Counted from the first letter of the stretch, positions 1 through 64,000 are shown. The stretch: 64,000 nucleotides of DNA from Candidatus Dormibacteria bacterium (GCA_049521435.1 JBEKOU010000003.1:12688-76687); one strand, 5' to 3'. The notes: generated by a model from the letters alone, not told the origin. Program-made: numbers and translations.

Positions 1-221
1 CAGGTGGGCCGGAGCACGTGGGTGCGCACGATCGCCCCCGCATCGAAGAGCCGGTGGACGTCGGCGACGGTGGCGTTGCCCGTGCGCTGGCCGAGTGCCC
101 AGGCCGCCGCCGGGTAGTCCTGCGCCTGCACCGCGCACAGCCAGCCCACCACCTCGTCGGCTGAGCCCAGTGGATTGCCGGCCAGCCGCTGATTGCCGAG
201 GCGCCGGGCGGCGATGTCCAT
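1..221 (-). CDS. 5' part of an AlkZ/YcaQ-like winged-helix DNA glycosylase family gene (runs off the left edge)
   Basis: Own translation from the minus-strand ATG at 221: MDIAARRLGNQRLAGNPLGSADEVVGWLCAVQAQDYPAAAWALGQRTGNATVADVHRLFDAGAIVRTHVLRPT. The VQAQD...W and RTHxLRPT pattern is what I recall for the YcaQ/DUF1006 family. It is absent from the ORF track because it is truncated. Confidence 0.5.
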   Translation of the reverse strand, partial: MDIAARRLGNQRLAGNPLGSADEVVGWLCAVQAQDYPAAAWALGQRTGNATVADVHRLFDAGAIVRTHVLRPT

Positions 222-3153
222 CACCCGAACTCTATGCAGAGGGCACGCAGAGCCGGTGAGGCGGCATGCTTGGCAGGTGGCCGACCAGCCTGATCCCCCA
301 CCTCCGGATGTCGAGGCCGAAGCGCAGCGGCGTCTCCGGCGCAATGTGCGCCTGGTCGGCACCCTGCTGGGCGAGACCCTCGCCGGGCAGGAGGGTGAGC
401 CGCTGCTCCAGCTCGAGGAGGAGGTCCGGGCCAAGACCAAGCAGCTCCGCGACCGCCACGACGAGGCGGTCAGCCAGGCGCTCGACCGCCAGCTCAGCGA
501 GATCGACGTCAGCACGGCCACCCGGCTGATCCGAGCCTTCTCCCTCTACTTCCAGCTGGTCAACGTGGCCGAGCTGGAGCACCGGGTGCAGGTGATCCGC
601 GGCATTCAGGCGGTCCCGGCCGGAGGGGTCGCCTCCCCGGGAACGTTCCACGACCTCTTCACCCGCGCCGCCCACGCCGAGGGCGGGCGGGAGCGGTTGC
701 TCACCGCGCTCGTGGAGCTGGACGTCGTGCCGGTGGTCACCGCCCACCCCACCGAGGCGGTGCGCCGCTCCGTCCTCGATCACGTCAACGGTGTTGCCAT
801 GGCCCTGGACGCGCTCGACGGTCCCGCGCCCGGCTCCCCTCGCCACACGGCACTCATCGACTCCATGCGGCGTCACATGGAGCTGCTCTGGCAGACCGAG
901 GAGCTCCGCACCGTGCGCCCCACCGTCCTCGACGAGGCCCGGGACATCCGCTTCCACCTCGACCTGCTGATGGACGTCATTCCCGCGGTCCACGCCGAGC
1001 TGGATCGGCGCTGGACCGAGGTCTTCGGCGGGCCACCTCCGCCCTTCCACCCCTTCCTCCGGCTCGGCTCCTGGGTCGGCGGCGACCAGGACGGCAACCC
1101 CCATGCCCGAGCCCGGACGCTCCGGGACGCCCTGCGCGCCCAGAAGCAGATGGTTCTCACCCGCTACCGCGACTCGGTGCATGCGATCTCCGTCCAGTAC
1201 AGCCAGTCCACCCGCTGGACCGGAGCCGACGCGGAGCTGGCGGCTTCCATCGCCGACGACGAGGCGCGGATGCCGGAGGCGGTGCACGACCTGGGGGACC
1301 GCAATCTCGGTGAGCCCTACCGGCGCAAGCTGACCCTGGTCCATCACCGCCTGGAGGCCTCCCTCGCCTACCTGCAAGGGGTCCGTGCGGCCGAGCGCCC
1401 CTACTCCACGGCGCAGGAGCTGCTCGACGACCTCGACCTGGTCGACGCCGCCCTGCGCCGTCAGCGCGGCGCCCTCTTCGCCGACGGCGGCCTGCTGGAG
1501 CTGCGACGCCAGGTGGGTGCCTTCGACTTCTACGGGTACGCGATCGACGTCCGGCTGCACGCCTCCCGTCTGCGCGAGGTCGCCTCGACGATCCTGCGCC
1601 AGTGCGGCCAGCTGGACCGCAGCCTCGACGACCTCGACGAGGACGCCGCGGTCGAGCTGCTCGCACGCGCCATGCAGCAGCGCGGGCCGCACATCGGCAC
1701 CTTGGCCCTCAGCGCCGACGACCGCGACCTCCTCGACACCCTGGTGGAGATGGGCCGCGCCCAGCGCTCGATCTCCCCCCACTCGACCGAGAGCGTGGTG
1801 ATCTCGATGACCCACTCGCCGGTCGAGGTGATGGCAGGGATGTGGCTCGCCTCCCTGGTCGGGCTGGTCTCCTGGTCCTTCGGCAGCGTGCACACCAGCC
1901 GATTTGACCTCGTGCCCCTGATGGAGACGATCGCCGGTCTGCGCTCCGCCCCGCGGGTGCTGCGCCGCCTGCTCGCCCAGCCCGAGTACGCCGAGCAGGT
2001 GCGGGCCCGCGGCAACATCCAGGAGGTGATGCTCGGATACAGCGACAGCAGCAAGGACGGCGGCTACCTCGCCGCCCAGTGGTCGCTGTACGTCGCCCAC
2101 CGCCAGCTCGCGCGGGTCTGCGACGAGGCGGGCGTGCACCTCCGCCTCTTCCACGGCCGGGGCGGCACGGTGTCGCGCGGGGGAGGGCCCACCCACGAGG
2201 CGCTCCTCTCCCAACCGCCGGGGGCGGTGCGCGGCCGGGTCCGGCTGACCGAGCAGGGCGAGATCCTTCACTACCGCTACTCGCGCGAGGAGGTGGCCCA
2301 GAACCACCTGGAGCTGGTTGCCGCGGCGGTCTGGGAGGCGAGCTCGCTGCAGACCCCGCTCCCCTTGGAGCAGGAGGCGGTCTGGGAGACGGCGATGGCG
2401 CGCATCGCGGCCGACAGCTACCGGCGCTACCGGGCCTTCGTGTACACGGATGAATTCGAGCGTTTCTTCACCGAGGTGACGCCGATCGGCGAGCTGGGGC
2501 AGCTCAACATCGGCTCCCGGCCGGTGAGCCGCGGGGAGTCCACGCGGATCGCCGAGTTGCGGGCGATCCCGTGGGTGTTCGCGTGGAACCAGACCCGGCT
2601 GATGCTGCCCACCTGGTACGGGGTGGGTGGGTCGCTGGTGGCCTTCGCCGAGGACCTGCCCGTTGATGCCGAAGATGACCGCAACGCGCCACCGCCCAGT
2701 GATGTCGAGGGACCGCTGCCGGCGGCGGGGACGGCGCGCTGGAAGCTGCTCCACCAGATGTACCGGCGCTGGCCGTTCTTTCGCGCCCTGATCGGCAACC
2801 TGGAGATGACCCTGGCCAAGACCGACATGGGGGTGGCGAGCCGCTACTTCGAGCTGGTCCGGGACCCCGGGCTGCGCGAGCGGATGTGGGTGGATGTGAC
2901 CGCCGAGCACGCGCGGACGCTCCAGGCGGTGCTCCACATCACCGGCAAGCGCACCCTGCTGGCCGACCAGCCGCTCCTCCAGGAGACGCTCCGGCTCCGC
3001 GACCCCTACATCGACCCCCTCTCCGTCCTCCAGGCCCAGATGCTGGCCCGTTACCGGGCCCTGGACGAGGCCGACCCGCAGCGCGCAGCTCTGCTGGAGG
3101 CGATCCTGCGGAGCGTCAACGGGATCGCCGCGGGCTTGCAGAACACCGGCTGA
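193..3153 (+). CDS. ppc: phosphoenolpyruvate carboxylase
   Basis: 986-aa ORF with VTAHPTEAVRRSV, GYSDSSKDGGYLAAQW, FHGRGGTVSRGGGP and the C-terminal NTG. The true start is probably the in-frame GTG at 256 or 277, because 193-221 overlaps the divergent gene and RLRRNVRLVGTLLGETL aligns near the N-terminus of known Ppc. Confidence 0.95.
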   Translation: MPRRRAAMSITRTLCRGHAEPVRRHAWQVADQPDPPPPDVEAEAQRRLRRNVRLVGTLLGETLAGQEGEPLLQLEEEVRAKTKQLRDRHDEAVSQALDRQLSEIDVSTATRLIRAFSLYFQLVNVAELEHRVQVIRGIQAVPAGGVASPGTFHDLFTRAAHAEGGRERLLTALVELDVVPVVTAHPTEAVRRSVLDHVNGVAMALDALDGPAPGSPRHTALIDSMRRHMELLWQTEELRTVRPTVLDEARDIRFHLDLLMDVIPAVHAELDRRWTEVFGGPPPPFHPFLRLGSWVGGDQDGNPHARARTLRDALRAQKQMVLTRYRDSVHAISVQYSQSTRWTGADAELAASIADDEARMPEAVHDLGDRNLGEPYRRKLTLVHHRLEASLAYLQGVRAAERPYSTAQELLDDLDLVDAALRRQRGALFADGGLLELRRQVGAFDFYGYAIDVRLHASRLREVASTILRQCGQLDRSLDDLDEDAAVELLARAMQQRGPHIGTLALSADDRDLLDTLVEMGRAQRSISPHSTESVVISMTHSPVEVMAGMWLASLVGLVSWSFGSVHTSRFDLVPLMETIAGLRSAPRVLRRLLAQPEYAEQVRARGNIQEVMLGYSDSSKDGGYLAAQWSLYVAHRQLARVCDEAGVHLRLFHGRGGTVSRGGGPTHEALLSQPPGAVRGRVRLTEQGEILHYRYSREEVAQNHLELVAAAVWEASSLQTPLPLEQEAVWETAMARIAADSYRRYRAFVYTDEFERFFTEVTPIGELGQLNIGSRPVSRGESTRIAELRAIPWVFAWNQTRLMLPTWYGVGGSLVAFAEDLPVDAEDDRNAPPPSDVEGPLPAAGTARWKLLHQMYRRWPFFRALIGNLEMTLAKTDMGVASRYFELVRDPGLRERMWVDVTAEHARTLQAVLHITGKRTLLADQPLLQETLRLRDPYIDPLSVLQAQMLARYRALDEADPQRAALLEAILRSVNGIAAGLQNTG

Positions 3154-3166
3154 CGAGTACGCTGTC

Positions 3167-3889
3167 GTGACGATGGAGCGAAGGGAAGAGAGCATCTGGG
3201 GCCACGATGGGCACCGGTTCTCCGCCTCGCTCTCGCTTCCGGAGGGCGGGATGGGGCCGGGACTGGTGGTGGTCCAGGAGATATTCGGCCTCACCCCGTA
3301 TGTCAAGGGCGTGTGCGACCGCCTTGCCGGCCTCGGCTACGTCGCGCTGGCACCCGACCTCTACTCGCGGTTGGAGCCCGACCTGGTGCTCGACGAGCAC
3401 CTCCCCGAGAGCCTGCCGCGCGCCTTCCAGGCGATGCAGCGGCTGGACGTGCCTCAGGCGGCCGACGACGCGGCGGCCACCCTGGAGCATCTGCGGAGCA
3501 TTCCCGAGACCCGCGACCACCGGGTTGGGATCATCGGATTCTGCCTGGGTGGCGGCATCGCCTACATGGTGGCGGCAGCGTCCGACCCCGCGGTCGCCGT
3601 CTGCTACTACGGGTCGGCCATCCCCGGCGCCCTCGAGCTGGCTCCCAAGATCACCTGCCCGATCCTCTTCCACTTCGGCGAGGACGACACCTACATCAAC
3701 ACCGCTCAGCGCCGGGCGGTGGCCCACGAGTTCGCCGGCCGCCGCCACGTGGAGCTGCACCTCCACCCCCACGCCGGCCACGCCTTTGACAACCACGACT
3801 CGGCGATGTTCTCCCGACCCCAGGCCGCAGCCCGGGCCTGGGAGCAGACCGCGGCCTTCCTGGAGTACCACCTGCCTCCCCGGGGGTGA
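3167..3889 (+). CDS. dienelactone hydrolase family protein
   Basis: GLVVVQEIFGLTPYVKGVCDRLAGLGYVALAPDLY, nucleophile-elbow-like GFCLGGGIAY, HPHAGHAF near the C-terminus. Alternative ATG at 3173. Confidence 0.8.
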   Translation: MTMERREESIWGHDGHRFSASLSLPEGGMGPGLVVVQEIFGLTPYVKGVCDRLAGLGYVALAPDLYSRLEPDLVLDEHLPESLPRAFQAMQRLDVPQAADDAAATLEHLRSIPETRDHRVGIIGFCLGGGIAYMVAAASDPAVAVCYYGSAIPGALELAPKITCPILFHFGEDDTYINTAQRRAVAHEFAGRRHVELHLHPHAGHAFDNHDSAMFSRPQAAARAWEQTAAFLEYHLPPRG

Positions 3890-3911
3890 CTTTGTCCGTC
3901 CGATGTCCGGC

Positions 3912-3939
3912 GATCGCCCCGACCATGACCGGGGCGATC
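3912..3939 (+). terminator. hairpin after the hydrolase gene (GATCGCCCC-10 nt-GGGGCGATC, then TTC)
   Basis: 9-bp inverted repeat read directly, 23 nt after the stop. No clear U-tract. Confidence 0.3.
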
Positions 3940-3961
3940 TTCAGGGGACGGAGGACATGCG

Positions 3962-4294
3962 GTGGCACCAGCGGCGGGACAGGGCGCATCGGGCAGCAGC
4001 GCCACCCTGTACGTCGGCAGCATCACCTCCTTCAACGACCTCTCGGACGCGTTCCAGCGGGCGCGCGGCCAGCTCGTCAACGCCGCTGCCGACCTCGGGG
4101 CGCACGGCTCGGCCGCCGGCGACCCCTTTGGCCACGCCTCGTCTGACACCGCCTACGGGGAGGTGCTCCGGGAGACGCTGACCGCCCTGGACAACCTCGG
4201 CGACGGCCTGCAGACGCTGGGACGGCGGGTCGAGGAAGCCGGAGCCGTGCTCGTGGCCGCCGAGCAGAGCATCGCGCGGTCGATGACGCCCTGA
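3962..4294 (+). CDS. small helical protein, possible WXG100-like partner or chaperone of the downstream toxin
   Basis: GTG start with GGAGGA 8 nt upstream and high GC3. 110 aa predicted as two helices around a central Gly/Pro turn (AAGDPFGHASS). Sits 19 nt upstream of the toxin ORF. Confidence 0.5.
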   Translation: MAPAAGQGASGSSATLYVGSITSFNDLSDAFQRARGQLVNAAADLGAHGSAAGDPFGHASSDTAYGEVLRETLTALDNLGDGLQTLGRRVEEAGAVLVAAEQSIARSMTP

Positions 4295-4313
4295 GAGGGA
4301 GGGGAATCCACTC

Positions 4314-5375
4314 ATGGGCCTTCCCGGCTGGATGCCCGGCCGGCCGGGCGGCGACCCGCAGCGGCTCACCCGGATGGCAGCTGCCTGGGAGGCCGTCGAC
4401 ACGGCCCTGCAGGCTGCCGAGCGGCAGCTCGCCCCACAGGCCGAGGACATCTCGCCCTGGTGGCGGGGGCAGGCGGCCGGCGCCTACACGGCGGCCTGGT
4501 ACGAGTACTCGGCCGGCCTGGCCCCGCTCCACCAGCAGCTCCAGGCGGTGGCGGGGGCCCTGCACGTGGCCTCCTTCGCGATCTGCAGCGCCCAGATGCA
4601 GTACGACCAGGCCGTCGAGGAGGTGATGGCCGGGGCCGCGGTCCTGACCGGCGCGGCCCTCTTCACCTTTGGCCTGTCGGAGGCCGGTGAGGCGGGGATC
4701 CTGGCGTCGGCCAGCGCCACCATCACGGAGCTTCTCGCAAGCCTGGCCGAGGCATTGGCGGAGATCGCCGCCTCCATCGGCGAGGCGCTCGCCGCCATGG
4801 CCCGGATCGCGGCCCAGCTGCTGCTGCCGCTTGGTGGAGGTGCGGGAACAGGTGGCGGGATGGCATTGGCCCTTGCCGGCGGCGGCACCCTGACCGTCAC
4901 CACCACCACGGCCGGCACCGGGCTGGCGGTCAGCGGGACGGTCGTTGCCGCCGGCGCCGTCGCGATCGACGCCCTGCTGGCCAAGGCGCTCGGCGGTGGC
5001 GGTGGGCATCTCAGCGCCGGGGGTGGGGGGAGCGGTAGCGAGGTCAACCCGCGAGATCAGGTCCCGCGCAGGTATGAGGCCGACACGAAATCCCTCAACC
5101 ACTTCGCGTCGAGGCACGGCAACGCCTTCGGCCTCCCGCAGACGACGCCGACCGTCGCCGGGCGTGCGGCCATCAGCGACTACATCCGGGACTGGATCAT
5201 GGACCCGGCCCACGAGCAGATCGTGGGCACCTTCCAGCGACAGCCCGCCATCATCTACCTTGACCCGGGCACGGGCCAAGTGATGTTCACGTATCCTGAC
5301 GGTCAGTTCTGGAGCGGGTTTCAGCTGGGCAAAACTCAGCTCAGCAGCCTGCTCACCACGGGAGGGTTCGCGTGA
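4314..5375 (+). CDS. polymorphic toxin: WXG100/T7SS-substrate-like N-domain, Gly/Ala-rich hydrophobic middle, colicin-D-like C-terminal domain (tentative)
   Basis: SD GGGAGGGG. N-terminus LTRMAAAWEAVDTALQAAERQL...SPWWRGQAAGAYTAAWYEY carries a W-x-G turn. A GGGGSGSE linker precedes NHFASRHGNAFGL...QFWSGFQLGKTQLSSLLTTGGFA. Confidence 0.7.
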   Translation: MGLPGWMPGRPGGDPQRLTRMAAAWEAVDTALQAAERQLAPQAEDISPWWRGQAAGAYTAAWYEYSAGLAPLHQQLQAVAGALHVASFAICSAQMQYDQAVEEVMAGAAVLTGAALFTFGLSEAGEAGILASASATITELLASLAEALAEIAASIGEALAAMARIAAQLLLPLGGGAGTGGGMALALAGGGTLTVTTTTAGTGLAVSGTVVAAGAVAIDALLAKALGGGGGHLSAGGGGSGSEVNPRDQVPRRYEADTKSLNHFASRHGNAFGLPQTTPTVAGRAAISDYIRDWIMDPAHEQIVGTFQRQPAIIYLDPGTGQVMFTYPDGQFWSGFQLGKTQLSSLLTTGGFA

Positions 5376-5782
5376 CTCCGGGGATCGGCGAGTTTCGTCA
5401 AACCATGCTCGACTTCGTCGATGGCCGTATCGCCGTCGGTGAATTCGACAGTGTCTACGTGAAGATGTGGGAGGAGCGGCGAGACCACGACTGGGCTGTC
5501 CTTGACGCGGAACATCCCCGGGCGCACCACCTCATACGTGAGAATCGCGCGGAATGGGACCGCATCAACGCCGAGCTGACCCACAAGGGCGAGTTGCTCC
5601 CCGACGACATCCAGACGGCGCTGGACCACATTTACACCGACCTCGATGTCCTCGATCAACGACCGTACGGGATCACGGTGGATCAGCTGCGCGAGGATTG
5701 CCGGCAGGCAATCACCCAGCTCGACGAACTGGGGCACGCGGCGCCCTCATCGGATGAGCGCACCGGAGATGGGGGTGCCTAG
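5372..5782 (+). CDS. cognate immunity protein (colicin D immunity / Colicin_immun-like, tentative)
   Basis: GTGA overlap with the toxin stop. LDFVDGRIAVGEFDSVYVKMWEERR resembles ImmD [23 protein letters not shown] as I recall it. Acidic, 136 aa. Confidence 0.6.
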   Translation: MTPGIGEFRQTMLDFVDGRIAVGEFDSVYVKMWEERRDHDWAVLDAEHPRAHHLIRENRAEWDRINAELTHKGELLPDDIQTALDHIYTDLDVLDQRPYGITVDQLREDCRQAITQLDELGHAAPSSDERTGDGGA

Positions 5783-5804
5783 CTACGCGTGGCACCCCGG
5801 CGCC

Positions 5805-5833
5805 TTGGGCCGATGCAAGCAATGTGCTAGCAT
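5805..5833 (+). promoter_or_regulatory. candidate sigma70-type promoter giving a leaderless vapBC mRNA, overlapped by TGCWAGCA boxes
   Basis: TTGGGC, 17-nt spacer, TAGCAT, 6 nt, then ATG at 5840. TGCAAGCA-ATG-TGCTAGCA (5813-5831) is an imperfect palindrome over the -10. Confidence 0.45.
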
Positions 5834-5839
5834 GGCCGA

Positions 5840-6061
5840 ATGAAGACCCTCTACCTGCGCAACGTCCCCGACGAGGTGGCGAGCCGGCTTCAGGGGATGG
5901 CGAACCGAGCCGGGCTGTCACTCACGGCGTTCGCCGTCCGTCAGCTGGCCGCCGTGGCGCGGCAGTCGGACAACGCCGCGCTGCTCGCTGAGTTGCCCGA
6001 CCTCGGCTTCTCGGCCGACCTCGTACTCAACGATCTCGATGCGGGCCGGGACGCACGGTGA
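5840..6061 (+). CDS. vapB: VapB/FitA-like ribbon-helix-helix antitoxin
   Basis: MKTLYLRNVPDEVASRLQGMANRAGLSLTAF is the classic RHH antitoxin N-terminus. 4-nt overlap with the PIN gene. Confidence 0.85.
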   Translation: MKTLYLRNVPDEVASRLQGMANRAGLSLTAFAVRQLAAVARQSDNAALLAELPDLGFSADLVLNDLDAGRDAR

Positions 6062-6441
6062 TCGTGGTGGATGCGTCAGCCGCAGTTCTGGCCCTGGTCA
6101 ACGCCGGCGACGCTCGCCGCCGTCTCCAGGTCGAGGAGCTCCATGCGCCGGGGCTGGTCGACTCCGAAGTGGTTCACGTCATCCGCCGTCAGGAGAGGGC
6201 CGGCATGCTCGGCTCGACGGAGGCCGCACGTGTGATCGACACGTGGCGCCGCCTCGGGATCCGCCGTCACTCGGTCCAAGGACAGATCGAACGGATATGG
6301 GAGCTGCGCCACAACCTCACGGGTTATGACGCGACGTACGTAGCCCTCGCGGAAGGTTTGGGATGCGAGCTCGTCACTGCAGACCGAAGGCTGACGGGCA
6401 CGCCGAAGCTCAGCTGTCCGGTGACCCTGGTCACGTCGTAG
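6058..6441 (+). CDS. vapC: PIN-domain ribonuclease toxin VapC
   Basis: MIVVDASAAV (first acidic residue), DSEV, TGYDATYVALAEGLGCELVTADRRL (PIN C-terminal acidic motif). Confidence 0.9.
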   Translation: MIVVDASAAVLALVNAGDARRRLQVEELHAPGLVDSEVVHVIRRQERAGMLGSTEAARVIDTWRRLGIRRHSVQGQIERIWELRHNLTGYDATYVALAEGLGCELVTADRRLTGTPKLSCPVTLVTS

Positions 6442-6516
6442 GCGCGGACACACCGCAAGGGCACTTCGACTGTCCGTTCGCTGTCTGTCTGCACTCCGTA
6501 GGCTCGGGCCGTCCGT

Positions 6517-6543
6517 GATGACCCAGCAGGACCCTGGGTCATC
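6517..6543 (+). terminator. hairpin GATGACCCAG-7 nt-CTGGGTCATC downstream of vapC
   Basis: 10-bp inverted repeat read directly, 75 nt after the vapC stop. No U-tract. Confidence 0.3.
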
Positions 6544-6590
6544 TCAGTACACTGCCGATCGCATCACCTGCATCTTGGGAAGGAAGGACT

Positions 6591-7499
6591 GTGGGCACCT
6601 CTCTCCCCTGCCCGTCTGGATCTTCGAGCCGGCCCTGTCTGGCTCGCTTGCGCCGATGGCTCGCGACCCTCACGCTGCTGGCCAGCCTGGCAGCCGGGTG
6701 TGGCACTGGGGCCCACGCAACCGCCGGCACGTCGACCGCCTCGCCGATCACCTCCAGCACCACGCGCGCGACCGGGGCGAACCCCAGCGCGACGGCGAGT
6801 GCGGGCGTGATTGCCACTTCCTACTGCGACGAACAGGACACCACGATCCCGGGAGCCGCGGCGTTTCTCTCTGATCAGGGGCCACGGCCGACCAACCTCA
6901 CGGCCGTCCAGGAGGCCTGGTTCGATATGGAGGCCACGATGGTTCCGGCGTGCTCTGAGATCGTGCCCGAACCACCGGCGGTCACCATGCAGAACCTGAC
7001 CAACGGTCAGCTGAGCAGCGCCGAGTTCCAGACCTGGGTGACCGAGGATGAGATGTGGTGGACCCTCGCCGAGTGGGCTGGCCAGCACGACCAACCCGAC
7101 TTTGTCACCGACTTCTTGTACGGGGGGAGTGGCAACACGTTTACCAGCTTCCTTCGCGCTGGAGGCAAGGTGGTGGACAGCCAGACCTGCGAGTACGCGT
7201 TGAAGTACGACGCGGTGGCGGTGACGGCTGAGCAGATGTCGGATCTCACCGTGAACCGTTTGACGAACGCCGGCGTCGTCTTCGTCGGAGCCGCTATCGG
7301 GCCCTGCACAAGTACATGGACGGCGTCGGACGGCACCGTCACGAACAAGGGCCTAGCTGCCGGGCAAGAGGGACGGGAGCTTGACGTTACGACGACACAC
7401 ACCAACGCCGCGCTCGGCCAGTATCTAGTTGTCAATGACAGTTGGGATCAAGGCGACGACGCGACTGCGGATTCGATCTTCAGTCTAGTTGGGATCTGA
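6591..7499 (+). CDS. hypothetical lipoprotein
   Basis: GTG start behind GGAAGGAAGGA. The N-terminus ends in LLASLAAGCG (lipobox-like), followed by a Ser/Thr/Ala-rich linker. No family recognised. Confidence 0.6.
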   Translation: MGTSLPCPSGSSSRPCLARLRRWLATLTLLASLAAGCGTGAHATAGTSTASPITSSTTRATGANPSATASAGVIATSYCDEQDTTIPGAAAFLSDQGPRPTNLTAVQEAWFDMEATMVPACSEIVPEPPAVTMQNLTNGQLSSAEFQTWVTEDEMWWTLAEWAGQHDQPDFVTDFLYGGSGNTFTSFLRAGGKVVDSQTCEYALKYDAVAVTAEQMSDLTVNRLTNAGVVFVGAAIGPCTSTWTASDGTVTNKGLAAGQEGRELDVTTTHTNAALGQYLVVNDSWDQGDDATADSIFSLVGI

Positions 7500-8847
7500 A
7501 GGATTGGGCCGCCGCAGGTTACTCGCGGTACTCTGTGCGCTGAGCGCGATTGTCGTGAGCACCGGGGCCACGGCGGTGCTCGCCTACTCCGGGAATGGGG
7601 TGACCGCCAACTGTCAGCCTGCCGCGGGACTGAGCCTGGCGATCGGAAAACCTCCACAGCCGGGGCCTGCTGGTAGCGTCGCCGCCGATGGCAGCCTCAC
7701 CCTCTACTGCCGGACCACGGGTACCAACTCGCGAGACGGGATCTATACCCCCGGGACCAACCCGCCGCCTCCCAAAGCCGGCACGCCCTGCAGCGTGAAC
7801 ATCGGCTACGAAGGCGCTCAGGTGCTTGGCCAATCGTTTCTGGAGTCCGAGTACCTGCCCGGCGCGGTGACGGTCTTCCCGTTCGCTCTTTGGACCGGGA
7901 CCATCAATGCCGACATCGTGCCTTCATCGGGCTCCTTCGGCGACCTCTGGGGGAGTGTGGCCGACACGGCACCGGCGGCACTCGGGGTCAATTGGGCAGC
8001 CGCCTCCCAGTACGGACCCGCCCCACCCAGCGCTCTACCCGACTCAGGGCTCGCCACGGGGGGGTTCATCATGTCTGGACTGGAGAACCAGACGCTCGTC
8101 GCCTCAGTGACGACCGAGCCCGGCGGCGATGGGGAATGGGAGAAGAGTTCCGGCGGCGAGTGGCTGTGCGACGGGCCGCGGCTCAGTCTCACCGTCCAGC
8201 CGGAGCCCGACGTGGCCACCCCGCCCTCCGAGACGCCACCAGTCGAAACCACCTGGGCAGTGCCGACCGTGCAGCAGGCAATGGCCGTGGCCGGTGTGAC
8301 GGCTGGACAGGTGCAGACCAGCGCTCCGGACAACTACGTCGTCTTCGCGCCCACGACGTTCTGGATCACCCCGCAGCCCCAGGGGCCTGACGTCCCCCCC
8401 GTGGTCACGAACGTCATCGGTCCCCCCGACGCCAACGGCGAATCCATCGTCTACAGCTACTACCTGGCCGTGGAGCCGTCCGACACGATCAACTGGACCT
8501 TCGGGGACGGCACGACCGGCACGTCCCAGGCGGAGAGCTCGGGACCGGGGGAAGCTGGGATCACCCACTACTACAAGCAGATCAGCGGTGAGGGGGCACT
8601 GCCAGCCGCCGGTTCGACCGTCTCGGCGGCCCAGGACGTGACCGTGACCGCCTTCGTGGGCTGGATTGACGGCACCAACACCGCCTATTACGAATGCGTC
8701 ACTCCCGACGGCGGGGTTGACGGCATCAACCACAACACCCAGGCCCAGGCGATAACCGCCTGCAGCATCACCTACCCCGACGCGCTCGTCGACGCCGCCC
8801 TCCCGGCCAAGCCCGTCTACCAGGTCCGGACCGTCCCGGTGGCGTGA
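7489..8847 (+). CDS. secreted protein with a C-terminal PKD-like module
   Basis: Signal-like RRRLLAVLCALSAIVVSTGATAVLAYS. INWTFGDGTTG...ITHYYK matches the PKD WxFGDG...HxY signature. Overlaps the upstream lipoprotein gene by 11 nt. Confidence 0.6.
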   Translation: MGSEGLGRRRLLAVLCALSAIVVSTGATAVLAYSGNGVTANCQPAAGLSLAIGKPPQPGPAGSVAADGSLTLYCRTTGTNSRDGIYTPGTNPPPPKAGTPCSVNIGYEGAQVLGQSFLESEYLPGAVTVFPFALWTGTINADIVPSSGSFGDLWGSVADTAPAALGVNWAAASQYGPAPPSALPDSGLATGGFIMSGLENQTLVASVTTEPGGDGEWEKSSGGEWLCDGPRLSLTVQPEPDVATPPSETPPVETTWAVPTVQQAMAVAGVTAGQVQTSAPDNYVVFAPTTFWITPQPQGPDVPPVVTNVIGPPDANGESIVYSYYLAVEPSDTINWTFGDGTTGTSQAESSGPGEAGITHYYKQISGEGALPAAGSTVSAAQDVTVTAFVGWIDGTNTAYYECVTPDGGVDGINHNTQAQAITACSITYPDALVDAALPAKPVYQVRTVPVA

Positions 8848-8848
8848 C

Positions 8849-9412
8849 GTGCTGGGGGGGCGACCGCGACAACCCCACCGCGGTGGGCAGGCCACTGTGG
8901 AGTTTGCTCTCGTCTTTGGCGTGTTTCTCCTGGCACTGATGGCGATCCTCGACACCTGGATCTGGACCATCGAGACCGATGCCGCGGATGCATCCGTCGA
9001 ACAGGGCATCGGGGTTGCGATGTCGGCCCAGGGCTCCGCAACCAGCCTCACTCCCGCGCTCACCGATGTGTACGCGAACGTCCTTCCGCTCCTGCAGCAA
9101 CCGATGCTCGGGACGACCGTGGAGAACTGGTACGCGTCCAACCTCGCCGCGCTGCGCGGCGAGATCGGACCGAACGCATGCCCGACCGCCGACCAGGTGG
9201 CCGACTACTTCAACGATCTCCACTCGGGCTATGACGGAGTCGGGCACGTCGTCGTCTGCGCCGCCGACGACGGCGATGGCCACGTCACGGTGGCGATCAC
9301 CGGCTATGCCCTCTCCATGGTGCCGCCCGGCTTCGGGCCCTTCAACTGGCGCGGTTGGGGCCTCCCGATCTCAGAGACGGCCTCCGTCAACGTGGGCACG
9401 TATTCGCCATGA
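8849..9412 (+). CDS. TadE-like pseudopilin
   Basis: GGQATVEFALVFGVFLLALMAIL is the TadE/TadG N-terminal motif. Starts 1 nt after the upstream stop. Confidence 0.7.
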   Translation: MLGGRPRQPHRGGQATVEFALVFGVFLLALMAILDTWIWTIETDAADASVEQGIGVAMSAQGSATSLTPALTDVYANVLPLLQQPMLGTTVENWYASNLAALRGEIGPNACPTADQVADYFNDLHSGYDGVGHVVVCAADDGDGHVTVAITGYALSMVPPGFGPFNWRGWGLPISETASVNVGTYSP

Positions 9413-9918
9413 GAACCCGGCCCAGTTGGCGCCGCGGCCAGCGAGCACAGGCCGCCCTCGAGATGGCCCTGGTGCTCCCCGTCATGATCGTCATCGTCTG
9501 TGGATTCGTGGGGATGATGCTCGAGCTCAGGGCGGAGAACGAATTCCAGACGGCGGTCGATCTCTCGGCTCAGGCAGCGCTGGTGCCTCCACTCGGAGAT
9601 CAGACCGCCAGCCAGGCCGATTCCGCCTATGCCTTCTTGCACACTCTCAACCCGAGCGGCAGTGAGAGCGGCTACCTGACCGTGACCACACCGATCACCT
9701 GCACAGGCCCCTACCTCGAGGGGGAGATCGACCTCAGCGCCAGGGGCATCCCGGCCCCCGTCACCTGCACCGCCCAGGCCACGCTCAACTTCTCCGCAAC
9801 CCCGATCAGCGTCTTCTGGTTCTGGTCGATCCAGCTCAGTGCCACAGCGGACGCGTATCCGCCCCAGTACCGGCAGTGCCAGACCACGTCGGGCTCGACC
9901 AGTCCCTTCCAATGCTGA
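9409..9918 (+). CDS. TadE-like pseudopilin (second copy)
   Basis: ATGA overlap with the previous gene. RGQRAQAALEMALVLPVMIVIVCGF. Confidence 0.7.
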   Translation: MRTRPSWRRGQRAQAALEMALVLPVMIVIVCGFVGMMLELRAENEFQTAVDLSAQAALVPPLGDQTASQADSAYAFLHTLNPSGSESGYLTVTTPITCTGPYLEGEIDLSARGIPAPVTCTAQATLNFSATPISVFWFWSIQLSATADAYPPQYRQCQTTSGSTSPFQC

Positions 9919-10355
9919 GTCGCCGCCAGAGCCGGATCCGAGAGCACGGCCAGATCCTGGTGATGTTCGCCTTCTCGATGCTCTTCCTCATCGTGGGCAT
10001 GATCGCCGTGGCCGTGGATCTCTCCCAGCTGTACGAGGCGCACGTGCGCGCACAGGACGCCGCGGAGCAGGCGGCGGCGGCCGGAGCGAGCCAGGTCGAC
10101 TACGTCGCCGCCGAGAGCAGCGTTGCCTCTCTCCTGCCGTCCTTTGCCTCGGTCTGCAGCGGTGCCGGCGACGCCTTCAGCGGCGTCGTGGGCTCGACGA
10201 CGTGCACGAGCCCAGAGGGAACCGATGACGTGGTCGCGTCCGTCACGGTCCGAGCCTCGGTGGCTTTGCCACTCCCGTTCTTGGGCGGCACGTTCACCAT
10301 CGCAACGACGTCCACCGCCGCGCCCGTGGTGGGCGGACTGGCGCCGGTGGGATAG
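9912..10355 (+). CDS. TadG-like / pilus-assembly N-terminal domain protein
   Basis: ATG at 9912 overlaps the previous stop. EHGQILVMFAFSMLFLIVGMIAVAVDLSQLY resembles the Tad N-terminal domain of TadG-type proteins. Confidence 0.6.
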   Translation: MLSRRQSRIREHGQILVMFAFSMLFLIVGMIAVAVDLSQLYEAHVRAQDAAEQAAAAGASQVDYVAAESSVASLLPSFASVCSGAGDAFSGVVGSTTCTSPEGTDDVVASVTVRASVALPLPFLGGTFTIATTSTAAPVVGGLAPVG

Positions 10356-10473
10356 ACCTGGAGTCATCAGATCGCGGTGAGCGGCGTTCTCCCGGGGGCT
10401 CAAAACAGCGCCGACGCAGCGGCGAGGCACCTCTCCCATTGGGTCCGTCCCTGGCCGGGATAAGGTCCCGTAC

Positions 10474-10911
10474 TCAGTTGGGCGGGCTGGGTGGAGTCGC
10501 ACGTGCGATCACGGCCCGGTGCGAGGCCGGCACCAGCAATCCCAGAAGGCACGCCGCGGGCACCAGAGTGATGAAGACAGACCCCGGTAGCGTCGCGGAA
10601 AGAGCGCTCGAGAGCGACGACCATCCATGGGTCGGTACTAAGGCCAGCGCTCCGCTCGGGCCCCATATCGCCTCGGCGAGGCTGACACACCCCAGCAGCA
10701 GCAGCGCTGCCTGCAGCGCCACCACCACCCAGTACGCGGAAGGGCGGCGGGACGCAGCGACGGCTAGGCCGATCCAGAGCGCCATCGCCACAATCGCGAC
10801 GACGACGAGCAGGATGAGCTGGGTCCAACTCAGGGTCGAACCGCCCCAAACACTGTTCCAGAAGAGCACGACCGCCACAGTGGGCGGCCCCAAGAGGCCC
10901 TCCAGCACCAT
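10474..10911 (-). CDS. small integral membrane protein (about 4 TM), unknown function
   Basis: 145-aa ORF with good codon bias and hydrophobic segments (VAVVLFW, LILLVVVAIVAMALWIGLAVAA, YWVVVALQAALLLLGCV, FITLVPAACLLGLLV). Confidence 0.5.
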   Translation of the reverse strand: MVLEGLLGPPTVAVVLFWNSVWGGSTLSWTQLILLVVVAIVAMALWIGLAVAASRRPSAYWVVVALQAALLLLGCVSLAEAIWGPSGALALVPTHGWSSLSSALSATLPGSVFITLVPAACLLGLLVPASHRAVIARATPPSPPN

Positions 10912-11026
10912 GACGGAGCACGCGACCGTGAGGGGCCATGGCCGATCGGTCGCCAGTAGCCGGCCCGCACCGGGCAGCGGCCTCGGGCAGCCGGCACCTC
11001 ACCCTCGTCCATGGGCGGTCTCTCGG

Positions 11027-11242
11027 TCACGGGCGCCTTTCCTGCTGGAGCTGGGCAGCTTCAGGCGGAGACCAGGAGCTGACAGGACGCGGCGTCAGGA
11101 GGGCGTGCGCGCTGCGGCGCCAGCGATCGAGGTCGCACAGGTTCGGGTAGCGCCGAGCCAAGGGTGCGGTGGAGCATGCAGCGGGCGCCACAAGACCCAC
11201 CGCCACTCCTGTCTTGAGCCAGCTGTGGGCGTCGCTCGGCAT
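11027..11242 (-). CDS. possible 71-aa ORF coupled (TGATG) to the upstream membrane-protein gene
   Basis: The ATG shares its A with the TGA of the 127-aa ORF. GC3 is high. Sequence MPSDAHSWLKTGVAVGLVAPAAC.... No homology recognised, so this is weak. Confidence 0.25.
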   Translation of the reverse strand: MPSDAHSWLKTGVAVGLVAPAACSTAPLARRYPNLCDLDRWRRSAHALLTPRPVSSWSPPEAAQLQQERRP

Positions 11243-11625
11243 CACCCGTTCAAGAGTCCACAAGAAACGCCATTCCACAACAGGACGTCAACAGCTGCGA
11301 GGATCGACGCAGCCCCGAATATCGCAATCGAGAGCAGAGCGGACGTCGTCAATCCAGTCCTGCGCAGAAGCTGGGTACCTTCCAGCCCTCGCTCCGTGCT
11401 TCTCGCCCACGCCACCACCCAGTACATACCCACCGCGGCGGCCACGATCACACCGATCGAGCACCAGACGGAACCGGGAGAAGGGGTGGAGCAGTCATAG
11501 CTCCTCTTCTCCCAGGGTAGGGCAAAGGTTATCGCCGACCCCAGAACGAGCACGGCCACGTCCACGGCGAGCGCGTGCGGACCATAGCGAAGCCAACGTA
11601 CCCAGCCGCGCAGGACCTGCCGCAT
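11242..11625 (-). CDS. small integral membrane protein, unknown function
   Basis: ATG at 11625, 15 nt after the decarboxylase stop. 127 aa with ALAVDVAVLVLGSAITFAL, WCSIGVIVAAAVGMYWVVAWA and SALLSIAIFGAASILAAVDVLLW. It is the tail of track ORF 11242..12531. Confidence 0.5.
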   Translation of the reverse strand: MRQVLRGWVRWLRYGPHALAVDVAVLVLGSAITFALPWEKRSYDCSTPSPGSVWCSIGVIVAAAVGMYWVVAWARSTERGLEGTQLLRRTGLTTSALLSIAIFGAASILAAVDVLLWNGVSCGLLNG

Positions 11626-11639
11626 CCTGGTACCGACCC

Positions 11640-12998
11640 TCAGCCCATCAAGTGGACCAGCCGGTCGTGGAGCACCTCGACGAAGTCCTCGTGCTCGGGC
11701 TTCATGAGCACGCTGCGCAGGATGCGCACGTCCCTGCCCCCGGTCTCGATGTCCGGATGGCGGCGGTGGAGGCTCGCGGCGGTGACCCGCGCCACACTGA
11801 CGTAGACGGGAGCCTCGTCCGCCATCGCGCGCTCGAAGAGGCTCTGGCTGGCGGCGTCGACGTCCGCCCCCGTCATCCCCTCCCTCCAGGGGAAGTAGCT
11901 GACGATGTCCAGCTCGGGCCCCTGGTAGAGGCGGAGGTGCTCCGACCCCCCGATCAGGCGCGCGAAGCTCACCGCGGCCCGGCGGCAGGCTCCGAGGATC
12001 GCCCCCAGCCCGTCCGGGGTGAGCGGGAAGAGCTGGAGGGTCGTCCAGAGCGCCGCGGCGGCGGCTCCGGCCCGGGAGCACTCCAGCGAGATCTCGCCGA
12101 GGTGCAGCTCCGAGGAGGTGAAGTAGGTGTAGGGGGAGTCGTGGACGTAGAAGCGGCCCACCGACGGATCGCGGAAGAGCACGCAGCCGCAGCCGTAGGG
12201 CTGGAGGCCGTGCTTGTGCGGATCGACCACGACCGAATCGCACTCCGCGATGGCCCGGAAGGGTGCGGCGGGGATGCCGCCCGACCCGTCCCAGCCGAGG
12301 ATCGTGTAGAAGCCGCCGTAGGCGGCGTCGACATGAAGCCGAACCCCGTACCGCTCGCGCATCGAGAGCGCCTCGTCGATGGCATCGACCGCCCCCAACG
12401 CGGTGGTCCCGGCGGTGAGCACCACGGTGCCGATGGTGTCGGTCTTCAGCAGGTGCTCCAGGGCGCCGAGATCCATCCGCCCGCCCGCATCGGCGGGCAC
12501 CTTGACCCCGCGGACGCCGAGCAACCGGCACATCCGCTCGTGGGTGTAGTGGGCCTCCTCACTGAAGGCGACGGCGGTCCCCGGCCTCAGCTCGCGGGCG
12601 ACGAAGAGGGCCTCCAGGTTGGCGATGGTCCCGCTCGAGGTGAGGTGGCCGAGGAAGCCGGCTGGGTAGTGGAACATCGCGGCGATGGCCGCCACCGCCT
12701 CCCGCTCCAGCGCGGCGGTCGCCGGCCCCCCGTCGAGGGCATGATTGTTGGGATTGATGAGCATCGCCATCAGGTAGGCGGCAGCCGCCGCCGGATGGGG
12801 CGGCTTGAGCATCTGGCCGGCGTAGCTCGGGTGGAAGAAGGGGTAGTTGTCCCCCAGCCGCCGGCCCAGCTCCTCGAGAACCATGTGCGCGCGCTCCGAG
12901 CTGACGGACACGGAGGAGTGGGGGGTGACAGCGAGCCAGCCGGCCTCCCAGCGCCGCACCGCCTCGACGGCCTGCAGGCTGGCGGCGTCGAGGTCCAT
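11640..12998 (-). CDS. PLP-dependent (group II-like) amino-acid decarboxylase
   Basis: HLTSSGTIANLEALFVAR, LHVDAAYGGF and VVDPHKHGLQPYGCG (PLP-lysine motif) in a 452-aa ORF. Confidence 0.85.
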   Translation of the reverse strand: MDLDAASLQAVEAVRRWEAGWLAVTPHSSVSVSSERAHMVLEELGRRLGDNYPFFHPSYAGQMLKPPHPAAAAAYLMAMLINPNNHALDGGPATAALEREAVAAIAAMFHYPAGFLGHLTSSGTIANLEALFVARELRPGTAVAFSEEAHYTHERMCRLLGVRGVKVPADAGGRMDLGALEHLLKTDTIGTVVLTAGTTALGAVDAIDEALSMRERYGVRLHVDAAYGGFYTILGWDGSGGIPAAPFRAIAECDSVVVDPHKHGLQPYGCGCVLFRDPSVGRFYVHDSPYTYFTSSELHLGEISLECSRAGAAAAALWTTLQLFPLTPDGLGAILGACRRAAVSFARLIGGSEHLRLYQGPELDIVSYFPWREGMTGADVDAASQSLFERAMADEAPVYVSVARVTAASLHRRHPDIETGGRDVRILRSVLMKPEHEDFVEVLHDRLVHLMG

Positions 12999-13068
12999 GG
13001 GAAGGGAAGTCTACCGGGGCCGGCCGGGATCACCCGCCGAGGGCGGCCTTCCGCGCTCGCGTCAGGGT

Positions 13069-13097
13069 GGCCGGTCGGCGCCAGGCGCCGACCGGCC
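13069..13097 (-). terminator. very strong GC hairpin between the leader ORF and the decarboxylase (attenuator/terminator candidate)
   Basis: GGCCGGTCGGCGCC-A-GGCGCCGACCGGCC, with 14-nt complementary arms. It lies 45 nt after the leader ORF stop and 70 nt before the decarboxylase ATG. No U-tract. Confidence 0.4.
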
Positions 13098-13141
13098 GTC
13101 TCACTCCCCCCACCACCATTAGGAGGAGCGAGGAGGTGTGG

Positions 13142-13279
13142 CTACCGAACGCGGGTGACCAGCTCGGGGTCGTCCGCGGAGGGTTCCATGCACGGATGGC
13201 CGGCGCTCGGCCGACCGGGGAAGTGGACGGTGCCGGAGACGTCTGAGTCGGCACCGTGGAGGACAGGAGCGTCGTGCAT
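13142..13279 (-). CDS. 45-aa leader/short peptide ORF with a near-perfect Shine-Dalgarno
   Basis: AAAGGAGGAtgtATG, the strongest SD I saw in the window. MHDAPVLHGADSDVSGTVHFPGRPSAGHPCMEPSADDPELVTRVR, GC3 about 80%. The upstream extension to 13420 (track ORF) has poor GC3. Confidence 0.35.
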   Translation of the reverse strand: MHDAPVLHGADSDVSGTVHFPGRPSAGHPCMEPSADDPELVTRVR

Positions 13280-13584
13280 ACATCCTCCTTTTCCCGCCGA
13301 TGCGGTTGGCAGATGGATCGCTGTCCCGCTTCGCTTTTCGCGGCCGGGGGGCACCTTGGCCGCACGCATCTTGGGGACAGCGGCATCGTCGATTACGCGC
13401 GAATCCCAGCCACGTGTCAATCACCCCCACGGGTGATTTCGAAACCAGCTCGCACGCGCGATGTCCCACGCGAGGTGCCACATGGTCATGTCTGGCGCTC
13501 TTCGCGATGCCGGGATGAGGCGGACCTCAGACGGCGCCGAGCCGCCACGGGCCAGACGGCGGGCGGAGCCGGGAGACGGACCGC

Positions 13585-13612
13585 TTGACCAGATTCGGCA
13601 ACATGCTATAGT
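13585..13612 (+). promoter_or_regulatory. candidate promoter of the padR-ABC operon
   Basis: TTGACC, 16 nt, TATAGT, ending 12 nt before the ATG at 13625, in a locally AT-richer patch. ATGC-6 nt-GCAT dyad over the -10. Confidence 0.4.
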
Positions 13613-13624
13613 GCATTACGCAAT

Positions 13625-14296
13625 ATGTCGACACGCATCAACAGGCCGCCCCAGGGGACCATCGCCCTGACCGCGCTCGCCCTGCTCACCGAGCAACCCC
13701 TCCACCCGTACGAGATGCAGCGGCTGATGCACGACCGGCGCAAGGACTACGCCGAGGGCAAGATGCGGGCCCTCTACCGGGCCATCGAGGAGCTCGAGGC
13801 GGCCGGCTGGATCGAGCCGGCGGAGACGACCCGCGAGGGACGTCGCCCCGAGCGGACCGTGTACAGGATCACCCCGGAGGGGCACGAGGCGCTCGAGGAT
13901 TGGCTCCAGGACGTCCTGGAGCGGCCGGCCCGCGAACACCTGGTGTTCACCGCCGGTGTCGGCCTCCTGGCCTACCTCCCCCTGGACCGCGCCCTGGATG
14001 CTCTCCAGCACCGGGCTGTGGAGCTCCGCGCCGAGCTGGCCGCCCGCGCCGAGGCGTCCGCCGCCCTCACCCAGGAGATGCACCTCCCGCGGGTCGTCCT
14101 GCTCGAGGACGAGCACGAGCGGGCTCTGCGGGAAGCCGAGCTGCGCTGGGTGCTGTCGCTGGTGGAGGACATGCGCGCGGGCCGCCTCACCTGGGACGAG
14201 GAGAGCCTGCGCGCCCAGTTTGAGCTCATGCACGATCATGAGATGGCGCGACGACGACACCATCGCGGGCCGGTCCCCGAGCCCGAGCAGTCATAG
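13625..14296 (+). CDS. PadR family transcriptional regulator (with C-terminal extension)
   Basis: LLTEQPLHPYEMQRLM...MRALYRAIEELEAAGWIE...RTVYRITPEGHEAL is the PadR winged-helix signature. Confidence 0.9.
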   Translation: MSTRINRPPQGTIALTALALLTEQPLHPYEMQRLMHDRRKDYAEGKMRALYRAIEELEAAGWIEPAETTREGRRPERTVYRITPEGHEALEDWLQDVLERPAREHLVFTAGVGLLAYLPLDRALDALQHRAVELRAELAARAEASAALTQEMHLPRVVLLEDEHERALREAELRWVLSLVEDMRAGRLTWDEESLRAQFELMHDHEMARRRHHRGPVPEPEQS

Positions 14297-14319
14297 ACGT
14301 CCAGAGGGAGAGCCCACCG

Positions 14320-15267
<948 letters not shown>

Positions 15268-15301
15268 CCGAGACGTTTGCACACCAGATGGAGTACAGAT
15301 C

Positions 15302-16063
15302 GTGAAGCTGCTGCGCGACACCTGGCTGATGTTTGTCCGCTACTTCCTCATCTTCATCGGCAACCCGGCGTGGGTGATCATCGGCGTCATCCAGCCCGTC
15401 CTCTACCTCCTCCTCTTCGCCCCCCTGCTCAAGTCGCTGGTACACATCCCGGGATTCCCGCCGGGCGGCGCCTACAACGTCTTCGTGCCCGGCCTGCTGA
15501 TCCAGCTCGGCCTCTTCGGTGCGAGCGGCGTCGGCTTCGGCCTGATCGACGAGCTGCGCTCGGGCGTCATCGAGCGTTTCCGGGTTACCCCGGTCAGCCG
15601 CCTCGCCCTGCTGCTCGGCCGCGCCGGCCGCGACCTGCTCACCCTCCTCATCCAGTCGCTCATCCTGCTGCTGCTGGCCATCCCCTTTGGGCTCAAGCCG
15701 ACCCTCATCGGCGTGGTGGTGATGCTCGGCCTGGTGGCCCTCATCGGGCTCGGGATGTCCTCGCTCGCCTATGCGGCTGCCCTCGCCCTCAAGGACGAGA
15801 ACTCGTACGCGCCGCTCGTTTTCACGCTCTCACTCCCCCTGCTGCTCCTCAGCGGCGTCCTGCTCCCCCTGCAGCTGGCGCCCCAGTGGCTGCAGGACAT
15901 CGGCAAGATCAACCCGCTCTCCTACGCCGTCACCGCCGCCCGTGACGTCTTCAACGGCAACGGCGGCTCCATCGACGTGTGGAAGGGACTGGCGATCATG
16001 GCGGCGCTGGCCATCGTCGGGGTCGCGATCGGCGCACGGAGGTTCTCCCGGGCTATCGCGTGA
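15302..16063 (+). CDS. ABC-2 type transporter permease
   Basis: In-frame GTG at 15302 after the ATPase stop. Six hydrophobic segments, with the typical VKLLRDTWLMFVRYF start and INPLSYAV near the end. Confidence 0.85.
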   Translation: MKLLRDTWLMFVRYFLIFIGNPAWVIIGVIQPVLYLLLFAPLLKSLVHIPGFPPGGAYNVFVPGLLIQLGLFGASGVGFGLIDELRSGVIERFRVTPVSRLALLLGRAGRDLLTLLIQSLILLLLAIPFGLKPTLIGVVVMLGLVALIGLGMSSLAYAAALALKDENSYAPLVFTLSLPLLLLSGVLLPLQLAPQWLQDIGKINPLSYAVTAARDVFNGNGGSIDVWKGLAIMAALAIVGVAIGARRFSRAIA

Positions 16064-16130
16064 CACGCCGAATTGGCGTTCGAGAAGAGCCGTCGGGCTG
16101 GTCCCAAGTCTTTCCTTGGCCTCCCAGGTA

Positions 16131-16223
16131 GTAAAGGATATCGGATATCCTTTACTTATTAGCCGGAAGAAAGCAAGGATAGGCGCCCTGTTCCAAGGAA
16201 AGGATGAGCGTTATCCTTTCCTT
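16131..16223. promoter_or_regulatory. AT-rich operator-like region upstream of fic with two palindromes sharing AAAGGAT half-sites
   Basis: GTAAAGGATATC-G-GATATCCTTTAC (16131-16155) and AAGGAAAGGAT-7 nt-ATCCTTTCCTT (16195-16223). Further AAGGAT copies at 16175 and 16241. Confidence 0.45.
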
Positions 16224-16246
16224 AAGGCCAATCCTAGGGAAAGGAT

Positions 16247-17440
16247 GTGCGAGGCAGATACGAGCACCGGGTGTGGCAGTGGAACCCATCGATCTACGCC
16301 CCCTCCAAACACCGGAGGGGTTGCGAGTACGAAGCCTTTGTGCCTGAGCGGATCGCCGAGCTCGAGCCAGACCTGCCCGGTGCGGTGGCAGGAGTGGTCT
16401 CCGACGCGGAGGCGGCGATTGCCGAACTCAACCGCGGGGACAGGCTGGAGCTGCAGCCGCTGGCCCGTCTCCTCCTGAGGACCGAGTCCATAGCCTCCTC
16501 GAAGGTCGAGGGCATGCAGGTCGAGACACGGACGCTGGCTCGCGCCGAGGCCAAGCAGGAGGTCGGAAGGTCGATCGGGGCCGAGGCTGCCGGAATCCTG
16601 GCCAACATCGATGCCATGCAGCTGGCCATCGAGCGGGCGGTGGCAGCTGATGCCATCACGCAGGACGACCTCCTCGACATCCACCGCCGACTCCTGGCAC
16701 GAGCTCCCAATGCCAGCGCCATGGCGGGCAGGTTCCGGCAGGGCCAGAACTGGATTGGGGGAAACGACTACAACCCATGCGGAGCAGACTTCGTCCCGCC
16801 ACCGCCCGAGGAGATGCCCCCGCTCCTGGATGATCTCTGCCGTTTCGCCAACGACGATAGCCTGCCTCCACTGGTCCAGGCTGCAATCGCCCACGCGCAG
16901 TTCGAGACCATTCACCCGTTCGAGGACGGGAACGGGCGCACGGGCCGCGCACTCGTCCAGGTCATCCTGCGCCGGCGTGGACTGGCACCAACCTTCGTCC
17001 CACCGATCAGCGTCGCGCTGGCGAGAGACAAGGGGACGTACATCCGAGGCCTGACCGACTTCCGGGAAGGACTTCTCTCCCGCTGGATCGAGATGTTCGC
17101 GGCGGCCGCCGCTCGGGCGGCGACACTGGCCACGAGCTACGTGGCTTCGGTTGAGCTGCTGCAGGCGGGCTGGCGTGAACAAGTCCGATCGCGCTCGAAT
17201 CCGCGGTCGGACGCTGCGGCGTGGGACCTGATCAGGGTCCTGCCGGCGCATCCCATCATCACGGTGGCGGTTGGGGTGGCGGCCACAGGCAGGAGCAAGC
17301 CGGCAATCTCCAATGGGATCAGCGAACTCCAGAGCGCCGGTGTTCTCACATCGCTGACCAGCTCGCCCCGGAACCGCGCCTGGGAAGCCGCCGGACTCCT
17401 GGATCTCGTCGAGGAGGTGGAATCCGGCGACTGGGAATGA
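16247..17440 (+). CDS. fic: Fic family protein (class II, N-terminal inhibitory motif; AMPylase-type active site)
   Basis: HPFEDGNGRTGRAL matches HxFx(D/E)GNGRxxR. SSKVEG matches the (S/T)xxxE(G/N) inhibitory helix. The C-terminal part looks like a winged helix. Confidence 0.9.
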   Translation: MRGRYEHRVWQWNPSIYAPSKHRRGCEYEAFVPERIAELEPDLPGAVAGVVSDAEAAIAELNRGDRLELQPLARLLLRTESIASSKVEGMQVETRTLARAEAKQEVGRSIGAEAAGILANIDAMQLAIERAVAADAITQDDLLDIHRRLLARAPNASAMAGRFRQGQNWIGGNDYNPCGADFVPPPPEEMPPLLDDLCRFANDDSLPPLVQAAIAHAQFETIHPFEDGNGRTGRALVQVILRRRGLAPTFVPPISVALARDKGTYIRGLTDFREGLLSRWIEMFAAAAARAATLATSYVASVELLQAGWREQVRSRSNPRSDAAAWDLIRVLPAHPIITVAVGVAATGRSKPAISNGISELQSAGVLTSLTSSPRNRAWEAAGLLDLVEEVESGDWE

Positions 17441-17445
17441 CCGAC

Positions 17446-18294
17446 TCAGCTCACCTCAATGGGAGTCGTCGCCGTGCCCAGCACAGCGCCCGATGCCGAC
17501 GTAACGGTGAAGACCACGGAGTAACTCCCGAGCGGAGCGGTCACACAGGAGCTGGGCAGAGGCGTCGGCGTTGGCTGTGCCGGCGGTAGGGTGCCAGGTG
17601 CCAAGGTCGCGACAGGGATCTGGGTCGGGGTGGTGTATGGGAAGGGACACATCCACACCGCGAAGGCGTACCAGGGAATCTCGGCCATCCCACCCGACGG
17701 CACCTGAACGGCTGCATACGCGTGGGACGCTCCCGACCACCACGACACCGGCTGTCCCGAGGGATCCAGGATCGTGAACTCTCCGGTCAGAGCGGGCACC
17801 GCGCACCCGCCCGCAAGGTCCAGATAGCCGGTGAACCCCATGTTATTGCCGGGCTGTGCGTCCGGCAAACTCGGATCGCTGTCGTAATTGGGGTCATCCA
17901 CGTGCATGGCCTGCTCGTAGATGTGCGTCACGGGGGACGCGCAGTAGGTCGACCCCGGCTGCGGCGCGACCTGCGGGGGGGCGGAGATACCCGCGCCGTT
18001 GGCGGTGGGGGTGGAGGGCGCGGGGAGCGAGGAAGGCGGGCTGGACGGGGCGGGAGACGAGGAAGGCGGGGTGGAGGTGATCGGCGCGAGGGTCGACGTC
18101 GGTTCGGGCGAGCTCAACGTCGTGGTCGCTGCCTCCGCCTGGCTCGCCCGGGGAGCTGACGATCGGTGTTGTACCACGCTGATCGTGAGCACGCCCGCGA
18201 GGACGACAGCCAGGCAGAGAGATGCAAGCGCCTCTTTCCACCAACCCCTTCCCATGGGGGCGGATTGTCGCACGCGCCGCTGTCGGGTATCCAC
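17446..18294 (-). CDS. membrane-anchored or secreted Pro/Ser/Thr-rich protein, unknown function
   Basis: N-terminal anchor WWKEALASLCLAVVLAGVLTISVV, a PS-rich linker (TPPSSSPAPSSPPSSLPAPSTP), then a Cys-containing globular part. Confidence 0.5.
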   Translation of the reverse strand: MDTRQRRVRQSAPMGRGWWKEALASLCLAVVLAGVLTISVVQHRSSAPRASQAEAATTTLSSPEPTSTLAPITSTPPSSSPAPSSPPSSLPAPSTPTANGAGISAPPQVAPQPGSTYCASPVTHIYEQAMHVDDPNYDSDPSLPDAQPGNNMGFTGYLDLAGGCAVPALTGEFTILDPSGQPVSWWSGASHAYAAVQVPSGGMAEIPWYAFAVWMCPFPYTTPTQIPVATLAPGTLPPAQPTPTPLPSSCVTAPLGSYSVVFTVTSASGAVLGTATTPIEVS

Positions 18295-18339
18295 GTGTCC
18301 GCATGCGTCTGTCCCCCGCGGTTCCCCGAGGGGGTGCCG

Positions 18340-19362
18340 TCAGCGGCGGCGCAGGCTGCTGTCGGTGAGCTCCGGCGGGGCCCAGCCGGCGTCAGCGGGG
18401 TTGAGGTTGGTCCCCGGCGGCACGATCTCGTCGATGCGGTCGAGGGTGGCCTCGTCGAGGGTCACCTCGGCAGCGCCGAGCTGGCTCTCCAGGTGCTCCA
18501 TGGTGCGGGGTCCGATGATCGCCGCGGTCACCGCCGGGTGGCGGATGACGAAGGCGAGGGCGAGGTGGATGAGGCTGATGCCCGCCTCGCCGGCGAGCTT
18601 GGTGAGTCCTTCGACGGCGTCGAGCTTGCGCTGGTTGACCGGAAGGGTCAGGTCGTAGCGCTGGGGCAGCCGGGTGGCTCGCATGCTCGTCGGCGCCGCT
18701 CCTCGGTGGTAGGCGCCGGAGAGGAACCCACCGGCGAGCGGGCTCCAGGGGATGACCCCCATCCCGTACTTCTTGCAGACGGGCAGCACCTCGGCCTCGA
18801 CCCCGCGGACCAGCAGCGAGTACGGCGGCTGCTCACAGACGAAGCGCTCCCGACCGCGGCGCTCGGCGACCCACTGCGCCTCGACGATCTGCGACGCGGG
18901 AAAGGTGGAGCTGCCGAAGGCGCGGATCTTGCCGGCACGCTCCAGGTCGGTGAGCGCACCAAGGGTCTCGTCGATATCGCAGCTCGGGTCCGGCCGATGG
19001 ATCTGGTAGAGGTCGATCCAGTCGGTCTGGAGGCGGCGCAGGCTCGCCTCGCACTCGCGGATGATCCAGCGCCGTGAGTTGCCCTGGGCGTTGGGGTCGT
19101 CGCCCATCTGGGCGTGCACCTTGGTGGCCAGCACCACCTGGTCCCGCCGTCCCTCGGCGAGAGCCTTGCCGACGATCTGCTCGGACTCCCCCTGCGAGTA
19201 GACGTCGGCGGTGTCGATGAAGTTGATCCCCGCATCGAGGGCGCGATGGATGATGCGGATCGAGTCGTCGTGGTCCGGGTTACCCCAGGCGCCGAACATC
19301 ATGGCGCCGAGGCAGAGCGGGCTGACCTGAATCCCAGTGCGGCCGAGAGTGCGTTGCTGCAT
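18340..19362 (-). CDS. aldo/keto reductase
   Basis: [42 protein letters not shown], 340 aa. Confidence 0.95.
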
Positions 19363-19477
19363 GCCAAAGACGATACGCGCCCGGTACTCTGCGCCGACCA
19401 GGCCCGGTCACCGTGAGAGGCTGCCAGCGGGGCAGGTCGTCGAGTGGGGCTTGCGCAGGCGCGAGATGCAATCGCGC

Positions 19478-19629
19478 CGAGCACGAGCAGCCGACGCCAA
19501 AGGCGTCGGACTGCGGTCCCCCGAGACGATGTGCCCCACCGGCAGCCCGCTCTTGCGAAAAGCTCGAGCACGAGGCGCGGACAGCAGAGCTGTCCGACGC
19601 CGGTCCCCCCGAGATGATGGGCCCCGCCG
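19478..19629. repeat. two tandem about 65-nt units (87-nt period), each a hairpin plus a conserved C-rich tail
   Basis: Unit A 19478-19542: CGAGCACGAG-cag-CCGACGCC-aaa-GGCGTCGG-actgc-GGTCCCCCGAGACGATGTGCCCCACCGG. Unit B 19565-19629: CGAGCACGAG-gcg-CGGACAGC-aga-GCTGTCCG-acgcc-GGTCCCCCCGAGATGATGGGCCCCGCCG. Confidence 0.6.
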
Positions 19630-19656
19630 ACACCCCGCCCTCGCGGTGACCCCCGA

Positions 19657-20862
19657 CTACCCGAAAGCGTCCTCGCCGGTGATGGCCTTCCCCAGGATCA
19701 GGGTGTGGACCTCCTCGGTCCCCTCGTAGGTGAGCACCGCCTCAAGGTTTGCCATGTGGCGGGCGACCGGGTAGTCGAGGGTGAGCCCGTTGGCACCCAG
19801 GATGGTTCGCGCCGCGCGGGCGATCTCGATGGCGGTCCGGGTGTTTGCCCGCTTGGCGAGCGACACCTGGACGGTGTGGACGCGGCCGGCGTCCTTCAGG
19901 GTGCCGAGCCGGTGGGCCACCAGCCGTCCCTGAACCAGCCGGGTCGCCATCTCGGCGAGCTTGGCCTGGGTGAGCTGAAAGTGCGCGATCGGATGGCCGA
20001 AGGCCTCGCGGCTGCGGGCGTACTCGACGGCGGCCGTGAAACAGGCGCGAGCGGCGCCGAGCACACCCCAGGCGATGCCGAAGCGCGCCTCGTCGAGGCA
20101 GGCGAGCGCACCGCTCAGCCCGCGGGCCTCGGGCAGCATGGAGGCCTCCGGCACCCTCACCTCGTCGAGGATCAGCTCCGAGGTCACCGAGGCACGGAGG
20201 GAGAGCTTGCCCTCGATGTCGCGGGCCGAGAAGCCGGGCGTCCCCCGCTCCACCAGGAAGCCGCGGATGCCATCGTCGGTCTGCGCCCAGACCACGGCGA
20301 TGTCGGCGAGCGAGCCGTTGGTGATCCACATCTTGGTCCCGGAGAGAACCCAGTCCCCGCCCTCGCGGCGTGCGTGGGTGCGCATCGCCCCGGGATCGCT
20401 GCCCGCGTCGGGTTCGGTCAGCCCGAAGCAGCCGATCGCCCTCCCCGCCGCCATCTCCGGGAGCCACCGCTCGCGCTGCTCGGAGCTACCGAAGCGGTGG
20501 ATGGGGAACATCGCCAGCGATCCCTGCACCGAGACGAAGGAGCGCAGACCGCTGTCCCCGGCCTCCAGCTCCTCACAGGCCACCCCGTAGGCGACCGCCG
20601 AGGCGCCGGCGCAGCCGTACCCCTCGAGGTGCATGCCCAGCAGGCCCAGCTCGCCCAGCTCGGGGATCAGCTCGCGAGGGAAGCTCCCGGCCGCGAAGTG
20701 CTCACCGGCGTGGGGCAGGAAGCGCTCGCGCACAAAACCCCGCACCGTCAGCTGGACGAGCCGCTCCTCATCGCTCAAGAGCTGGTCGACGGCGTAGAGG
20801 TCGGCCGGGTCGAGGCGCGGCCGCGCCCCATCTCTAGCGCTGTCCGTCCCCATGCGCCCCAT
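19657..20862 (-). CDS. acyl-CoA dehydrogenase (glutaryl-CoA dehydrogenase-like)
   Basis: GCFGLTEPDAGSDPGAM, GTKMWITNG and YEGTEEVHTLILG. The ATG at 20862 or 20853 is preferred over the track start at 20979, whose N-terminus is Cys/Trp-rich junk. Confidence 0.9.
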   Translation of the reverse strand: MGRMGTDSARDGARPRLDPADLYAVDQLLSDEERLVQLTVRGFVRERFLPHAGEHFAAGSFPRELIPELGELGLLGMHLEGYGCAGASAVAYGVACEELEAGDSGLRSFVSVQGSLAMFPIHRFGSSEQRERWLPEMAAGRAIGCFGLTEPDAGSDPGAMRTHARREGGDWVLSGTKMWITNGSLADIAVVWAQTDDGIRGFLVERGTPGFSARDIEGKLSLRASVTSELILDEVRVPEASMLPEARGLSGALACLDEARFGIAWGVLGAARACFTAAVEYARSREAFGHPIAHFQLTQAKLAEMATRLVQGRLVAHRLGTLKDAGRVHTVQVSLAKRANTRTAIEIARAARTILGANGLTLDYPVARHMANLEAVLTYEGTEEVHTLILGKAITGEDAFG

Positions 20863-20911
20863 TGTCACATCAAGCGCCGGACTGCGAATGGGACGAGCGG
20901 GCCCGCGCCCG

Positions 20912-22546
20912 TCAGTGGCCCAGGCCCAGCTCGACCGCCTTGACCAGCAGCAGCAGCACGGCCACGAGGATGTAGGCACCCATCGCCGTCATCCCGATCC
21001 TGCGACCGCGCGACGGCACCGGCCGGGTGAGCAGGGCGATGGGCGGCATCCGCCAGGTGAACCGATCCTCCTTGGCCTTGGCCGTCACCGCCGGCGCCAG
21101 GCTGCCCCGGGTGGAGATGCCGATCCCGGCCAGCCCGACCACGAGGATGCCGCCGAAGAGGATCAGCAGGAAGGTGACACTGACGCCAGAGAAGATGGTG
21201 GAGAAGACGAGGATCAGGGAGAGCATCACCAGGATGGCGAGGATCACGGTCGCCAGCACGTTGAGCCACGGCTTGTTGACCCAGGGGCCGAGCACCGCGG
21301 AGTCGTTGCAGAGCAGGAGCAGGAAGAGGCTCGCACTGGGCAGCAGCGTGCCCGCCAGGGCCTGCACCGCGGTGGTGATCAGACCGAGCGGGGCGTGGGG
21401 GATGAGCACGATGCCCGCCGCCACCACGACGACGGCGGTGAACACGGCGTAGAAGGGTTTGGCCTCCCGCCAGGAGCGGTGCAGCGAGTGGCGGATCCCG
21501 AAGACGTCGCCGAACGCGTAGGAGGTCGCCAGGGTGACGGCGCTCGCGCCGATCACCGAGGCGTCGATGAGCAGCACCGAGAAGATGGCGCCGAGCGCGG
21601 AGCTGACGTGCTTGGCCAGCCCCTCGGCCACCGTCTGCGCATCGGCGAAATGGCCGGCGAGGAGCGTTCCATGAAACGCCGTTGCGGTCGTGATCATGAT
21701 GGCCGCGGCGCCGATGACGACGACGAAGGCGCCCACCACGGTGTCGGTTCGCTCATACGCGATCCAGCGCGGGGTGATGCGCTTGTCGACGACGTTCGAC
21801 TGCTGGAAGAAGAGCTGCCACGGGGCCACCGTCGTGCCCACGATGGCGACGATGAGCAGTGCGCCATTGGAGCTCAGCCCGCCCTGGATGCCCGGGATCA
21901 GGAAGCCGTGCAGGACCGGACCGAGGGTGGGATGGGCGAGCACCACCAGGGGGATCACCAGCGCGTTGCCCCCCAGGATGACGAACATCAGGCGTTCCCA
22001 GGTCGAGAACTTGCCGGTCACGGTGATGCCGATCAGGAAGATGGCGCCGATGGGGACGGCGATGTACGGGCTCACCCCGAAGTAGGCGGCGCCGAGACCG
22101 ATGCCGATGAACTCGGTGGTGATGGTGAGGAAGTTGAGGAGGAAGAGGTCGCCGACCGAGAACCATCCCCAGAACTTCCCGAAGCGCTCAAAGATCAGCC
22201 GCCCGTGCCCGACCCCGGTGACCGCCCCGAGGCGGACCACCATCTCCTGGTTGACGATCAGCACCGGGATGAGCAGGACCAGCACCCAGAGCAGGCTGGT
22301 GCCGTAGTTCTGTCCCGCCTGGGCGTAGGTCGCGACGCCGCCGGCGTCGTTGTCGCCGACCATGACGATGAGCCCCGGTCCCATGATCACGGCCAGCGCG
22401 AGGAGCCGCCGCCGCCAGGTCCGCCGGCTGCCGTGCTCCTGCTCGTGGATGGTGCCGAAGGCCCCCTTGATGTCGCCGAGGTGAGCGTCGTCGAGGACCG
22501 CGCTCTTCCGCGCCTCTCCTGCGCTCCGGTGCCTCTCGTCGACCAA
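20912..22546 (-). CDS. NRAMP-family transporter with an NRMT-like (Mg2+-type) substituted metal site
   Basis: TM1 GPGLIVMVGDNDAGGVATY (canonical DPGN becomes DAGG). TM6 VGTTVAPWQLFFQQS (canonical MPHN becomes APWQ). 11-12 TM overall. TTG start. Confidence 0.85.
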   Translation of the reverse strand: MVDERHRSAGEARKSAVLDDAHLGDIKGAFGTIHEQEHGSRRTWRRRLLALAVIMGPGLIVMVGDNDAGGVATYAQAGQNYGTSLLWVLVLLIPVLIVNQEMVVRLGAVTGVGHGRLIFERFGKFWGWFSVGDLFLLNFLTITTEFIGIGLGAAYFGVSPYIAVPIGAIFLIGITVTGKFSTWERLMFVILGGNALVIPLVVLAHPTLGPVLHGFLIPGIQGGLSSNGALLIVAIVGTTVAPWQLFFQQSNVVDKRITPRWIAYERTDTVVGAFVVVIGAAAIMITTATAFHGTLLAGHFADAQTVAEGLAKHVSSALGAIFSVLLIDASVIGASAVTLATSYAFGDVFGIRHSLHRSWREAKPFYAVFTAVVVVAAGIVLIPHAPLGLITTAVQALAGTLLPSASLFLLLLCNDSAVLGPWVNKPWLNVLATVILAILVMLSLILVFSTIFSGVSVTFLLILFGGILVVGLAGIGISTRGSLAPAVTAKAKEDRFTWRMPPIALLTRPVPSRGRRIGMTAMGAYILVAVLLLLVKAVELGLGH

Positions 22547-22580
22547 GCCGGACCTCCCGCTGCCGGATGGGGCAGCACAA

Positions 22581-22601
22581 CTGAGCGGGCCCGCCGCTCA
22601 G
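22581..22601 (-). terminator. hairpin CTGAGCGG-CGGGC-CCGCTCAG in the 266-nt leader of the NRAMP-like gene
   Basis: 8-bp stem read directly. On the minus strand it is followed by TTGTGCTGCC, 35 nt before the TTG start. Confidence 0.3.
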
Positions 22602-22812
22602 GAGGTCACGACGCTGTCAGACCCCTGGGCTAACGTGCCTCTTTGCGCCGGCGCACCACCACGTCGCTGCTGACGTCGATGGAGCCCCGGACCGCCTACT
22701 ATCGCCGTCTTCCATGGGCACCTCTGGCTGTTGACTGCCGGCGCCAGTCTACCAGGGGGCGGTGAGGCTCCCGACCCAGGTCCGGCAGGATCAGCGACCC
22801 TTATTCTCCGTC

Positions 22813-24099
22813 TCAGCCGTGATCGGCCTCGGAGCGGCGGCGCCAGGAGTCGGGGAGCATCGCCTCCAGCACGTCGTCCACCGAGATGACCCCGATGATG
22901 CGGCGGCCCTCGTCCACAACCGGGACGACGCTCAGGTTGAAGTCGGTCATCAGCCGGGCAACCTCGGGGAGGTCGTCCCCCGCCTCCAGCGCGGTGTCGC
23001 CCCGCTGCACCAGCTTGGCGACCCCGCCGTTGCCCCGGGCCTGGATCAGGCTCACCAGGGGGACGGCGCCGACCAGGCGGCCCGAGGCGTCCGTGACGAA
23101 GACGTCGGCGAGCACCTGGGGCGATAGCCCCGCAACTTTCACAGCGGCGAGCGCCTCGGTCACGGTTGCCGCCTCGGCCACCGCGACGAAATCGGGGCTC
23201 ATCAACCCGCCCGCGCTCTCCGGGCTGTAGCTGAGCAGGGCCCGCACCTTGGCCTGCTTGGCGGGAGGGAGGAGGGCGAGGATGGCGGCACGCCGCGCCT
23301 GGTCGAGCTCGGTGATGAGGTCGGCGGCGTCGTCGGCGCCCATGCCGGCGAGCACCATGGCCGCCTCAGCGTCGGATCGCGCGTGGAGAAACTCGACCTG
23401 GTGCTCGGTGTTGAGCTCCTCGAAGACATCAGCCTCCAGCTCGGGATCGGCGTGGACGGCGGTGATGATCTCCTCCCCCTCCTCATGGGAGGCGCTCTCC
23501 ACGATGTCGGCGATCTCGGCGGGGTGGAGGCGGCGCAGCCGGCGGATCGGCATGAGCAGCCGGGAGGTGGGGACGTGGCCGACAAAGGGCTCCACCTGAG
23601 CCCAGTCGACGAAGTAGCGGGCGTGGTGGCGGGGAGCGTTGAAGGGAGGAGGCAGCATCCGCCGCAGCGCTCCCCGGCGGCTGGAGTCGACGCCGGCCAC
23701 CTTCCACCCGCCGCGCCCGGCGGTCAGCTGGATGTCGCCGGCGGTGATCAATCGTCCCGTCTCCACGCTGATCACCCGCCGTCCGAGCACGTCAGCGCGG
23801 AGCAGCACCTCACCCTGACGGCGTTCGAAGCGGAGCAGGCTGAGCGTCTCGCCGGTGAGCTGCACGCGCCCACCCGCCACCTCGCCGAGGCGATCGCGGG
23901 GGACGAAGAGCCGCCGGCCGGCAAGTCGCGCGATCAGCCCGGTCACGGGCGGATAGCCGCCCGCACCGAGACGGACGATCACGTCCTCGACTCGCCCGAG
24001 CGTCTCCCCAGCACGGTCGACGATCCGGCTGTGGGTGATCTCGGTGAGCCAGAGGCGCGCGACCCCCGACGGCGACGGCTCGGTGTCTGATGTGGTCAT
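22813..24099 (-). CDS. soluble PRC-barrel + MgtE N-terminal domain + CBS-pair protein (no transmembrane domain)
   Basis: RLHPAEIADIVESASHEEGEEIITAV...EFLHARSDAEAAMVLAGMGADDAADLITELD (MgtE_N-like), then two CBS-like repeats ending VVPVVDEGRRIIGVISVDDVLEAM. The protein ends without TM helices. ATG at 24099 is preferred over TTG at 24135. Confidence 0.8.
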   Translation of the reverse strand: MTTSDTEPSPSGVARLWLTEITHSRIVDRAGETLGRVEDVIVRLGAGGYPPVTGLIARLAGRRLFVPRDRLGEVAGGRVQLTGETLSLLRFERRQGEVLLRADVLGRRVISVETGRLITAGDIQLTAGRGGWKVAGVDSSRRGALRRMLPPPFNAPRHHARYFVDWAQVEPFVGHVPTSRLLMPIRRLRRLHPAEIADIVESASHEEGEEIITAVHADPELEADVFEELNTEHQVEFLHARSDAEAAMVLAGMGADDAADLITELDQARRAAILALLPPAKQAKVRALLSYSPESAGGLMSPDFVAVAEAATVTEALAAVKVAGLSPQVLADVFVTDASGRLVGAVPLVSLIQARGNGGVAKLVQRGDTALEAGDDLPEVARLMTDFNLSVVPVVDEGRRIIGVISVDDVLEAMLPDSWRRRSEADHG

Positions 24100-24176
24100 C
24101 TGACGGCCTACAGTCTGCCACGTCCCCCGACCCAAGGCGCCGAGACTGGCGCAGCGCTCCCCAGTCCCGCGCGCGG

Positions 24177-25601
24177 TCAGGTTTCGGGGATGACGCCGGC
24201 TTCGCGACCGCTGCTCAGGGAGCGCGGCCAGCTCACCCCCATGCTCGCCCCACCGCTCGGCGAGTCCCCGATCTGCCAGCGGCCCCCGGTGGCGGAGACG
24301 ACGGAGTTGGCGATGGCCAGGCCGAGCCCCGCGCCGCCAGGCTGGTCGGTGGCACGCCGGAAGCGGTCGAAGATGTGCGCCCGCTCATCGACGGGGATGC
24401 CGGGACCGGAGTCGTCGACCGAGGTGCGTATCCGGTTGCCGTCGGGCCACACCGCGACGTCGATGCTCCCGCCCTCCGGCACGTACTTGGAGGCGTTGTC
24501 CAAGAGGACGCCCAGGAGGCGGTCGAGCCAGTCCGGCGGGGCGTGGACCACGAGCGGCTCGGGTGCCGTCCGAACCGTCAGCCGGACGCCCTTGGCCTCG
24601 GCGACGGCGGTGAACCGATCGGCCGCCATGTGGGCGAGGACGGCGAGGTCCACGTGCTCCGCCTGCGCGCGTTCACGGGTCGTGTCGAAGCGGGCCAGCC
24701 AGAGCAGGTCCTCGACCAGCCGGCGCATGCGGCCGCTCTCCCCCTGCACCCGCTGGAAGGCGGCGTGGTACCAGCCCACGTCGCGCGGTTGGGCGAGGGC
24801 GAGGGAGGTCTGGGCCTCGATCACCGAGAGCGGGGTGCGCAGCTCGTGAGAGGCGTCGGCGGTGAACTCCATCTGGCGAACACGAGCCTGCTCGATGGGG
24901 GCGGCCACCCGGCGGCCGATGGTGAGCGCACCGAGGAAGACGGCGAGCAGGAGGACCGGACCCACGATGGTCTCGGCCAGGATCAGGTTGCCCTCGGCGG
25001 AGCCGACCCCGCTCAGCGACTGACCGATGACCATCCGCACCAGCGTCACCGGCTCGTAGATGGGCAGATCGGTCACGGGATCGACGGCGACCTGGGCGTC
25101 GTAGTGGACCGCCGGGCTGATGTCCGTGCCGATCACCCGGAAGTCGTCGCCGCCGACGGAGACGGTCTGCGGCGTGGCTCCGACGCCCAGGGCGAACGCC
25201 GGGAGCTCGTTGCCGGTGGAGGTCGGGACCGTGCACGCCTGCAGCTGAGCCTGGGGGTCACAGACTATCTCGGTGCCGTCGGCCGCGACGAACCAGTACC
25301 AGAGCGGAGAGCTCGACGTCCCGGTGGATTGCGGGGTACCGCCGGCGGTGGAGGTGGCCAGGGCCTGGCTCAATTGGGCGTCGACCTCCGAGGCCTCCCG
25401 CGCGCTGACGATCAGGACCACCACCACCGCGATCACCAGGTAGACGGCGGCGACGATGGCGGTGCTGACCAGGGCGACCCGGGTGGCCGCCACCCGCACC
25501 CGGCGCAGCGCGTCCCGTCCGGCGTCGCCGGTGCCGGTGGCGGTCCCGCCGGAGAGCCGATCGAGGGCGCGACCGATCCCTGCGAGGGGCCCGAAGCTCA
25601 C
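24177..25601 (-). CDS. sensor histidine kinase
   Basis: Two TM segments, FTADASHELRTPLSVIE (H-box), HATPase motifs (DNASKY, DSGPGI, GGAGLGLAI). GTGA overlap with the regulator gene. Confidence 0.9.
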   Translation of the reverse strand: MSFGPLAGIGRALDRLSGGTATGTGDAGRDALRRVRVAATRVALVSTAIVAAVYLVIAVVVVLIVSAREASEVDAQLSQALATSTAGGTPQSTGTSSSPLWYWFVAADGTEIVCDPQAQLQACTVPTSTGNELPAFALGVGATPQTVSVGGDDFRVIGTDISPAVHYDAQVAVDPVTDLPIYEPVTLVRMVIGQSLSGVGSAEGNLILAETIVGPVLLLAVFLGALTIGRRVAAPIEQARVRQMEFTADASHELRTPLSVIEAQTSLALAQPRDVGWYHAAFQRVQGESGRMRRLVEDLLWLARFDTTRERAQAEHVDLAVLAHMAADRFTAVAEAKGVRLTVRTAPEPLVVHAPPDWLDRLLGVLLDNASKYVPEGGSIDVAVWPDGNRIRTSVDDSGPGIPVDERAHIFDRFRRATDQPGGAGLGLAIANSVVSATGGRWQIGDSPSGGASMGVSWPRSLSSGREAGVIPET

Positions 25602-26269
25602 CCCGCCTCCTCGAGCCGGTATCCCGCGCCCCGCACCGTGACGATCCGGACGCCGGCGCTCGGGAGCTTGGCCCGGAGCCGGCTGAGCTGGACGTCGATG
25701 GCGTTGGAGCCGAGGGCGTCGGTCTCGTCCCGCCAGCCGTGCTCGGCGATCGCCTTGCGGTCGACGACCGCGGGAGACCGCCGCATCAGCAGCTCGAGGA
25801 TGTTGTACTCGGTGGTGGTGAGGTTGACCGGGCGACCGAGGGCGGTCACCTCGCGGCGGAGCGGGTCGAGTGCCAGGCCGCCCCGGGTGATCACCGGTGC
25901 GTCCACCCCGCGGGGGCGGCGCTGGAGAGCCCGGATCCGGGCCAGCAGCTCGCTGAAGTCGAAGGGCTTGACCAGGTAGTCGTCGGCCCCGGCGTCGAGG
26001 CCCTCCACACGGTCGGGCGGGGTGTCCCGGGCGGTCAGCATCAGGATCGCGGTGGGCCGCTCGTGGCGGCGTGCCCAGCGGACCACGTCGATGCCGGCGC
26101 CGCCGGGCATCCGCCAGTCGATCACGGCGACGTCGTACTCGTAGAACTTGAGCTGGTCGATGGCGTCGTCGCCACGGCCGACGGCATCGACCTGGTAGCC
26201 GCCGTCCTCGAGGCCCTGGATCAGAACGGAACGGAGACCGGGATCGTCCTCGGCGACCAGGATTCGCAT
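25598..26269 (-). CDS. OmpR-family response regulator
   Basis: MRILVAEDDPGL...VAVIDWRMPGG...LTARD...DDYLVKPF, plus a winged-helix C-terminus (LTTTEYNILELL...VRGAGYRL). Confidence 0.95.
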   Translation of the reverse strand: MRILVAEDDPGLRSVLIQGLEDGGYQVDAVGRGDDAIDQLKFYEYDVAVIDWRMPGGAGIDVVRWARRHERPTAILMLTARDTPPDRVEGLDAGADDYLVKPFDFSELLARIRALQRRPRGVDAPVITRGGLALDPLRREVTALGRPVNLTTTEYNILELLMRRSPAVVDRKAIAEHGWRDETDALGSNAIDVQLSRLRAKLPSAGVRIVTVRGAGYRLEEAG

Positions 26270-26321
26270 GGCATCAGTCTCGCGCAGCCGGGCCCCGAGC
26301 GCAGCCTCTCACCACCGGAGA

Positions 26322-27170
26322 CTAGGAGCTGGTGGTCGTCGTGGTGGTGGTCCCGCCCCCACCACCTCCGAAGCCGCCGAATCCGCCGCCGCCGAAGCCA
26401 CCGAACCCGCTCCCGCCCGTGAAGCAGCCGGACGGACCGGCGGGCTCGATGAGCAGGGAGCTGGCGGTCACCACACCCGAGGAGCTCTTGGGGCCGATGG
26501 CGGCGACGCAGGTGCCGGACGTCAGGTCGGAGACCGAACCCGCGGTCGTCGTGGAGACCGAGGCGGTGCTCGGTACCGTGATGCCCTGGCTGGAGCCACC
26601 GGTGGGCTGGACGGTCACCACGCCGCCGCTCACGGCGGTGACCACCCCCCGGACGCTCGCGAAGTCGAAGTTGAAACCACCGGAGGGTCGCGGAGCGAAG
26701 CTGAAGTCGGGTCGGCCGCCCGGGAAGCCGCCCGGATTGCCGCCCGCAAACGAGGTCGCCGGGCAGGAGCCGTTGACCTCCGGCGAGACCGTCACCCGGT
26801 TCGCAACGATGGTACCCGCGGCGTCGCTGCCGGTCGCGGTGATGCAGCTCCCGACCGCGATGTCGGAGACGCTGCCGGTCCCGGTCTGGCTGATGGGTGT
26901 CGAGCTGCTGAAGTCGACGGTCACGTCGCCGCTCGAGGTGTTGAGCACGAGGGTCGACCCGCTGAGGCTGACCACGCTCCCGTCGGTGAGGTTGCCATCC
27001 CGGAATCCGCCGTATCGGCCCGGCAAGGAGCTGCCCGTCGTGCCGCAGGCCGCGATCACGAGCGCCACGCCGGCGAGCGTCGCGACGGTGGCCACGCGCG
27101 CGCGCCAACGGCCAGCGGCCGGCCCGCGTTCCGCCGTGCCCCTCCGCGTCGCCAGCAACCTCTTCACCAC
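26322..27170 (-). CDS. lipoprotein with two DUF5666-like beta domains and a Gly-rich/poly-Thr tail
   Basis: Lipobox LAGVALVIAACG. Repeats: GSVVSLSGSTLVLNTSSGDVTVDFSSSTPISQ...VSDIAVGSCITATG and VRGVVTAVSGGVVTVQP...ITVPSTASVS...VSDLTSGTCVAAIG. Tail GGFGGGGFGGFGGGGGGTTTTTTTSS. GTG at 27170 is assumed; an ATG at 27314 is also in frame. Confidence 0.6.
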   Translation of the reverse strand: MVKRLLATRRGTAERGPAAGRWRARVATVATLAGVALVIAACGTTGSSLPGRYGGFRDGNLTDGSVVSLSGSTLVLNTSSGDVTVDFSSSTPISQTGTGSVSDIAVGSCITATGSDAAGTIVANRVTVSPEVNGSCPATSFAGGNPGGFPGGRPDFSFAPRPSGGFNFDFASVRGVVTAVSGGVVTVQPTGGSSQGITVPSTASVSTTTAGSVSDLTSGTCVAAIGPKSSSGVVTASSLLIEPAGPSGCFTGGSGFGGFGGGGFGGFGGGGGGTTTTTTTSS

Positions 27171-27336
27171 TCCTCGGACCTCGACCGGTTCCCCGGAGCT
27201 TGGGGGTGGCGCCGGTCGCGATGCGCGGCCGGCACCACCCGGGGGGGAGGTCGTAGATCGGTAGCGAGCCCATTCCACCCCAGGCCACCTTTCGAATCCG
27301 TGATGCCGATCCATGTGAATCCGCGATGGCGCTTCA

Positions 27337-28467
27337 ATGACGCCCGATAGCATGCGCATCGCCCTCATCGCCCCGCTCATCGCCCCGCTGCACGAGCCCC
27401 AGATGGGCGGCGTGCAGACCTTCCTGGTCGACCTGGCTCGGGGTCTCGCCGGGCGCGGACACGATGTCACCGTCTTTGCCGCCCGCGGCTCCCGGGTGGA
27501 GGGGGTGCGGGTCGTCGACACCGGGGTGGACTCCGCGCTGCTCGGCACCACCCTCTTCCGTCCGGAGGCCTCGGAAGCGATCCTGGATGCGCGGGGTGCC
27601 GCCGCCAGAGCCGCCGGGAAGACCGCCGCCGAGGCCGCCTTCGCCGCCACGGCAGCGCTCATCGGAGAGGACGAGCTCGAATTCGACCTCGTCCACAATC
27701 ACGCCTTCGACGTCCCGGCGATCCGCCACGCCGCGAACCTCACCGCCCCGGTGCTCCACACCCTCCACATGCCCCCCGACCCCGGTATCGGCGCTGCCCT
27801 CACCGCCGCCCGCCGAAGCCCCCGCCCGCCGCTCGTCGCCGCGGTCTCGGAGGCCCAGGCGGCGTCCTGGCGCGACCTGGTGGAGATCGACGCCGTGCTC
27901 CGTCCCGGGATCCCGACGACGGTGATCCCGTGGTCCCCGATCCCGACCTCCGGCCGCCTCCTCTTCGCCGGCCGCCTCTCACCGGAGAAGGGGGCCCGGG
28001 AGGCGATCGTCATCGCCCGGGCGGCGGGGCGGCGCCTGCTCCTCTGCGGCCCCGCGTACGACCCAGAGTACGGCGCCCAGCTGCAGGCGCTCGACGACGG
28101 CCTCACCCTCGAGGTCCGCCCCGCCCTGGTGAGGTCCGCGCTCTGGGCGGAGATGGCCTCTGCCGCCGCCGTGCTCTGCCCGGCAGGATGGGACGAGCCC
28201 TTCGGCCTGGTGGCGGCAGAGGCCAACGCCTGCGGGACCCCGGTGGTGGGCTTCCGCAGGGGCGGCCTCTCCGAGGTGGTCGCCGATGGGGTCACGGGGA
28301 TCCTGGTCGCGGCGGGCGACGTCGCCGGGGCGGCCGCGGGAGTGGGACGGGCGGATCAATTGAGCCGCCAATCCTGCCGCAGCCACGCCGAGCGTCACCT
28401 CGACCTGGAGGCGACCCTCGACGCCCACGAGCGAACCTACCGCCGGGCCGTCGGGAACCGAGGCTGA
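27337..28467 (+). CDS. GT4-family (GT-B) glycosyltransferase
   Basis: MRIALIAPLIAPLHEPQMGGVQTFLVDLARGLAGRGHDVTVF and EPFGLVAAEANACGTPVVGFRRGGLSEVV. The start may be the ATG at 27352. Confidence 0.9.
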   Translation: MTPDSMRIALIAPLIAPLHEPQMGGVQTFLVDLARGLAGRGHDVTVFAARGSRVEGVRVVDTGVDSALLGTTLFRPEASEAILDARGAAARAAGKTAAEAAFAATAALIGEDELEFDLVHNHAFDVPAIRHAANLTAPVLHTLHMPPDPGIGAALTAARRSPRPPLVAAVSEAQAASWRDLVEIDAVLRPGIPTTVIPWSPIPTSGRLLFAGRLSPEKGAREAIVIARAAGRRLLLCGPAYDPEYGAQLQALDDGLTLEVRPALVRSALWAEMASAAAVLCPAGWDEPFGLVAAEANACGTPVVGFRRGGLSEVVADGVTGILVAAGDVAGAAAGVGRADQLSRQSCRSHAERHLDLEATLDAHERTYRRAVGNRG

Positions 28468-28485
28468 GGGGGTTCCGCCCGGATC

Positions 28486-29385
28486 TCAGGCCGCCGCGAC
28501 CCGGTTGCGGCCCTCGGCCTTGGCGACGTAGAGGGCGTCGTCAGCCCGGTGGACGAGGACCTCGGCGTCCTCGGTCCCATTGGTGTGGCCGACGCTGACC
28601 GTGACCCGGATCTGGCTGCCGTCGTCGAGGGTGAAGGGCGCGGCCGCGATCACCTGCCGCAGCCGTTCGGCCATGACCCGGACCCCGTCGGGCGGAGTGT
28701 CGGTGAGCACCGCCAGGAACTCCTCGCCTCCCCAGCGCCCCAGGGCGTCCTCGGTGCGCATCGCCTGCTGGAGGCGCGCCGCGACCTCGCGGAGCACGGC
28801 GTCACCGGCGAGGTGACCGTGCTCGTCGTTGACGTCTTTGAAATGGTCGATGTCGACGATCAGGACGCCCACGCTGCGGTCGTGGCGCCGCGCGGCGCTG
28901 ATCACCGAGCGCAGGTGCTCGTCGAGGTGGCGGCGGTTGTAGATGTTGGTCAGCATGTCGATGCGCGAGACCCGGTCCAGCTCGGCGTTGCGGGTGCGCA
29001 GCTCGTCCTGCAGCCACTTGGTCCGGAGTGCGGCACTCACCCGCGCCATCAGCTCATTGGCCTCGAAGGGCTTGCGCAGGTAGTCGTGGGCACCGAGCCG
29101 GAGCCCGTTCACAACGTCGGCGGTGTCGACTCGCCCGGTCAGGAAGACGACGGGGATGTCCTTGAGCTGGGGATCCGCCTTGAGCCGCTCCAGGGTGGCG
29201 TGGCCGTCGAGCACCGGCATCTCGACGTCGAGGAGGATGACGTCCGGGTGGTACTCGCGGCAGGCGTCGATCGCCTCCGCTCCGTTGACCGCCTCGACGA
29301 CGGTGTGTCCATCGGTTTCGAGCTGGCGCCGGAGCACGGCCCGCACCACCATCGAGTCGTCGGCGACCAGGATCGTGCCGTTCAC
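28486..29385 (-). CDS. response regulator-diguanylate cyclase (REC-GGDEF, WspR/PleD-like)
   Basis: ILVADDS...ILLDVEMPVLDG...YLRKPF receiver. GGEEF active site with an RTED (RxxD) I-site five residues upstream. Confidence 0.95.
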   Translation of the reverse strand: MNGTILVADDSMVVRAVLRRQLETDGHTVVEAVNGAEAIDACREYHPDVILLDVEMPVLDGHATLERLKADPQLKDIPVVFLTGRVDTADVVNGLRLGAHDYLRKPFEANELMARVSAALRTKWLQDELRTRNAELDRVSRIDMLTNIYNRRHLDEHLRSVISAARRHDRSVGVLIVDIDHFKDVNDEHGHLAGDAVLREVAARLQQAMRTEDALGRWGGEEFLAVLTDTPPDGVRVMAERLRQVIAAAPFTLDDGSQIRVTVSVGHTNGTEDAEVLVHRADDALYVAKAEGRNRVAAA

Positions 29386-29771
29386 TGGAGCTCCTTGGCG
29401 AGCTGGTCGGCGTCGAGCACCAGGATCATCCGCTGCTCATCGGCCCGGATCACCCCGGAGACCACCGGGTTCTCCTGGCCGGAGGGCGGGGTGGTGATCG
29501 CGCTCTCCTCCACCCGGAGGATGCCGATGGCGCTCTCGACCACCAGGCCAAAGCGCTCGCCGCCGCCGTCCAGGACGAGGACATGCCCGGCGCCGTGGCC
29601 GAGCACGGAGAGCACGGTGAGGATCTCGTCCCCACGCCGGAGCACGCCGGCGATCCCGTCCTTGGGCACGGGCAGGGGGGTGATCCCGTAGGGCAGCCGC
29701 ACCTCCTGGACCCGCTCGATGGGGACGGCCCACTCGCCGTCCATCGTCTCGAAGTGGACCAGTGTTCTCAT
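29382..29771 (-). CDS. cheW: CheW-like coupling protein (second copy)
   Basis: 129 aa from the ATG at 29771 (C-terminal part of track ORF 29382..30659). WAVPIERVQEV...GIAGVLRRGDEILTVLSV...FGLVVESAIGILRV. 4-nt overlaps on both sides. Confidence 0.8.
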   Translation of the reverse strand: MRTLVHFETMDGEWAVPIERVQEVRLPYGITPLPVPKDGIAGVLRRGDEILTVLSVLGHGAGHVLVLDGGGERFGLVVESAIGILRVEESAITTPPSGQENPVVSGVIRADEQRMILVLDADQLAKELQ

Positions 29772-31156
29772 GGCTCGGGTGTCCTCGTCAGCCGGTGGTC
29801 GATCATGCGGACCAGCTCCTCGATCTGGTAGCCCTCGAGGGCTACCTCGGCGGCCGCGGAGCTGCGGCCGAGAGCGGCCCTGGCGACGCTGAAGGCCCGG
29901 CGGGCCTGGCGCGATTCGCCCTGGAGCTCGAAGGCGAGGCCCAGCTGGAACTGGGCGATGGCATGGTCGGGGTCGAGGTACACGACCTTCCGGAGCGCGG
30001 CCACCGCGGCGGCCGCGTCGCCCGCCTGCAGACCGGCTTCGCCCGCAGCGAGGAGGGCCGCGATCGAGGGGTCGCCGCCGCACTCGTTCGTCACGGCCAC
30101 CGGGAGTGGCGGCTGGGACGGCGCGGAGGCCACGTGCGGCGTGGAGACCGCGGAGGGAGCGTGGAGAGAGCCCAGCTTGGCCCCCGCGGGCACGGAGGGC
30201 CGGGAGCCTCCCCGGGCCTCGGCGTAGGTCGCGGCGGCCCGGACGCCGTTGCCGCGCCCGGCGTCCGGAGCCGGCACGGCTGAGACGTGAGACTTGGTCC
30301 GCTTGGAGGGGCCGCGCGAATGGCTCGGATAGTCGGGGGCGGGGAGGATCTGGGCGGCCGGGTCCGCCGGCACCGAGTCGGGCTGCCGGTACGCGAAGGC
30401 GGTGCCGACCCGCACCAGGTGAAAGCGCTCGGTGACCTGCCAGAGCGACTCCGAGTAGCCGAGGAAGACCCATCCGCGCGGGTCCATGGTGGTGCGGATC
30501 CGCTCCAAGGCGGCCAGCACGTCGGGGCGGTCGAAGTAGATGAGCACGTTGCGGCAGAAGACGACCTCCGCGCCCCGCGCCGGCGCCGGGGCCGGGTCGC
30601 GGATCAGGTTGTGCCGGAAGACGGTCACCTTCGACCGTAGCTCGGGGACGATCTCCCACTGGTCGCCGGCCCGGCGGAGGTACCGGCTGCGCTCCTTCTC
30701 GTCAAGCCCGGTGAGCTGCCGCTCCTCGTAACGCCCGCTGGCGGCCTGGCGGAGGGCACGGGAGGAGATGTCAGAGGCGACCACCTGCCACCTCGCGATG
30801 CCGCTGTCGGCCAGAATCATGGCGATGGTGTAGGGCTCCTGTCCCCAGGCACAGCCGGCGCTCCAGACGGTGAGCGGGGAGTGGAGGGTGGGCACGACGT
30901 CGCGCCGGAACGCGGCGACCTGGGCGGGGTCGCGGAAGAAGGAGGTCTCCTGGACGGTGAGCTCGTCGAGGCAGGCCTGGAGCGCCGGCCCCTCGGCGGC
31001 GATCTCCTCGACGATCGTGGAGTCCGGCACACCCCGCTGCTCCGCGGTGTGGTGGAGCCAGTAGTCGAGGCGATACCGCTGGGCGGGGTCCAGGCGCAGG
31101 CCGACGCTCCGTTCCACGAACTCACTGGCGGTATCGAGCAGGATCTCGCTGGTCAT
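29768..31156 (-). CDS. cheR: CheR-type methyltransferase with a C-terminal TPR region (WspC-like)
   Basis: ETSFFRDP, VWSAGCAWGQEPYTIAMIL and VVFCRNVLIYFD. The C-terminus AVAALRKVVYLDPDHAIAQFQLGLAFELQG is TPR-like. Confidence 0.9.
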   Translation of the reverse strand: MTSEILLDTASEFVERSVGLRLDPAQRYRLDYWLHHTAEQRGVPDSTIVEEIAAEGPALQACLDELTVQETSFFRDPAQVAAFRRDVVPTLHSPLTVWSAGCAWGQEPYTIAMILADSGIARWQVVASDISSRALRQAASGRYEERQLTGLDEKERSRYLRRAGDQWEIVPELRSKVTVFRHNLIRDPAPAPARGAEVVFCRNVLIYFDRPDVLAALERIRTTMDPRGWVFLGYSESLWQVTERFHLVRVGTAFAYRQPDSVPADPAAQILPAPDYPSHSRGPSKRTKSHVSAVPAPDAGRGNGVRAAATYAEARGGSRPSVPAGAKLGSLHAPSAVSTPHVASAPSQPPLPVAVTNECGGDPSIAALLAAGEAGLQAGDAAAAVAALRKVVYLDPDHAIAQFQLGLAFELQGESRQARRAFSVARAALGRSSAAAEVALEGYQIEELVRMIDHRLTRTPEP

Positions 31157-32208
31157 GCGGGCACCGCTACGCCGGCAGCGCGGAGCACCGCGGCGGCGAT
31201 CTCGGAGAGGGGCAGCACCCAGGTGACACCGCCATTGTCATGGGCCGCCTTGGGCATCCCGTAGACGGCCGAGGACTCCTGATCCTGGGCGATGGTCGTC
31301 CCGCCGATCCGCCGGAGGGCAAGCAGCCCCGAGGCCCCGTCGTCCCCCATTCCGGTGAGGATCACGCCGATCCCGCGCTCGTCGCCGCAGTCGGCCATGC
31401 TGTGGAAGAGGACGTCGGCGGATGGGCGGTGGAGGGTCACTGGCTCGTCGAGAAGCGACAGCCGGTGGCCGCGCCGCACGATGGCGTGCAGCCCCGGCGG
31501 TGCCACGAGCACCATCCCGGGCCGGAGCGGGGCGCCGTCGACGGCGAGCTCGACCGGGAGCGCGGACTCGCGCCGCATCCAGCCGAGGAAGCCGTCCACG
31601 AAGCCGGACTGCAGGTGCTGGACGACGATGACGGGGCGCTGGAGCCCGCCCAGGCCGGCAAGAACCCGTGCCAGAGCGGGGGGGCCACCGGTGGAGGCCG
31701 CCAGTCCGACCACGCCATCGGAGCTGCGCCTCCCACCGGCGGCGGCGGGGCGGAGCTCCCGGACCGGCGGGCGCCGCAGCCGCTCGCGGCGGCGCTGCGA
31801 GAGGTGTCCCAGGGCACGAAGGCGCTTGCGCAGCTCGGCTCCGACGGCGACGTCCCACCTGGCCGGGTACGTCATGACCTCCACCGCGCCGGCGACGACC
31901 GCCGCCATCGAGGCGTCTCGCCGGTGGTCGGAGGGGACCATGAGCAGGATGGGCACGGGGGCGAGGGCGAGGATCTCCCGGACGAGGCCGGCGGCCTGGT
32001 CACTGTTGGAAAGCCCGGACATGTCGAGGCCCACGAGGTCGGGGTGATCCCGGTCGATGGAGGCGACGGCCTGGGCGGGGAGGACCTGAGCCACCACGCT
32101 GGCGTCACGGTCGGCCTCGACGGCCCGTGCGAGCTGTGTGGCCCAGGGACCCGTCTGCCCGCTGACGATCAGCACCCGCAGGATGTCCTTCGCCGGCACG
32201 GCGCTCAC
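31153..32208 (-). CDS. cheB: CheB-type methylesterase with a degenerate receiver domain
   Basis: GLAASTGGPPAL, QHLQSGF, HRPSADVLF and LTGMGDDG catalytic-domain motifs. The GTG at 32208 overlaps the upstream small ORF by GTGA. The receiver lacks the acidic pair and the conserved Lys. Confidence 0.85.
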   Translation of the reverse strand: MSAVPAKDILRVLIVSGQTGPWATQLARAVEADRDASVVAQVLPAQAVASIDRDHPDLVGLDMSGLSNSDQAAGLVREILALAPVPILLMVPSDHRRDASMAAVVAGAVEVMTYPARWDVAVGAELRKRLRALGHLSQRRRERLRRPPVRELRPAAAGGRRSSDGVVGLAASTGGPPALARVLAGLGGLQRPVIVVQHLQSGFVDGFLGWMRRESALPVELAVDGAPLRPGMVLVAPPGLHAIVRRGHRLSLLDEPVTLHRPSADVLFHSMADCGDERGIGVILTGMGDDGASGLLALRRIGGTTIAQDQESSAVYGMPKAAHDNGGVTWVLPLSEIAAAVLRAAGVAVPA

Positions 32209-32381
32209 CTCACCGGCCCTTCGACGGCCGAAAGACCGGTCGCTACGGTGCCGCGCCCAGAGGCCCGCTTCAGCGCCCGCCGCATGGCGGCCTGCTCCAG
32301 CTCGCGCTCCCTGGCGGCCCGGCGCACGGCGCGGCTGATCGCGGCCCGCCTCAGGGCGCGGTCCTCGGATGGCTGGGTCAC
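32205..32381 (-). CDS. unannotated 58-aa Arg/Ala-rich ORF coupled to both cheA and cheB
   Basis: GTGA overlap with the cheA stop and GTGA overlap with the cheB start. VTQPSEDRALRRAAISRAVRRAARERELEQAAMRRALKRASGRGTVATGLSAVEGPVR. GC3 is about 90%. It falls below the 60-aa cut-off of the track. Confidence 0.4.
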   Translation of the reverse strand: MTQPSEDRALRRAAISRAVRRAARERELEQAAMRRALKRASGRGTVATGLSAVEGPVR

Positions 32382-34672
32382 CGCTCCGCCCCCAGCAGCC
32401 GCTCCACCGCGGACAGCAGCGCCGACTGGTCAAAGCCGCTCTTCACGATGTAGCCGTCGGCGCCGCACTCCAGGCCGCGCCGGCGGTCCTCATCGCTTCC
32501 CCGGGAGGTGAGGATGATCACCGGCAGCGAGGCGAGACCGGGCTGCTTGCGGATTGCCTCGGTCAGCTCGAAGCCGTCCATCCTCGGCATCTGGACGTCG
32601 GTGAGGACCAGGTCGGGGCGCTCGTGGGAGATCTCCACGAGCGCCTCCTCGCCATTGACGGCCACCCGCACGCGATAGCCGGCGTTCTCGAAGATGGAGC
32701 GCTGCAGCTCGCGGACGGTCAGGGCGTCGTCGACCACCAGGATCGAGGCCGCACGCTGCGTGACGGCCTCCCCCTGTGCGACTCCGCTGGCGGCCTCCTG
32801 GGACCGGTCGCCGCTCTCCATGCGGCGGGCCCGCTCGATCAGACCCGCGGCCTCGAGCACCAGGAGGATGCTGCCATCGGGCTGGACGCCGGCCCCGGCC
32901 ACCGCGGGCAACCGGGGGATCAGCTCGCCGAGGCCCTTGACGACGACGTCGCGCTGATCGACGAGGTCGTCGACCTTGAAGGCATGGCTCCGGGTGAGTC
33001 CGGCCAGGACGACGGCCGGACCTTCGGTGCCGTTGCCCGTGCCGAGCACGGAGGCGAGGCTGCTGATCGGCACCGGACGGCCGTCCAGCATGGTCATTGC
33101 CCGCCCGCCCACCGTCGCAGAGGGCTGAGGCGGCAGCACCGCACGGACCGAATGGAGCGGGATGGCGTAGGCCTGCCCGCCCGCATTGATGACCAGGCAG
33201 CGGAGCGTCGCCATCGTGATGGGCACGGCGATCCGGAACTCCGTGCCCATACCGGGGTCAGATCGGACCTCGATGCGCCCGCGCACCGCATTGAGACTGG
33301 CCCGGACAGCATCCAGCCCCACCCCGCGGCCGGACACGCCGGTGAGCTTGGTGGCGGTGGTGAGGCCCGATCGGAAGATGAGATAGAGGGCGGCCTCGTC
33401 GTCCATCTCCATGGCGGTGCGGTCGGTGCGACCCGCCGCCTCCCGAACCCGGGCGACGTCGATGCCCCGGCCGTCGTCGCTCACCGCGATGACCACCTCG
33501 GAGCCGAGCTGCATGGCGTGGAGCCGGATCGTCCCCTCGACCGGTTTGCCGTGAAGGCGTCGCTCGTCAGGGGACTCGACGCCATGGTCGACGGCATTTC
33601 GGACCAGATGGAGGAGGGGATCGGCGAGACGCTCCAGGACGCCGCGATCGATCTCGGCGTCCTCGCCCCGGGTCTCGAAGCGCACCTCCTTGCCGGTCTC
33701 CCGGGCCAGGTCGCGCACCGCCCGGCGGAGCCGGGGAGCGAGTGACATGACCGGGATCATCCGGGCGTGAAGGGCCAGCTCCTGCAGCTCGTTGAGGGAG
33801 CGGACCAGGTCGCGGTACTCGGTGAGACCGGAGGGATCGCGTTCCAGCCGCTCGAGGAGGGCACTCCCGAGGCGGAGGGTCGCGGCCGATGCCTCGCCGA
33901 TCAGGCGGACCAGGTCGTCGATCCGGTGGACCGGGATCTGGAGCATCTCGGTCGCCGTGGCCCGGGCCGGCTCGGCGTGACCCGCGGCGCCGTCGGAGGC
34001 CCCGCTAATCTCCGCTGCCGCCCCGTACCCGGCAGGGTGCTCGCCCGCCGGTGCCGGCGGTGGAACCGGCTCAGAATCCGAGGGAGGCGCCGGAGGTGGC
34101 GCGGGCGGCCCTGAGGAGGCGGGCGCCGTCCGATCGGGCGCCGGGCCGCCGCCTGGCGCAGAGGGCGAGGGGGTGACCGGCGCGCTCGGGGCCGGGGCCA
34201 TCCCTGCAGGTGGGGCTGCCGGCTCGGCGAGCCGGGAGGTGGTGCCCGCGACGGCCTTGTCCTCCACGACCGGAGGCCCCCCGACGGCGATGCGCAGCCG
34301 CTGCTCGGCCTCGAAGGCGACCTCCTCGTGCTCCTGGCCGGCGACCGCGAGAGGGATCAGGGTTCGGATCGCATCGACACCGGCGAGAACCGCGTCGATC
34401 AGGGCGGTGTCGACCCCGCGCCGCTCGCGGCGCACCTCTTCCAGAAGGTCCTCCAGCGCGTGCGCCACGCGGGCGACGTGAGGCATCCCGACCACCGCGG
34501 CGCCGCCCTTGATGGTGTGAGCCTCCCGGAAGAGGGACGCGACCACCTCGGGGTTGGCACCGCCCTTCTCCAGCTCGAGAAGCTCGTCGACCAGGGTGTC
34601 GAGGCGACCCTCCGCCTCGGTCGCGAAGAGGCGCTGGAAGTCGCCCTCCGAGAGCGACTCCTGAGGGCTCAC
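32378..34672 (-). CDS. cheA: hybrid CheA histidine kinase with a C-terminal receiver (WspE/FrzE-like)
   Basis: Hpt FREAHTIKGGAAVVG, Pro/Ala linker, HLVRNAVDHGVE...DDGRGID...SGRGVGLD, a CheW-like domain, then ILVVDDA...LVLTDVQMPRMDG...GYIVKS. Confidence 0.95.
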   Translation of the reverse strand: MSPQESLSEGDFQRLFATEAEGRLDTLVDELLELEKGGANPEVVASLFREAHTIKGGAAVVGMPHVARVAHALEDLLEEVRRERRGVDTALIDAVLAGVDAIRTLIPLAVAGQEHEEVAFEAEQRLRIAVGGPPVVEDKAVAGTTSRLAEPAAPPAGMAPAPSAPVTPSPSAPGGGPAPDRTAPASSGPPAPPPAPPSDSEPVPPPAPAGEHPAGYGAAAEISGASDGAAGHAEPARATATEMLQIPVHRIDDLVRLIGEASAATLRLGSALLERLERDPSGLTEYRDLVRSLNELQELALHARMIPVMSLAPRLRRAVRDLARETGKEVRFETRGEDAEIDRGVLERLADPLLHLVRNAVDHGVESPDERRLHGKPVEGTIRLHAMQLGSEVVIAVSDDGRGIDVARVREAAGRTDRTAMEMDDEAALYLIFRSGLTTATKLTGVSGRGVGLDAVRASLNAVRGRIEVRSDPGMGTEFRIAVPITMATLRCLVINAGGQAYAIPLHSVRAVLPPQPSATVGGRAMTMLDGRPVPISSLASVLGTGNGTEGPAVVLAGLTRSHAFKVDDLVDQRDVVVKGLGELIPRLPAVAGAGVQPDGSILLVLEAAGLIERARRMESGDRSQEAASGVAQGEAVTQRAASILVVDDALTVRELQRSIFENAGYRVRVAVNGEEALVEISHERPDLVLTDVQMPRMDGFELTEAIRKQPGLASLPVIILTSRGSDEDRRRGLECGADGYIVKSGFDQSALLSAVERLLGAER

Positions 34673-35106
34673 TGCGAGATCCGAGCAGGGCTGAGGAGCA
34701 CCGGGACGTCGAGGGCGACGGCCAACCGGGCGTCAGCGACCAGGTAGGTCTCGGTGGTCCCCTCCATGTCGGAATGGCCCACCGATTCGTTCAGTCGGAC
34801 TGTCTGCGGCATGTCGGTGGCCACCAGGCCGGCCGTCCCGTGGGCGGTCTCGACCAGCACCGCGTAGGGCTCCTCCATGCATGCACGGAGGCCGAGCAGA
34901 AGGCCGGTGTCGAGGAGCGGGATGATGTCCCCGCGCACATTGAACACGCCACGCACCACCGGAGGCGAGGTGGGCAGCTGGGTCACCCGCGGCTCGACCA
35001 CCACCTCGCGGACGGTCTCCAGCGCGATGGCGTACGTGTCGCTCCCCACCGGGATCAGCAGAGCGAGCTGTCCCGAAGCTATGCCGGGCGTGGTCGTGCC
35101 GGCCAC
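34669..35106 (-). CDS. cheW: CheW-like coupling protein (first copy)
   Basis: YAIALETVREVV...VRGVFNVRGDIIPLLD...YAVLVETAHGTAGLV. The GTG at 35106 follows GGGGAGAGGGG. The ATG at 35220 is also in frame but lacks an SD. Confidence 0.8.
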   Translation of the reverse strand: MAGTTTPGIASGQLALLIPVGSDTYAIALETVREVVVEPRVTQLPTSPPVVRGVFNVRGDIIPLLDTGLLLGLRACMEEPYAVLVETAHGTAGLVATDMPQTVRLNESVGHSDMEGTTETYLVADARLAVALDVPVLLSPARISQ

Positions 35107-35601
35107 CTCAGGCCCCTCTCCCCCCGGGTGGCGTGAGCCGCGGATTGGGCGGGTTGTGCACTGGACTGTTTCCCCGGGCGGCGCATCCCAGTCACCGAGT
35201 CCGATGCTGGGCCGGGCCATTCGAACGGCCGGATCATTTCACGGGCGCTGTGAAAAGATGGACACGGCCTGACGAGAGTCGGTGACAGGGGTGGACGGCG
35301 GGACGGGGCGGCGGACGGAGAATGGCTGACCTGGGGTGCGCTGGCGGCCCCCACGGGCACTGTCGACCTGGCAGTCAGCGCTCAGTCATCTGACCCAATC
35401 AGGGGGACCCGTTCCGACCCCTTCGGCGGATTTGACCGCCTCACCGGGGCTGATCGACAACAGTCACCGAAAGCCTGTCCGAACTGCAGTTGTGGTCGGG
35501 CGAGCGGGGCTGGAGGGGGAGCCGCCGCAGGCGCCGGCGGTGACCCGATGGCGCACACTGTCCAGGACCGGATCTGATCTCACGTTGATGGGGAGTCGAG
35601 G

Positions 35602-36807
35602 ATGGCTGAGATCACCCTTTACGGAGCGCCGTGGTGCCCCGACTGCAAGCGGTCCAAGAAGTTCCTCGCCGAGCACCGGGTCCCCTTCGTCTGGGTCGAC
35701 ATCGACGATGACCCGGAGGGCCTCCGGTTTGTCGAGGAGCTGCAGAAGGGCGGCCGGACGATCCCCACCATCGTCTTCCCCGAGGGGGACCACCTGCTGG
35801 AGCCGTCGGACGGGGACCTGGCCCGGCGCCTCGGGCTCAAGCTGGAGGCGGATCGTGCCGCCTACGACCTCGCCATCGTGGGAGGGGGGCCGGCCGGACT
35901 CGCCGCCGCCATCTACGCGGCCCGCGAGGGGATCAGCGCCCTGGTCGTCGATCGCAGCGCGCTCGGCGGGCAGGCGGGCGTCACCGAGCGGGTGGACAAC
36001 TACCCGGGCTTCCCGGAGGGGATCGGGGGCGCCGAGCTGGCCGAGAGGTTCGTGGCCCAGGCTCGGCGCTACGGGGTGGAGATGCTGGCGGCGGTCGCGG
36101 TCGAGGGGCTCGAGCCGGATGGGACGGACACTGTCCTGCGCCTGTCCGGAGGCCAGCGGGTCTGCGCCCAGGCGGTGCTGGTCGCGGCCGGCTCCTCCTA
36201 CCGGCGGCTCGGCGTGCCCGGGGAGGCGGAGCTGATCGGCGCCGGCGTCCACTTCTGCGCCACCTGCGACGGCCCCTTCTACAGGGGCGCGGACGAGCTG
36301 CTGGTGGTGGGGGGCGGCAACTCCGGCCTCGAGGAGGGGATGTTCCTCAGCCAGTTCGCCGAGCGCATCCGGGTCGTGGAGTTCAACCCCGAGCTCAAGG
36401 CCTCCCAGCTCCTCCAGGACAAGGTCCGCTCAGACCCCAGGTTCACCGTCCACACCAACACCGAGGTCACGGAGCTGCGCGGCAGCCCGAGGCTGGAGGA
36501 GGTGGTCGCCCGCGACCGCCAGAGCGGTGAGGAGCTGCGCTGGCATCCGCGCGGAGCCTTCGTCTTCATCGGGTTGGACCCCAACACCGCCTTCCTCCAG
36601 GGGACGGTGGAGCTGGACCGGTGGGGGTTCGTCGTCACCGACGGCTACGCAACCTCCCAGCCGGGGGTGTTCTGCGCCGGCGACGTCCGGGCGGGGTCGA
36701 CCAAGCAGCTCGGGTCCGCCGTCGGCGAGGGGATCGCCGCCCTGCTGGAGATCAGGCGGTACCTGGAGAAGAGCCGGCAGATCGCGCCCCACGCGGTGAA
36801 CGCGTAG
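35602..36807 (+). CDS. glutaredoxin-like domain fused to thioredoxin-disulfide reductase
   Basis: N-terminus ITLYGAPWCPDCKRSKKFL...GGRTIPTIVF (Grx/NrdH fold, CPDC). Then DLAIVGGGPAGLAAAIYAAREG, HFCATCDGPFY (CxxC) and VVGGGNSGLEEG. Confidence 0.9.
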   Translation: MAEITLYGAPWCPDCKRSKKFLAEHRVPFVWVDIDDDPEGLRFVEELQKGGRTIPTIVFPEGDHLLEPSDGDLARRLGLKLEADRAAYDLAIVGGGPAGLAAAIYAAREGISALVVDRSALGGQAGVTERVDNYPGFPEGIGGAELAERFVAQARRYGVEMLAAVAVEGLEPDGTDTVLRLSGGQRVCAQAVLVAAGSSYRRLGVPGEAELIGAGVHFCATCDGPFYRGADELLVVGGGNSGLEEGMFLSQFAERIRVVEFNPELKASQLLQDKVRSDPRFTVHTNTEVTELRGSPRLEEVVARDRQSGEELRWHPRGAFVFIGLDPNTAFLQGTVELDRWGFVVTDGYATSQPGVFCAGDVRAGSTKQLGSAVGEGIAALLEIRRYLEKSRQIAPHAVNA

Positions 36808-36893
36808 CGCGATCCTCCTCCGCCACCACCCACCGCAGCCGTTCCGGGTACCGTTCGCGACGTGCACGACCCCCGCTGCCGGACCCCGCGCTG

Positions 36894-38114
36894 ATGCTGG
36901 GCCTGGTCTTTGATCCGCGGCCGGCGCGCCTCGCCGTCGCCGGGGCGCTCAGCCGCATCGATCCGCTCTGGGCTCTGCGCGGCTCCGGACCGCTCGGTCT
37001 GCGCAGGCTGCCCGACCCCCTGTCTCCCGGGCCTGGGTGGGTCGCCCTCGAGCCGATCTTCACCGGCGTGTGCGGCAGCGACGTCACTCAGGCCACCCTC
37101 CAGGCGGACTGGGACAACCCGCTCTCCGGCCTGGTCTCCTTCCCCCACGTCATGGGCCACGAGATCGTGGCCCGGGTCGCCGACCCCGCCGGGACCGACC
37201 TCTCGGGCGGGGAGACGGTGGTGGTCAACCCCTGGCTCGGATGCGCGGCGCGCGGGCTGCCGCCGTGCCCCGCCTGCACGGAGGGGATGCTCCCCCTCTG
37301 CGCCCACCAGGGAGAGCCCCTACCGGGCGTCTCGGGGAGCGGTATCCACACGGGAAACATTCGCGGGCTGCCGGGGGGGATGGGCACCCGGATGCACGCC
37401 CACCGCTCCCAGTTGCGCCGGCTGCCGGACGGGCTGGAGCCTCAGGCGGGGGTGCTCGCAGACCCGCTGGCGGTGGGCGCGCATGCGGCGGAGCAGGTCC
37501 TCGGCGGGGGGCGGGTCGAGCCGCCCGGCCTGGTCGTCGTGCTCGGCGCCGGCACCATCGGCCTGGGGGTCGCCGCCTCCCTGCGGCGGCTCGGCGCGGA
37601 ACGGGTGGTGGTCAGCGCCGCCTGGCCGTACCAGCGGGCGCTGGTGGAAGCCCTCGGGGCGGGGACCGTCTCCCACCGCCCGGAGGTGGTGGTGCACCGC
37701 ATCGCCGAGGCTGCCGGAGGCAGGCTGAGCAGACCGTGGCGTGGCCTCCCCTGGCTCATCACCGGCGGCGCCGCGGCCGTGGTCGACGCGGTGGGCAGCA
37801 CCGCCACCGCCGAGCTGTCCCTGGCGATCGTCCGTCCCGGAGGGAGGGTGGTGCGTGTCGGGGTGGGCCGCGCCCGGCGCACCCAGGCGACCCTCACCTA
37901 CTTCAAGGAGGTCACCGTCGTGGGGTCCAACGGATACCGCCGCGATGACATCGACACGGCGCTGGCCATGCTCGCTCACGGCGACGTCCCCTGGCGTGAC
38001 TGGCTCACCCATCGCTTCCCCCTCGCAGCCTGGCGCGAGGCGTTCCGCACCGCCGCGCGACCCCAGGACCACGCGGCGGTCAAGGTCACCCTCGCCATCG
38101 GGGAGCCGGAGTGA
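36894..38114 (+). CDS. zinc-binding medium-chain alcohol/polyol dehydrogenase family protein
   Basis: ATG at 36894 within track ORF 36621..38114. GVCGSDV, HVMGHEIVARV and VLGAGTIGLGV (Rossmann). Confidence 0.8.
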   Translation: MLGLVFDPRPARLAVAGALSRIDPLWALRGSGPLGLRRLPDPLSPGPGWVALEPIFTGVCGSDVTQATLQADWDNPLSGLVSFPHVMGHEIVARVADPAGTDLSGGETVVVNPWLGCAARGLPPCPACTEGMLPLCAHQGEPLPGVSGSGIHTGNIRGLPGGMGTRMHAHRSQLRRLPDGLEPQAGVLADPLAVGAHAAEQVLGGGRVEPPGLVVVLGAGTIGLGVAASLRRLGAERVVVSAAWPYQRALVEALGAGTVSHRPEVVVHRIAEAAGGRLSRPWRGLPWLITGGAAAVVDAVGSTATAELSLAIVRPGGRVVRVGVGRARRTQATLTYFKEVTVVGSNGYRRDDIDTALAMLAHGDVPWRDWLTHRFPLAAWREAFRTAARPQDHAAVKVTLAIGEPE

Positions 38115-38183
38115 GGGCGTAGGCTCAGGCGAAGTTGCGAGCACAGGCTCACGGCAGCCGATCCGAAACCTGGGAGACGTTCG

Positions 38184-39050
38184 ATGCAGGAATGGAGTGG
38201 GGTCGCCGGCAAGCGGGTGATCATCACCGGCGCGACGGGCGGGATCGGGCTGGCAGCGGCACGGGAGCTGGCCCGCCGCGGCGCGCGGCTCTCGATCGTG
38301 GCCCGTAGCGAGTCGAGGGCGGCCGACGCGGTTGCCCAGATCACGGCCGCGGGTGGCCCCGCGACGGAGGTCGAGGTCCTCTATGCGGATCTCAGCTCGC
38401 AGGCGTCGATCCGCAAACTTGCCGCTGAGATCCTGGCCAAGCACCCCACGATCGACGTGCTGGCCAACAACGCCGGCGGCGTCAACAGCTCGCGGCGCCT
38501 CACCGAGGACGGCCTCGAGCTGACCTGGGCGGTGAACCACCTCGCCCCCTTCCTGCTCACCAACCTTCTCCTCGAGCGCATCAGGGCGAGCGCACCGGCT
38601 CGGATCATCACCACCAGCTCAGGGGCCCATCACGGCGCGCACATCCCCTTCGACGACGTCAACGCGGAGAGGGGATACCGGACGGGCGGCTTCTCCCGCT
38701 ACGGGCAGTCCAAGCTGGCCAACATCCTCTTCACCACCGAGCTGGCGCGACGGCTGGAGGGAAGCGGCGTCACCGCCAACTGCTTCCACCCGGGATTCGT
38801 GGCGAGCGGTTTCAACCGCAACAACGGCGCGCTGATGGCCTTCGGCATGACGCTTGCGCGGCCCTTTGCGCGCAGCACCACGAAGGGCGCGGACACCCTG
38901 GTGTGGCTCGCCGACTCGCCCGACGTCTCCTCCGAGACGGGCGGGTACTTCACCAACCGCAAGCGCAAGCTGCCGAGCGCGGCGGGGCAGGACGCGGCGG
39001 CGGCGCGCCGGCTCTGGGAGCTCAGCGCGGAAGAGACCCACGTCGGGTGA
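38184..39050 (+). CDS. SDR family oxidoreductase
   Basis: VIITGATGGIGLAAAREL, LANNAGG and YGQSKLANILF (YxxxK). Confidence 0.9.
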   Translation: MQEWSGVAGKRVIITGATGGIGLAAARELARRGARLSIVARSESRAADAVAQITAAGGPATEVEVLYADLSSQASIRKLAAEILAKHPTIDVLANNAGGVNSSRRLTEDGLELTWAVNHLAPFLLTNLLLERIRASAPARIITTSSGAHHGAHIPFDDVNAERGYRTGGFSRYGQSKLANILFTTELARRLEGSGVTANCFHPGFVASGFNRNNGALMAFGMTLARPFARSTTKGADTLVWLADSPDVSSETGGYFTNRKRKLPSAAGQDAAAARRLWELSAEETHVG

Positions 39051-39072
39051 CCGCCGGCGCGTGACACCGACG

Positions 39073-40041
39073 ATGCCCGCCTGGACGCGCGACCTGGCCA
39101 CGATGGCGGGCACCCTGCGCCTCCGGGCCGCGGCGTTGCGCCCGGTCCCCGCCGCAGCGCCCGATCCCGGTGGTGTCTCGGTCAAGGTGCGCAATCCCGC
39201 TCCGATGAATCTCACCGGGCGCCTGCCCCTCAACAAGCTCTGCGAGCTGGAGGACTGGCACGATCCGCGTCGTGTCGCGGCGATCCGGCGCTGCCTCCCC
39301 TACCTCGTGGCCATGCGGCCGGACTTCCCCCTCCAGATGGAGCACCGCAAGCACTGGGAGTTCGCCCAGCTGCTCTGCGGCCTGGAGGAGCTCTCGGCCG
39401 TCGATCCCGGCAGCCTCGTGCTCTCCGTCGGTGCGGGCCACGAGGAGCCCGTCTATGAGCTGACCAACCACGTCCGCTGGGTCTTCGCCACCGACGTCTA
39501 CGGCGGCACGCAGTTCGGGTCCCTGGAGGGCGACGGCCGGATGCTCGTCTCCCCCGACCGCTTTGCCCGCGCCCCGTACCAGCGCAACCGCCTCGTCTGC
39601 CAGTGGATGGACGGCCTGGATCTCCGCTACGAGGACGGCACCTTCGATGTCGCCTTCTCGCTCAGCTCCATCGAGCATTTCGGGGGCTTCCATGCCGCCC
39701 AGAAGGCGCTGCAGCAGATGGCGCGGGTGGTCAGGCCGGGTGGTGTCGTCGCCATCGCGACCGAATGCATCCTGAACGGCACCGCCGGGCATCGAGGCCG
39801 CGGTCTGGCCCTCTTCACCCCATCGGAGATCGCGGCACTGGCGCACTCGTGCTCGGAGCTGGAGCTGGTGGAGCCCATCGACTTCGGCATCAGCCCGGCG
39901 ACCATGAGCAAGGTTCAGCCGCTCTCGGAAGCACTGATCGAGGCGCGGCGCCACCTCACCGACTACCCCGCCATCGTCTTCGAGCACCGGCGGCGGCAGT
40001 ACACCTCGGTGTTCCTCTTCCTCCGCAAGCTGGGCGGGTGA
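39073..40041 (+). CDS. class I SAM-dependent methyltransferase
   Basis: VLSVGAGHEEP, FDVAFSLSSIEHF and RVVRPGGVVAIATE. The start is uncertain (GTG 39061 or ATG 39073). Confidence 0.7.
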   Translation: MPAWTRDLATMAGTLRLRAAALRPVPAAAPDPGGVSVKVRNPAPMNLTGRLPLNKLCELEDWHDPRRVAAIRRCLPYLVAMRPDFPLQMEHRKHWEFAQLLCGLEELSAVDPGSLVLSVGAGHEEPVYELTNHVRWVFATDVYGGTQFGSLEGDGRMLVSPDRFARAPYQRNRLVCQWMDGLDLRYEDGTFDVAFSLSSIEHFGGFHAAQKALQQMARVVRPGGVVAIATECILNGTAGHRGRGLALFTPSEIAALAHSCSELELVEPIDFGISPATMSKVQPLSEALIEARRHLTDYPAIVFEHRRRQYTSVFLFLRKLGG

Positions 40042-40050
40042 GGTGGGCTG

Positions 40051-41151
40051 GTGAGCGGCACGATCCGGGAGCCGGCTCGGCGAGGAATCGTCCTGGCGGC
40101 GCTCGTCCTTCTGATCGGCTGCGGCGGCTCGCCCGGCTCGAACCCGGGGGGCGCGTCTGGAACGTCAGCCTCGGCGGACGAGACGCCGGGAGCATGGCGG
40201 GTGGTCGGCGTCCCGAGCGGCGGCACAGCCCTGAACGACATCGCCTGCGTCTCCGCGGCTGACTGCTGGGCGGTCGGAGGAGCGGTGGAGGGGACGGCGG
40301 GCGTCGAAATCGAACACGACGTGAATGGCACCTGGACGCTGGCCGGAGGCGGTGAGACCGGCCAGCTGAACGGCATCGCCTGCCTCGCCAACGGTGTCTG
40401 CTGGGCGGTCGGGGAGGGCCCGTACGGCCCGCTCATCGAGACCTTGGCGGGCGGTGCGTGGCGGACGGTGGCGGCCCCGGACGCCGGCACCCCCTACTGG
40501 CTGGATGACATCGCGTGTCCCGCGCCCGGTGATTGCTGGGCGGTCGGTGGCGGACCGGAGGCACTCGTCGAGCACTACTCGGGAGGTGTGTGGGCGGTGG
40601 TCCACAGCCCCTCGTTGGTCTCGGGTACCGCCGAGGTCGTCGCCCTGGGTGGGATCGCCTGCCCCGGCCAGGACGACTGCTGGGCGGTGGGTGGCACGGC
40701 GATCGAGCACTACACGGGCACCGCCTGGGCGCTCGTCACCACCCCCACCGGCGATTCGGGCGGCAGCCTCGAGAGCGTCGCCTGCGCCAGCATCTCGGAC
40801 TGCTGGGCGGTGGGCTCGACCTCCGCGCCCTTCCAGCCCCTGTTCAACCGGTACGCGGGCGGCGCCTGGACGCTCGCGAGCGGCCCCGCTGTCAGGGGAA
40901 ACAGCTTCCTGCAGGGGGTGACGTGCCTCACGACTGGGGACTGTTGGGCCGTCGGTAGCCGGTCCGGCAATTCTCAGCCCCTGATCGAGACCAACGGGGA
41001 CGGCGCGTGGACGGTGGTCGACAGCCCGACCCTGTCCGGCCAGCGCTCGGCGGGCCAGCTGCAGAACGTCGTCTGTGTCGCCTCCGCGGACTGCTGGGCG
41101 CTCGGGGACTCGAACGACGGGGTGCTCGTCGAGACTGACGCGGCCAGCTGA
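40051..41151 (+). CDS. lipoprotein built from seven about 45-aa propeller-like repeats ending in C-x6-CWAVG
   Basis: Lipobox LVLLIGCGG. Seven repeats: DIACVSAADCWAVGG, GIACLANGVCWAVGE, DIACPAPGDCWAVGG, GIACPGQDDCWAVGG, SVACASISDCWAVGS, GVTCLTTGDCWAVGS, NVVCVASADCWALGD. Each is preceded by a G-x-(A/V/T)-W-x-(V/L/T)-(V/A) element. Confidence 0.7.
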   Translation: MSGTIREPARRGIVLAALVLLIGCGGSPGSNPGGASGTSASADETPGAWRVVGVPSGGTALNDIACVSAADCWAVGGAVEGTAGVEIEHDVNGTWTLAGGGETGQLNGIACLANGVCWAVGEGPYGPLIETLAGGAWRTVAAPDAGTPYWLDDIACPAPGDCWAVGGGPEALVEHYSGGVWAVVHSPSLVSGTAEVVALGGIACPGQDDCWAVGGTAIEHYTGTAWALVTTPTGDSGGSLESVACASISDCWAVGSTSAPFQPLFNRYAGGAWTLASGPAVRGNSFLQGVTCLTTGDCWAVGSRSGNSQPLIETNGDGAWTVVDSPTLSGQRSAGQLQNVVCVASADCWALGDSNDGVLVETDAAS

Positions 41152-41171
41152 CGGCCGACCGGCGAGGAGCC

Positions 41172-41630
41172 TCAGCGCGGAGGCGGCAGCCCGGCCAGCT
41201 CGTCGAGGTGGGACGTCCAGTGGAAGGTCCGGTCGAGCATCGCCCGGCGGCCGGTGGTCAGCGCAGCCTCCACCGCCGCAGGGCTGAGGGCGGCGATCCG
41301 CTCGACGACCTCACCGGCGGCCTCGATCGCCTGCGCCACCGCGGCCGCCGGAGGGAGCGCCAGCCAGAGGGGCAGCCCGGCCGCGTTGACCAGGTCCATG
41401 TGCGAGTCGGGGAGGCTCTCGATGACGCCGTCCCGCACGTACAGGTCCCAGCGGGCGAGCACCAGGCGATCCCAGAAGGCGAGATGGGCAAAGACGGCGG
41501 ACGGGGTCCACCCACCAGTCAGCTCGGAGGGCAGCTCGCCGGCGAGCAGCCGGGAGCCGAGGCCGCGCAGTCGCGCCAGCTCCCCCGCGTTGCGCGCGAG
41601 ATGCGCACGCTCAGCCTCAGACATCGCCAC
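41172..41630 (-). CDS. DinB-like four-helix-bundle family protein (tentative)
   Basis: 152 aa with WTPSAVFAHLAFWD and a C-terminal FHWTSHLDEL, His-containing helices reminiscent of DinB_2. Weak call. Confidence 0.45.
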   Translation of the reverse strand: MAMSEAERAHLARNAGELARLRGLGSRLLAGELPSELTGGWTPSAVFAHLAFWDRLVLARWDLYVRDGVIESLPDSHMDLVNAAGLPLWLALPPAAAVAQAIEAAGEVVERIAALSPAAVEAALTTGRRAMLDRTFHWTSHLDELAGLPPPR

Positions 41631-41710
41631 GGATGGTGCCAGATGGAGCGGCTCGGCGGAGCAGGGTCGCGACCATCGGGGTAGGGGTGAATGTGTCGAT
41701 TCTCAAAACA

Positions 41711-41736
41711 TTTCGTCACGAATCTTTCGTCACGAA
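41711..41736. promoter_or_regulatory. two tandem copies of TTTCGTCACGAA (each containing the dyad TTCGT-C-ACGAA) upstream of the glucosidase gene
   Basis: Exact 12-mers at 41711-41722 and 41725-41736 in an AT-richer patch of the 178-nt divergent intergenic region. Confidence 0.45.
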
Positions 41737-41808
41737 AAGAATTTCGGAGAGACCGTCCCCCGGTGCGGGCCGTCGGACCGTCCCACCCGGACTGAGACAA
41801 TCGAGGCG

Positions 41809-44415
41809 ATGAGCCCTCATCCGGCCGCCGGCACCGCCGAATGGCAGCGGCTTCAGGAGGTCCCGCGCGGGCGCGCTCCCTGGCGACACTGGGGCCCGTA
41901 CGTGAGCGAACGCGCCTGGGGCACCGTGCGCGAGGACTACAGCGCCGACGCCGACGCGTGGAAGTTCTTCCCCTTTGCCCATGCCCGCTCGCGCGCCTAC
42001 CGCTGGAACGAGGACGGCCTGGGCGGGATCTGCGACGACCGCCAGACCCTCTGCCTCGCCTTCGCCTTCTGGAACGGCGTGGACCCGTTCCTCAAGGAGC
42101 GCATCTTCGGGCTCGACGGCCACCAGGGCAACCACGGCGAGGACGCCAAGGAGTACTGGTGGTACCTGGACTCGACGCCCACCCACTCCTGGATGAGCTG
42201 GCGGTACATGTATCCCCAGCGCCGGTTCCCCTACGAGCAGCTCGTCCAGGAGAACGGGCGGCGGGGCCGTCACGACCCCGAGTACGAGCTGGCCGACACG
42301 GGCATCTTCGACGGCGGCAGGTACTTCGAGATCACCGCCGACTACGCGAAGGCCGGCCCGGAGGACATCCTGGTCGAGCTGTCGGTGCGTAACCACGGTC
42401 CCGACCAGGCCGACCTCCACCTCCTCCCCACCCTCTGGTTCCGCAACACCTGGTCGTGGGAGGGCGACCACCATCGCCCCGAGATCAGCGCTGAGGGGGG
42501 CAGCCTGCGTTCGTCGCACCCCCTCCTCGGCCGCCGGCGCCTGGATGCCTCTCCGGGAGCGACGCCGCTCGCCTGCGACAACGAGACCAACAGCCGCCGG
42601 CTCTGGGGCGGTGGCGGGCCCGCGTACCCCAAGGACGGCATCGGCGACCACGTCGTCAACGGGACACCCACCGTGCACCCGGGCCGGCGCGGCACCAAGG
42701 CGGCGCTCTGGTACCGGCTGACCGTCCCGGGCGGCGGGACCGCATCGGTGCGGCTCCGACTTCACGACGCCGTTGCGCCCGCCGACCTCGGCGACGCGTT
42801 CACCGCCGTCATGGAGCTGCGCCGCCGGGAGGCGGACGAGTTCTACGCGGCGCTGACCCCGGCACACCGCAGCGCCGACGAGAAGACGGTGATGCGCCAG
42901 GCGTTCTCCGGGATGCTCTGGGGCAAGCAGTACTACCACTACGACGTCGACCGCTGGCTGGACGGCGACCCCGCCTTCCCTCCTCCACCGCCGGCCCACC
43001 GGGAGGGCCGCAACCGCGACTGGCGGCATCTCGACAACCGCGACGTCATCTCCATGCCCGACAAGTGGGAGTACCCCTGGTATGCGGCGTGGGACCTGGG
43101 CTTCCACTGCGTGGCCCTCGCTCACGTGGATCCAGAGCTGGCTAAGAGCCAATTGATCCTGATCTGCCGGGAGTGGTACATGCACCCCAACGGCCAGCTC
43201 CCGGCCTACGAATGGGACCTCTCGGACGTGAATCCTCCGGTCCACGCCTGGGCGGCGCTGCAGGTCTTCGAGATCGCAGGCGACCGCGACTACGACTTCC
43301 TGGAGCGCGTCTTCCACAAGCTGGTGATCAACTTCACCTGGTGGGTGAACCGCAAGGACGCCGAGGGGCGCAACCTCTTCTCGGGCGGGTTTCTCGGGCT
43401 GGACAACATCGGCCCCTTTGACCGCTCCTCGCCGCCGCCCGTCGCGGGACGGCTGGAGCAGTCCGACGGCACCGCCTGGATGGCGATGTACTGCCTGGGT
43501 CTCCTCGAGATCGCGCTGACCCTGGCGGATCACGACGACACCTACGAGGACATCGCCACCAAGTTCTTTGAGCATTTCACCCTGATCGCGGTGGCGATGA
43601 ACCGGCAGGGGCTGTGGGACGAGACCGACGGGTTCTACTACGACACCATCCACGAGGACGACGGCAGCCACACCCCCCTCCGAGTGCGCTCGATGGTGGG
43701 GCTGGTACCGCTGATGGCGGTCACCGTGCTCGAGCCCAAGGTGCTCGCCAAGCTCGGGGACTTCCGAGCGCGGATGGAGTGGTACACGCACAACAAGCCC
43801 GAGGTGCAGAGCGTGGTGGAGCACTGCCACGTCCCCGGTCATCGCGACCGCCAGCTCCTCTCCATCGTCCAGCCCGACAAGCTGCGCCGGATCCTCGGTT
43901 ACGTCCTGGACGAGGCCGAGTTCCTTGGTCCGTATGGGCTGCGTTCGGTCTCCCGCTTCCATGAGCAGCATCCCTTCGTGCTCTCCTACGCGGGCGGCCA
44001 GGAGGCTCGGGTCGACTACGAGCCGGGGGAATCCCGCACCGCCCTCTTCGGGGGCAACTCCAACTGGCGGGGACCGGTATGGTTCCCGCTCAACCACCTG
44101 GTCGTCCAGGGACTCCGACGGTTTCACTCGTACGTGGGCGACGAGTTCCAGGTGGAGTTCCCGACCGGCTCGGGGCGCCGGCTGACCCTCGGCGCGGTCG
44201 CGGACGAGATCTGCTCGCGGCTCGTCTCCATCTTCCGAGATGCCGGCGGCCGGCGCCCGGTGTTCGGGGAGACGCTGCTCTTCCAGGCCGACCCGGCGTG
44301 GCACGACCTGCTCCCCTTCCACGAGTACTTCCACGGCGACAGCGGCGCGGGCCTCGGGGCATCGCACCAGACGGGGTGGACGGGCCTGGTGGCCGACATC
44401 CTGGCCGAGCGGTAG
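41809..44415 (+). CDS. GH63-like (MGH1-like) glucosidase
   Basis: ATG at 41809 within track ORF 41254..44415. WRHWGPYVSERAWGTVREDYS, AYRWNEDGLGGICD, YPWYAAWDLGFH, GGFLGLDNIGPFDR and NWRGPVWFPLN are typical of the about 870-aa bacterial glucosidase family as I recall it. Confidence 0.8.
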   Translation: MSPHPAAGTAEWQRLQEVPRGRAPWRHWGPYVSERAWGTVREDYSADADAWKFFPFAHARSRAYRWNEDGLGGICDDRQTLCLAFAFWNGVDPFLKERIFGLDGHQGNHGEDAKEYWWYLDSTPTHSWMSWRYMYPQRRFPYEQLVQENGRRGRHDPEYELADTGIFDGGRYFEITADYAKAGPEDILVELSVRNHGPDQADLHLLPTLWFRNTWSWEGDHHRPEISAEGGSLRSSHPLLGRRRLDASPGATPLACDNETNSRRLWGGGGPAYPKDGIGDHVVNGTPTVHPGRRGTKAALWYRLTVPGGGTASVRLRLHDAVAPADLGDAFTAVMELRRREADEFYAALTPAHRSADEKTVMRQAFSGMLWGKQYYHYDVDRWLDGDPAFPPPPPAHREGRNRDWRHLDNRDVISMPDKWEYPWYAAWDLGFHCVALAHVDPELAKSQLILICREWYMHPNGQLPAYEWDLSDVNPPVHAWAALQVFEIAGDRDYDFLERVFHKLVINFTWWVNRKDAEGRNLFSGGFLGLDNIGPFDRSSPPPVAGRLEQSDGTAWMAMYCLGLLEIALTLADHDDTYEDIATKFFEHFTLIAVAMNRQGLWDETDGFYYDTIHEDDGSHTPLRVRSMVGLVPLMAVTVLEPKVLAKLGDFRARMEWYTHNKPEVQSVVEHCHVPGHRDRQLLSIVQPDKLRRILGYVLDEAEFLGPYGLRSVSRFHEQHPFVLSYAGGQEARVDYEPGESRTALFGGNSNWRGPVWFPLNHLVVQGLRRFHSYVGDEFQVEFPTGSGRRLTLGAVADEICSRLVSIFRDAGGRRPVFGETLLFQADPAWHDLLPFHEYFHGDSGAGLGASHQTGWTGLVADILAER

Positions 44416-44434
44416 GATTGCCCGCTCGAAGGGA

Positions 44435-44474
44435 CCGTCGTGTGCTCCAGGGGGACCCGCCGTGTGCTCCAGGG
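44435..44474. repeat. 18-nt direct repeat CCGYCGTGTGCTCCAGGG x2 (22-nt period)
   Basis: 44435-44452 and 44457-44474 differ at one position. They lie just after the glucosidase stop. Confidence 0.4.
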
Positions 44475-44477
44475 TGG

Positions 44478-44499
44478 TTAAGGACACTTGCGTCCTTAA
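44478..44499. promoter_or_regulatory. AT-rich palindrome TTAAGGAC-6 nt-GTCCTTAA upstream of the EamA gene
   Basis: 8-bp arms read directly. Could be an operator or the glucosidase terminator. Confidence 0.3.
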
Positions 44500-44562
44500 G
44501 GCCACTGTGAGATGCACCCGACGCTCTGAGCACCGAGTGACGGGAACGGTGCTTTCGGCTCG

Positions 44563-45549
44563 ATGCCCACTCCCTCCCCCGGCGTTCAGGGGGATGTGGC
44601 GGTGAGCCGGAAGGCGCTGATCCTCTTCGCCGTCATGTGCGTGGTCTGGGGAATCCCATACCTGCTCATCAAGGTCGCGGTCTCCGGGATCTCGCCAGCC
44701 AGCCTCGTCTTCATCCGCACCGGGATCGGGGCGCTCCTGCTCGTCCCGGTGGCGATCGCCCGCAAGGAAGTGCGGCCGATCCTCCCGGCCTGGAGGTGGC
44801 TCATCGCCTACACCGTGGCCGAGCTGATGATCCCGTGGTTTCTCCTCTCCAGTGCCGAGACCAAGCTCTCCAGCTCTCTCTCCGGCCTGCTGGTGGCCGC
44901 CGTCCCCCTCTTCGGGGCGCTGCTCGCCTGGGTCACCCGCAGCGAGCACCAGCTCGATGGTCGCCGCCTGGCCGGTCTCGGGGTCGGCTTCGCCGGGGTG
45001 GCCGTCCTGCTCGGCTTCGACATCTCGAGCCATGACCTCCTGGCGGTCGCCGAGATCGGGGTGTGCACCGTGGGCTACGCCGTCGGCCCGATGATCATCT
45101 CCCGCAGGCTGTCGCACCTCCCCTCCGTCGGCGTGGTGGCGGGGTCGCTCGCCTTCGCGGCGGTGGTCTACGCGCCGGTCGGGATCATCCAGCTGGGGGA
45201 CAGCCATCCCACGACCCGCGTCATCGCCTCGGCGGTGACCCTGGGGGTCGTCTGCACCGCGGTCGCCTTCGTCCTCTTCTTTGCCCTCATCGCCGAGATC
45301 GGACCGGTGAGAGCGACCGTGATCACCTACTTCAACCCGGCGGTGGCGCTGGTGCTCGGGGTCACGATCCTCGGCGAGCCGCTCCGGATCGGGGCCGTGC
45401 TCGGGTTCGCATTGATCCTGATCGGGTCGTTCCTTGCCACCCGGCGCAGGCCCGGGGGCGCGAGGGGATCGGCGGGCATGAGGGAGGTGGCTGCGGCGGA
45501 TGCGCGGCCCGCCGCCTCCGGGGAGCTCGGATCCGCCGACCTGCGCTGA
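44563..45549 (+). CDS. DMT superfamily (EamA-like) transporter
   Basis: Ten hydrophobic segments in two EamA-like halves (LFAVMCVVWGIPYLLIKVAV..., TYFNPAVALVLGVTILGEPL). Confidence 0.85.
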   Translation: MPTPSPGVQGDVAVSRKALILFAVMCVVWGIPYLLIKVAVSGISPASLVFIRTGIGALLLVPVAIARKEVRPILPAWRWLIAYTVAELMIPWFLLSSAETKLSSSLSGLLVAAVPLFGALLAWVTRSEHQLDGRRLAGLGVGFAGVAVLLGFDISSHDLLAVAEIGVCTVGYAVGPMIISRRLSHLPSVGVVAGSLAFAAVVYAPVGIIQLGDSHPTTRVIASAVTLGVVCTAVAFVLFFALIAEIGPVRATVITYFNPAVALVLGVTILGEPLRIGAVLGFALILIGSFLATRRRPGGARGSAGMREVAAADARPAASGELGSADLR

Positions 45550-45572
45550 GCGCGGCCGCCGGGGAAGTTTGG

Positions 45573-46184
45573 TCAGAAGGGAAGAGGGCGGTCCCTGAGA
45601 AGGGGGCCGTCCGCGTCGAGCGCTGCCGCGAGCGCCTCGACCTCCAGATGGGAGAGGGCCAGGGGCGCCCTCGGCGCCATCGGGTCCGGGTCGCCGTCCC
45701 GGAGCGGCCGCTGCCACCAGCCGACGTCGTGCCAGGCCCCGAGCTTCCAGCCCGCGGCTCGGAACAGGGCCACTTGAATGTACCCGCTCGCCTCGTGGAG
45801 CCGGACGCTCGCGGGATTGGGGAGCGCGATCCCGGCCATCGCCTGGCGGTAACCCTGGGCACCCAGGAGGCGCAGCAGCGACCGGTAGAGGGCCCGCCCG
45901 ACACCACGACCGCGCGCCGCCTCGGCCACGTACACGCTCGTCTCCACCGACCAGGCGTAGGCGGCCCGGGCCGCGAACGGCCCGGCGTAGGCGTAGCCCA
46001 GGATCCCGCGCTCGGAGTCGGCGACAAGCCAGGGGTGCGTCTCCTGGTGGGCAGCGATGCGCCGCGCCACCTCGGCTGACGAGGGCGGCGCGGTCTCGAA
46101 GGAGATGGCCGTGGACTCGACGACCGGCGCGTAGATGGCGTGGACGGCTGGGCCGTCCGCCTCGAGGGCCAGCCGGATCCGCAT
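45573..46184 (-). CDS. GNAT N-acetyltransferase (phosphinothricin/methionine-sulfoximine acetyltransferase-like)
   Basis: RIRLALEADGPAVHAIYAPVVESTAISFE, SVYVAEAARGRGVGRALYRSLL and NPASVRLHEASGY. Confidence 0.85.
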   Translation of the reverse strand: MRIRLALEADGPAVHAIYAPVVESTAISFETAPPSSAEVARRIAAHQETHPWLVADSERGILGYAYAGPFAARAAYAWSVETSVYVAEAARGRGVGRALYRSLLRLLGAQGYRQAMAGIALPNPASVRLHEASGYIQVALFRAAGWKLGAWHDVGWWQRPLRDGDPDPMAPRAPLALSHLEVEALAAALDADGPLLRDRPLPF

Positions 46185-46229
46185 CGGAAGATGCTAGGCC
46201 GTCAGCGGTCTGTCGGGCCGCGGTGATAC

Positions 46230-46312
46230 GCTCGTCTTCGTCCCGGGGTGCCCGATTGGCTGAGATCACACCCGAGAACCTGATCTGGGTAATGCCAGCG
46301 TAGGGAGGGCTC
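46230..46312 (+). promoter_or_regulatory. TPP (THI-box) riboswitch
   Basis: CGGGGUGCCC..GGCUGAGAUCACACCCGAGAACCUGAUCUGGGUAAUGCCAGCGUAGGGAGG matches the conserved THI element cores (GGGGUGC, CUGAGA, ACCUGAUCUGGnUAAUnCCAGCG, AGGGA). The 3' end covers the SD of thiD. Confidence 0.9.
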
Positions 46313-46314
46313 CG

Positions 46315-47094
46315 ATGTCGGTGGCGCGATGTCTCACCATCGCCACGTCCGATTCCGGCGGGGGTGCCGGGATACAGGCGGATCTCAAGGCGTTCGCGGC
46401 CGCCGGTTGCCACGGGATGTCGGCGATCGTCGCCCTCACCGCCCAGAGCACGGTGGGGGTGCGGGCCATCCACGAGCTGCCCGCCGACTTCATCACCGCG
46501 CAGCTCGACGCGGTGAACGATGACATCGGCGTGGACGCGGCCAAGACCGGGATGCTCTTCACGACGCCGATCATCGAGGCGGTCGCGGAGTGGCTGGCGA
46601 GGACCGACTTCCCCCTCGTGGTGGACCCGGTGATGGTGGCGTCGTCGGGGGCGGTGCTGCTGCGCGAGGATGCCGTCTCCACCCTCGTGCGCCGCCTCTT
46701 CCCGCGGGCCACCGTGATCACCCCCAACCTGCCCGAGGCCGAGGCCCTGACCGGCCACAAGGGCAGCCGGCGGGAGCTGGCCGAGCGGCTCCACCAGATG
46801 GGCGCGCCGGCGGTGCTGGTCACCGGCGGCCACGGTGAATCGGCGGTCGACCACCTCTTCGACGGGCGCGCTCACCACGAGATCCCCGTGGCGCGACATC
46901 ACGTCCCGGCCACCCACGGTGCCGGATGCACCCACTCGGCCACCCTCTGCGCCCGGCTCGCCCTCGGCGACGACCTGCTCACCGCCGCCCGGACCGCCGC
47001 GCGGGTGGCGGCGGACGCGGTGGCCGACGGCCTGGTCGAGATCGGTCATGGCGACGGGCCGGTCAACGTCCTCCATGCCACCCATCAGGAGTGA
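46315..47094 (+). CDS. thiD: hydroxymethylpyrimidine/phosphomethylpyrimidine kinase
   Basis: LTIATSDSGGGAGIQADLKAF, GVDAAKTGML and PVMVASSG. Sits directly behind the TPP riboswitch. Confidence 0.9.
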   Translation: MSVARCLTIATSDSGGGAGIQADLKAFAAAGCHGMSAIVALTAQSTVGVRAIHELPADFITAQLDAVNDDIGVDAAKTGMLFTTPIIEAVAEWLARTDFPLVVDPVMVASSGAVLLREDAVSTLVRRLFPRATVITPNLPEAEALTGHKGSRRELAERLHQMGAPAVLVTGGHGESAVDHLFDGRAHHEIPVARHHVPATHGAGCTHSATLCARLALGDDLLTAARTAARVAADAVADGLVEIGHGDGPVNVLHATHQE

Positions 47095-47099
47095 TCACG

Positions 47100-47930
47100 A
47101 TGCCGACGCCCGTCACCTCCCGCTTCTCGCCCGCTGCATCGCTCACCGCGATCCGCGCCGCCCACCCGCTGGTCCATCAGATCACCAACTACGTGGTGAT
47201 GAACGAGACCGCCAACATCACCCTCGCCGTCGGCGCCTCACCGGTGATGGCTCATGCCCTCGCGGAGGTCGAGGAGATGGCCGGATACGCTGGGGCGCTG
47301 GTGCTCAACATCGGCACCCTCTCGCCGGAGTGGGTCGAGGCCATGGTGCTGGCGGGTCGTGCCGCCAACCGGCACGGTGTACCGGTGGTGTTCGACCCGG
47401 TCGGTGCCGGAGCCACCAGGATGCGCACCGAGGCGTCGCGGCGGATCCTGACGGAGGTGTCGGTGGCCATCGTCCGCGGCAACGCGGCCGAGGTCTCCTC
47501 ACTGATCGGAGAGGCGGCGGAGATCCGCGGCGTCGACTCGGTCTCGGCCGGCGACCCGGGGACGCTGGCGGCGGCGGCGGCGCGAACCCTCGGTTGCACG
47601 GTGGCGGTCACCGGAGCCGTGGACCACATCGCCGGGGCGGGCGGGAGTGCGGCGGTGAGCAACGGCGTGGCCATGCTCGGTCAGGTCACCGGCACCGGCT
47701 GCATGTCGACCGCGCTCTGCGGCTGCTTCGCGGCCGTCAACCGCGACGACCCCCTGCGCGCCGCGACCGAGGCGCTGGCCGCCTTCGGGGTGGCCGCCGA
47801 GCACGCGGCGGTGGGCGCGCGTGGCCCAGGCAGCTTCCACGTCAACCTCTACGACTGCGTCGCCGCGCTCGACCCGACAACGCTCGACTCCGAGGTCCGC
47901 ATCGAAGCGACCGGCGCGACCCCGGCGTGA
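47100..47930 (+). CDS. thiM: hydroxyethylthiazole kinase
   Basis: ATG at 47100 in track ORF 46926..47930. PLVHQITNYVVMNETANITLAVGASPVMA, VFDPVGAGAT and TGTGCM. Confidence 0.9.
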   Translation: MPTPVTSRFSPAASLTAIRAAHPLVHQITNYVVMNETANITLAVGASPVMAHALAEVEEMAGYAGALVLNIGTLSPEWVEAMVLAGRAANRHGVPVVFDPVGAGATRMRTEASRRILTEVSVAIVRGNAAEVSSLIGEAAEIRGVDSVSAGDPGTLAAAAARTLGCTVAVTGAVDHIAGAGGSAAVSNGVAMLGQVTGTGCMSTALCGCFAAVNRDDPLRAATEALAAFGVAAEHAAVGARGPGSFHVNLYDCVAALDPTTLDSEVRIEATGATPA

Positions 47931-48499
47931 TCCTCCACGCCATCGTCTCCGACGCCGCCACCGCCGGCTGGGCGGCGCGCAACGGGGCGTCGGTGGTCCA
48001 GCTCCGGCTCAAGGAGGTCTCCACCGCGGAACGGGTCCGGGTGGGCCGAGAGGTGATCTCCGCCGTGGGCGATCTGGCCATGATCGTCATGAACGACGAC
48101 GTCGCGGCCGCGGAGGCGCTGGGCGTCATCGTCCATCTGGGTCAGGGCGATGCTGGCGTGCAGCGCGCGCTGCGGGCGGGGATCGGCTTTGGCCGGTCCG
48201 CGGGCGACCCCGACGAGGCCCGACGCGCCGAGGTCGAGGGAGCCCTCTACATCGGCGGGGGCGCGGTCTGGGCGACGCCGAGCAAGATGGACGCCGACCC
48301 CGCCATCGGGCTGGATGGTCTCGGTGGCATCTGCCGGGCGGTGAGCATCCCGGTGGTCGCGATCGGCGGTGTGGATCTCACCAACGCCGCGTCCTGCATC
48401 GCGGCCGGAGCGCGGGGGGTGGCGGTGATCCGCGCCGTCAGCGAGCTGCCCCGCCTCCGCGCGCGCCTGGAGGGCGCGGTCTCTGGCGGTCACGGGTAG
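47927..48499 (+). CDS. thiE: thiamine-phosphate synthase
   Basis: The GTG at 47927 overlaps the thiM stop (GTGA). VQLRLKE, HLGQGD, ATPSK and IPVVAIGGV. Confidence 0.8.
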   Translation: MILHAIVSDAATAGWAARNGASVVQLRLKEVSTAERVRVGREVISAVGDLAMIVMNDDVAAAEALGVIVHLGQGDAGVQRALRAGIGFGRSAGDPDEARRAEVEGALYIGGGAVWATPSKMDADPAIGLDGLGGICRAVSIPVVAIGGVDLTNAASCIAAGARGVAVIRAVSELPRLRARLEGAVSGGHG

Positions 48500-48506
48500 G
48501 GGTTCG

Positions 48507-50015
48507 ATGGCGGAGGCACTCGACGAGGCTCCGGCACGGCCGGCCGGGCGCGCGACCGTGGAGCTGGAGGGGGGCGCGGTCCCGGCGCGCGAGGGCGTCT
48601 ACGGCGAGCGGGTCGCCGCGGTGGAGCCGGGTGGGGTCGAGTACATCGCGGATGCCGAGCGGCATGGCCGGCCGCTGGGCCTCTTCTGGATGTGGGCGTC
48701 GCCAAACCTGGAGTTCGCCACCGTCTACGTCGGTGTCCTCCCGGTGGTCCTCTTCGGCGGCGGCTTCTGGCCGACCGCGATCGCCCTGGTGCTGGGGACC
48801 GCGCTCGGATCCGTCTTCCAGGGGCTGCTCTCGGTGATGGGACCGCGTCTCGGGGTGGCCCAGCTGGTGGAGAGCCGGGCGGCCTTCGGCTTCCTCGGCA
48901 ACCTGCTTCCCGCCGGCCTCCAGGTGCTCACCGCGGGAGCGGGCTGGGTGGCGGTCAACAGCGTGAGCGGAGCCTTTGCGCTCCAGACCTTCTGCGCGGC
49001 GGTGCGACTGCCGGTGCCGGGGTTCGCCCCGGCGCTCGGGATCGTCGTCCTCGTCGAGATCCTGGTGGCCTTCGCCGGCTACAACTTCATCCACGCCATC
49101 GAGCGCTGGGTCTTCCCCTTCCTGGCTGCTGTCTTCCTGGCCTGCACCGCGATCATCTTCCTGCACGCCCGTCCCGGCACCGGGTTCGACGCGGCGGCGA
49201 CCGCGGCCGGGGGCGGGCCGGTGGGGGCGTTCATGATCGCGGTCTTCTTCGCCTTCGCCTACGCCGCCAGCTGGAACCCGTACGCCTCCGACTACAGCCG
49301 CTACCTGGCCCGGGAGACCAGCCGGCTGCGGATCGTCCTCTCCGCCGGATTGGGGCTGCTGGCCACCTGCGGGGTGCTGGAGGTCGCAGGAGCGGCACTG
49401 GCGACCGTCGCCGGGACGCGGTGGGGGCTGACCGACGTCCCCACCGACCAGTTCGTGAAGCCGCTCCCCGAGGTCCTGGCGGTCGTCGCCCCCCTCGCCA
49501 TCTGCGTCGGTGCCGTCTCCGCCAATGCCATCAACCTCTACAGCAGCGCGATGTCCTTCCTCAGCATGGGCATCCGGATGACGGCGCGGCGGCGGCGGGC
49601 GCTCGCCGCCGCCGGCTTCGGGATCGTCGGCTTCCTGGTGGGATACCTGGTGGTGAAGACCGGCCAGGTGGGCCCGGGCGGGACGGGTGGGGCGTACGAG
49701 GACTTCCTCTTCTTCAGCACCTACTGGATCGTCGCCTTCCTCGGGGTGGTGCTCACCGACTGGGCCATGCGCGGCGGGCGGCTGCGCACCGCCCTGCTGT
49801 TCGACCGGCACCATTCGAACTGGCGCGGGGTGGCCGCCTTCGTGCTCGGCATCGCCGCCTGCGTGCCGTTCATGAACCAGTCGCTCTATGCCGGCTGGGT
49901 GGCCAGCATCTATCCTCAGACCGGCGACCTCAGCTTCGCCGTCGGCTTCGTGGTCAGCGCGACCGCCTACTGGCTGCTGGGCCGGACACGGGCGGCCGGC
50001 GACGCCGCCGGTTGA
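48507..50015 (+). CDS. NCS1 (purine-cytosine permease family) transporter, probably for a thiamine precursor
   Basis: 12-TM ORF with FWMWASPNLEFATVYVG. Last gene of the riboswitch-controlled thi operon, so the substrate is inferred from context only. Confidence 0.8.
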   Translation: MAEALDEAPARPAGRATVELEGGAVPAREGVYGERVAAVEPGGVEYIADAERHGRPLGLFWMWASPNLEFATVYVGVLPVVLFGGGFWPTAIALVLGTALGSVFQGLLSVMGPRLGVAQLVESRAAFGFLGNLLPAGLQVLTAGAGWVAVNSVSGAFALQTFCAAVRLPVPGFAPALGIVVLVEILVAFAGYNFIHAIERWVFPFLAAVFLACTAIIFLHARPGTGFDAAATAAGGGPVGAFMIAVFFAFAYAASWNPYASDYSRYLARETSRLRIVLSAGLGLLATCGVLEVAGAALATVAGTRWGLTDVPTDQFVKPLPEVLAVVAPLAICVGAVSANAINLYSSAMSFLSMGIRMTARRRRALAAAGFGIVGFLVGYLVVKTGQVGPGGTGGAYEDFLFFSTYWIVAFLGVVLTDWAMRGGRLRTALLFDRHHSNWRGVAAFVLGIAACVPFMNQSLYAGWVASIYPQTGDLSFAVGFVVSATAYWLLGRTRAAGDAAG

Positions 50016-50098
50016 GCCGGCGCGCTTGCCGTCTCCGGCCTGACAATGTGACTGGTTCGATGCTTTCAGCGTGATCTTCCCGCGGTCTCGGGCCCTCC

Positions 50099-50147
50099 CC
50101 TCTCACGGCTCACCCCATCGGGTGATACCGACCGGCGGTGAGAGAGG
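50099..50147 (+). other. nested stem-loops in the 235-nt leader of the peptide ABC operon
   Basis: CTCTCAC (50100-50106) pairs with GTGAGAG (50138-50144) and encloses TCACCC-CATC-GGGTGA (50110-50125). No known riboswitch recognised. Confidence 0.3.
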
Positions 50148-50250
50148 TACATTGGGCGACTTAAGACTTGGCACCGGTGGACGATGCCCACGGACGGCAC
50201 CATCGCCGCTGTCGCGAGTTCCGAACCACGTCGGACGCAAGGAGGGTGAG

Positions 50251-52131
50251 ATGACGTCGGGAAGACCACATCTTGGAGGCGCGGCGGCTGGCCGGCACCG
50301 GGCCTCGCCGGCGATGCTGCTGCTCAGCCTGGTGGCCGTGATCGGCGCTGCCTGCGGCGGCACCAGCAGCGGCTCGTCGTCCTCGTCAGGCGGCCTGGCC
50401 AGCAGCCAGGTGCTGAAGTTCCCGGCCTTTCAGAACCCCGGAACGTGGGACCCGGGTGAGGCGGACGCCGAGGTCGACACCGAGTTCATGCAGAACGTCT
50501 TCGACAACCTCTGGCGCTTTGACAGCACCCTCGCCATCGTGCCCGACATCGCGACCGCGGTCCCCACAGCGTCCAACGGGGGGATCTCCAGCGACGGGCT
50601 GACCTACACCGTGCACCTCAACCCGAACGCCACCTTCGACAACGGCGACAAGGTGACCGCTGAGGACGTCCTCTACTCCTGGGACCGGGCCGTCGCCCTC
50701 CAGGGCCCCTACTCCTCCAACCTCTCCGCGATCGCCGGCTTCTCCGCCGTGCAGTCGGCCGCCGGCTCGCCCCCCGCGAGCACCACGGGCAGCCCGCTGA
50801 ACTTCCAGCAGAGCATCGAGAACGGTCTCTGGGGCTGCTTCCGGGGCAAGGGCACGTCGGGTGCCACCTGCAACTCGAGCCTGGAGATGAGCGGTCTCAC
50901 GGCTCCTGACGGGCTCACCGGCTACACCGTCCAGATCACCCTCGCCTCTCCCTGCGGCTGGTGCATGGCGGCCTGGACCCTGGAGGGGACCACCGGGGCC
51001 ATCGTCGATGAGAACGTGATCCACAACGACCCCGTCAACTGGTGGACCAAGCCCAGCAGCAAGACCGACGGCATGGTGGGCACGGGGGCCTTCTACCTCG
51101 CCTCCTTCATCCCCAAGCAGTCGATGGTCTTCAAGGCCGTCAAGGACTGGTGGGGCTCGCCGAAGCCGACCCTCACCGAGGTCGACGTCGACATCAAGGA
51201 CCCCTCTGCCCTGGCCACCACTGTGGCGGCGTGGAAGCAGGGGAGCTACGGCATCATCGGGTACGGGGGGGACAGCGGCAACCTGGACTACCCGACCATC
51301 GAGAGCATCAAGAGCTCGCCCTACTCCAAGGACCTGCTGACCCAGCCCAAGGGCCGGACCACGTGGCTGAGCTTCAACATCGGGTACCCGAAGACGGGAG
51401 GCCCGTTCGTCGGGGAGTCGGCGGCGGCGGTGGGGCTGCGCAAGGCCTTCGACCTGGCGGTCGACAAGACCGGCCTGGCCAGCACCGTGTGCCATGACCT
51501 GCTCTGCACCGCGGCGACCGGGGGCCTGATCACCAAGGGGCTGATCGGCAACCTGGGCGACGGTCAGGACCCGCTGGCCCAGTACAACCCCACCGAGGCC
51601 AAGCAGCTGCTCAAGCAGTACGACCCGACGGGGACACTGACCTCCAACCTCACCTACTCGTACAACACCGGCGGGCTTAACGATCCGGTGGCCGAGTACC
51701 TCCAGAACGAGTGGCAGACCAACCTCGGCATCCATGTCAACCTCAACCCGGTCGGGGATGCCTCTCAGTTCATCTCCAACCGCCTGGGCGGCCAGTACGT
51801 CATGTCGCGTGACGGCTGGCAGTTCGACTACAACAACCCCCAGGACTGGTACGCGAACCTCTGGGGCACCTTCGCCACCGCCGCGGGGGCGAACACCAGC
51901 GGCTTCGACGACCCGACCTACGACAGCATCCTCAACCAGGCTGACGCGGAGCCGATCTCTCAGGCGCTCCCGCTCTACGACCAGCTGGCCACGATCCTGC
52001 AGCAGGACGTGGCCTACATCCCCCTCTACTACTCGGTCGGCAACTTCCTGATCCAACCCTGGGTCAAGGGAGCCGGCTCGAACACCGGGTTCGACTACTA
52101 CTGGGACCAGATCTCGATCCTCTCCCACTGA
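50251..52131 (+). CDS. ABC transporter substrate-binding lipoprotein, family 5 (peptide/nickel type)
   Basis: ATG at 50251 behind AAGGAGGG. Lipobox LVAVIGAACGG. About 600-aa mature protein typical of Opp/Dpp-type SBPs. Confidence 0.9.
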   Translation: MTSGRPHLGGAAAGRHRASPAMLLLSLVAVIGAACGGTSSGSSSSSGGLASSQVLKFPAFQNPGTWDPGEADAEVDTEFMQNVFDNLWRFDSTLAIVPDIATAVPTASNGGISSDGLTYTVHLNPNATFDNGDKVTAEDVLYSWDRAVALQGPYSSNLSAIAGFSAVQSAAGSPPASTTGSPLNFQQSIENGLWGCFRGKGTSGATCNSSLEMSGLTAPDGLTGYTVQITLASPCGWCMAAWTLEGTTGAIVDENVIHNDPVNWWTKPSSKTDGMVGTGAFYLASFIPKQSMVFKAVKDWWGSPKPTLTEVDVDIKDPSALATTVAAWKQGSYGIIGYGGDSGNLDYPTIESIKSSPYSKDLLTQPKGRTTWLSFNIGYPKTGGPFVGESAAAVGLRKAFDLAVDKTGLASTVCHDLLCTAATGGLITKGLIGNLGDGQDPLAQYNPTEAKQLLKQYDPTGTLTSNLTYSYNTGGLNDPVAEYLQNEWQTNLGIHVNLNPVGDASQFISNRLGGQYVMSRDGWQFDYNNPQDWYANLWGTFATAAGANTSGFDDPTYDSILNQADAEPISQALPLYDQLATILQQDVAYIPLYYSVGNFLIQPWVKGAGSNTGFDYYWDQISILSH

Positions 52132-52156
52132 GAGGGCAGACCAGAAGCTGAGTTTG

Positions 52157-52184
52157 GGACGCCCGGCGCGTGAGCCGGGCGTCC
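52157..52184 (+). terminator. intercistronic hairpin GGACGCCCGGC-6 nt-GCCGGGCGTCC after the SBP gene
   Basis: 11-bp stem, 25 nt after the stop and 32 nt before the permease start. Typical stoichiometry-setting partial terminator or stabiliser. Confidence 0.5.
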
Positions 52185-52215
52185 GCCTTCATCGGCGGGG
52201 AGGCCTCAACCGAAA

Positions 52216-53169
52216 GTGACCCGGGGAACGCTCGTCTACATCATCCAGCGGCTGGCGATCATCGCCCTCACCCTGCTGGTCGTCTCCTTCGGCGTCTTCG
52301 TGGTCGTCCATTCGCTCCCCGGCAACGCCTTCATCAGCCAGCGGGTGCACGGCAAGTCCCTGCAGCTCCTGCTTCATGAGTACGGCCTGGACCAACCCAT
52401 CCTGATCCAGTACTGGAACTTCCTGAAGGGCGCGGTCCAGGGCAACCTCGGGGTCTCGCTGTACATCCGGGGCGAGCCGGTCACACCCCTGGTGCTCCGC
52501 GAGCTCAGCGTGAGCTGCGAGCTGGGTGGGGCGGCACTGATCGTCACCATCGGTCTGGGCATCACCTTCGGTGTCCTCGCCGCCATCCGTCAGAACACCT
52601 GGGTCGACTACCTGCTGACCAGCTTCGCGGTCATCGGATACACGGTGCCGAGCTTCGTCATCGCAGCCCTGGGCGTGATGGTCTTCGCCAACTTCCTGGG
52701 CACTCTGACGAATGGCAACTTCGCCTACGCGGCGGTGTGGACGGGGACGTACGGCACCATCGGCGAGCTGTGGCTCCCCGCCCTGGCGATCGGCCTCTAC
52801 ACCTCGGGCCAGATCACCCGGATCACGCGGGCCAGCATGCTCGAGGTCATCCAGCAGGACTACATCCGGACCGCCCGGGCCAAGGGCCTGCGCGAGTGGG
52901 TGATCACCCTCCGCCACGGGTTGCGCAACGCCCTGGTGCCGGTGGTCAGCATCCTGGGCACCACCGTGGTCGGCATCCTGGTCGGCGTGCTGGTCATCGA
53001 GAACATCTTCGGCATCCCAGGCCTGGGCAAGGAGTTCGTGGAGAGCATCACCGAGCACGACTACAACGTCACGGTCGGGGTCTTCACCATCTTCGCGCTG
53101 CTCATCGGCGTCTCCAACCTGATCGTCGACCTGCTGTACACCGTGCTGGACCCGAGGATCAGGTACTGA
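52216..53169 (+). CDS. ABC transporter permease (DppB/OppB-like)
   Basis: YIIQRLAIIALTLLVVSFGVF N-terminus and the EAA-like region YIRTARAKGL. Confidence 0.9.
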   Translation: MTRGTLVYIIQRLAIIALTLLVVSFGVFVVVHSLPGNAFISQRVHGKSLQLLLHEYGLDQPILIQYWNFLKGAVQGNLGVSLYIRGEPVTPLVLRELSVSCELGGAALIVTIGLGITFGVLAAIRQNTWVDYLLTSFAVIGYTVPSFVIAALGVMVFANFLGTLTNGNFAYAAVWTGTYGTIGELWLPALAIGLYTSGQITRITRASMLEVIQQDYIRTARAKGLREWVITLRHGLRNALVPVVSILGTTVVGILVGVLVIENIFGIPGLGKEFVESITEHDYNVTVGVFTIFALLIGVSNLIVDLLYTVLDPRIRY

Positions 53170-54074
53170 TGGCCGCCACCCTCACCCCCTGGGAGGAGTA
53201 CGCGGGCGGCACCCTGGCCCGGGAGCAGGTCGGCCTCTGGCGGGACGGGCTACGCCGGCTCCGCCGCAACCGGCTGGCCCTGGCCGCTGCCGTCTACCTG
53301 ATCCTGCTGGTCGTCATGTGCGTGGTGTCGATCTTCTGGACCCCGTACAACCCCAACCTGGTGGGCACGTGCCCCGACTACACCCTGCCCAGCCTGGCCC
53401 ACCCACTGGGCTGCGACGACCTCGGTCGCGACACGCTGAGCCGGCTCATGGTGGGCTCCCAGGTCTCCCTGGCCGTGGGCCTGATCTGCGCCACCATCGT
53501 CATGGTGGTGGGGGTCAGCGTCGGTCTCCTGATCGGCTACCTGAGGGGAGTCCTCGATGCCATCTTCGCGCTGATCATCAACGTCTTCTACGGGGTGCCG
53601 CCACTGATGGTGGCGATCGTCCTCTACGTGCTGCTGGGACCCGGGCTGATCAACATCATCATCGCGATCGCGGCCGTCACCTGGATGGACATGGCCCGGC
53701 TGGTCCGGGGCCAGACGCTCAGCATCCGGGAGCGAGAGTTCATCGAGGCCGCCCGGGCCGGTGGAGCGCGCACCGGCCGGATCCTCTTCGTCCACATCTT
53801 CCCCAACGCCCTGGGGCCGATCATCGTCCAGACCACCTACGTGGTCCCCGCCGCCATCCTCACCTCGGCGTTCTTCAGCTTCCTCGGCTTCGGGGTGCCC
53901 GCCCCCCAGGCGGATTGGGGCGGCATGGCGAGCGAGGGCCTCTCTCCCCTGCTCTCCGGATTCGACCCCTACATGCTGCTCTTCCCGGCGCTCGCCCTCT
54001 CGCTCACCCTGCTCGCCTTCAACTTCTTCGGCGACGGCCTGCGCGACGCCTTCGATCCGAGGCAGCGACGCTGA
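53169..54074 (+). CDS. ABC transporter permease (DppC/OppC-like)
   Basis: The ATG overlaps the upstream TGA. HPLGCDDLGRDTLSRL and FIEAARAGGA. Confidence 0.9.
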   Translation: MAATLTPWEEYAGGTLAREQVGLWRDGLRRLRRNRLALAAAVYLILLVVMCVVSIFWTPYNPNLVGTCPDYTLPSLAHPLGCDDLGRDTLSRLMVGSQVSLAVGLICATIVMVVGVSVGLLIGYLRGVLDAIFALIINVFYGVPPLMVAIVLYVLLGPGLINIIIAIAAVTWMDMARLVRGQTLSIREREFIEAARAGGARTGRILFVHIFPNALGPIIVQTTYVVPAAILTSAFFSFLGFGVPAPQADWGGMASEGLSPLLSGFDPYMLLFPALALSLTLLAFNFFGDGLRDAFDPRQRR

Positions 54075-55183
54075 TGGAGCGACGGACGGGCGACCCCGTG
54101 CTCGACGTGAGAGGGCTCTCCACGTCGTTCTTCACCGACGACGGTGAGGTCAAGGCGGTCCGTGATGTCAGCTTCGACCTGGCCGCCGGGGAGACCCTCG
54201 GCATCGTCGGGGAGTCGGGGTGCGGCAAGAGCGTCAGCGCCCTCTCCATCCTCGGGCTCCTGCCGCGGCCGGGCAGGGTGGTCGCCGGCGAGATCCTCTT
54301 CAAGGGTCGGGACCTGCTGACCATCGGCCGGGAGGAGCTTCGCCAGGTCCGGGGCCGCGACATCGCCATGATCTTCCAGGACCCGCTCAGCTCGCTCAGC
54401 CCGGTCCACCGCATCGGGTTCCAGGTCGAGGAGGCGATGCGGGCCCATGACAAGGTCCCATCCCGGGAGGTGAGGCCGCGCGGCCTAGAGCTTCTCAACC
54501 GGGTCCGCGTGCCCGACGCCGCTCGGCGCGAACGCAACTACCCGCACCAGTTCTCCGGCGGCATGCGCCAACGGGTCATGATCGCCATGGGCCTCTCCAA
54601 CCGTCCCGAGATCCTGATCGCCGACGAGCCAACCACCGCGCTGGACGTGACCGTGCAGGCCCAGATCATTCAGCTCCTGCGCGATCTCAACCGCGACCTC
54701 GGAACATCGATCATCCTCATCACCCACAACCTGGGGGTGGTCGCCGGGCTGTGCACCCGGGTCGTCGTCATGTATGCCGGCGAGATCGTGGAGCAGGGAC
54801 CGACGGAGCAGATCTTCGACAGTCCCCAGCACCCCTACACCTGGGCTCTGCTCCGCTCCTTGCCCCGGGTGGACTCGGCCCGGCTCCAGCGCCTGCCCTC
54901 CATCGAGGGCCTGCCGCCCGACCTGATCGCTCCACCGCCGGGCTGCAAGTTCAATCCGCGCTGCCCCTTCCGCCTCGAGCGCTGCTTCCGCGATTCTCCC
55001 GAGCTGAAGCCGGTGGGCGATGGCCAGACGGCGGCCTGCTGGGTGACGATGAAGCGGGCCTACGCGGAGATGGGGGCGGCGTCGCTGGTCGACACCCGGC
55101 CGGGAGTGGCAAGCGGGGTCGGTCCACCCGCCACGGCGACGGAAGCGGCCTCTGACCCCGAACCGGAGGCACCGGGGTCGTGA
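54074..55183 (+). CDS. ABC transporter ATP-binding protein (DppD/OppD-like)
   Basis: [34 protein letters not shown] and the C-terminal oligopeptide-type extension ([12 protein letters not shown]). Confidence 0.9.
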
Positions 55184-56217
55184 CCGGCGCGAGCTCCACC
55201 GAGCCGCCGCCCGTTGGCAGTCCACCCGCGCCGTCCGGCCAACCGCTGCTGTGCGCCGTCGATGTGGTCAAGCACTTTCATGTCGGGCGGGGGGCGATCT
55301 GCAAAGCCGTCGACGGGGTCAGCTTCGACATTCGCGCCGGGGAGACGGTGGGGCTGGTCGGCGAGTCGGGGTGCGGGAAATCGACGCTGGCCCGAGTGCT
55401 CACCCAGCTCCTCCCGGCCACCTCGGGTCAGGTGCTCTTCGAGGGTTTGGACCTGACGCGGATGCACGGTGAGAGCCTGCGCCAGCAGCGCAAGCACCTC
55501 CAGGTGATCTTCCAGGACCCCTTCGCCTCCCTCGACCCGCGCATGACGGTGGGCGACATCATCGCCGAGCCGCTCACCAACTTCGGGGTGATGCGAGGCA
55601 AGGAGAAGGACGACCGGGTGCAGGAGCTGCTCCGGGTCGTCGGTCTCAACCCTTACTTCAACAACCGCTACCCCCACGAGTTCAGCGGGGGCCAACGGCA
55701 GCGCATCGGCATCGCCCGCGCCCTCGCCCTCAACCCCAAGCTGATCGTCTGTGACGAGCCGGTCTCCGCCCTCGACGTCTCCATCCAGGCCCAGATCATC
55801 AACCTGCTCGAGGACCTGCAGGCCGAGTTCCACCTCACCTATCTCTTCATCGCCCACGACCTCTCGGTGGTGCGGCACATCAGCCAGCGGATCCTGGTCA
55901 TGTACCTGGGCAAGATCGTGGAGATCGCACCCAGCGACGACCTCTACTCGACCCAGTTCCACCCCTACACGAAGGCCCTCCTCTCCGCGGTCCCGGTGCC
56001 CGATCCGCGGGTGGAGTCGCAGAGGCGGCTGGTGGAGCTGTCCGGCGAGATTCCGTCACCCCTGCACCCGCCCTCGGGCTGCCGCTTCCACACACGCTGT
56101 CCGATCGCGCACGTCCCAGGCATCTGCAGCGACGAGGAGCCTCCGCTCGAGGAGAAGGGCGCCGGGCATCTCGCAGCCTGCCACTTCTCGTCACAGGTCG
56201 GAGCCGCGCTGGGCTGA
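55180..56217 (+). CDS. ABC transporter ATP-binding protein (DppF/OppF-like)
   Basis: [35 protein letters not shown] and PSGCRFHTRCP. Confidence 0.9.
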   Translation: MTGASSTEPPPVGSPPAPSGQPLLCAVDVVKHFHVGRGAICKAVDGVSFDIRAGETVGLVGESGCGKSTLARVLTQLLPATSGQVLFEGLDLTRMHGESLRQQRKHLQVIFQDPFASLDPRMTVGDIIAEPLTNFGVMRGKEKDDRVQELLRVVGLNPYFNNRYPHEFSGGQRQRIGIARALALNPKLIVCDEPVSALDVSIQAQIINLLEDLQAEFHLTYLFIAHDLSVVRHISQRILVMYLGKIVEIAPSDDLYSTQFHPYTKALLSAVPVPDPRVESQRRLVELSGEIPSPLHPPSGCRFHTRCPIAHVPGICSDEEPPLEEKGAGHLAACHFSSQVGAALG

Positions 56218-56267
56218 CCCGGGCCCGAGCCCCCCAGAGCCGGCCCTGGGCCGTACAGTAATCGGCG

Positions 56268-56678
56268 ATGGACCATGAGGCGGCGCTGGCGTTCGTCCGC
56301 AACAACCGTCGTGGCGTGCTCGCCACCCGCCGCCGCGACGGCGGGGTCCAGATGTCTCCCGTGGTGGCCGCGGTCGACGCGGAGAACCGGGTGGTGATCT
56401 CCACCCGGGAGGGCGCGATGAAGACGCTCAACCTCCGGCGCGACCCCCACGCCACCCTCTGCTTCTTCACCGATCGCTTCTTTGGACCGTGGTGCAGCGT
56501 CGAGGGGCCGGTCGAGATCCTCAGCCTTCCCGGGGCGCTCGAACCGCTCGTCGACTACTACCGGCTGACCTCGGGAGAGCACCCCGACTGGGAGGACTAC
56601 CGGCTCGCGATGCACCGCGAGCGCCGGGTGCTGGTCCGGATGACGGTGGAACGCAGCGGCCCCACCCGGACGGGCTGA
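56268..56678 (+). CDS. PPOX-class (F420-dependent-type) pyridoxamine 5'-phosphate oxidase family protein
   Basis: FVRNNRRGVLATRRRDGGVQMSPVV...TLNLRRDPHATLCF in a 136-aa split-barrel-size ORF. Confidence 0.75.
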   Translation: MDHEAALAFVRNNRRGVLATRRRDGGVQMSPVVAAVDAENRVVISTREGAMKTLNLRRDPHATLCFFTDRFFGPWCSVEGPVEILSLPGALEPLVDYYRLTSGEHPDWEDYRLAMHRERRVLVRMTVERSGPTRTG

Positions 56679-56745
56679 CCCGGGCAGCTCCGCGTCGGGG
56701 GAGCCGCGCTCCAGGGGGCACCCCGTCCCGACAGGCGACCCGACG

Positions 56746-58194
56746 CTACCCGGCGGGCCCGATGCGGTGGACCAGCTCCTGCCGCGCGGCGCGCAGACGT
56801 TCCAGGCTCTTCTCGGGACCGATGAACGCCATCGCGTCGAAGACGGGGACCCCGGCGGGAGCCCCGAGGATGGCGATGTAGAGGACCCGGAACCCGTCGC
56901 GCGCCTTGACCTCGCGGGCGTCCAGCAGAGCGGTGAGCCGTTCCCGCATCGCCTCGAGGCCGTCCAGGCCGCCCGCCTCCACCTCGGCGATGGCCGCCTC
57001 GAGGAGGGTCTGTGCCGTGGCAGCATCCACCTTGCGGGGTGGGAAGACGACATCCGGATCCCAGGAGATGGGGCCGATCAAAGGCGCTGCCAGGGGGCCG
57101 GCGTCGTGGAGGGTGACCATCCGCTCCCGGAGCAGGGGCACCAGCTGGCGGCGGGCGTCAAGGCTCGTGCCCGGAAGGTGGAACTCGAGCGCCGCGACCA
57201 GCGCCTCGGGGTCCATCCGGCGGATGTGCAGCCCGTTGAGGGAGTCGAGGCGGCGTGCGTCGAAGACAGCGGGCGAGGACTGGATCCGCTCCAGGGTGAA
57301 GGCGGCGACCAGCTCGTCCCGGCTGAAGACCTCCTGCTCGGTCCCGCTCGACCACCCCAGCAGCGCCATGGCGTTGACCATCGCCCCGGGCAGGTATCCC
57401 TCCTCCGCGTACTCCAGGACGGTGCGGGCGCCGCGCCGCTTGGACAGCTTCTGGCGCGCCTCGTCCAGCACCGTGGGGACGTGACAGAAGACGGGCGGCT
57501 GCCAGCCGAGCGCCGAGTAGATGGCAAGGTGCTTGGGGGTCGAGGGGATCCACTCGTCGGAGCGGATGACGTGGGTGATCTCCATCAGGTGGTCGTCCAC
57601 CACAACGGCCAGGTGGTAGGTGGGGAAGCCGTCCGACTTGAGCAGCACCTGATCGTCGATGTCGGCGTTCTCGTATCTGATCGCGCCGTGGACGGCGTCG
57701 TCCCACTCGGTCGTGCCCTCGGGCATGCGCAGCCGGAGGACCGCGGGCATCCCGGCGGCGCGCTCGGCCGCCACCTCAGCCTGGCGGGAGAGGCACCGAC
57801 GGTCGTAGCGCGGTGGCTCGTGGAGTCGCTGCTGCTCGAGGCGCATCTCGGTGAGGCGTGCGGGGGCGCAGGTGCACCAGTAGGCGGCTCCGGAATCGAC
57901 CAGCCTGCGCGCGTGCTCGGTGTAGAGCTCGAGGCGCAGCGATTGAATGTAGGGGCCATGCGGGCCGCCCACCTCCGGCCCCTCGTCCCAGGTCAGCTCC
58001 AGCCAGTTGAGCGTCTCCAGGATGGCGGCCTCGCTCTCCGGGACGTACCGCCCCTGATCGGTGTCCTCGATGCGGAGCACGAAGCTGCCCCCCGTGGAGC
58101 GCGCGGCCAGCCATGCGAAGAGGGCGGTGCGGACGTTGCCGAGGTGGAGGAATCCGGTGGGCGAGGGAGCGAACCGCGTTCGGATGGGCGCCAC
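56746..58194 (-). CDS. gltX: glutamate--tRNA ligase
   Basis: RFAPSPTGFLHLGNVRTALF (HIGH), RIEDTD and KLSKRRG (KMSKS). GTG start. Confidence 0.95.
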   Translation of the reverse strand: MAPIRTRFAPSPTGFLHLGNVRTALFAWLAARSTGGSFVLRIEDTDQGRYVPESEAAILETLNWLELTWDEGPEVGGPHGPYIQSLRLELYTEHARRLVDSGAAYWCTCAPARLTEMRLEQQRLHEPPRYDRRCLSRQAEVAAERAAGMPAVLRLRMPEGTTEWDDAVHGAIRYENADIDDQVLLKSDGFPTYHLAVVVDDHLMEITHVIRSDEWIPSTPKHLAIYSALGWQPPVFCHVPTVLDEARQKLSKRRGARTVLEYAEEGYLPGAMVNAMALLGWSSGTEQEVFSRDELVAAFTLERIQSSPAVFDARRLDSLNGLHIRRMDPEALVAALEFHLPGTSLDARRQLVPLLRERMVTLHDAGPLAAPLIGPISWDPDVVFPPRKVDAATAQTLLEAAIAEVEAGGLDGLEAMRERLTALLDAREVKARDGFRVLYIAILGAPAGVPVFDAMAFIGPEKSLERLRAARQELVHRIGPAG

Positions 58195-58203
58195 CGGACG
58201 GGC

Positions 58204-58377
58204 TCAGCGCTGCGCGAAGAAGAAGACGAAGACCCCGGTCCAGATCAGGAGGACGGCCATCACGATGGCGGCGTCGAGGCCGGAGACGGAGAAGGCGACC
58301 GGACGGGGCGACCCGCGCCCGCGCCCGCCGCCATCGACGGGAACGACCCCGCTGCCGGGGTTCGCAGGATCATCCAT
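58204..58377 (-). CDS. possible 57-aa single-pass membrane peptide upstream of gltX
   Basis: MDDPANPGSGVVPVDGGGRGRGSPRPVAFSVSGLDAAIVMAVLLIWTGVFVFFFAQR. The ATG follows GTGGGGG. Below the track cut-off. Its stop is 9 nt before the gltX start. Confidence 0.3.
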   Translation of the reverse strand: MDDPANPGSGVVPVDGGGRGRGSPRPVAFSVSGLDAAIVMAVLLIWTGVFVFFFAQR

Positions 58378-58440
58378 CCCCCACGCTGGCAGCGCGGCAG
58401 TGGGACCGTTGCCGGGAGTGATCTGGTGGGCCTCCGTGGA

Positions 58441-59730
58441 CTAGGTGGCGGCCTGCTCTGGGCGGGCACCGCCGCGAACTGGACCGAGTATACCGGCGAC
58501 GGCGGACCCGCCCGGCGGCCCAGCCAGAGCCGCGGTGAGTGTGGCCACCACCACGCTCGCGAAGGCAACGTCGACCTGGATGGATCCAAAGACCAAGATC
58601 CCCGCGAAGCTCGCAGAGAGGAGGAGGGCCACGGCGCCGGCAAGGCGGGGCCGGGTGCGACCGGCGAGAGCCACCGCCGGGGCGACGAGCAGGAAGTCCT
58701 GGCCCAGCACGTGGGGCGAGAGCAGCAGCGATAGACAGACGAAGGTGGCGACCGTCAGACGAGGATCGGCGCGTAGCCGCCGCCGCCACGCCACCGCCCC
58801 CACCGCCAGGAGGGGTACGGCGAGGGCGAGCGCGGCGTAGCCAGCCCCCGGGCCAAGGACCATCCCCACCAGACCGGGCACGCTCGGGGAGTTGGAGAGC
58901 TGGGCAGTGCCCGCCGTGAGCGAGAGCCCGACCCAGTCCGCGACCCCTCCGGGGCCGACGAGGAACAAGCTCAGGGCAGCGACGACCAGGGCGCCAAGCG
59001 CGAGGCCGGCGAGCGCTCGCCACCTGCGCATCACCACCAATGCCAGTGGGACCAGCCAGATGTACTGGGGTTTGATCAGAAGGCAGGCGAGGGCGAGACC
59101 AGCCACGAGGGGATGCCGGTCGAGGAGCCACAGGGCCACCACCAGGCAGAGGGTGAGAACTCCCGCCCACTGGCCCAACGCGAAACTGAATACGCCGGGG
59201 ACGCAGAGGAGAGCCACGAGTGTCGGCCAGGGGGGGCAACCGATCCGCCGCGTGAGCACGCGGTAGCTGGCGACAATTGCGGCTACTGAGAGTCCGGAGA
59301 ACAGGGCGAAGCCGATCGCCAGTGGGAGCACAGCGAGAGGGACCAGCACCAGCGCTGCCGGAGGAGGGTTCAGAAAGGGCAGGTAGCTACCGCCCGGGCT
59401 GGACATGGTGCCCAGCAACCCGACCGGGACGGGGCCCCCGAGCAACGAGGACTCGGCGGAGGCGAGCGGCCCCGCGCAGTACAGGCACTGGGAGCCGCGG
59501 GCCACCATCCGCGCCGCGGCCACGAGGGGGATCCAGTCGCTGACACCTCCGGCGCTCGCGACGTTCCAGACACCCCTGACCACCTCGGCGACCAGGTTGC
59601 CGGCGAGCAGGCCTACGACGGCCGTGGCCGGCAGGTGACCGCCCCGTGGCGTCGCCGGAGAGCGTGAACGACCCGCTGAGGGCGACGCTCCAGGCGCCGT
59701 CTTGGTGCTCAGATCAGCTGTGGCGGCCAC
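58441..59730 (-). CDS. GT-C membrane glycosyltransferase, DUF2029/GT87-like
   Basis: Polytopic 429-aa ORF. First loop SDWIPLVAAARMVARGSQCLYCAGPL. Paralog of the partial gene at 62927. Confidence 0.65.
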   Translation of the reverse strand: MAATADLSTKTAPGASPSAGRSRSPATPRGGHLPATAVVGLLAGNLVAEVVRGVWNVASAGGVSDWIPLVAAARMVARGSQCLYCAGPLASAESSLLGGPVPVGLLGTMSSPGGSYLPFLNPPPAALVLVPLAVLPLAIGFALFSGLSVAAIVASYRVLTRRIGCPPWPTLVALLCVPGVFSFALGQWAGVLTLCLVVALWLLDRHPLVAGLALACLLIKPQYIWLVPLALVVMRRWRALAGLALGALVVAALSLFLVGPGGVADWVGLSLTAGTAQLSNSPSVPGLVGMVLGPGAGYAALALAVPLLAVGAVAWRRRLRADPRLTVATFVCLSLLLSPHVLGQDFLLVAPAVALAGRTRPRLAGAVALLLSASFAGILVFGSIQVDVAFASVVVATLTAALAGPPGGSAVAGILGPVRGGARPEQAAT

Positions 59731-59985
59731 CCGACCAGTCTCGCCTTCCCAAGCGACCGGGCAGACTCGATCGCATCACGCGTCGGCCACGAGATGCCCT
59801 TCGGGGCGACGGGAGACCTGCGGCGGGCCCCCGGAGGCCAAGATGAGGGAACGGTTCGGTAGCCCGGGTTTCGAGCTGATCGAGATCCGCCACGGCGAGC
59901 AGCGCCCCCCGGGGGCGAGGAGACCACCCGGCTGGCACCGGCCGCTCCGCCGGTAGGCCCAAGGCGACCGATACACTCGCCGGCG

Positions 59986-61155
59986 ATGACGTCCACGCTC
60001 GCCGGCGCCTGGAAGAGCGCCGCTCGCGAGGCCCGCGTGCTGCGCATCGTCCTGCCCCCCTTCGCCGCCAGCAAGCTGATCGGGCTGTTGGTGCCGATGC
60101 TGACCGTGTGGGTTCGCGGCACCGGGGCGGGCCTGCCATCCGGGTCAGCGCTCCTCCAGCCCTTCGCCCTCTGGGACGGGGGCGCCTTCACCGAGATCGC
60201 CCAGCGCGGCTATCCGAGCGGGCCCGTGAATCTGGCGGTCGGCGCGGGCGGCCACCTCTGGGCGTACTTCCCGGGTTACCCGTTGCTCGTCCACGTGGCC
60301 GCTTTCGTCGTGCCCAACACCATCCTCGCCGGCATCGTGGTGAGCGCGATCGGCGAGCTGATCGGCCTGGTGTTCCTCGCCAAACTGATCCTGCTGGAGC
60401 GGGGCGACGAGGCGTCGGCGCGCTTCGCCTGCTGGGCGCTCGCGGTCTTCCCGTACGCGGTCTTCCTGACCGCGGTCTTCTCGGAGAGCACCTTCCTGGC
60501 GGCCACCACCGTGTCGCTCTATTACATGCGCCGGGGCAAGGACGGGCGCGCCTCGATCGCCGCGGCCGTCGCCATGCTGGTGCGGATCACCGGGGTCGCC
60601 CTGATCCCGGCGCTCGTCGTCGACCATCTGATCCGCCGGCATGGTCGGCCCGGACGCGGCCTGATCGCCATCCTCGCCACTCCCCTCTCCCCCCTCCTCT
60701 TCGTGGCCTACGGGTGGCTCGCCACCGGGAACCCGCTCGTCTACCTGCAGGTGGAGCGCTCGGCCTCCTTCAACCGCGTCTTCGCCTGGCCGTGGGATGG
60801 CGCCCGCGCCACCTTCCAGTCGTTCGTGCAGGGCATCAACGGCGACAGCTTCGTCTTCGGCATGGAGCTGCTCTTCGGCGTCGCGGGACTCATCGCCGTC
60901 CTCTGGCTGGCCTGGCACTGGCGGACGGTTGCCCCCTCGCTCACCGTCTTCGCCGCGGTCGCGTGGCTGATGTCCACCGCCCTGATCTATTGGTTGAGCG
61001 TGCCCCGGTACGAGATGACGGTGGTGCCGATCTACCTCGCCCTCGCGGACGTGACCCAGCGCCACCCCCAGTCGCGCACGGTGCTGATCGCGGCCTCGGC
61101 GGGCTGGATGGGCTTCCTGGCCACCCTGATGGCGACCGGGCAGTTCGTGGCCTGA
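59986..61155 (+). CDS. GT-C membrane mannosyltransferase-like protein (PIG-V/GT76-like)
   Basis: ALWDGGAFTEIAQRGY (WD...Y..IA..GY loop as I recall for PIG-V-type enzymes), then about 9 TM segments. Confidence 0.6.
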   Translation: MTSTLAGAWKSAAREARVLRIVLPPFAASKLIGLLVPMLTVWVRGTGAGLPSGSALLQPFALWDGGAFTEIAQRGYPSGPVNLAVGAGGHLWAYFPGYPLLVHVAAFVVPNTILAGIVVSAIGELIGLVFLAKLILLERGDEASARFACWALAVFPYAVFLTAVFSESTFLAATTVSLYYMRRGKDGRASIAAAVAMLVRITGVALIPALVVDHLIRRHGRPGRGLIAILATPLSPLLFVAYGWLATGNPLVYLQVERSASFNRVFAWPWDGARATFQSFVQGINGDSFVFGMELLFGVAGLIAVLWLAWHWRTVAPSLTVFAAVAWLMSTALIYWLSVPRYEMTVVPIYLALADVTQRHPQSRTVLIAASAGWMGFLATLMATGQFVA

Positions 61156-61258
61156 CGACCGGGCTCACGCCGCCTGCGGCGAGCCATGGCGGGGTGAGGC
61201 GAGCGCGGCTGAGCCGCGCCGCCGAGGGGCGGCGAGCCCCTGTGAGAAGAGAAGGGGC

Positions 61259-61282
61259 CCCCACGCGGCCTCCCGCGTGGGG
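61259..61282. terminator. bidirectional hairpin CCCCACGCGG-CCTC-CCGCGTGGGG between the GT gene and tRNA-Glu
   Basis: 10-bp stem. On the minus strand it starts 8 nt after the tRNA 3' end and is followed by a pyrimidine-rich TTCTCTTCTC. Confidence 0.5.
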
Positions 61283-61289
61283 AGCGCAC

Positions 61290-61361
61290 TACCCGCACGG
61301 GGAGTCGAACCCCGGTTGCCACCTTGAAAGGGTGAGGTCCTAACCGCTAGACGATGCGGGC
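61290..61361 (-). tRNA. tRNA-Glu (anticodon UUC)
   Basis: Folded by hand: GCCCGCA-UC-GUCU-AGCGGUUA-GGAC-C-UCACC-CUUUCAA-GGUGG-CAAC-CGGGG-UUCGACU-CCCCG-UGCGGGU-A. 72 nt, CCA not encoded. Confidence 0.95.
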
Positions 61362-61448
61362 GCTGCGGAGATGGTACCCGGGGCGGTCCGGAGAGCTCGG
61401 CGCCCCGCCCACGGCGGCGGCATCTGACGAGGCCCGCCGCTCAGCCGG

Positions 61449-62114
61449 TCAGCTCCCCCACTCGACGTCACCGGAGAATCCCCGCGGCTTGGGATGGCGC
61501 CGGTACGCCTCGCGACCCGACGCGGCCTCGGCGATGGTGGTGCTTCGCCCGTGGCCGGGCAGGACGAGGGTGGCGGCGGGGAGAGGCAGGAGCCGGGCGT
61601 CGATCGAGGCCAGGATCGTCTCCAGGTCGCCGGCGGCGAAGGTCTTGCCCGGGCCGCCGTTGAAGAGGGTGTCCCCGGTGATCACCGCCGCGCCCACGCG
61701 CAGTGAGATGCTGCCCGGGGTGTGGCCGGGGGTGTGGAGGACATCGATCCGGATGCCTCCGACCCGGAGCTCCTGGCCGTCGGCAAGCCGGCCATTGATC
61801 CGTTCCTCGGGGACGTTGATCTCGGCGTCGCCCACCAGGACGGGGGCGCCGGTCGCGGCCCGGACCGCGTCGTAGGTCGCCCAATGGTCCAGATGCCAGT
61901 GGCTGGCGACCACCGTCTGGACGCCCCCCTCGGCGGCGATGGCGCCCAGCAGCGGGCCCTCCTCCAGCGGCATGTCGACCAGCAGGCCGGCGTGCGCGGA
62001 GGTGTCGCGGACGATGTAGGCGTTGTTGGCGTAGGGGCCCATGGGACCGACCCTGACGATCCGGACGTCGCCGTCCTCGAAGACCTCGACGGCCGCGGGC
62101 AGGGCCGAGGTCAC
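61449..62114 (-). CDS. MBL-fold metallo-hydrolase
   Basis: ASHWHLDHW (HxHxDH), HTPGHTPGS and LPGHG. The GTG at 62114 overlaps the upstream stop (GTGA). The track ORF extends further with junk-like sequence. Confidence 0.85.
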   Translation of the reverse strand: MTSALPAAVEVFEDGDVRIVRVGPMGPYANNAYIVRDTSAHAGLLVDMPLEEGPLLGAIAAEGGVQTVVASHWHLDHWATYDAVRAATGAPVLVGDAEINVPEERINGRLADGQELRVGGIRIDVLHTPGHTPGSISLRVGAAVITGDTLFNGGPGKTFAAGDLETILASIDARLLPLPAATLVLPGHGRSTTIAEAASGREAYRRHPKPRGFSGDVEWGS

Positions 62115-62794
62115 GGCTTCGATGCCGGGGAGCGCCGGGCTCGCGCCCTCCCGGGCGAGCTGGCCGACGATCCGGGCGGGGCGGGAACCGCGCGTGAGGG
62201 AGCGCGGCGTGGGGGGTGCTGGGAGCCCTCGGCCCGCGCCGCCGCCTTGTGCTCCCGCTTGGCGGCCTGGTAGGCGCGACGCTCCTCCGCGGTGCTGACG
62301 TCGGCGAGGGTGGGGAAGTCCGGAGCCACCTCCTCCCAGCCGGGCGGCCTCACCCCGAAGTGGCGAGCGAGCACGCCGGTGACGATCCGCGCCTTGAGCG
62401 GGCCGAAGCCGGGAAGCGCCGCGAGGCGGCGGTGGAGCTCCGCCGCCGTGCCGGCCTCCCGCCATAGCCGGGACGCGTCACCGCCGTAGGTCTCCGCGAC
62501 GATGCGGCAGATACCCTGGGCGCGCTCGGCCATGCTGCGCGGGAAGCGGTGGATCGCGGGCGGGGTGCGGAAGGCGGTCGCGAAGACCTCGGGGTCGAGG
62601 GCGGCCAGGCGCTCGGGGTCGAGCGTCCCGAGCCGCTCACGCATGCGCAGCGGCCCTAGGAACGCCTGCTCGATCGGGAACTGCTGGTCGAGGCAGAAGC
62701 CGATGAGCAGCGCGAGGGGGTTCCCGGCAACCAGGCGGTTGGCCGCAGGGTCCTCCGTCCATTCGAGGCTGGGCGCAGAGTGAGGTGTGGGCAC
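62111..62794 (-). CDS. HhH-GPD-type base-excision-repair family protein
   Basis: NPLALLIGFCLDQQFPIEQAFLGPLRMRERLG, PAIHRFPRSMAERAQ and LPGFGPLKARIV (helix-hairpin-helix). Confidence 0.75.
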   Translation of the reverse strand: MPTPHSAPSLEWTEDPAANRLVAGNPLALLIGFCLDQQFPIEQAFLGPLRMRERLGTLDPERLAALDPEVFATAFRTPPAIHRFPRSMAERAQGICRIVAETYGGDASRLWREAGTAAELHRRLAALPGFGPLKARIVTGVLARHFGVRPPGWEEVAPDFPTLADVSTAEERRAYQAAKREHKAAARAEGSQHPPRRAPSRAVPAPPGSSASSPGRARARRSPASKP

Positions 62795-62926
62795 GCCCTC
62801 TAGCCTACCTGAGGAGGCGCCGGATGTCCCTGCGACTCACGAGAACCCAGCGACCTCGAGCGCCACGTATCTCGATCCGGTCACGACAACTCGGGATGGG
62901 GCTCGCCGGGTGGTAAGAACGGGCGC

Positions 62927-64000
62927 GTGCTCGGAGTGCATGCCCACGCGGACGGCCAAAGCGGAGGGCTCCGTCTCGGGATCAGCCGCCACGCGGCGAT
63001 GGTCACCGGCGCGGTCCTCGCGGCCTACGCCGTCACCCAGGGCATCCGCGGCGTCATCACGGTCAGATCGGGCTCGCCGAACGACTTCGCGGCCTTCGCC
63101 TCCGCTTCGCGAATGATCGTCGACGGATCACAGTGCCTCTACTGCGCGGGGCCGCTGCGCGCGGCGGAGAGCGCCTATCTGGGAGCGGCGCAGCCGGGGA
63201 CGGACCCCTTTCAGAACCCGCCGATCGCGGCTCTCGTTCTCACCCCGCTGGCCGAGCTGCCCCGCACCGTGGGGCTCTGCCTGTTCATCGCCATCTCGAT
63301 GCTCGCCATCGGGCTCGGAGGGTGGCTCCTCGTCAAGCGATTGGGCTGCCCACTGTGGGTCACGCTCCTCGCCGTCCTCTCGCTGCCGACAGCCTGGGTC
63401 ATCGCCGAGGGTCAGTGGGACGCCCTCCTCCTGGTGGCCCTGGTGGCCGCCGTCCTGCTGCTGGAGCGCCACCCGGTTCTCGCCGGCCTCCTCCTCTCCG
63501 TGCTCGCGATCAAGATCCAGACGGTGTGGCTGGCGCCCGTGGTCTTGATTGCTCTCGGGCGCTGGCGCGCTCTCCTCGGGATGGGCATCGGCGCCGCTGT
63601 AATAGCGGTGAGCACGGTCGCGATCCTGGGCGCCCACTGGGTGGACTGGCCCCGCACCCTGATCCTGAGGGGCAGCCAGCAGGAGGCCGGTACCATCGGC
63701 CTGCCGGGGATCGCCGCTTCGCTGTGGGGAAGCGCCGCCGGGTTCCTCGTCTTCGCGGTCGCAGCCGTCCTCGCGGTGGTGGCCAGCTGGGGACTGCGGC
63801 GGAGCCTGCGCCACGATCCCCAGCTCGCGATCGCAGCGGCGGTGGCCGTCTCGCTTCTGCTGGCCCCGCACGTCTTCTCCACCGACCTCCTGCTGCTGGC
63901 GCCCGCCCTGGGGCTCGCCGGCCGGCGGCTCCCCATCTCCAGCGCGGTCGCCGCCCTCCTGCTGTCAGTGGCATACGTGATCGGTACCCTCCCCCTGATC
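62927..64000 (+). CDS. GT-C membrane glycosyltransferase, DUF2029/GT87-like, paralog of 58441..59730 (3' end beyond the window)
   Basis: Own translation: ...NDFAAFASASRMIVDGSQCLYCAGPLRAAES...QNPPIAALVLTPLAELP...GQWDALLLVALVAAVLLLERHPVLAGLLLSVLAIKIQTVWLAPVVLIALGRWRALLG. It is colinear with the other paralog. The first in-frame start after the stop at 62810 is the GTG at 62927. Confidence 0.65.
   Translation, partial: MLGVHAHADGQSGGLRLGISRHAAMVTGAVLAAYAVTQGIRGVITVRSGSPNDFAAFASASRMIVDGSQCLYCAGPLRAAESAYLGAAQPGTDPFQNPPIAALVLTPLAELPRTVGLCLFIAISMLAIGLGGWLLVKRLGCPLWVTLLAVLSLPTAWVIAEGQWDALLLVALVAAVLLLERHPVLAGLLLSVLAIKIQTVWLAPVVLIALGRWRALLGMGIGAAVIAVSTVAILGAHWVDWPRTLILRGSQQEAGTIGLPGIAASLWGSAAGFLVFAVAAVLAVVASWGLRRSLRHDPQLAIAAAVAVSLLLAPHVFSTDLLLLAPALGLAGRRLPISSAVAALLLSVAYVIGTLPLI

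Follow-up and report, generated by a model that had tools for sequence, protein, structure and literature searches.

A pore-less MgtE-like protein gene and a conserved upstream-ORF leader precede an NRMT-clade transporter gene in Candidatus Dormibacterota

RESULTS

Organization of the locus

The window analysed here is a stretch of 64,000 nucleotides from a Candidatus Dormibacterota genome, in which a gene for a soluble protein related to the cytosolic part of MgtE (hereafter the sensor) precedes nrmT, a gene for a transporter related to the SLC11/NRAMP family (Table 1). The open reading frame of the sensor extends over positions 22813-24135; since homologues of 420-430 amino acids begin at its Met13, the likely coding sequence is 22813-24099, which agrees with the end coordinate given in the initial annotation. 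The start codon of nrmT is TTG. The sensor gene had been described as lying directly upstream of the transporter gene; it is indeed 5' of nrmT on the same strand, but a spacer of 266 nt, itself conserved, intervenes. The two genes do not appear to form a tight operon, nrmT having a promoter-like element and a leader of its own. A functional link between the module and the genes of a kinase and a regulator further upstream is uncertain, because this neighbourhood is retained solely in the closest relatives.

Table 1. Features of the sensor-nrmT locus (positions counted from the first nucleotide of the window)
Feature	Position	Strand	Basis or remark
nrmT, 544-aa SLC11/NRAMP-related transporter of the NRMT clade	20912..22546	-	ORF and Pfam
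nrmT Shine-Dalgarno sequence, GGGAGGTC	22551..22558	-	six bases before TTG; conserved in alignments
Two GC-rich hairpins, CTGAGCGG...CCGCTCAG and GCTGCC...GGCAGC	22559..22601	-	inside the anti-SD:SD helix
Anti-Shine-Dalgarno sequence GACCTCC, perfect complement of GGAGGTC	22601..22607	-	fold
Upstream ORF, 32 codons and stop, MEDGDSRRSGAPSTSAATWWCAGAKRHVSPGV*	22617..22715	-	conserved; acidic N-terminal motif
GAGGTG, Shine-Dalgarno-like site of the upstream ORF	22719-22724	-	
TGGTAGACT, putative extended -10-like promoter element	22746..22754	-	5' edge of the conserved leader; suggested by conservation
Sensor gene, 428-aa soluble protein (PRC barrel, MgtE_N, CBS pair)	22813..24099	-	
C-terminal tail PxSWRRR of the sensor, near-invariant	22834..22854	-	family alignment
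CBS pair, sensor residues ~300-415	22855..23202	-	profile, alignment, fold
MgtE_N domain, sensor residues 191-293	23221..23529	-	profile and alignment
N-terminal beta region of the sensor (PRC barrel ~15-81; second beta module ~97-165)	23605..24057	-	
TGGCAGACT, putative -10-like element 5' of the sensor ATG	24112..24120	-	presumed element; shared by locus L006
Histidine kinase (24177-25601) and response regulator (25598-26269)	24177..26269	-	directly 5' of the sensor gene

Assignment of the transporter to the NRMT clade

The nrmT product matches the Pfam family Nramp (E 2.4e-73). Its best solved match is EleNRMT of Eggerthella lenta (7qia; E 1.5e-53, 185.6 bits), the next chain being at 5.5e-16, and its score on the NCBIfam MntH model is 96.7 bits, below the cut-off of 430. 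Comparison with characterised NRMT and MntH proteins, proposed in the initial annotation as a check, therefore places EleNRMT far closer than any MntH, and the assignment to the NRMT clade is borne out both by these values and by the published NRMT site (DxxG/TxxA; PMC8806188). The two segments on which that assignment was originally based, GDNDAGGVATY and TTVAPWQLFF, are both exact in the 544-aa protein, and they align with NDAGGISTY and TTIAPWMMFF of EleNRMT (7qia). Thus TM1 carries DxxG, not DxxN (GDNDAGGV aligned to D55...G58 of EleNRMT), and TM6 carries TxxA (consensus TxxA/T), not AxxM (GTTVAPW aligned to G-T224-T-I-A227-P-W).

The site residues of the transporter are D67 and G70 (in DAGG), E145, T238 and A241 (in TTVA), W243 and Q395; D67, G70, T238, A241, Q395 and E145 correspond to D55, G58, T224, A227, Q379 and E133 of EleNRMT. 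Both proton-pathway histidines of alpha-6b are gone (APWQLFFQ), the canonical H...H positions being occupied by W243 and Q248. The first of them is replaced by Trp in EleNRMT as well, whereas at the second EleNRMT has N. E145 and Q395 are conserved alongside DxxG, TxxA and the alpha-6b W/Q pair. Of the 80 transporter sequences obtained, from 79 loci and the window, 72 contain the NDAGG motif, and by direct reading of the sequences it was also found in five transporter partners at only 32% identity; TTVAPWQ occurs in 66 loci. We infer Mg2+ selectivity of the transporter; EleNRMT was shown to transport Mn2+ as well as Mg2+ (PMC8806188).

The protein is longer than EleNRMT (544 vs 438 aa) and has two additional C-terminal membrane helices (residues ~455-481 and ~516-544), linked by a conserved loop, WxMPPxxLLxRP. 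A cytoplasmic motif near its N-terminus, LDDAHLGDIKGAFGT (residues 18-32), is conserved as GDIxGAFGT.

The sensor is a pore-less cytosolic half of MgtE with an N-terminal PRC barrel

The sensor matches the Pfam families MgtE_N (E 4.6e-22) and CBS (E 2.7e-14), and its top solved matches are cytosolic domains of MgtE, namely 2yvy in the sequence search (E 9.5e-30) and 8gpv together with 2yvy in the fold search. The chain stops 16 residues beyond the CBS pair, and the five-helix C-terminal pore domain of MgtE is absent. No membrane segment was detected in the sensor, its 19-residue hydropathy peaking at 1.51, and on the mgtE equivalog model TIGR00400 (NCBIfam) it scores 113 bits vs a cut-off of 232.75. 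With neither a pore domain nor a hydrophobic segment, and with such a score, it is not an MgtE channel. The earlier description of the upstream protein as the cytosolic half of MgtE, devoid of a pore, is thus supported by profile, sequence and fold.

Less straightforward was the N-terminal region, in which PRC-barrel repeats had been reported. The window sensor reaches 18 bits on PF05239, under the Pfam cut-off of 21.2; this family is matched by 18 of 26 members of the sensor family, with a best E of 2.5e-6. A model of residues 1-190 resembles PRC-barrel proteins, among them CdpB1/B2 (8qzo, E 1e-4), 1pm3, RC-H and RimM. One predicted PRC barrel, at residues ~15-81, is clear from the relatives and the modelled fold, and a second beta module, at residues ~97-165, is plausible; the PRC-barrel repeats of the initial annotation are thus borne out in part.

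The acidic residues D224, D256, D257 and D260 of MgtE_N are invariant in the sensor family. D224 corresponds to E59 of T. thermophilus MgtE (Mg7), D256 to D91 (Mg4) and D260 to D95 (Mg6), and in the CBS pair, where D376, D408, D409 and E412 are conserved, the invariant D409 corresponds to D247 and E412 to D250. All 26 sensor members agree at the ligand positions of Mg4 (D91/D247), Mg6 (D95) and Mg7 (E59). On the other hand, D226, the Mg5 ligand of MgtE, is an invariant Asn (N388) in the sensor, and sites Mg2 and Mg3, which belong to the plug helix, are missing; for these reasons the affinity and cooperativity of Mg2+ binding may differ from those of MgtE. In the T. thermophilus channel, ATP is contacted by the side chains of Y170, R187, D188, N203 and F227 (PMC5529423). 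The window sensor has D, V, S, Q and L in their place, and the columns vary across the family. Of the Mg2+/ATP-sensing function originally proposed, the Mg2+ part is consistent with the invariant acidic ligands, but the ATP part does not find its counterpart in conserved residues.

The PxSWRRR tail sits where the plug helix of MgtE would start. P416 and R420-R422 are invariant, and W419 is present in at least 90% of the sensor family; the tail may serve for docking or as an interface with the membrane.

The leader of nrmT contains a conserved upstream ORF and an anti-Shine-Dalgarno sequence

The minimum-energy fold and the centroid fold alike contain a helix between the anti-Shine-Dalgarno (anti-SD) and Shine-Dalgarno (SD) sequences of nrmT, and the arrangement recurs in 27 loci. 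A complement of at least 7 nt to the SD was found in 41% of 61 loci vs 2.8% of shuffles, a 14-fold enrichment. The stop codon of the upstream ORF ends 9 nt ahead of the anti-SD. When ribosome footprints were forced on the leader during folding, SD accessibility showed no consistent switch.

Spacers are enriched 156-fold in the motif family of the upstream ORF, [DE]x[DE]xP[RQ]S[ST]. The leader was found solely before nrmT, a link seen for all 69 metagenome matches with the motif vs 0 of 35 chance matches. Constraint at the peptide level is apparent only over the first ~10 codons; among codon variants in five close relatives, 4 are synonymous and 25 non-synonymous. The CGAAGTA core of the ORF is invariant at the nucleotide level, and the motif may for this reason be read at the RNA level. 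Three divergent groups share the TGGTAGACT element in the form TGnTAGnnT; a scan for promoters of the E. coli type did not call it.

In four loci of Acidimicrobiaceae (L019, L021, L022 and L045), an M-box (ykoK) Mg2+ riboswitch (RF00380; 115-123.5 bits) is located directly 5' of nrmT orthologues (61-63% identity), and these loci then continue with the GACCTCC/GGGAGGTC pair, as in the window. In the window itself no Rfam match, the M-box included, was obtained at E up to 5 in the region 19000-28000, nor was the M-box detected in 35 other related loci scanned.

The gene pair is conserved across phyla

The survey of synteny called for by the initial annotation demonstrated that the pair is kept: an NRMT gene lies downstream on the same strand in 79 of the 80 best sensor genome loci, and 40 of 45 metagenome loci have the sensor gene no more than 3 kb upstream. 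Conservation of the pair spans Dormibacterota, Actinomycetota and Chloroflexota. More than 540 sensor genome loci, of constant length, were found.

DISCUSSION

The sensor-nrmT pair, which the initial annotation took to be uncharacterised, has already been described as such. It was reported by Shin et al. [quoted passage not shown] The gene order, the substitutions at the transporter site and the feedback hypothesis are alike in the pairs of that study (C. acetobutylicum Ca_c0685/Ca_c3329, A. capsulatum Acp2976-2977) and in the window. The window differs from them in its phylum, Dormibacterota, in lacking an M-box (present in a subset of the family), in the ~190-aa PRC-barrel N-terminal region of the sensor, which is not mentioned in PMC4072509, in the two extra C-terminal helices of the transporter, and in the 266-nt leader between the genes. 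New at this locus are the PRC-barrel extension, the extra helices and the spacer with its conserved upstream ORF and anti-SD.

The closest solved structure, that of EleNRMT (7qia, 7qic, 7qji, 7qjj; Ramanadane et al. 2022, eLife, PMC8806188), belongs to an uncoupled transporter of Mg2+ and Mn2+ that was studied by itself; a partner protein did not enter into that work. The sensor, in turn, has the same MgtE_N and CBS-pair fold as the cytosolic domain of T. thermophilus MgtE (2yvy, 2yvx, 5x9g) together with the Mg4, Mg6 and Mg7 ligands. Apart from the differences at Mg5, at the plug helix (Mg2, Mg3) and at the ATP side chains, it differs from MgtE in having no membrane pore and no Mg1, in the added N-terminal PRC barrel, and in being a separate polypeptide that adjoins an unrelated carrier.

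One interpretation, which we consider about evenly poised between right and wrong, is that the pair constitutes an NrmT-type uptake module for divalent cations (most likely Mg2+, also Mn2+), with feedback exerted by the sensor and separate control through the leader. Cytosolic Mg2+ would bridge the acidic faces of MgtE_N and CBS, as it does in MgtE, and the module would close. The closed sensor could then dock at the cytoplasmic face of the transporter and slow transport, amounting to feedback inhibition in trans; candidate contacts are the PxSWRRR tail and/or the PRC barrel on the sensor side and the conserved N-terminal GDIxGAFGT motif on the side of the transporter. Expression of nrmT would be controlled separately via the ~200-nt leader, in which the short acidic upstream ORF terminates just ahead of the anti-SD pairing with the nrmT SD. 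Progress of the ribosome along this ORF might decide on translation of nrmT, by the logic of enterobacterial mgtL and mgtQ, and such control could run either way, switching nrmT on or off at low Mg2+. [quoted passage not shown]

The closest analogues of the upstream ORF are mgtQ, located between mgtC and mgtB (PMC8092293), and mgtL in the mgtA leader, which acts by intrinsic ribosome destabilization, both from Salmonella/E. coli. The likeness consists in a short ORF with acidic N-terminal residues that adjoins a stem holding the ribosome-binding site of a Mg2+ transporter gene; like mgtQ, the ORF of the window is placed between two genes. There is no sequence homology, the host phyla differ, the ORFs have 19-45 codons vs 8 or 17, and their core is [DE]x[DE]xPRS[ST] with the invariant CGAAGTA. 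The M-box occupies the same position 5' of nrmT in the four Acidimicrobiaceae loci.

Near-universal co-occurrence of the sensor with NRMT could also point to an obligate or activating role of the sensor as a subunit, needed for the long 13-helix NRMT to be stable, to assemble or to open, and released or inactivated by Mg2+. The conservation of PxSWRRR, GDIxGAFGT and WxMPP beyond the aligned EleNRMT core would fit such a role; however, the fragment was dispensable when NrmT of C. acetobutylicum or A. capsulatum complemented transport defects, and EleNRMT transports alone (PMC8806188), so that we regard this possibility as improbable. We are similarly sceptical of a module dedicated chiefly to Mn2+ uptake, with the MgtE-like protein as a Mn2+ sensor or metal chaperone (cf. 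Shin et al. on A. capsulatum). The A. capsulatum NrmT, whose gene has an MgtE-like fragment adjacent and no M-box, rescued a Mn2+ transport mutant fully and a Mg2+ mutant weakly (PMC4072509); Mn2+ is carried by EleNRMT too, and the window is likewise devoid of an M-box. Yet the M-box stands directly ahead of nrmT in the four orthologous loci mentioned above, T238 is conserved and its equivalent in EleNRMT is required for Mg2+, not Mn2+, and the conserved sensor ligands are hard carboxylates in an MgtE-like arrangement.

The resemblance of the PRC barrel to the ribosome maturation factor RimM, the occurrence of the 50S-bound CBS protein 9e6q among the sensor matches, and the adjacency of the sensor gene to a conserved leader with the invariant CGAAGTA core bring to mind control of nrmT translation by the sensor, whose PRC-barrel part would, depending on Mg2+, bind the ribosome or the RNA of the nrmT leader. 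We find this very doubtful: in some spacer-less sensor/nrmT loci no upstream-ORF leader is seen before the sensor and the architecture is unchanged, the sensor is also paired with short-type NRMTs over short spacers, and no nucleic-acid-binding motif was identified in it. As for the upstream gene being the eroding remains of an mgtE that was split, or an unrelated neighbour irrelevant to NRMT function, the absent membrane domain and the low score on the mgtE equivalog model would be expected of such a relic. This view is effectively refuted by conservation, namely by the constant length of the protein in the more than 540 loci, by its many invariant columns including those of the C-terminal tail, by synteny across phyla in 79 of the 80 best loci, and by a spacer that harbours a conserved leader instead of any pore-domain remnant.

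A bolder proposal joins two claims: that the leader with its upstream ORF and anti-SD is an undescribed Mg2+-responsive element dedicated to nrmT, and that the PRC-barrel MgtE module gates an SLC11 carrier in trans. That both hold together seems to us rather unlikely. On this joint proposal, the leader, with its [DE]x[DE]xPRS[ST] ORF, would be widespread in Actinomycetota and Dormibacterota, replacing the M-box or cooperating with it, and the sensor would be a detachable, portable regulatory domain common to two unrelated transporter folds.

The MgtE-like fragment beside NrmT genes has been a candidate regulator or chaperone since 2014. Should it gate an SLC11 carrier in trans, the cytosolic domain of MgtE would be a Mg2+-sensing module joined in evolution to two transport folds that are not related. 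The residues singled out by the family are the acidic D224, D256, D260 and D409, the PxSWRRR tail, and the GDIxGAFGT motif of the transporter. By analogy, the conserved upstream-ORF leader would extend the control of Mg2+ transporters by acidic leader peptides past enterobacteria, and in the Actinomycetota and Dormibacterota of soil and peat it provides a marker for the regulation of nrmT.

Results

The window has a G+C content of about 70% and is most closely related to Candidatus Dormibacterota MAGs recovered from fen and peat (L001 and L002), with which it shares 95-96% protein identity. Homologues of the sensor, the soluble protein encoded upstream of nrmT, have 420-430 aa and start at Met13 of the 440-aa open reading frame, so the shorter of the two versions listed in the table is the likely coding sequence. 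Its outer coordinate is that of the initial annotation, and both transporter peptides quoted there were found in the window ORF. Scanning 185,579 species genomes with a degenerate pattern revealed at least 542 loci encoding sensor relatives, in MAGs labelled Dormibacterota, Solirubrobacterales, Acidimicrobiales, Gaiellaceae, Thermoleophilia and Chloroflexota; one further MAG labelled Acidobacteriota looks Acidimicrobiales-like. Among the best 80 of these at least 542 loci, 79 carry an NRMT gene downstream on the same strand. What is shown is a conserved pairing of an NRMT-type carrier with a soluble MgtE cytosolic module whose Mg2+ ligands are kept.

The sensor of locus L040 (JAGWNV010000001.1, labelled Acidobacteriota) is 71-99% identical to the homologues retrieved with it. 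Since those named by NCBI are Acidimicrobiales proteins, the label may reflect a binning or classification error. When the L040 sensor served as a query for the PRC region of Acp2976 from A. capsulatum, only Acidimicrobiales-like proteins were retrieved. The histidine kinase and OmpR-type response regulator encoded directly upstream of the sensor gene were considered as a conserved regulator and rejected, as no loci beyond the five closest retain them.

Coordinates of features in the window and of M-box elements in four related loci
Feature	Position	Strand	Remark
nrmT	20912-22546	-	544 aa
Sensor, full ORF	22813-24135	-	440 aa
Sensor, likely CDS	22813-24099	-	428 aa
Whole leader	22547-22812	-	promoter-like element, upstream ORF, anti-SD, two hairpins, SD
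Promoter-like TGGTAGACT	22746-22754	-	conserved as TGnTAGnnT in three divergent groups
GAGGTG, Shine-Dalgarno-like	between TGGTAGACT and upstream ORF	-	
Upstream ORF, MEDGDSRRSG...	22715-22617	-	32 codons, acidic N-terminal motif
Anti-SD GACCTCC	22607-22601	-	9 nt past upstream-ORF stop
Two hairpins	between GACCTCC and GGGAGGTC	-	
SD GGGAGGTC	22558-22551	-	followed by TTG start of nrmT
Histidine kinase and response regulator	24177-26269	-	same strand as sensor gene
ORF with Fic-type motif	16247-17440	+	397 aa; HPFEDGNGRTGR
Low-complexity ORF	17446-18294	-	Pro/Ser/Thr-rich protein, looks secreted
Low-complexity ORF	26322-27698	-	Gly-rich tail, then Thr run at end; GFGGFGGGGFGGFGGGGGGTTTTTTT
M-box, L019	7985-8152		
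M-box, L021	7989-8156		
M-box, L022	7989-8156		
M-box, L045	7924-8088		

The transporter matches the Pfam Nramp family (E 2.4e-73), and its score against the NCBI MntH models (96.7 bits) lies far under their cut-off of 430. Its best match among solved structures is EleNRMT, the Mg2+/Mn2+ transporter of Eggerthella lenta (7qia, E 1.5e-53), followed at a great distance by the next solved chain (E 5.5e-16) and by named MntH and DMT chains (6.8e-14 or weaker). The NRMT clade is defined by DxxG in helix 1 and TxxA/T in helix 6, in place of the DxxN-AxxM of canonical NRAMPs (Ramanadane et al. 2022, PMC8806188). In the alignment with 7qia, residues D55, G58, E133, T224, A227 and Q379 of EleNRMT correspond to D67, G70, E145, T238, A241 and Q395, and the two alpha-6b histidine positions are occupied by W243 and Q248. 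Since it agrees with the clade in every sequence criterion, the transporter is assigned to the NRMT clade, as the initial annotation had proposed from its DAGG and APWQ sites. Of the 80 transporters recovered, from 79 related loci and the window, 72 contain NDAGG. Five partners only about 32% identical are of the NRMT type too, because they carry NDAGG and TTITPY.

In comparison with EleNRMT (438 aa), the window transporter has an additional conserved N-terminal cytoplasmic motif, LDDAHLGDIKGAFGT, and two additional hydrophobic helices at the C-terminus, with a conserved WxMPPxxLLxRP loop between them. The five distant partners (L041, L055, L058, L075 and L076), encoded beside a PRC-MgtE_N-CBS sensor, represent a shorter subtype with a basic N-terminus and without the two extra helices. 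In three metagenome loci (L112, L148 and L184), an NRMT with a long proline-rich N-terminal extension is encoded downstream of the same upstream-ORF leader; the ORFs of L112 and L148 have about 600 aa, and that recovered from L184 has 375 aa.

The sensor contains MgtE_N (E 4.6e-22) and CBS (E 2.7e-14) domains of Pfam, and its best sequence match of solved structure is the cytosolic domain of Thermus thermophilus MgtE (2yvy, E 9.5e-30). A Foldseek search with its AlphaFold model (mean pLDDT 76) led to MgtE cytosolic domains as well (8gpv, E 1.4e-19; 2yvy, 9.8e-18). No hydrophobic segment was found in the protein, and its score against the NCBIfam mgtE equivalog (113 bits) is under the cut-off of 232.75. 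The sensor is the cytosolic half of MgtE and not a channel, just as had been read from the sequence. The N-terminal region, previously described as PRC-barrel repeats, contains one clear PRC barrel, a second beta module being plausible. In the window protein these approximately 190 residues fall slightly below the Pfam PRC cut-off, PF05239 is matched by 18 of 26 family members, and residues 1-190 modelled separately (pTM 0.70) resemble PRC-barrel proteins, namely CdpB1/B2 (8qzo, E 1e-4), 8onw, MTH1859, reaction-centre H subunits and RimM.

The Mg2+ sites of MgtE comprise D91/D247 (Mg4), D226/D250 (Mg5), D95 (Mg6) and E59 (Mg7), with E258/D259 of the plug helix forming Mg2/Mg3 (Maruyama et al. 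2018, PMC5882242). In a gap-free alignment they correspond to D256/D409, N388/E412, D260 and D224 of the sensor, which lacks the plug-helix sites of MgtE and ends in a near-invariant PxSWRRR tail. Across the 26-member alignment D224, D256, D260 and D409 are invariant, position 388 is an invariant Asn, and E412 is present in 25 members. The ATP contacts of MgtE, Y170, R187, D188, N203 and F227 (PMC5529423), are replaced by D, V, S, Q and L in the window sensor, and these positions vary within the family. Of the Mg2+/ATP sensing ascribed to this module earlier, the Mg2+ part retains the acidic ligands of Mg4, Mg6 and Mg7; ATP sensing is not supported.

The 266-nt spacer between the two genes is conserved among relatives. 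Neither Rfam families, including the M-box, in the window leader (E up to 5) nor E. coli-type promoters and terminators between 20700 and 24400 were detected; the promoter-like elements are proposed on the basis of conservation only. Pairing of GACCTCC with GGAGGTC appears in both the minimum-energy and centroid folds. All six pairs of this anti-SD:SD helix are invariant across the alignment, which makes covariation uninformative, and for this reason a shuffle control was used: a perfect complement of at least 7 nt to the SD region occurs within 88 nt upstream in 41% of 61 loci, versus 2.8% of shuffles. Folding of 35 leaders under imposed ribosome footprints gave no consistent change of SD accessibility. 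In metagenomes, related leaders were found only ahead of nrmT genes, and where the spacer is lacking, no leader was seen ahead of the sensor gene.

In many lineages an upstream ORF of 19-45 codons occupies the same place and contains a common acidic motif, exemplified by MEDGDSRRS and MDGGDSPQS in Dormibacterota, MESDDPLSS in Thermoleophilia-like loci, and MDREQPRST and YQDSELPRSS in Solirubrobacterales. A Shine-Dalgarno site stands ahead of many of them, most clearly in the MDREQPRST group, where it is usually AAGGAGG 6 nt before ATG. A strict form of the motif, [DE]x0-2[DE]x0-2P[RQ]S[STRK], is present in 33 of 72 spacers, at 1.05 per kb, compared with 0.0067 per kb when both strands of the remaining sequence of these loci are counted. 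The window variant EDGDSRRS falls outside the strict form, and only its alignment with relatives ties it to the family. Scanning metagenomes for an exact pattern yielded 112 matches, 74 with an in-frame acidic motif. An NRMT gene came next in 69/69 of the matches with the motif and enough downstream sequence, and in 0/35 of those without the motif.

Variable sites by codon position (3, 2 and 6 in group A) provide a weak test for peptide selection, and close relatives differ by 4 synonymous and 25 non-synonymous variants. Constraint is apparent only on the first ~10 codons with the N-terminal motif and on frame, length and the place of the stop codon. The body of the ORF encodes a variable peptide and holds a hairpin in which one G-C pair has changed to A-U by compensation. 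The nucleotides of the core CGAAGTA do not vary: within CCN-CGA-AGT-A even the wobble bases of CGA (Arg) and AGT (Ser) are fixed (L018, L026, L027, L035 and others of groups A and B), and the Pro, Asp and Ala codons around it show synonymous variation. CGA and AGT are expected to be rare codons in high-G+C genomes. The invariant core could serve slow decoding or a contact made by the RNA itself.

In four Acidimicrobiaceae loci (L019, L021, L022 and L045), with nrmT 61-63% identical to the window gene, nrmT is immediately preceded by an M-box Mg2+ riboswitch (RF00380, 115-123.5 bits). Behind the M-box come an upstream-ORF-like stretch and the GACCTCC/GGGAGGTC pair known from the window. A 505-aa secreted-hydrolase-like gene separates sensor and nrmT there.

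Discussion

The initial annotation had correctly recognized a real gene pair, and its authors were not aware of any characterization. The pairing itself had been published before: Shin et al. (2014, PMC4072509), who named NrmT, reported that most members of the group adjoin a gene homologous to the MgtE cytoplasmic domain, and speculated about cytoplasmic feedback regulation or a chaperone function. In their test of the A. capsulatum pair (Acp2976/2977), co-expression did not improve Mg2+ rescue further. The idea is thus a rediscovery of a published hypothesis. The 2022 structural paper on EleNRMT (PMC8806188) does not discuss the partner protein, and we found no literature later than Shin et al. 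on the MgtE-like partner of NrmT.

The most likely mechanism would involve Mg2+-dependent closure of the sensor, controlling its docking on the carrier and resulting in feedback inhibition. Less probably, the sensor might be an activating subunit, or it might regulate expression, acting through its PRC barrel. That it is a functionless fragment is effectively excluded, as its conservation speaks against this. As a further, less probable reading, the pair might form a Mn2+ system. The A. capsulatum transporter rescued a Mn2+ defect, and in that study M-box association was taken as a marker of Mg2+ specificity (Shin et al. 2014, PMC4072509). Since an M-box precedes orthologous nrmT genes in the four Acidimicrobiaceae loci, these provide the best indirect evidence that the long-type NRMT clade would serve Mg2+ homeostasis.

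Besides feedback inhibition by the sensor, a second, separate layer may be assumed, in which the upstream ORF and SD sequestration would set nrmT translation. The closest analogues in logic are mgtQ (PMC8092293) and mgtL with its intrinsic ribosome destabilization. What is new in this variant of the pair is the PRC-barrel extension of the sensor, the 13-helix carrier and the upstream-ORF leader.

Follow-up and report, generated by a model that had tools for sequence, protein, structure and literature searches.

Where does a chemosensory operon that contains no methyl-accepting chemotaxis protein (MCP) gene obtain its signal? The question is raised by a gene cluster on the minus strand of a 64,000-nt stretch of Candidatus Dormibacteria DNA (hereafter, the window), which an earlier note had described as a receptor-less, Wsp-like array with no assignable sensing input in a high-GC Gram-positive-like genome. 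The last attribution was mistaken: at least 13 species-level genomes of Candidatus Dormibacteria share this conserved cluster, and the host is therefore not an actinobacterium. One and the same layout recurs across more than 15 independent assemblies, among them long-read contigs of 0.5–1.9 Mb.

Operon structure and upstream region

Pfam analysis of the window revealed six genes between 28486 and 35106 (minus strand; cheW, cheA-REC, cheB, cheR-TPR, cheW, REC-GGDEF), and recovered all the domain content previously named for these proteins. These are cheW1 (34669–35106), encoding a 145-aa CheW adaptor (Pfam CheW, E = 4.5e-20); cheA (32378–34672), encoding a 764-aa hybrid kinase (Hpt-HATPase_c-CheW-REC); cheB (31153–32199), encoding a 348-aa methylesterase (CheB_methylest, E = 2e-54); cheR-TPR (29768–31156; 462 aa; CheR, E = 3.6e-45, with several TPR models); cheW2 (29382–29771), encoding a second, 129-aa CheW adaptor (Pfam CheW, E = 1.1e-17); and REC-GGDEF (28486–29385), encoding the 299-aa pathway output (Response_reg, E = 2.4e-29; GGDEF, E = 1.6e-46). 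Overlaps of 4 nt join cheW1 to cheA, cheB to cheR, cheR to cheW2, and cheW2 to REC-GGDEF. Seven overlap-coupled ORFs had been claimed; the four joins stand, whereas the operon comprises six genes and cheA is not coupled to cheB here, because the supposed additional member, a 58-aa ORF (32205–32381, minus strand), is variable spacer sequence (cheA–cheB spacer, 32200–32377).

The 58-aa ORF matched no Pfam or NCBIfam family and is missing from relatives L007/L087, L088 and L092: the L007 spacer is 64 nt long and unrelated to that of the window, and in L088 and L092 cheA overlaps cheB directly, with no such ORF called (nor was one called in L087). In close relatives it shows ~52% amino acid identity, versus 84–96% for the flanking genes, with a dN/dS of 0.5–0.8. 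Being patchy in occurrence and high in dN/dS, it was rejected as a conserved gene; this is a fast-evolving 178-nt spacer, and the ORF is probably no gene.

Gene limits were refined by comparison among relatives. The cheB start was set by conservation at GTG 32199 (the Pfam-scanned ORF ran 31153–32208), and cheW1 begins at GTG 35106, with the Shine-Dalgarno sequence GGGGGGAGAGGGG in front of it. An in-frame ATG at 35220 was ruled out as the cheW1 start because its frame carries a TGA in L007/L094. Measured from GTG 35106, the upstream gap is 495 nt; the ORF-free 380 nt reported before corresponds to the 381 nt obtained only from ATG 35220. The divergent redox gene beyond it was correctly recognized, and encodes a glutaredoxin/pyridine-nucleotide-disulfide oxidoreductase.

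This gap contains a conserved promoter- or operator-like motif, CGTGTCCATCTTTTCACAGCGCCCGTGAAATGAT (35233–35266, minus strand), whose core is kept in all Dormibacteria copies, even with the remaining intergenic DNA unalignable. Scanning 185,579 species genomes for the exact pattern yielded 16 matches, 13 of which are single copies directly upstream of this cluster's cheW1; the motif did not match the sigma-70 consensus. Between motif and cheW1 start lies a leader of ~125 nt (35107–35232, minus strand), strongly conserved across 10 lineages and missing in the deeper lineages L088 and L092. RNAalifold paired GCCGCCCGGGG with the CCCGGGGGG/Shine-Dalgarno region, with covariation essentially nil (−0.02 kcal/mol), and the leader matched no Rfam family at E ≤ 1. 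On this folding model, the leader may sequester the cheW1 Shine-Dalgarno sequence.

Signaling proteins and relation to Wsp

Purifying selection acts on all six genes (dN/dS 0.07–0.39; dS 0.24–0.56, unsaturated), and their catalytic motifs are intact. CheW1 keeps the equivalents of E. coli CheW R62, E38 and G57 (dN/dS 0.25–0.31), and CheW2 is 129 aa long in seven of the seven clusters with delimited genes (dN/dS 0.28–0.35). CheA (dN/dS 0.17–0.20) is ordered as Hpt (P1), a long Pro/Ala linker without P2, a dimerization region, HATPase_c, P5/CheW-like and a C-terminal receiver; its phospho-His motif FREAHTIKGGA, its N, G1, F and G2 boxes, and its REC aspartate are kept in all orthologues. In CheR-TPR (dN/dS 0.27–0.39), a Pro/Ala-rich linker separates the CheR methyltransferase from a TPR-like domain of ~90 aa at the C terminus; residues 12–257 could be aligned with P. 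aeruginosa CheR1 (5XLY), and residues 367–433 with consensus TPR proteins. The output protein, the sole response regulator in the operon, is encoded by its most conserved gene (dN/dS 0.07–0.20). Its receiver is complete (DD pair, phospho-acceptor Asp, Thr and Lys), and alignment to PleD and WspR structures located a GGEEF active site and an RTED (RxxD) I-site in the cyclase, both as proposed earlier; among solved structures, it scored E = 2e-62 against PleD versus E = 3e-44 against WspR.

CheB departs from this pattern of intact receivers. The match to NCBIfam CheB extends over the full protein, and the catalytic triad is retained (Ser164, His190 and Asp286 equivalents, aligned to 1A2O), whereas the receiver is degenerate throughout the MCP-less clusters examined, from 11 distinct genomes: S/T-G/A/S-Q, with an insertion of one residue, stands in place of the acidic pair, and Y, F, A or V in place of the conserved Lys, the Asp56 equivalent being retained. 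WspF has a canonical receiver; the phosphorylatable CheB receiver that marks Wsp is thus absent here, the acidic pair and Lys being gone. Because these residues for phosphorylation are lost, CheA feedback probably no longer drives demethylation by CheB. A degenerate CheB receiver is also seen in clusters with an adjacent MCP (L026, L039 and L191).

The domain architecture bears out the Wsp-like parts list and diguanylate cyclase output. As in Wsp (P. aeruginosa, P. fluorescens; WspA–F, WspR), there are two CheW proteins (WspB, WspD), a CheA-receiver hybrid without P2 (WspE), a CheR with a TPR tail (WspC, identified as CheR-TPR in PMC3447774), a CheB methylesterase (WspF), and, as output, a REC-GGDEF protein (WspR) that has GGEEF and an RxxD I-site; the logic, from chemosensory input to c-di-GMP output, is shared as well. 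The cluster differs from Wsp in lacking a WspA-type MCP as first operon gene, in its order (W-A-B-R-W-G rather than wspA-B-C-D-E-F-R), in its candidate receptors (dCache or minimal HAMP-only input, versus the WspA sensor), in its degenerate CheB receiver, in an output protein closer to PleD than to WspR by structure-match score, and in its host (Dormibacteria versus Pseudomonadota).

By gene content, the cluster fits the alternative-cellular-function class of the Wuichet and Zhulin classification, having a multidomain response regulator output, no single-domain CheY, and CheR-TPR. The combination of CheR-TPR and a multidomain response regulator is given as a hallmark of this class by Munoz-Martinez et al. 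2012 (PMC3447774), where CheR with a short TPR likewise stands beside REC-GGDEF; Dormibacteria are not described in that survey, and its text returned no mention of MCP-less operons or pseudo-receiver CheB under the terms searched. PMC10746217 reports such a class from a few Actinobacteria and gives 40H as the length class of its cognate MCPs.

Absence of a receptor gene from the locus

The operon and the window are indeed devoid of an MCP gene. A tblastn search of the 64-kb window with the Tsr signaling domain returned nothing at E ≤ 10, and searches in which the queries were MCPs of the nearest relatives or of Dormibacteria returned nothing credible; nor was an MCP found by Pfam on GC3-supported ORFs and public gene calls, with ORFs in two of the uncalled stretches (5.3–7.5 kb and 16–18.4 kb) judged by eye only. 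The search method works, since the same Tsr query detected an MCP adjoining cheA in almost every other homologous cluster. No MCP was found within 8–10 kb of any Dormibacteria cluster copy, and no MCP remnant in the upstream spacer. As the earlier note stated, the window is free of flagellar and pilus motor genes, as far as its scanned ORFs show; TadE/TadG-like pseudopilin genes are present at 8849–10355.

The outgroup clusters nearest to the Dormibacteria copies, uncharacterized and carrying the label Actinomycetota (Acidimicrobiales and relatives; L089, L090, L093, L110 and L190), have the same gene order and sizes from cheW1 to REC-GGDEF, with identities to the window of 57–59% for CheA, 58–61% for REC-GGDEF, and 45–51% for CheW, CheB and CheR. 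Unlike the window, these sister clusters read MCP-cheW-cheA-cheB-cheR-cheW-REC-GGDEF, with a dCache_1-HAMP or HAMP MCP a few nt upstream of cheW1; in distant clusters from many phyla, an MCP is also adjacent, which marks the MCP-linked arrangement as ancestral. The MCP-led sister clusters share the CheR TPR-like tail; their CheB keeps the receiver Lys, and the acidic pair except in L110 (Glu-Ser), and they lack the Dormibacteria leader motif. Conservation of CheW, CheB and CheR relative to CheA is equal in the MCP-less and MCP-led clades. MCP loss from the operon is specific to this lineage and lineage-wide, and the unlinked receptors, the CheB pseudo-receiver and the conserved leader before cheW1 are derived in Dormibacteria.

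Probable unlinked receptors and pathway models

At the genome level, the description "receptor-less" does not hold, as matching orphan MCPs occur in Dormibacteria metagenome-assembled genomes. Several MCPs (P0423, P0435, P0446, P0477, P0521, P0533, P0549, P0552 and P0565) carry the NCBI labels Candidatus Dormibacteria, Dormiibacterota or Dormibacteraeota. The signaling domains of the Dormibacteria MCPs are the closest relatives of the MCP leading the sister-clade operon (48–57% identity); in a set of 1.8 billion representatives, they belong to the non-orthologous clusters nearest to it. P0521 (MGA3183780.1) is a 707-aa dCache-HAMP MCP (dCache_1, below the Pfam cut-off, HAMP and MCPsignal) collinear with the outgroup operon-leading receptor; residues 13–609 are 41% identical to the sister operon MCP, and closer across the signaling domain. 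Its accession and that of a CheA with 100% identity to the window CheA, MGA3183883.1, are 103 numbers apart, and a second close pair is HXZ99709.1 (MCP) and HXZ99832.1 (CheA). The longest contig of P0521 and that of a near-identical CheA both measure 693,452 bp, one of four MCP/CheA pairs agreeing in this value (693452, 591736, 410456 and 148277 bp). Accession proximity and exact contig-size matches thus indirectly place at least one MCP in the same genome as the cluster, and the former suggests that a P0521-type MCP lies about a hundred genes from the che operon. No che genes were found near the fetched MCP loci, which makes these orphan receptors; one family adjoins a T2SSE-type ATPase and a PAS-GAF kinase. 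Loci of another, the Dormibacterota-labelled P0427, have 66% GC versus 71–76% at che loci, and this family may belong to another lineage.

Given the matching MCPs, the collinearity of P0521, the accession proximity and the contig-size pairs, the sensing input is likely an ordinary one, namely unlinked transmembrane dCache-HAMP and HAMP-only MCPs. With receptor genes present in the genome, ~100 genes away by this estimate, the cluster is an ordinary relative of Wsp-type pathways, of a Wsp-like (alternative-cellular-function) class already known. We consider it likely that the cluster constitutes a functional pathway of this class in Candidatus Dormibacteria, with receptors encoded outside the operon. 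In such a pathway, the outgroup-collinear dCache-HAMP homologue and shorter HAMP-only MCPs would be linked by the two CheW adaptors to the hybrid kinase CheA-REC, which would autophosphorylate on its Hpt histidine and pass the phosphoryl group to the co-transcribed REC-GGDEF for c-di-GMP synthesis; the RxxD I-site would confer product inhibition on the cyclase, and CheR-TPR and CheB would methylate and demethylate the receptors. The receptor–kinase pairing, the phosphotransfer to the cyclase and the c-di-GMP targets are what we infer.

The orphan position of the fetched MCP loci, and the ATPase and kinase beside one family, would also fit MCPs that serve another system with a second CheA, leaving the window cluster without dedicated receptors and signaling, for example, via the CheA receiver or cross-talk. 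We regard this as quite unlikely: the MCP signaling domains are among the nearest to that of the sister operon MCP, the collinearity of P0521 includes the sensor domain, and both CheW proteins, CheR and CheB, whose only known partners are MCPs, are under purifying selection. Very improbable is a receptor-independent module, in which CheA, CheW, CheR and CheB have been repurposed and CheR-TPR and CheB modify a non-MCP substrate; the absence of an MCP from the operon, the window and the 8–10 kb around Dormibacteria copies agrees with it, as does the lost CheB phospho-acceptor pocket, but MCPs of matching type occur in Dormibacteria assemblies (on the same contigs by size match), degenerate CheB receivers also accompany adjacent MCPs, and the receptor-contact residues of CheW are kept. 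That the data are metagenome-assembled genomes, and that gene calling placed a non-conserved 58-aa ORF within the operon, might hint at an MCP lost by mis-assembly or at a decaying, non-functional operon. This is scarcely credible given the recurrence of one layout across independent assemblies and long-read contigs, the intact catalytic motifs and low dN/dS, and the upstream spacer free of MCP remnants; neither frameshifts or stops in most copies nor a dN/dS near 1 was observed.

The preferred reading, a functional pathway with receptors encoded elsewhere, leaves a small chance for a more thoroughly rewired version, in which the receptors are transcriptionally uncoupled, the structured, lineage-specific leader of ~125 nt gates the operon and can occlude the Shine-Dalgarno sequence, and CheB acts as a phosphorylation-independent esterase. 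If this version were true, c-di-GMP would report a slowly integrated methylation state rather than a rapidly adapting signal, which would plausibly suit entry into and exit from dormancy in an oligotroph.

Composition and upstream leader of the che operon

Pfam annotation assigned six proteins on the minus strand of the window, whose G+C content is about 71%: a CheW (cheW1, 34669-35106), a hybrid CheA with Hpt, HATPase_c, CheW-like P5 and C-terminal receiver domains (32378-34672), a CheB methylesterase (31153-32208), a CheR followed by TPR repeats (29768-31156), a second CheW (cheW2, 29382-29771) and a REC-GGDEF protein (28486-29385). NCBIfam was concordant with Pfam, and CheB aligned over its full length, including its N-terminal receiver-like region; the domain parts list of the earlier note (CheW, CheA-REC, CheB, CheR-TPR, CheW, REC-GGDEF) was largely right. 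Of the seven overlap-joined ORFs that it described, public gene calls on identical contigs bear out 4-nt overlaps at cheW1/cheA, cheB/cheR, cheR/cheW2 and cheW2/GGDEF.

The 58-aa ORF of the earlier note (32205-32381) has no family match. It is uncalled in L087 and in the deeper lineages L088 and L092, where cheA and cheB overlap directly, and its counterpart in locus L007 is an unrelated 64-nt spacer. Compared with close relatives it shows about 52% identity and a dN/dS of 0.5-0.8, between flanking genes that are 84-96% identical. A role as a gene or as a receptor surrogate was rejected on this lack of conservation and near-neutral evolution; we treat the region as a fast-evolving cheA-cheB spacer, and the operon therefore as six genes.

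A convergent GT4 glycosyltransferase adjoins the operon end in several lineages, though not in all. Upstream of this gene in the window (27337-28467), the coding strand of 26322-27264 is ambiguous: the public annotation has a 282-aa minus-strand gene, whereas GC3 supports a plus-strand ORF of 310 aa, and Pfam matches neither. In L087 the homologous DNA falls in the N-terminal portion of a gene called as a GT4 protein of 611 aa.

Upstream of cheW1 we observed a ~34-nt invariant motif (CGTGTCC..CTTTTCACAG..CCC.TG..ATG.T; 35233-35266, minus strand), and the ~125 nt between it and cheW1 (35107-35232) form a highly conserved leader; both are also present in L094, L095, L097 and L099-L108. A scan of all species genomes with the motif gave 16 exact matches; at 13 of these loci a single copy lay directly in front of this che cluster, with no MCP within the 8-kb stretch fetched. 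The motif was rejected as a marker of co-regulated loci including an MCP, since it occurs once per genome in the 13 Dormibacteria species. It does not match the sigma-70 consensus, and the leader was discarded as a known RNA family for want of an Rfam match; base pairing between the leader and the Shine-Dalgarno region is possible, with no covariation support for a structure.

Absence of a linked receptor and its evolutionary origin

A tblastn search with the E. coli Tsr signalling domain detected no MCP in the window at E≤10; the same query detected an MCP beside cheA in almost all other homologous clusters, across many phyla. MCPs of the nearest relatives and of Dormibacteria, used as queries, gave no credible match in the window or in other Dormibacteria che loci, and no MCP remnant was found in the spacer upstream of cheW1. 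Pfam on GC3-supported ORFs and public gene calls likewise revealed no MCP, flagellar or pilus motor gene in the window, where two of the stretches without gene calls (5.3-7.5 kb and 16-18.4 kb) had their ORFs inspected by eye only. The absence of a receptor reported from the sequence alone is borne out for the window, and that of motor genes for the ORFs scanned. A conserved lipoprotein-like gene (158-176 aa) that precedes cheW1 in L088, L091 and L092 was considered as an alternative sensor and rejected, as it is missing in the window lineage.

TadE/TadG-like pseudopilins are encoded at 8849-10355, with no pilus ATPase in the window. They belong to a small Tad/Flp-pilus-like block (7489-10355, plus strand) comprising a 452-aa secreted-looking protein without a family match, a TadE-like protein (8849-9412), an unassigned ORF (9355-9918) and a TadE/G-like protein (9876-10355). 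Lower-GC stretches (~0.66) with toxin-like or mobile-looking genes lie at 4314-5782, 6058-6441 and 16247-17440, all on the plus strand; these encode a protein with a Colicin-D-like C-terminus (4314-5375) followed by a small overlapping ORF, a PIN/VapC-like ORF (6058-6441), and a protein with the Fic motif HPFEDGNGRTGR (16247-17440).

Every CheA orthologue with 65-100% identity resides in this MCP-less layout. Homologues with about 50-61% identity derive from MAGs labelled Acidimicrobiales or Actinomycetota, and sit in clusters that share gene order and gene sizes with the window and are led by a dCache_1-HAMP or HAMP MCP a few nucleotides upstream of cheW1. Because distant clusters, too, have an adjacent MCP, MCP linkage is ancestral and the Dormibacteria layout derived. 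The exact window CheA is present on several MAG contigs and is assigned by NCBI to "Candidatus Dormibacteria bacterium", and the nearest species representatives are Candidatus Dormibacterota/Dormibacteria MAGs; the host is therefore no actinobacterium, which corrects the description of the genome as Gram-positive-like. L010, an MCP-led cluster from a "Chloroflexia" MAG, was excluded as a Dormibacteria relative by its GC content of 50%.

All MCP-less clusters examined (11 distinct genomes) share a degenerate CheB receiver: S/T-G/A/S-Q, with one residue inserted, stands in place of the acidic pair, and Y/F/A/V in place of the conserved Lys. In the sister clusters the Lys is kept in all, and Glu-Asp in all but L110 (Glu-Ser). 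Similarly degenerate CheB receivers occur beside an adjacent MCP in L026, L039 and L191, which rules out a strict tie between degeneration and lost MCP linkage; the feature is neither unique nor strictly bound to unlinking. L191 (10001-17416, GCA_038255145.1) represents a third variant of the cluster family, with a 4HB-type MCP, a single CheW, a degenerate-receiver CheB and REC-GGDEF directly after CheR, a layout showing that neither receiver degeneration nor the second CheW is tied to MCP linkage.

Candidate receptors elsewhere in the genome

MCP genes are often unlinked, so the lack of a receptor in the operon does not equal the lack of a receptor. CheA retains the phospho-His motif, the N, G1, F and G2 boxes and the receiver aspartate; REC-GGDEF retains a complete receiver pocket, GGEEF and the RxxD I-site; CheB retains its Ser/His/Asp triad; and CheW1 retains equivalents of E. 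coli R62, E38 and G57. CheR is alignable with solved CheR structures; its TPR-like tail, also present in the MCP-led sister clusters, aligns to TPR proteins. All six genes show dN/dS values of 0.07-0.39 (dS 0.24-0.56), and relative to CheA, both CheW proteins, CheB and CheR are equally conserved in the MCP-less and MCP-led clades. To our knowledge, CheW, CheB and CheR work only with MCPs, and their conservation therefore argues that receptors are encoded elsewhere. In a subclade of Dormibacteria, a pathway leading from a chemosensory kinase to c-di-GMP is conserved and kept under selection.

When 1.8 billion cluster representatives were searched exhaustively by HMMER with P0121, the MCP of the sister operon, the search retrieved clusters whose signalling domain is closely related but whose architectures differ, some with members labelled by NCBI as Candidatus Dormiibacterota or Dormibacteraeota. 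A search seeded with the high-GC-like MCP P0302 yielded many MCPs labelled "Candidatus Dormibacteria bacterium", four of which have a longest contig of exactly the same length, to the base, as the longest contig of a CheA orthologue: P0521 with CheA P0002 (693452 bp; P0002 is listed as 100% identical, rounded, to the window CheA), P0483 with P0100 (591736 bp), P0497 with P0075 (410456 bp) and P0484 with P0086 (148277 bp, the contig of L088). The accessions of P0521 and of the CheA identical to the window's are MGA3183780.1 and MGA3183883.1; those of P0497 and its CheA are HXZ99709.1 and HXZ99832.1. Since NCBI assigns consecutive protein numbers within one submitted genome, such pairs should share an assembly, roughly 100-120 genes apart, and accession proximity together with matching contig sizes indicates that MCP and CheA should co-reside in one genome. 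The readable MCP loci are without che genes, as expected of orphan receptors serving an MCP-less operon. A less likely alternative is that a second CheA elsewhere in the genome owns these MCPs. Genome scans with the CheA of the sister cluster L089 (saturated by generic peptide patterns) and with MCP P0427 returned no Dormibacteria locus. The idea that the array lacks receptors and has an unknown input gives way to matching orphan MCPs in Dormibacteria, linked to CheA by accession and contig size.

P0521 (707 aa) contains dCache_1 (below the Pfam cut-off), HAMP and MCPsignal domains and is alignable to the sister operon MCP over residues 13-609, including the sensor domain. The shorter Dormibacteria MCPs (~415-435 aa) carry only transmembrane segments, HAMP and the signalling domain. 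Long Pro/Ala-rich C-terminal tails were observed in P0521 (residues ~615-707) and P0302 (~390-424); by analogy with the C-terminal pentapeptide tether of enterobacterial receptors, they could act as flexible tethers for the CheR TPR domain. Different-type MCPs also pair by identically sized longest contigs (373847, 107225, 91160 and 43949), three pairs joining a ~415-424-aa protein (HAMP-only where annotated) to a dCache type of ~640-707 aa; this points to two or more MCP genes, perhaps close together, as the usual complement of a Dormibacteria genome.

The Dormibacterota-labelled MCP family P0427 has loci of 66% GC and may come from another lineage. P0427 (L205-L207) and the cluster members P0310 and P0423 combine a transmembrane segment, HAMP and the signalling domain with an extra C-terminal ~220 aa lacking a Pfam match; P0427 adjoins a T2SSE-family ATPase and a PAS-GAF histidine kinase, among transposases.

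Proposed circuit and relation to known systems

Most likely, the unlinked transmembrane MCPs (dCache-HAMP and HAMP-only) would assemble with CheW1, CheW2 and CheA-REC. CheA would phosphorylate the translationally coupled REC-GGDEF, which would then synthesise c-di-GMP under I-site feedback. The receptors would be methylated by CheR-TPR and demethylated by CheB, whose pseudo-receiver is probably not activated by CheA. The downstream targets of c-di-GMP are likewise inferred; Tad pili could be one, and the Tad-like pilin genes lie 19 kb from the operon.

The system works like the Pseudomonas Wsp pathway, and its parts list and output match as the earlier note proposed; membership fails, as the operon has no WspA-type receptor gene, its gene order differs and its CheB is not phosphorylatable. 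Among solved structures, PleD resembles the output protein more closely than WspR does, and the nearest relatives of the cluster are the uncharacterised MCP-led clusters labelled Actinomycetota. The operon fits the signature of alternative-cellular-function clusters, CheR-TPR plus a multidomain response regulator, as set out in PMC3447774; this class has been noted in a few Actinobacteria (PMC10746217). Our literature searches returned nothing linking Dormibacteria or Dormibacterota to chemosensory signalling, chemotaxis or MCPs. The pathway belongs to a known kind and has some traits specific to the lineage. Candidatus Dormibacteria are abundant in soil and permafrost and have not been cultured, and naming dCache-HAMP and HAMP-only MCPs as candidate receptors provides a concrete, testable circuit for the control of attachment, matrix production or dormancy.
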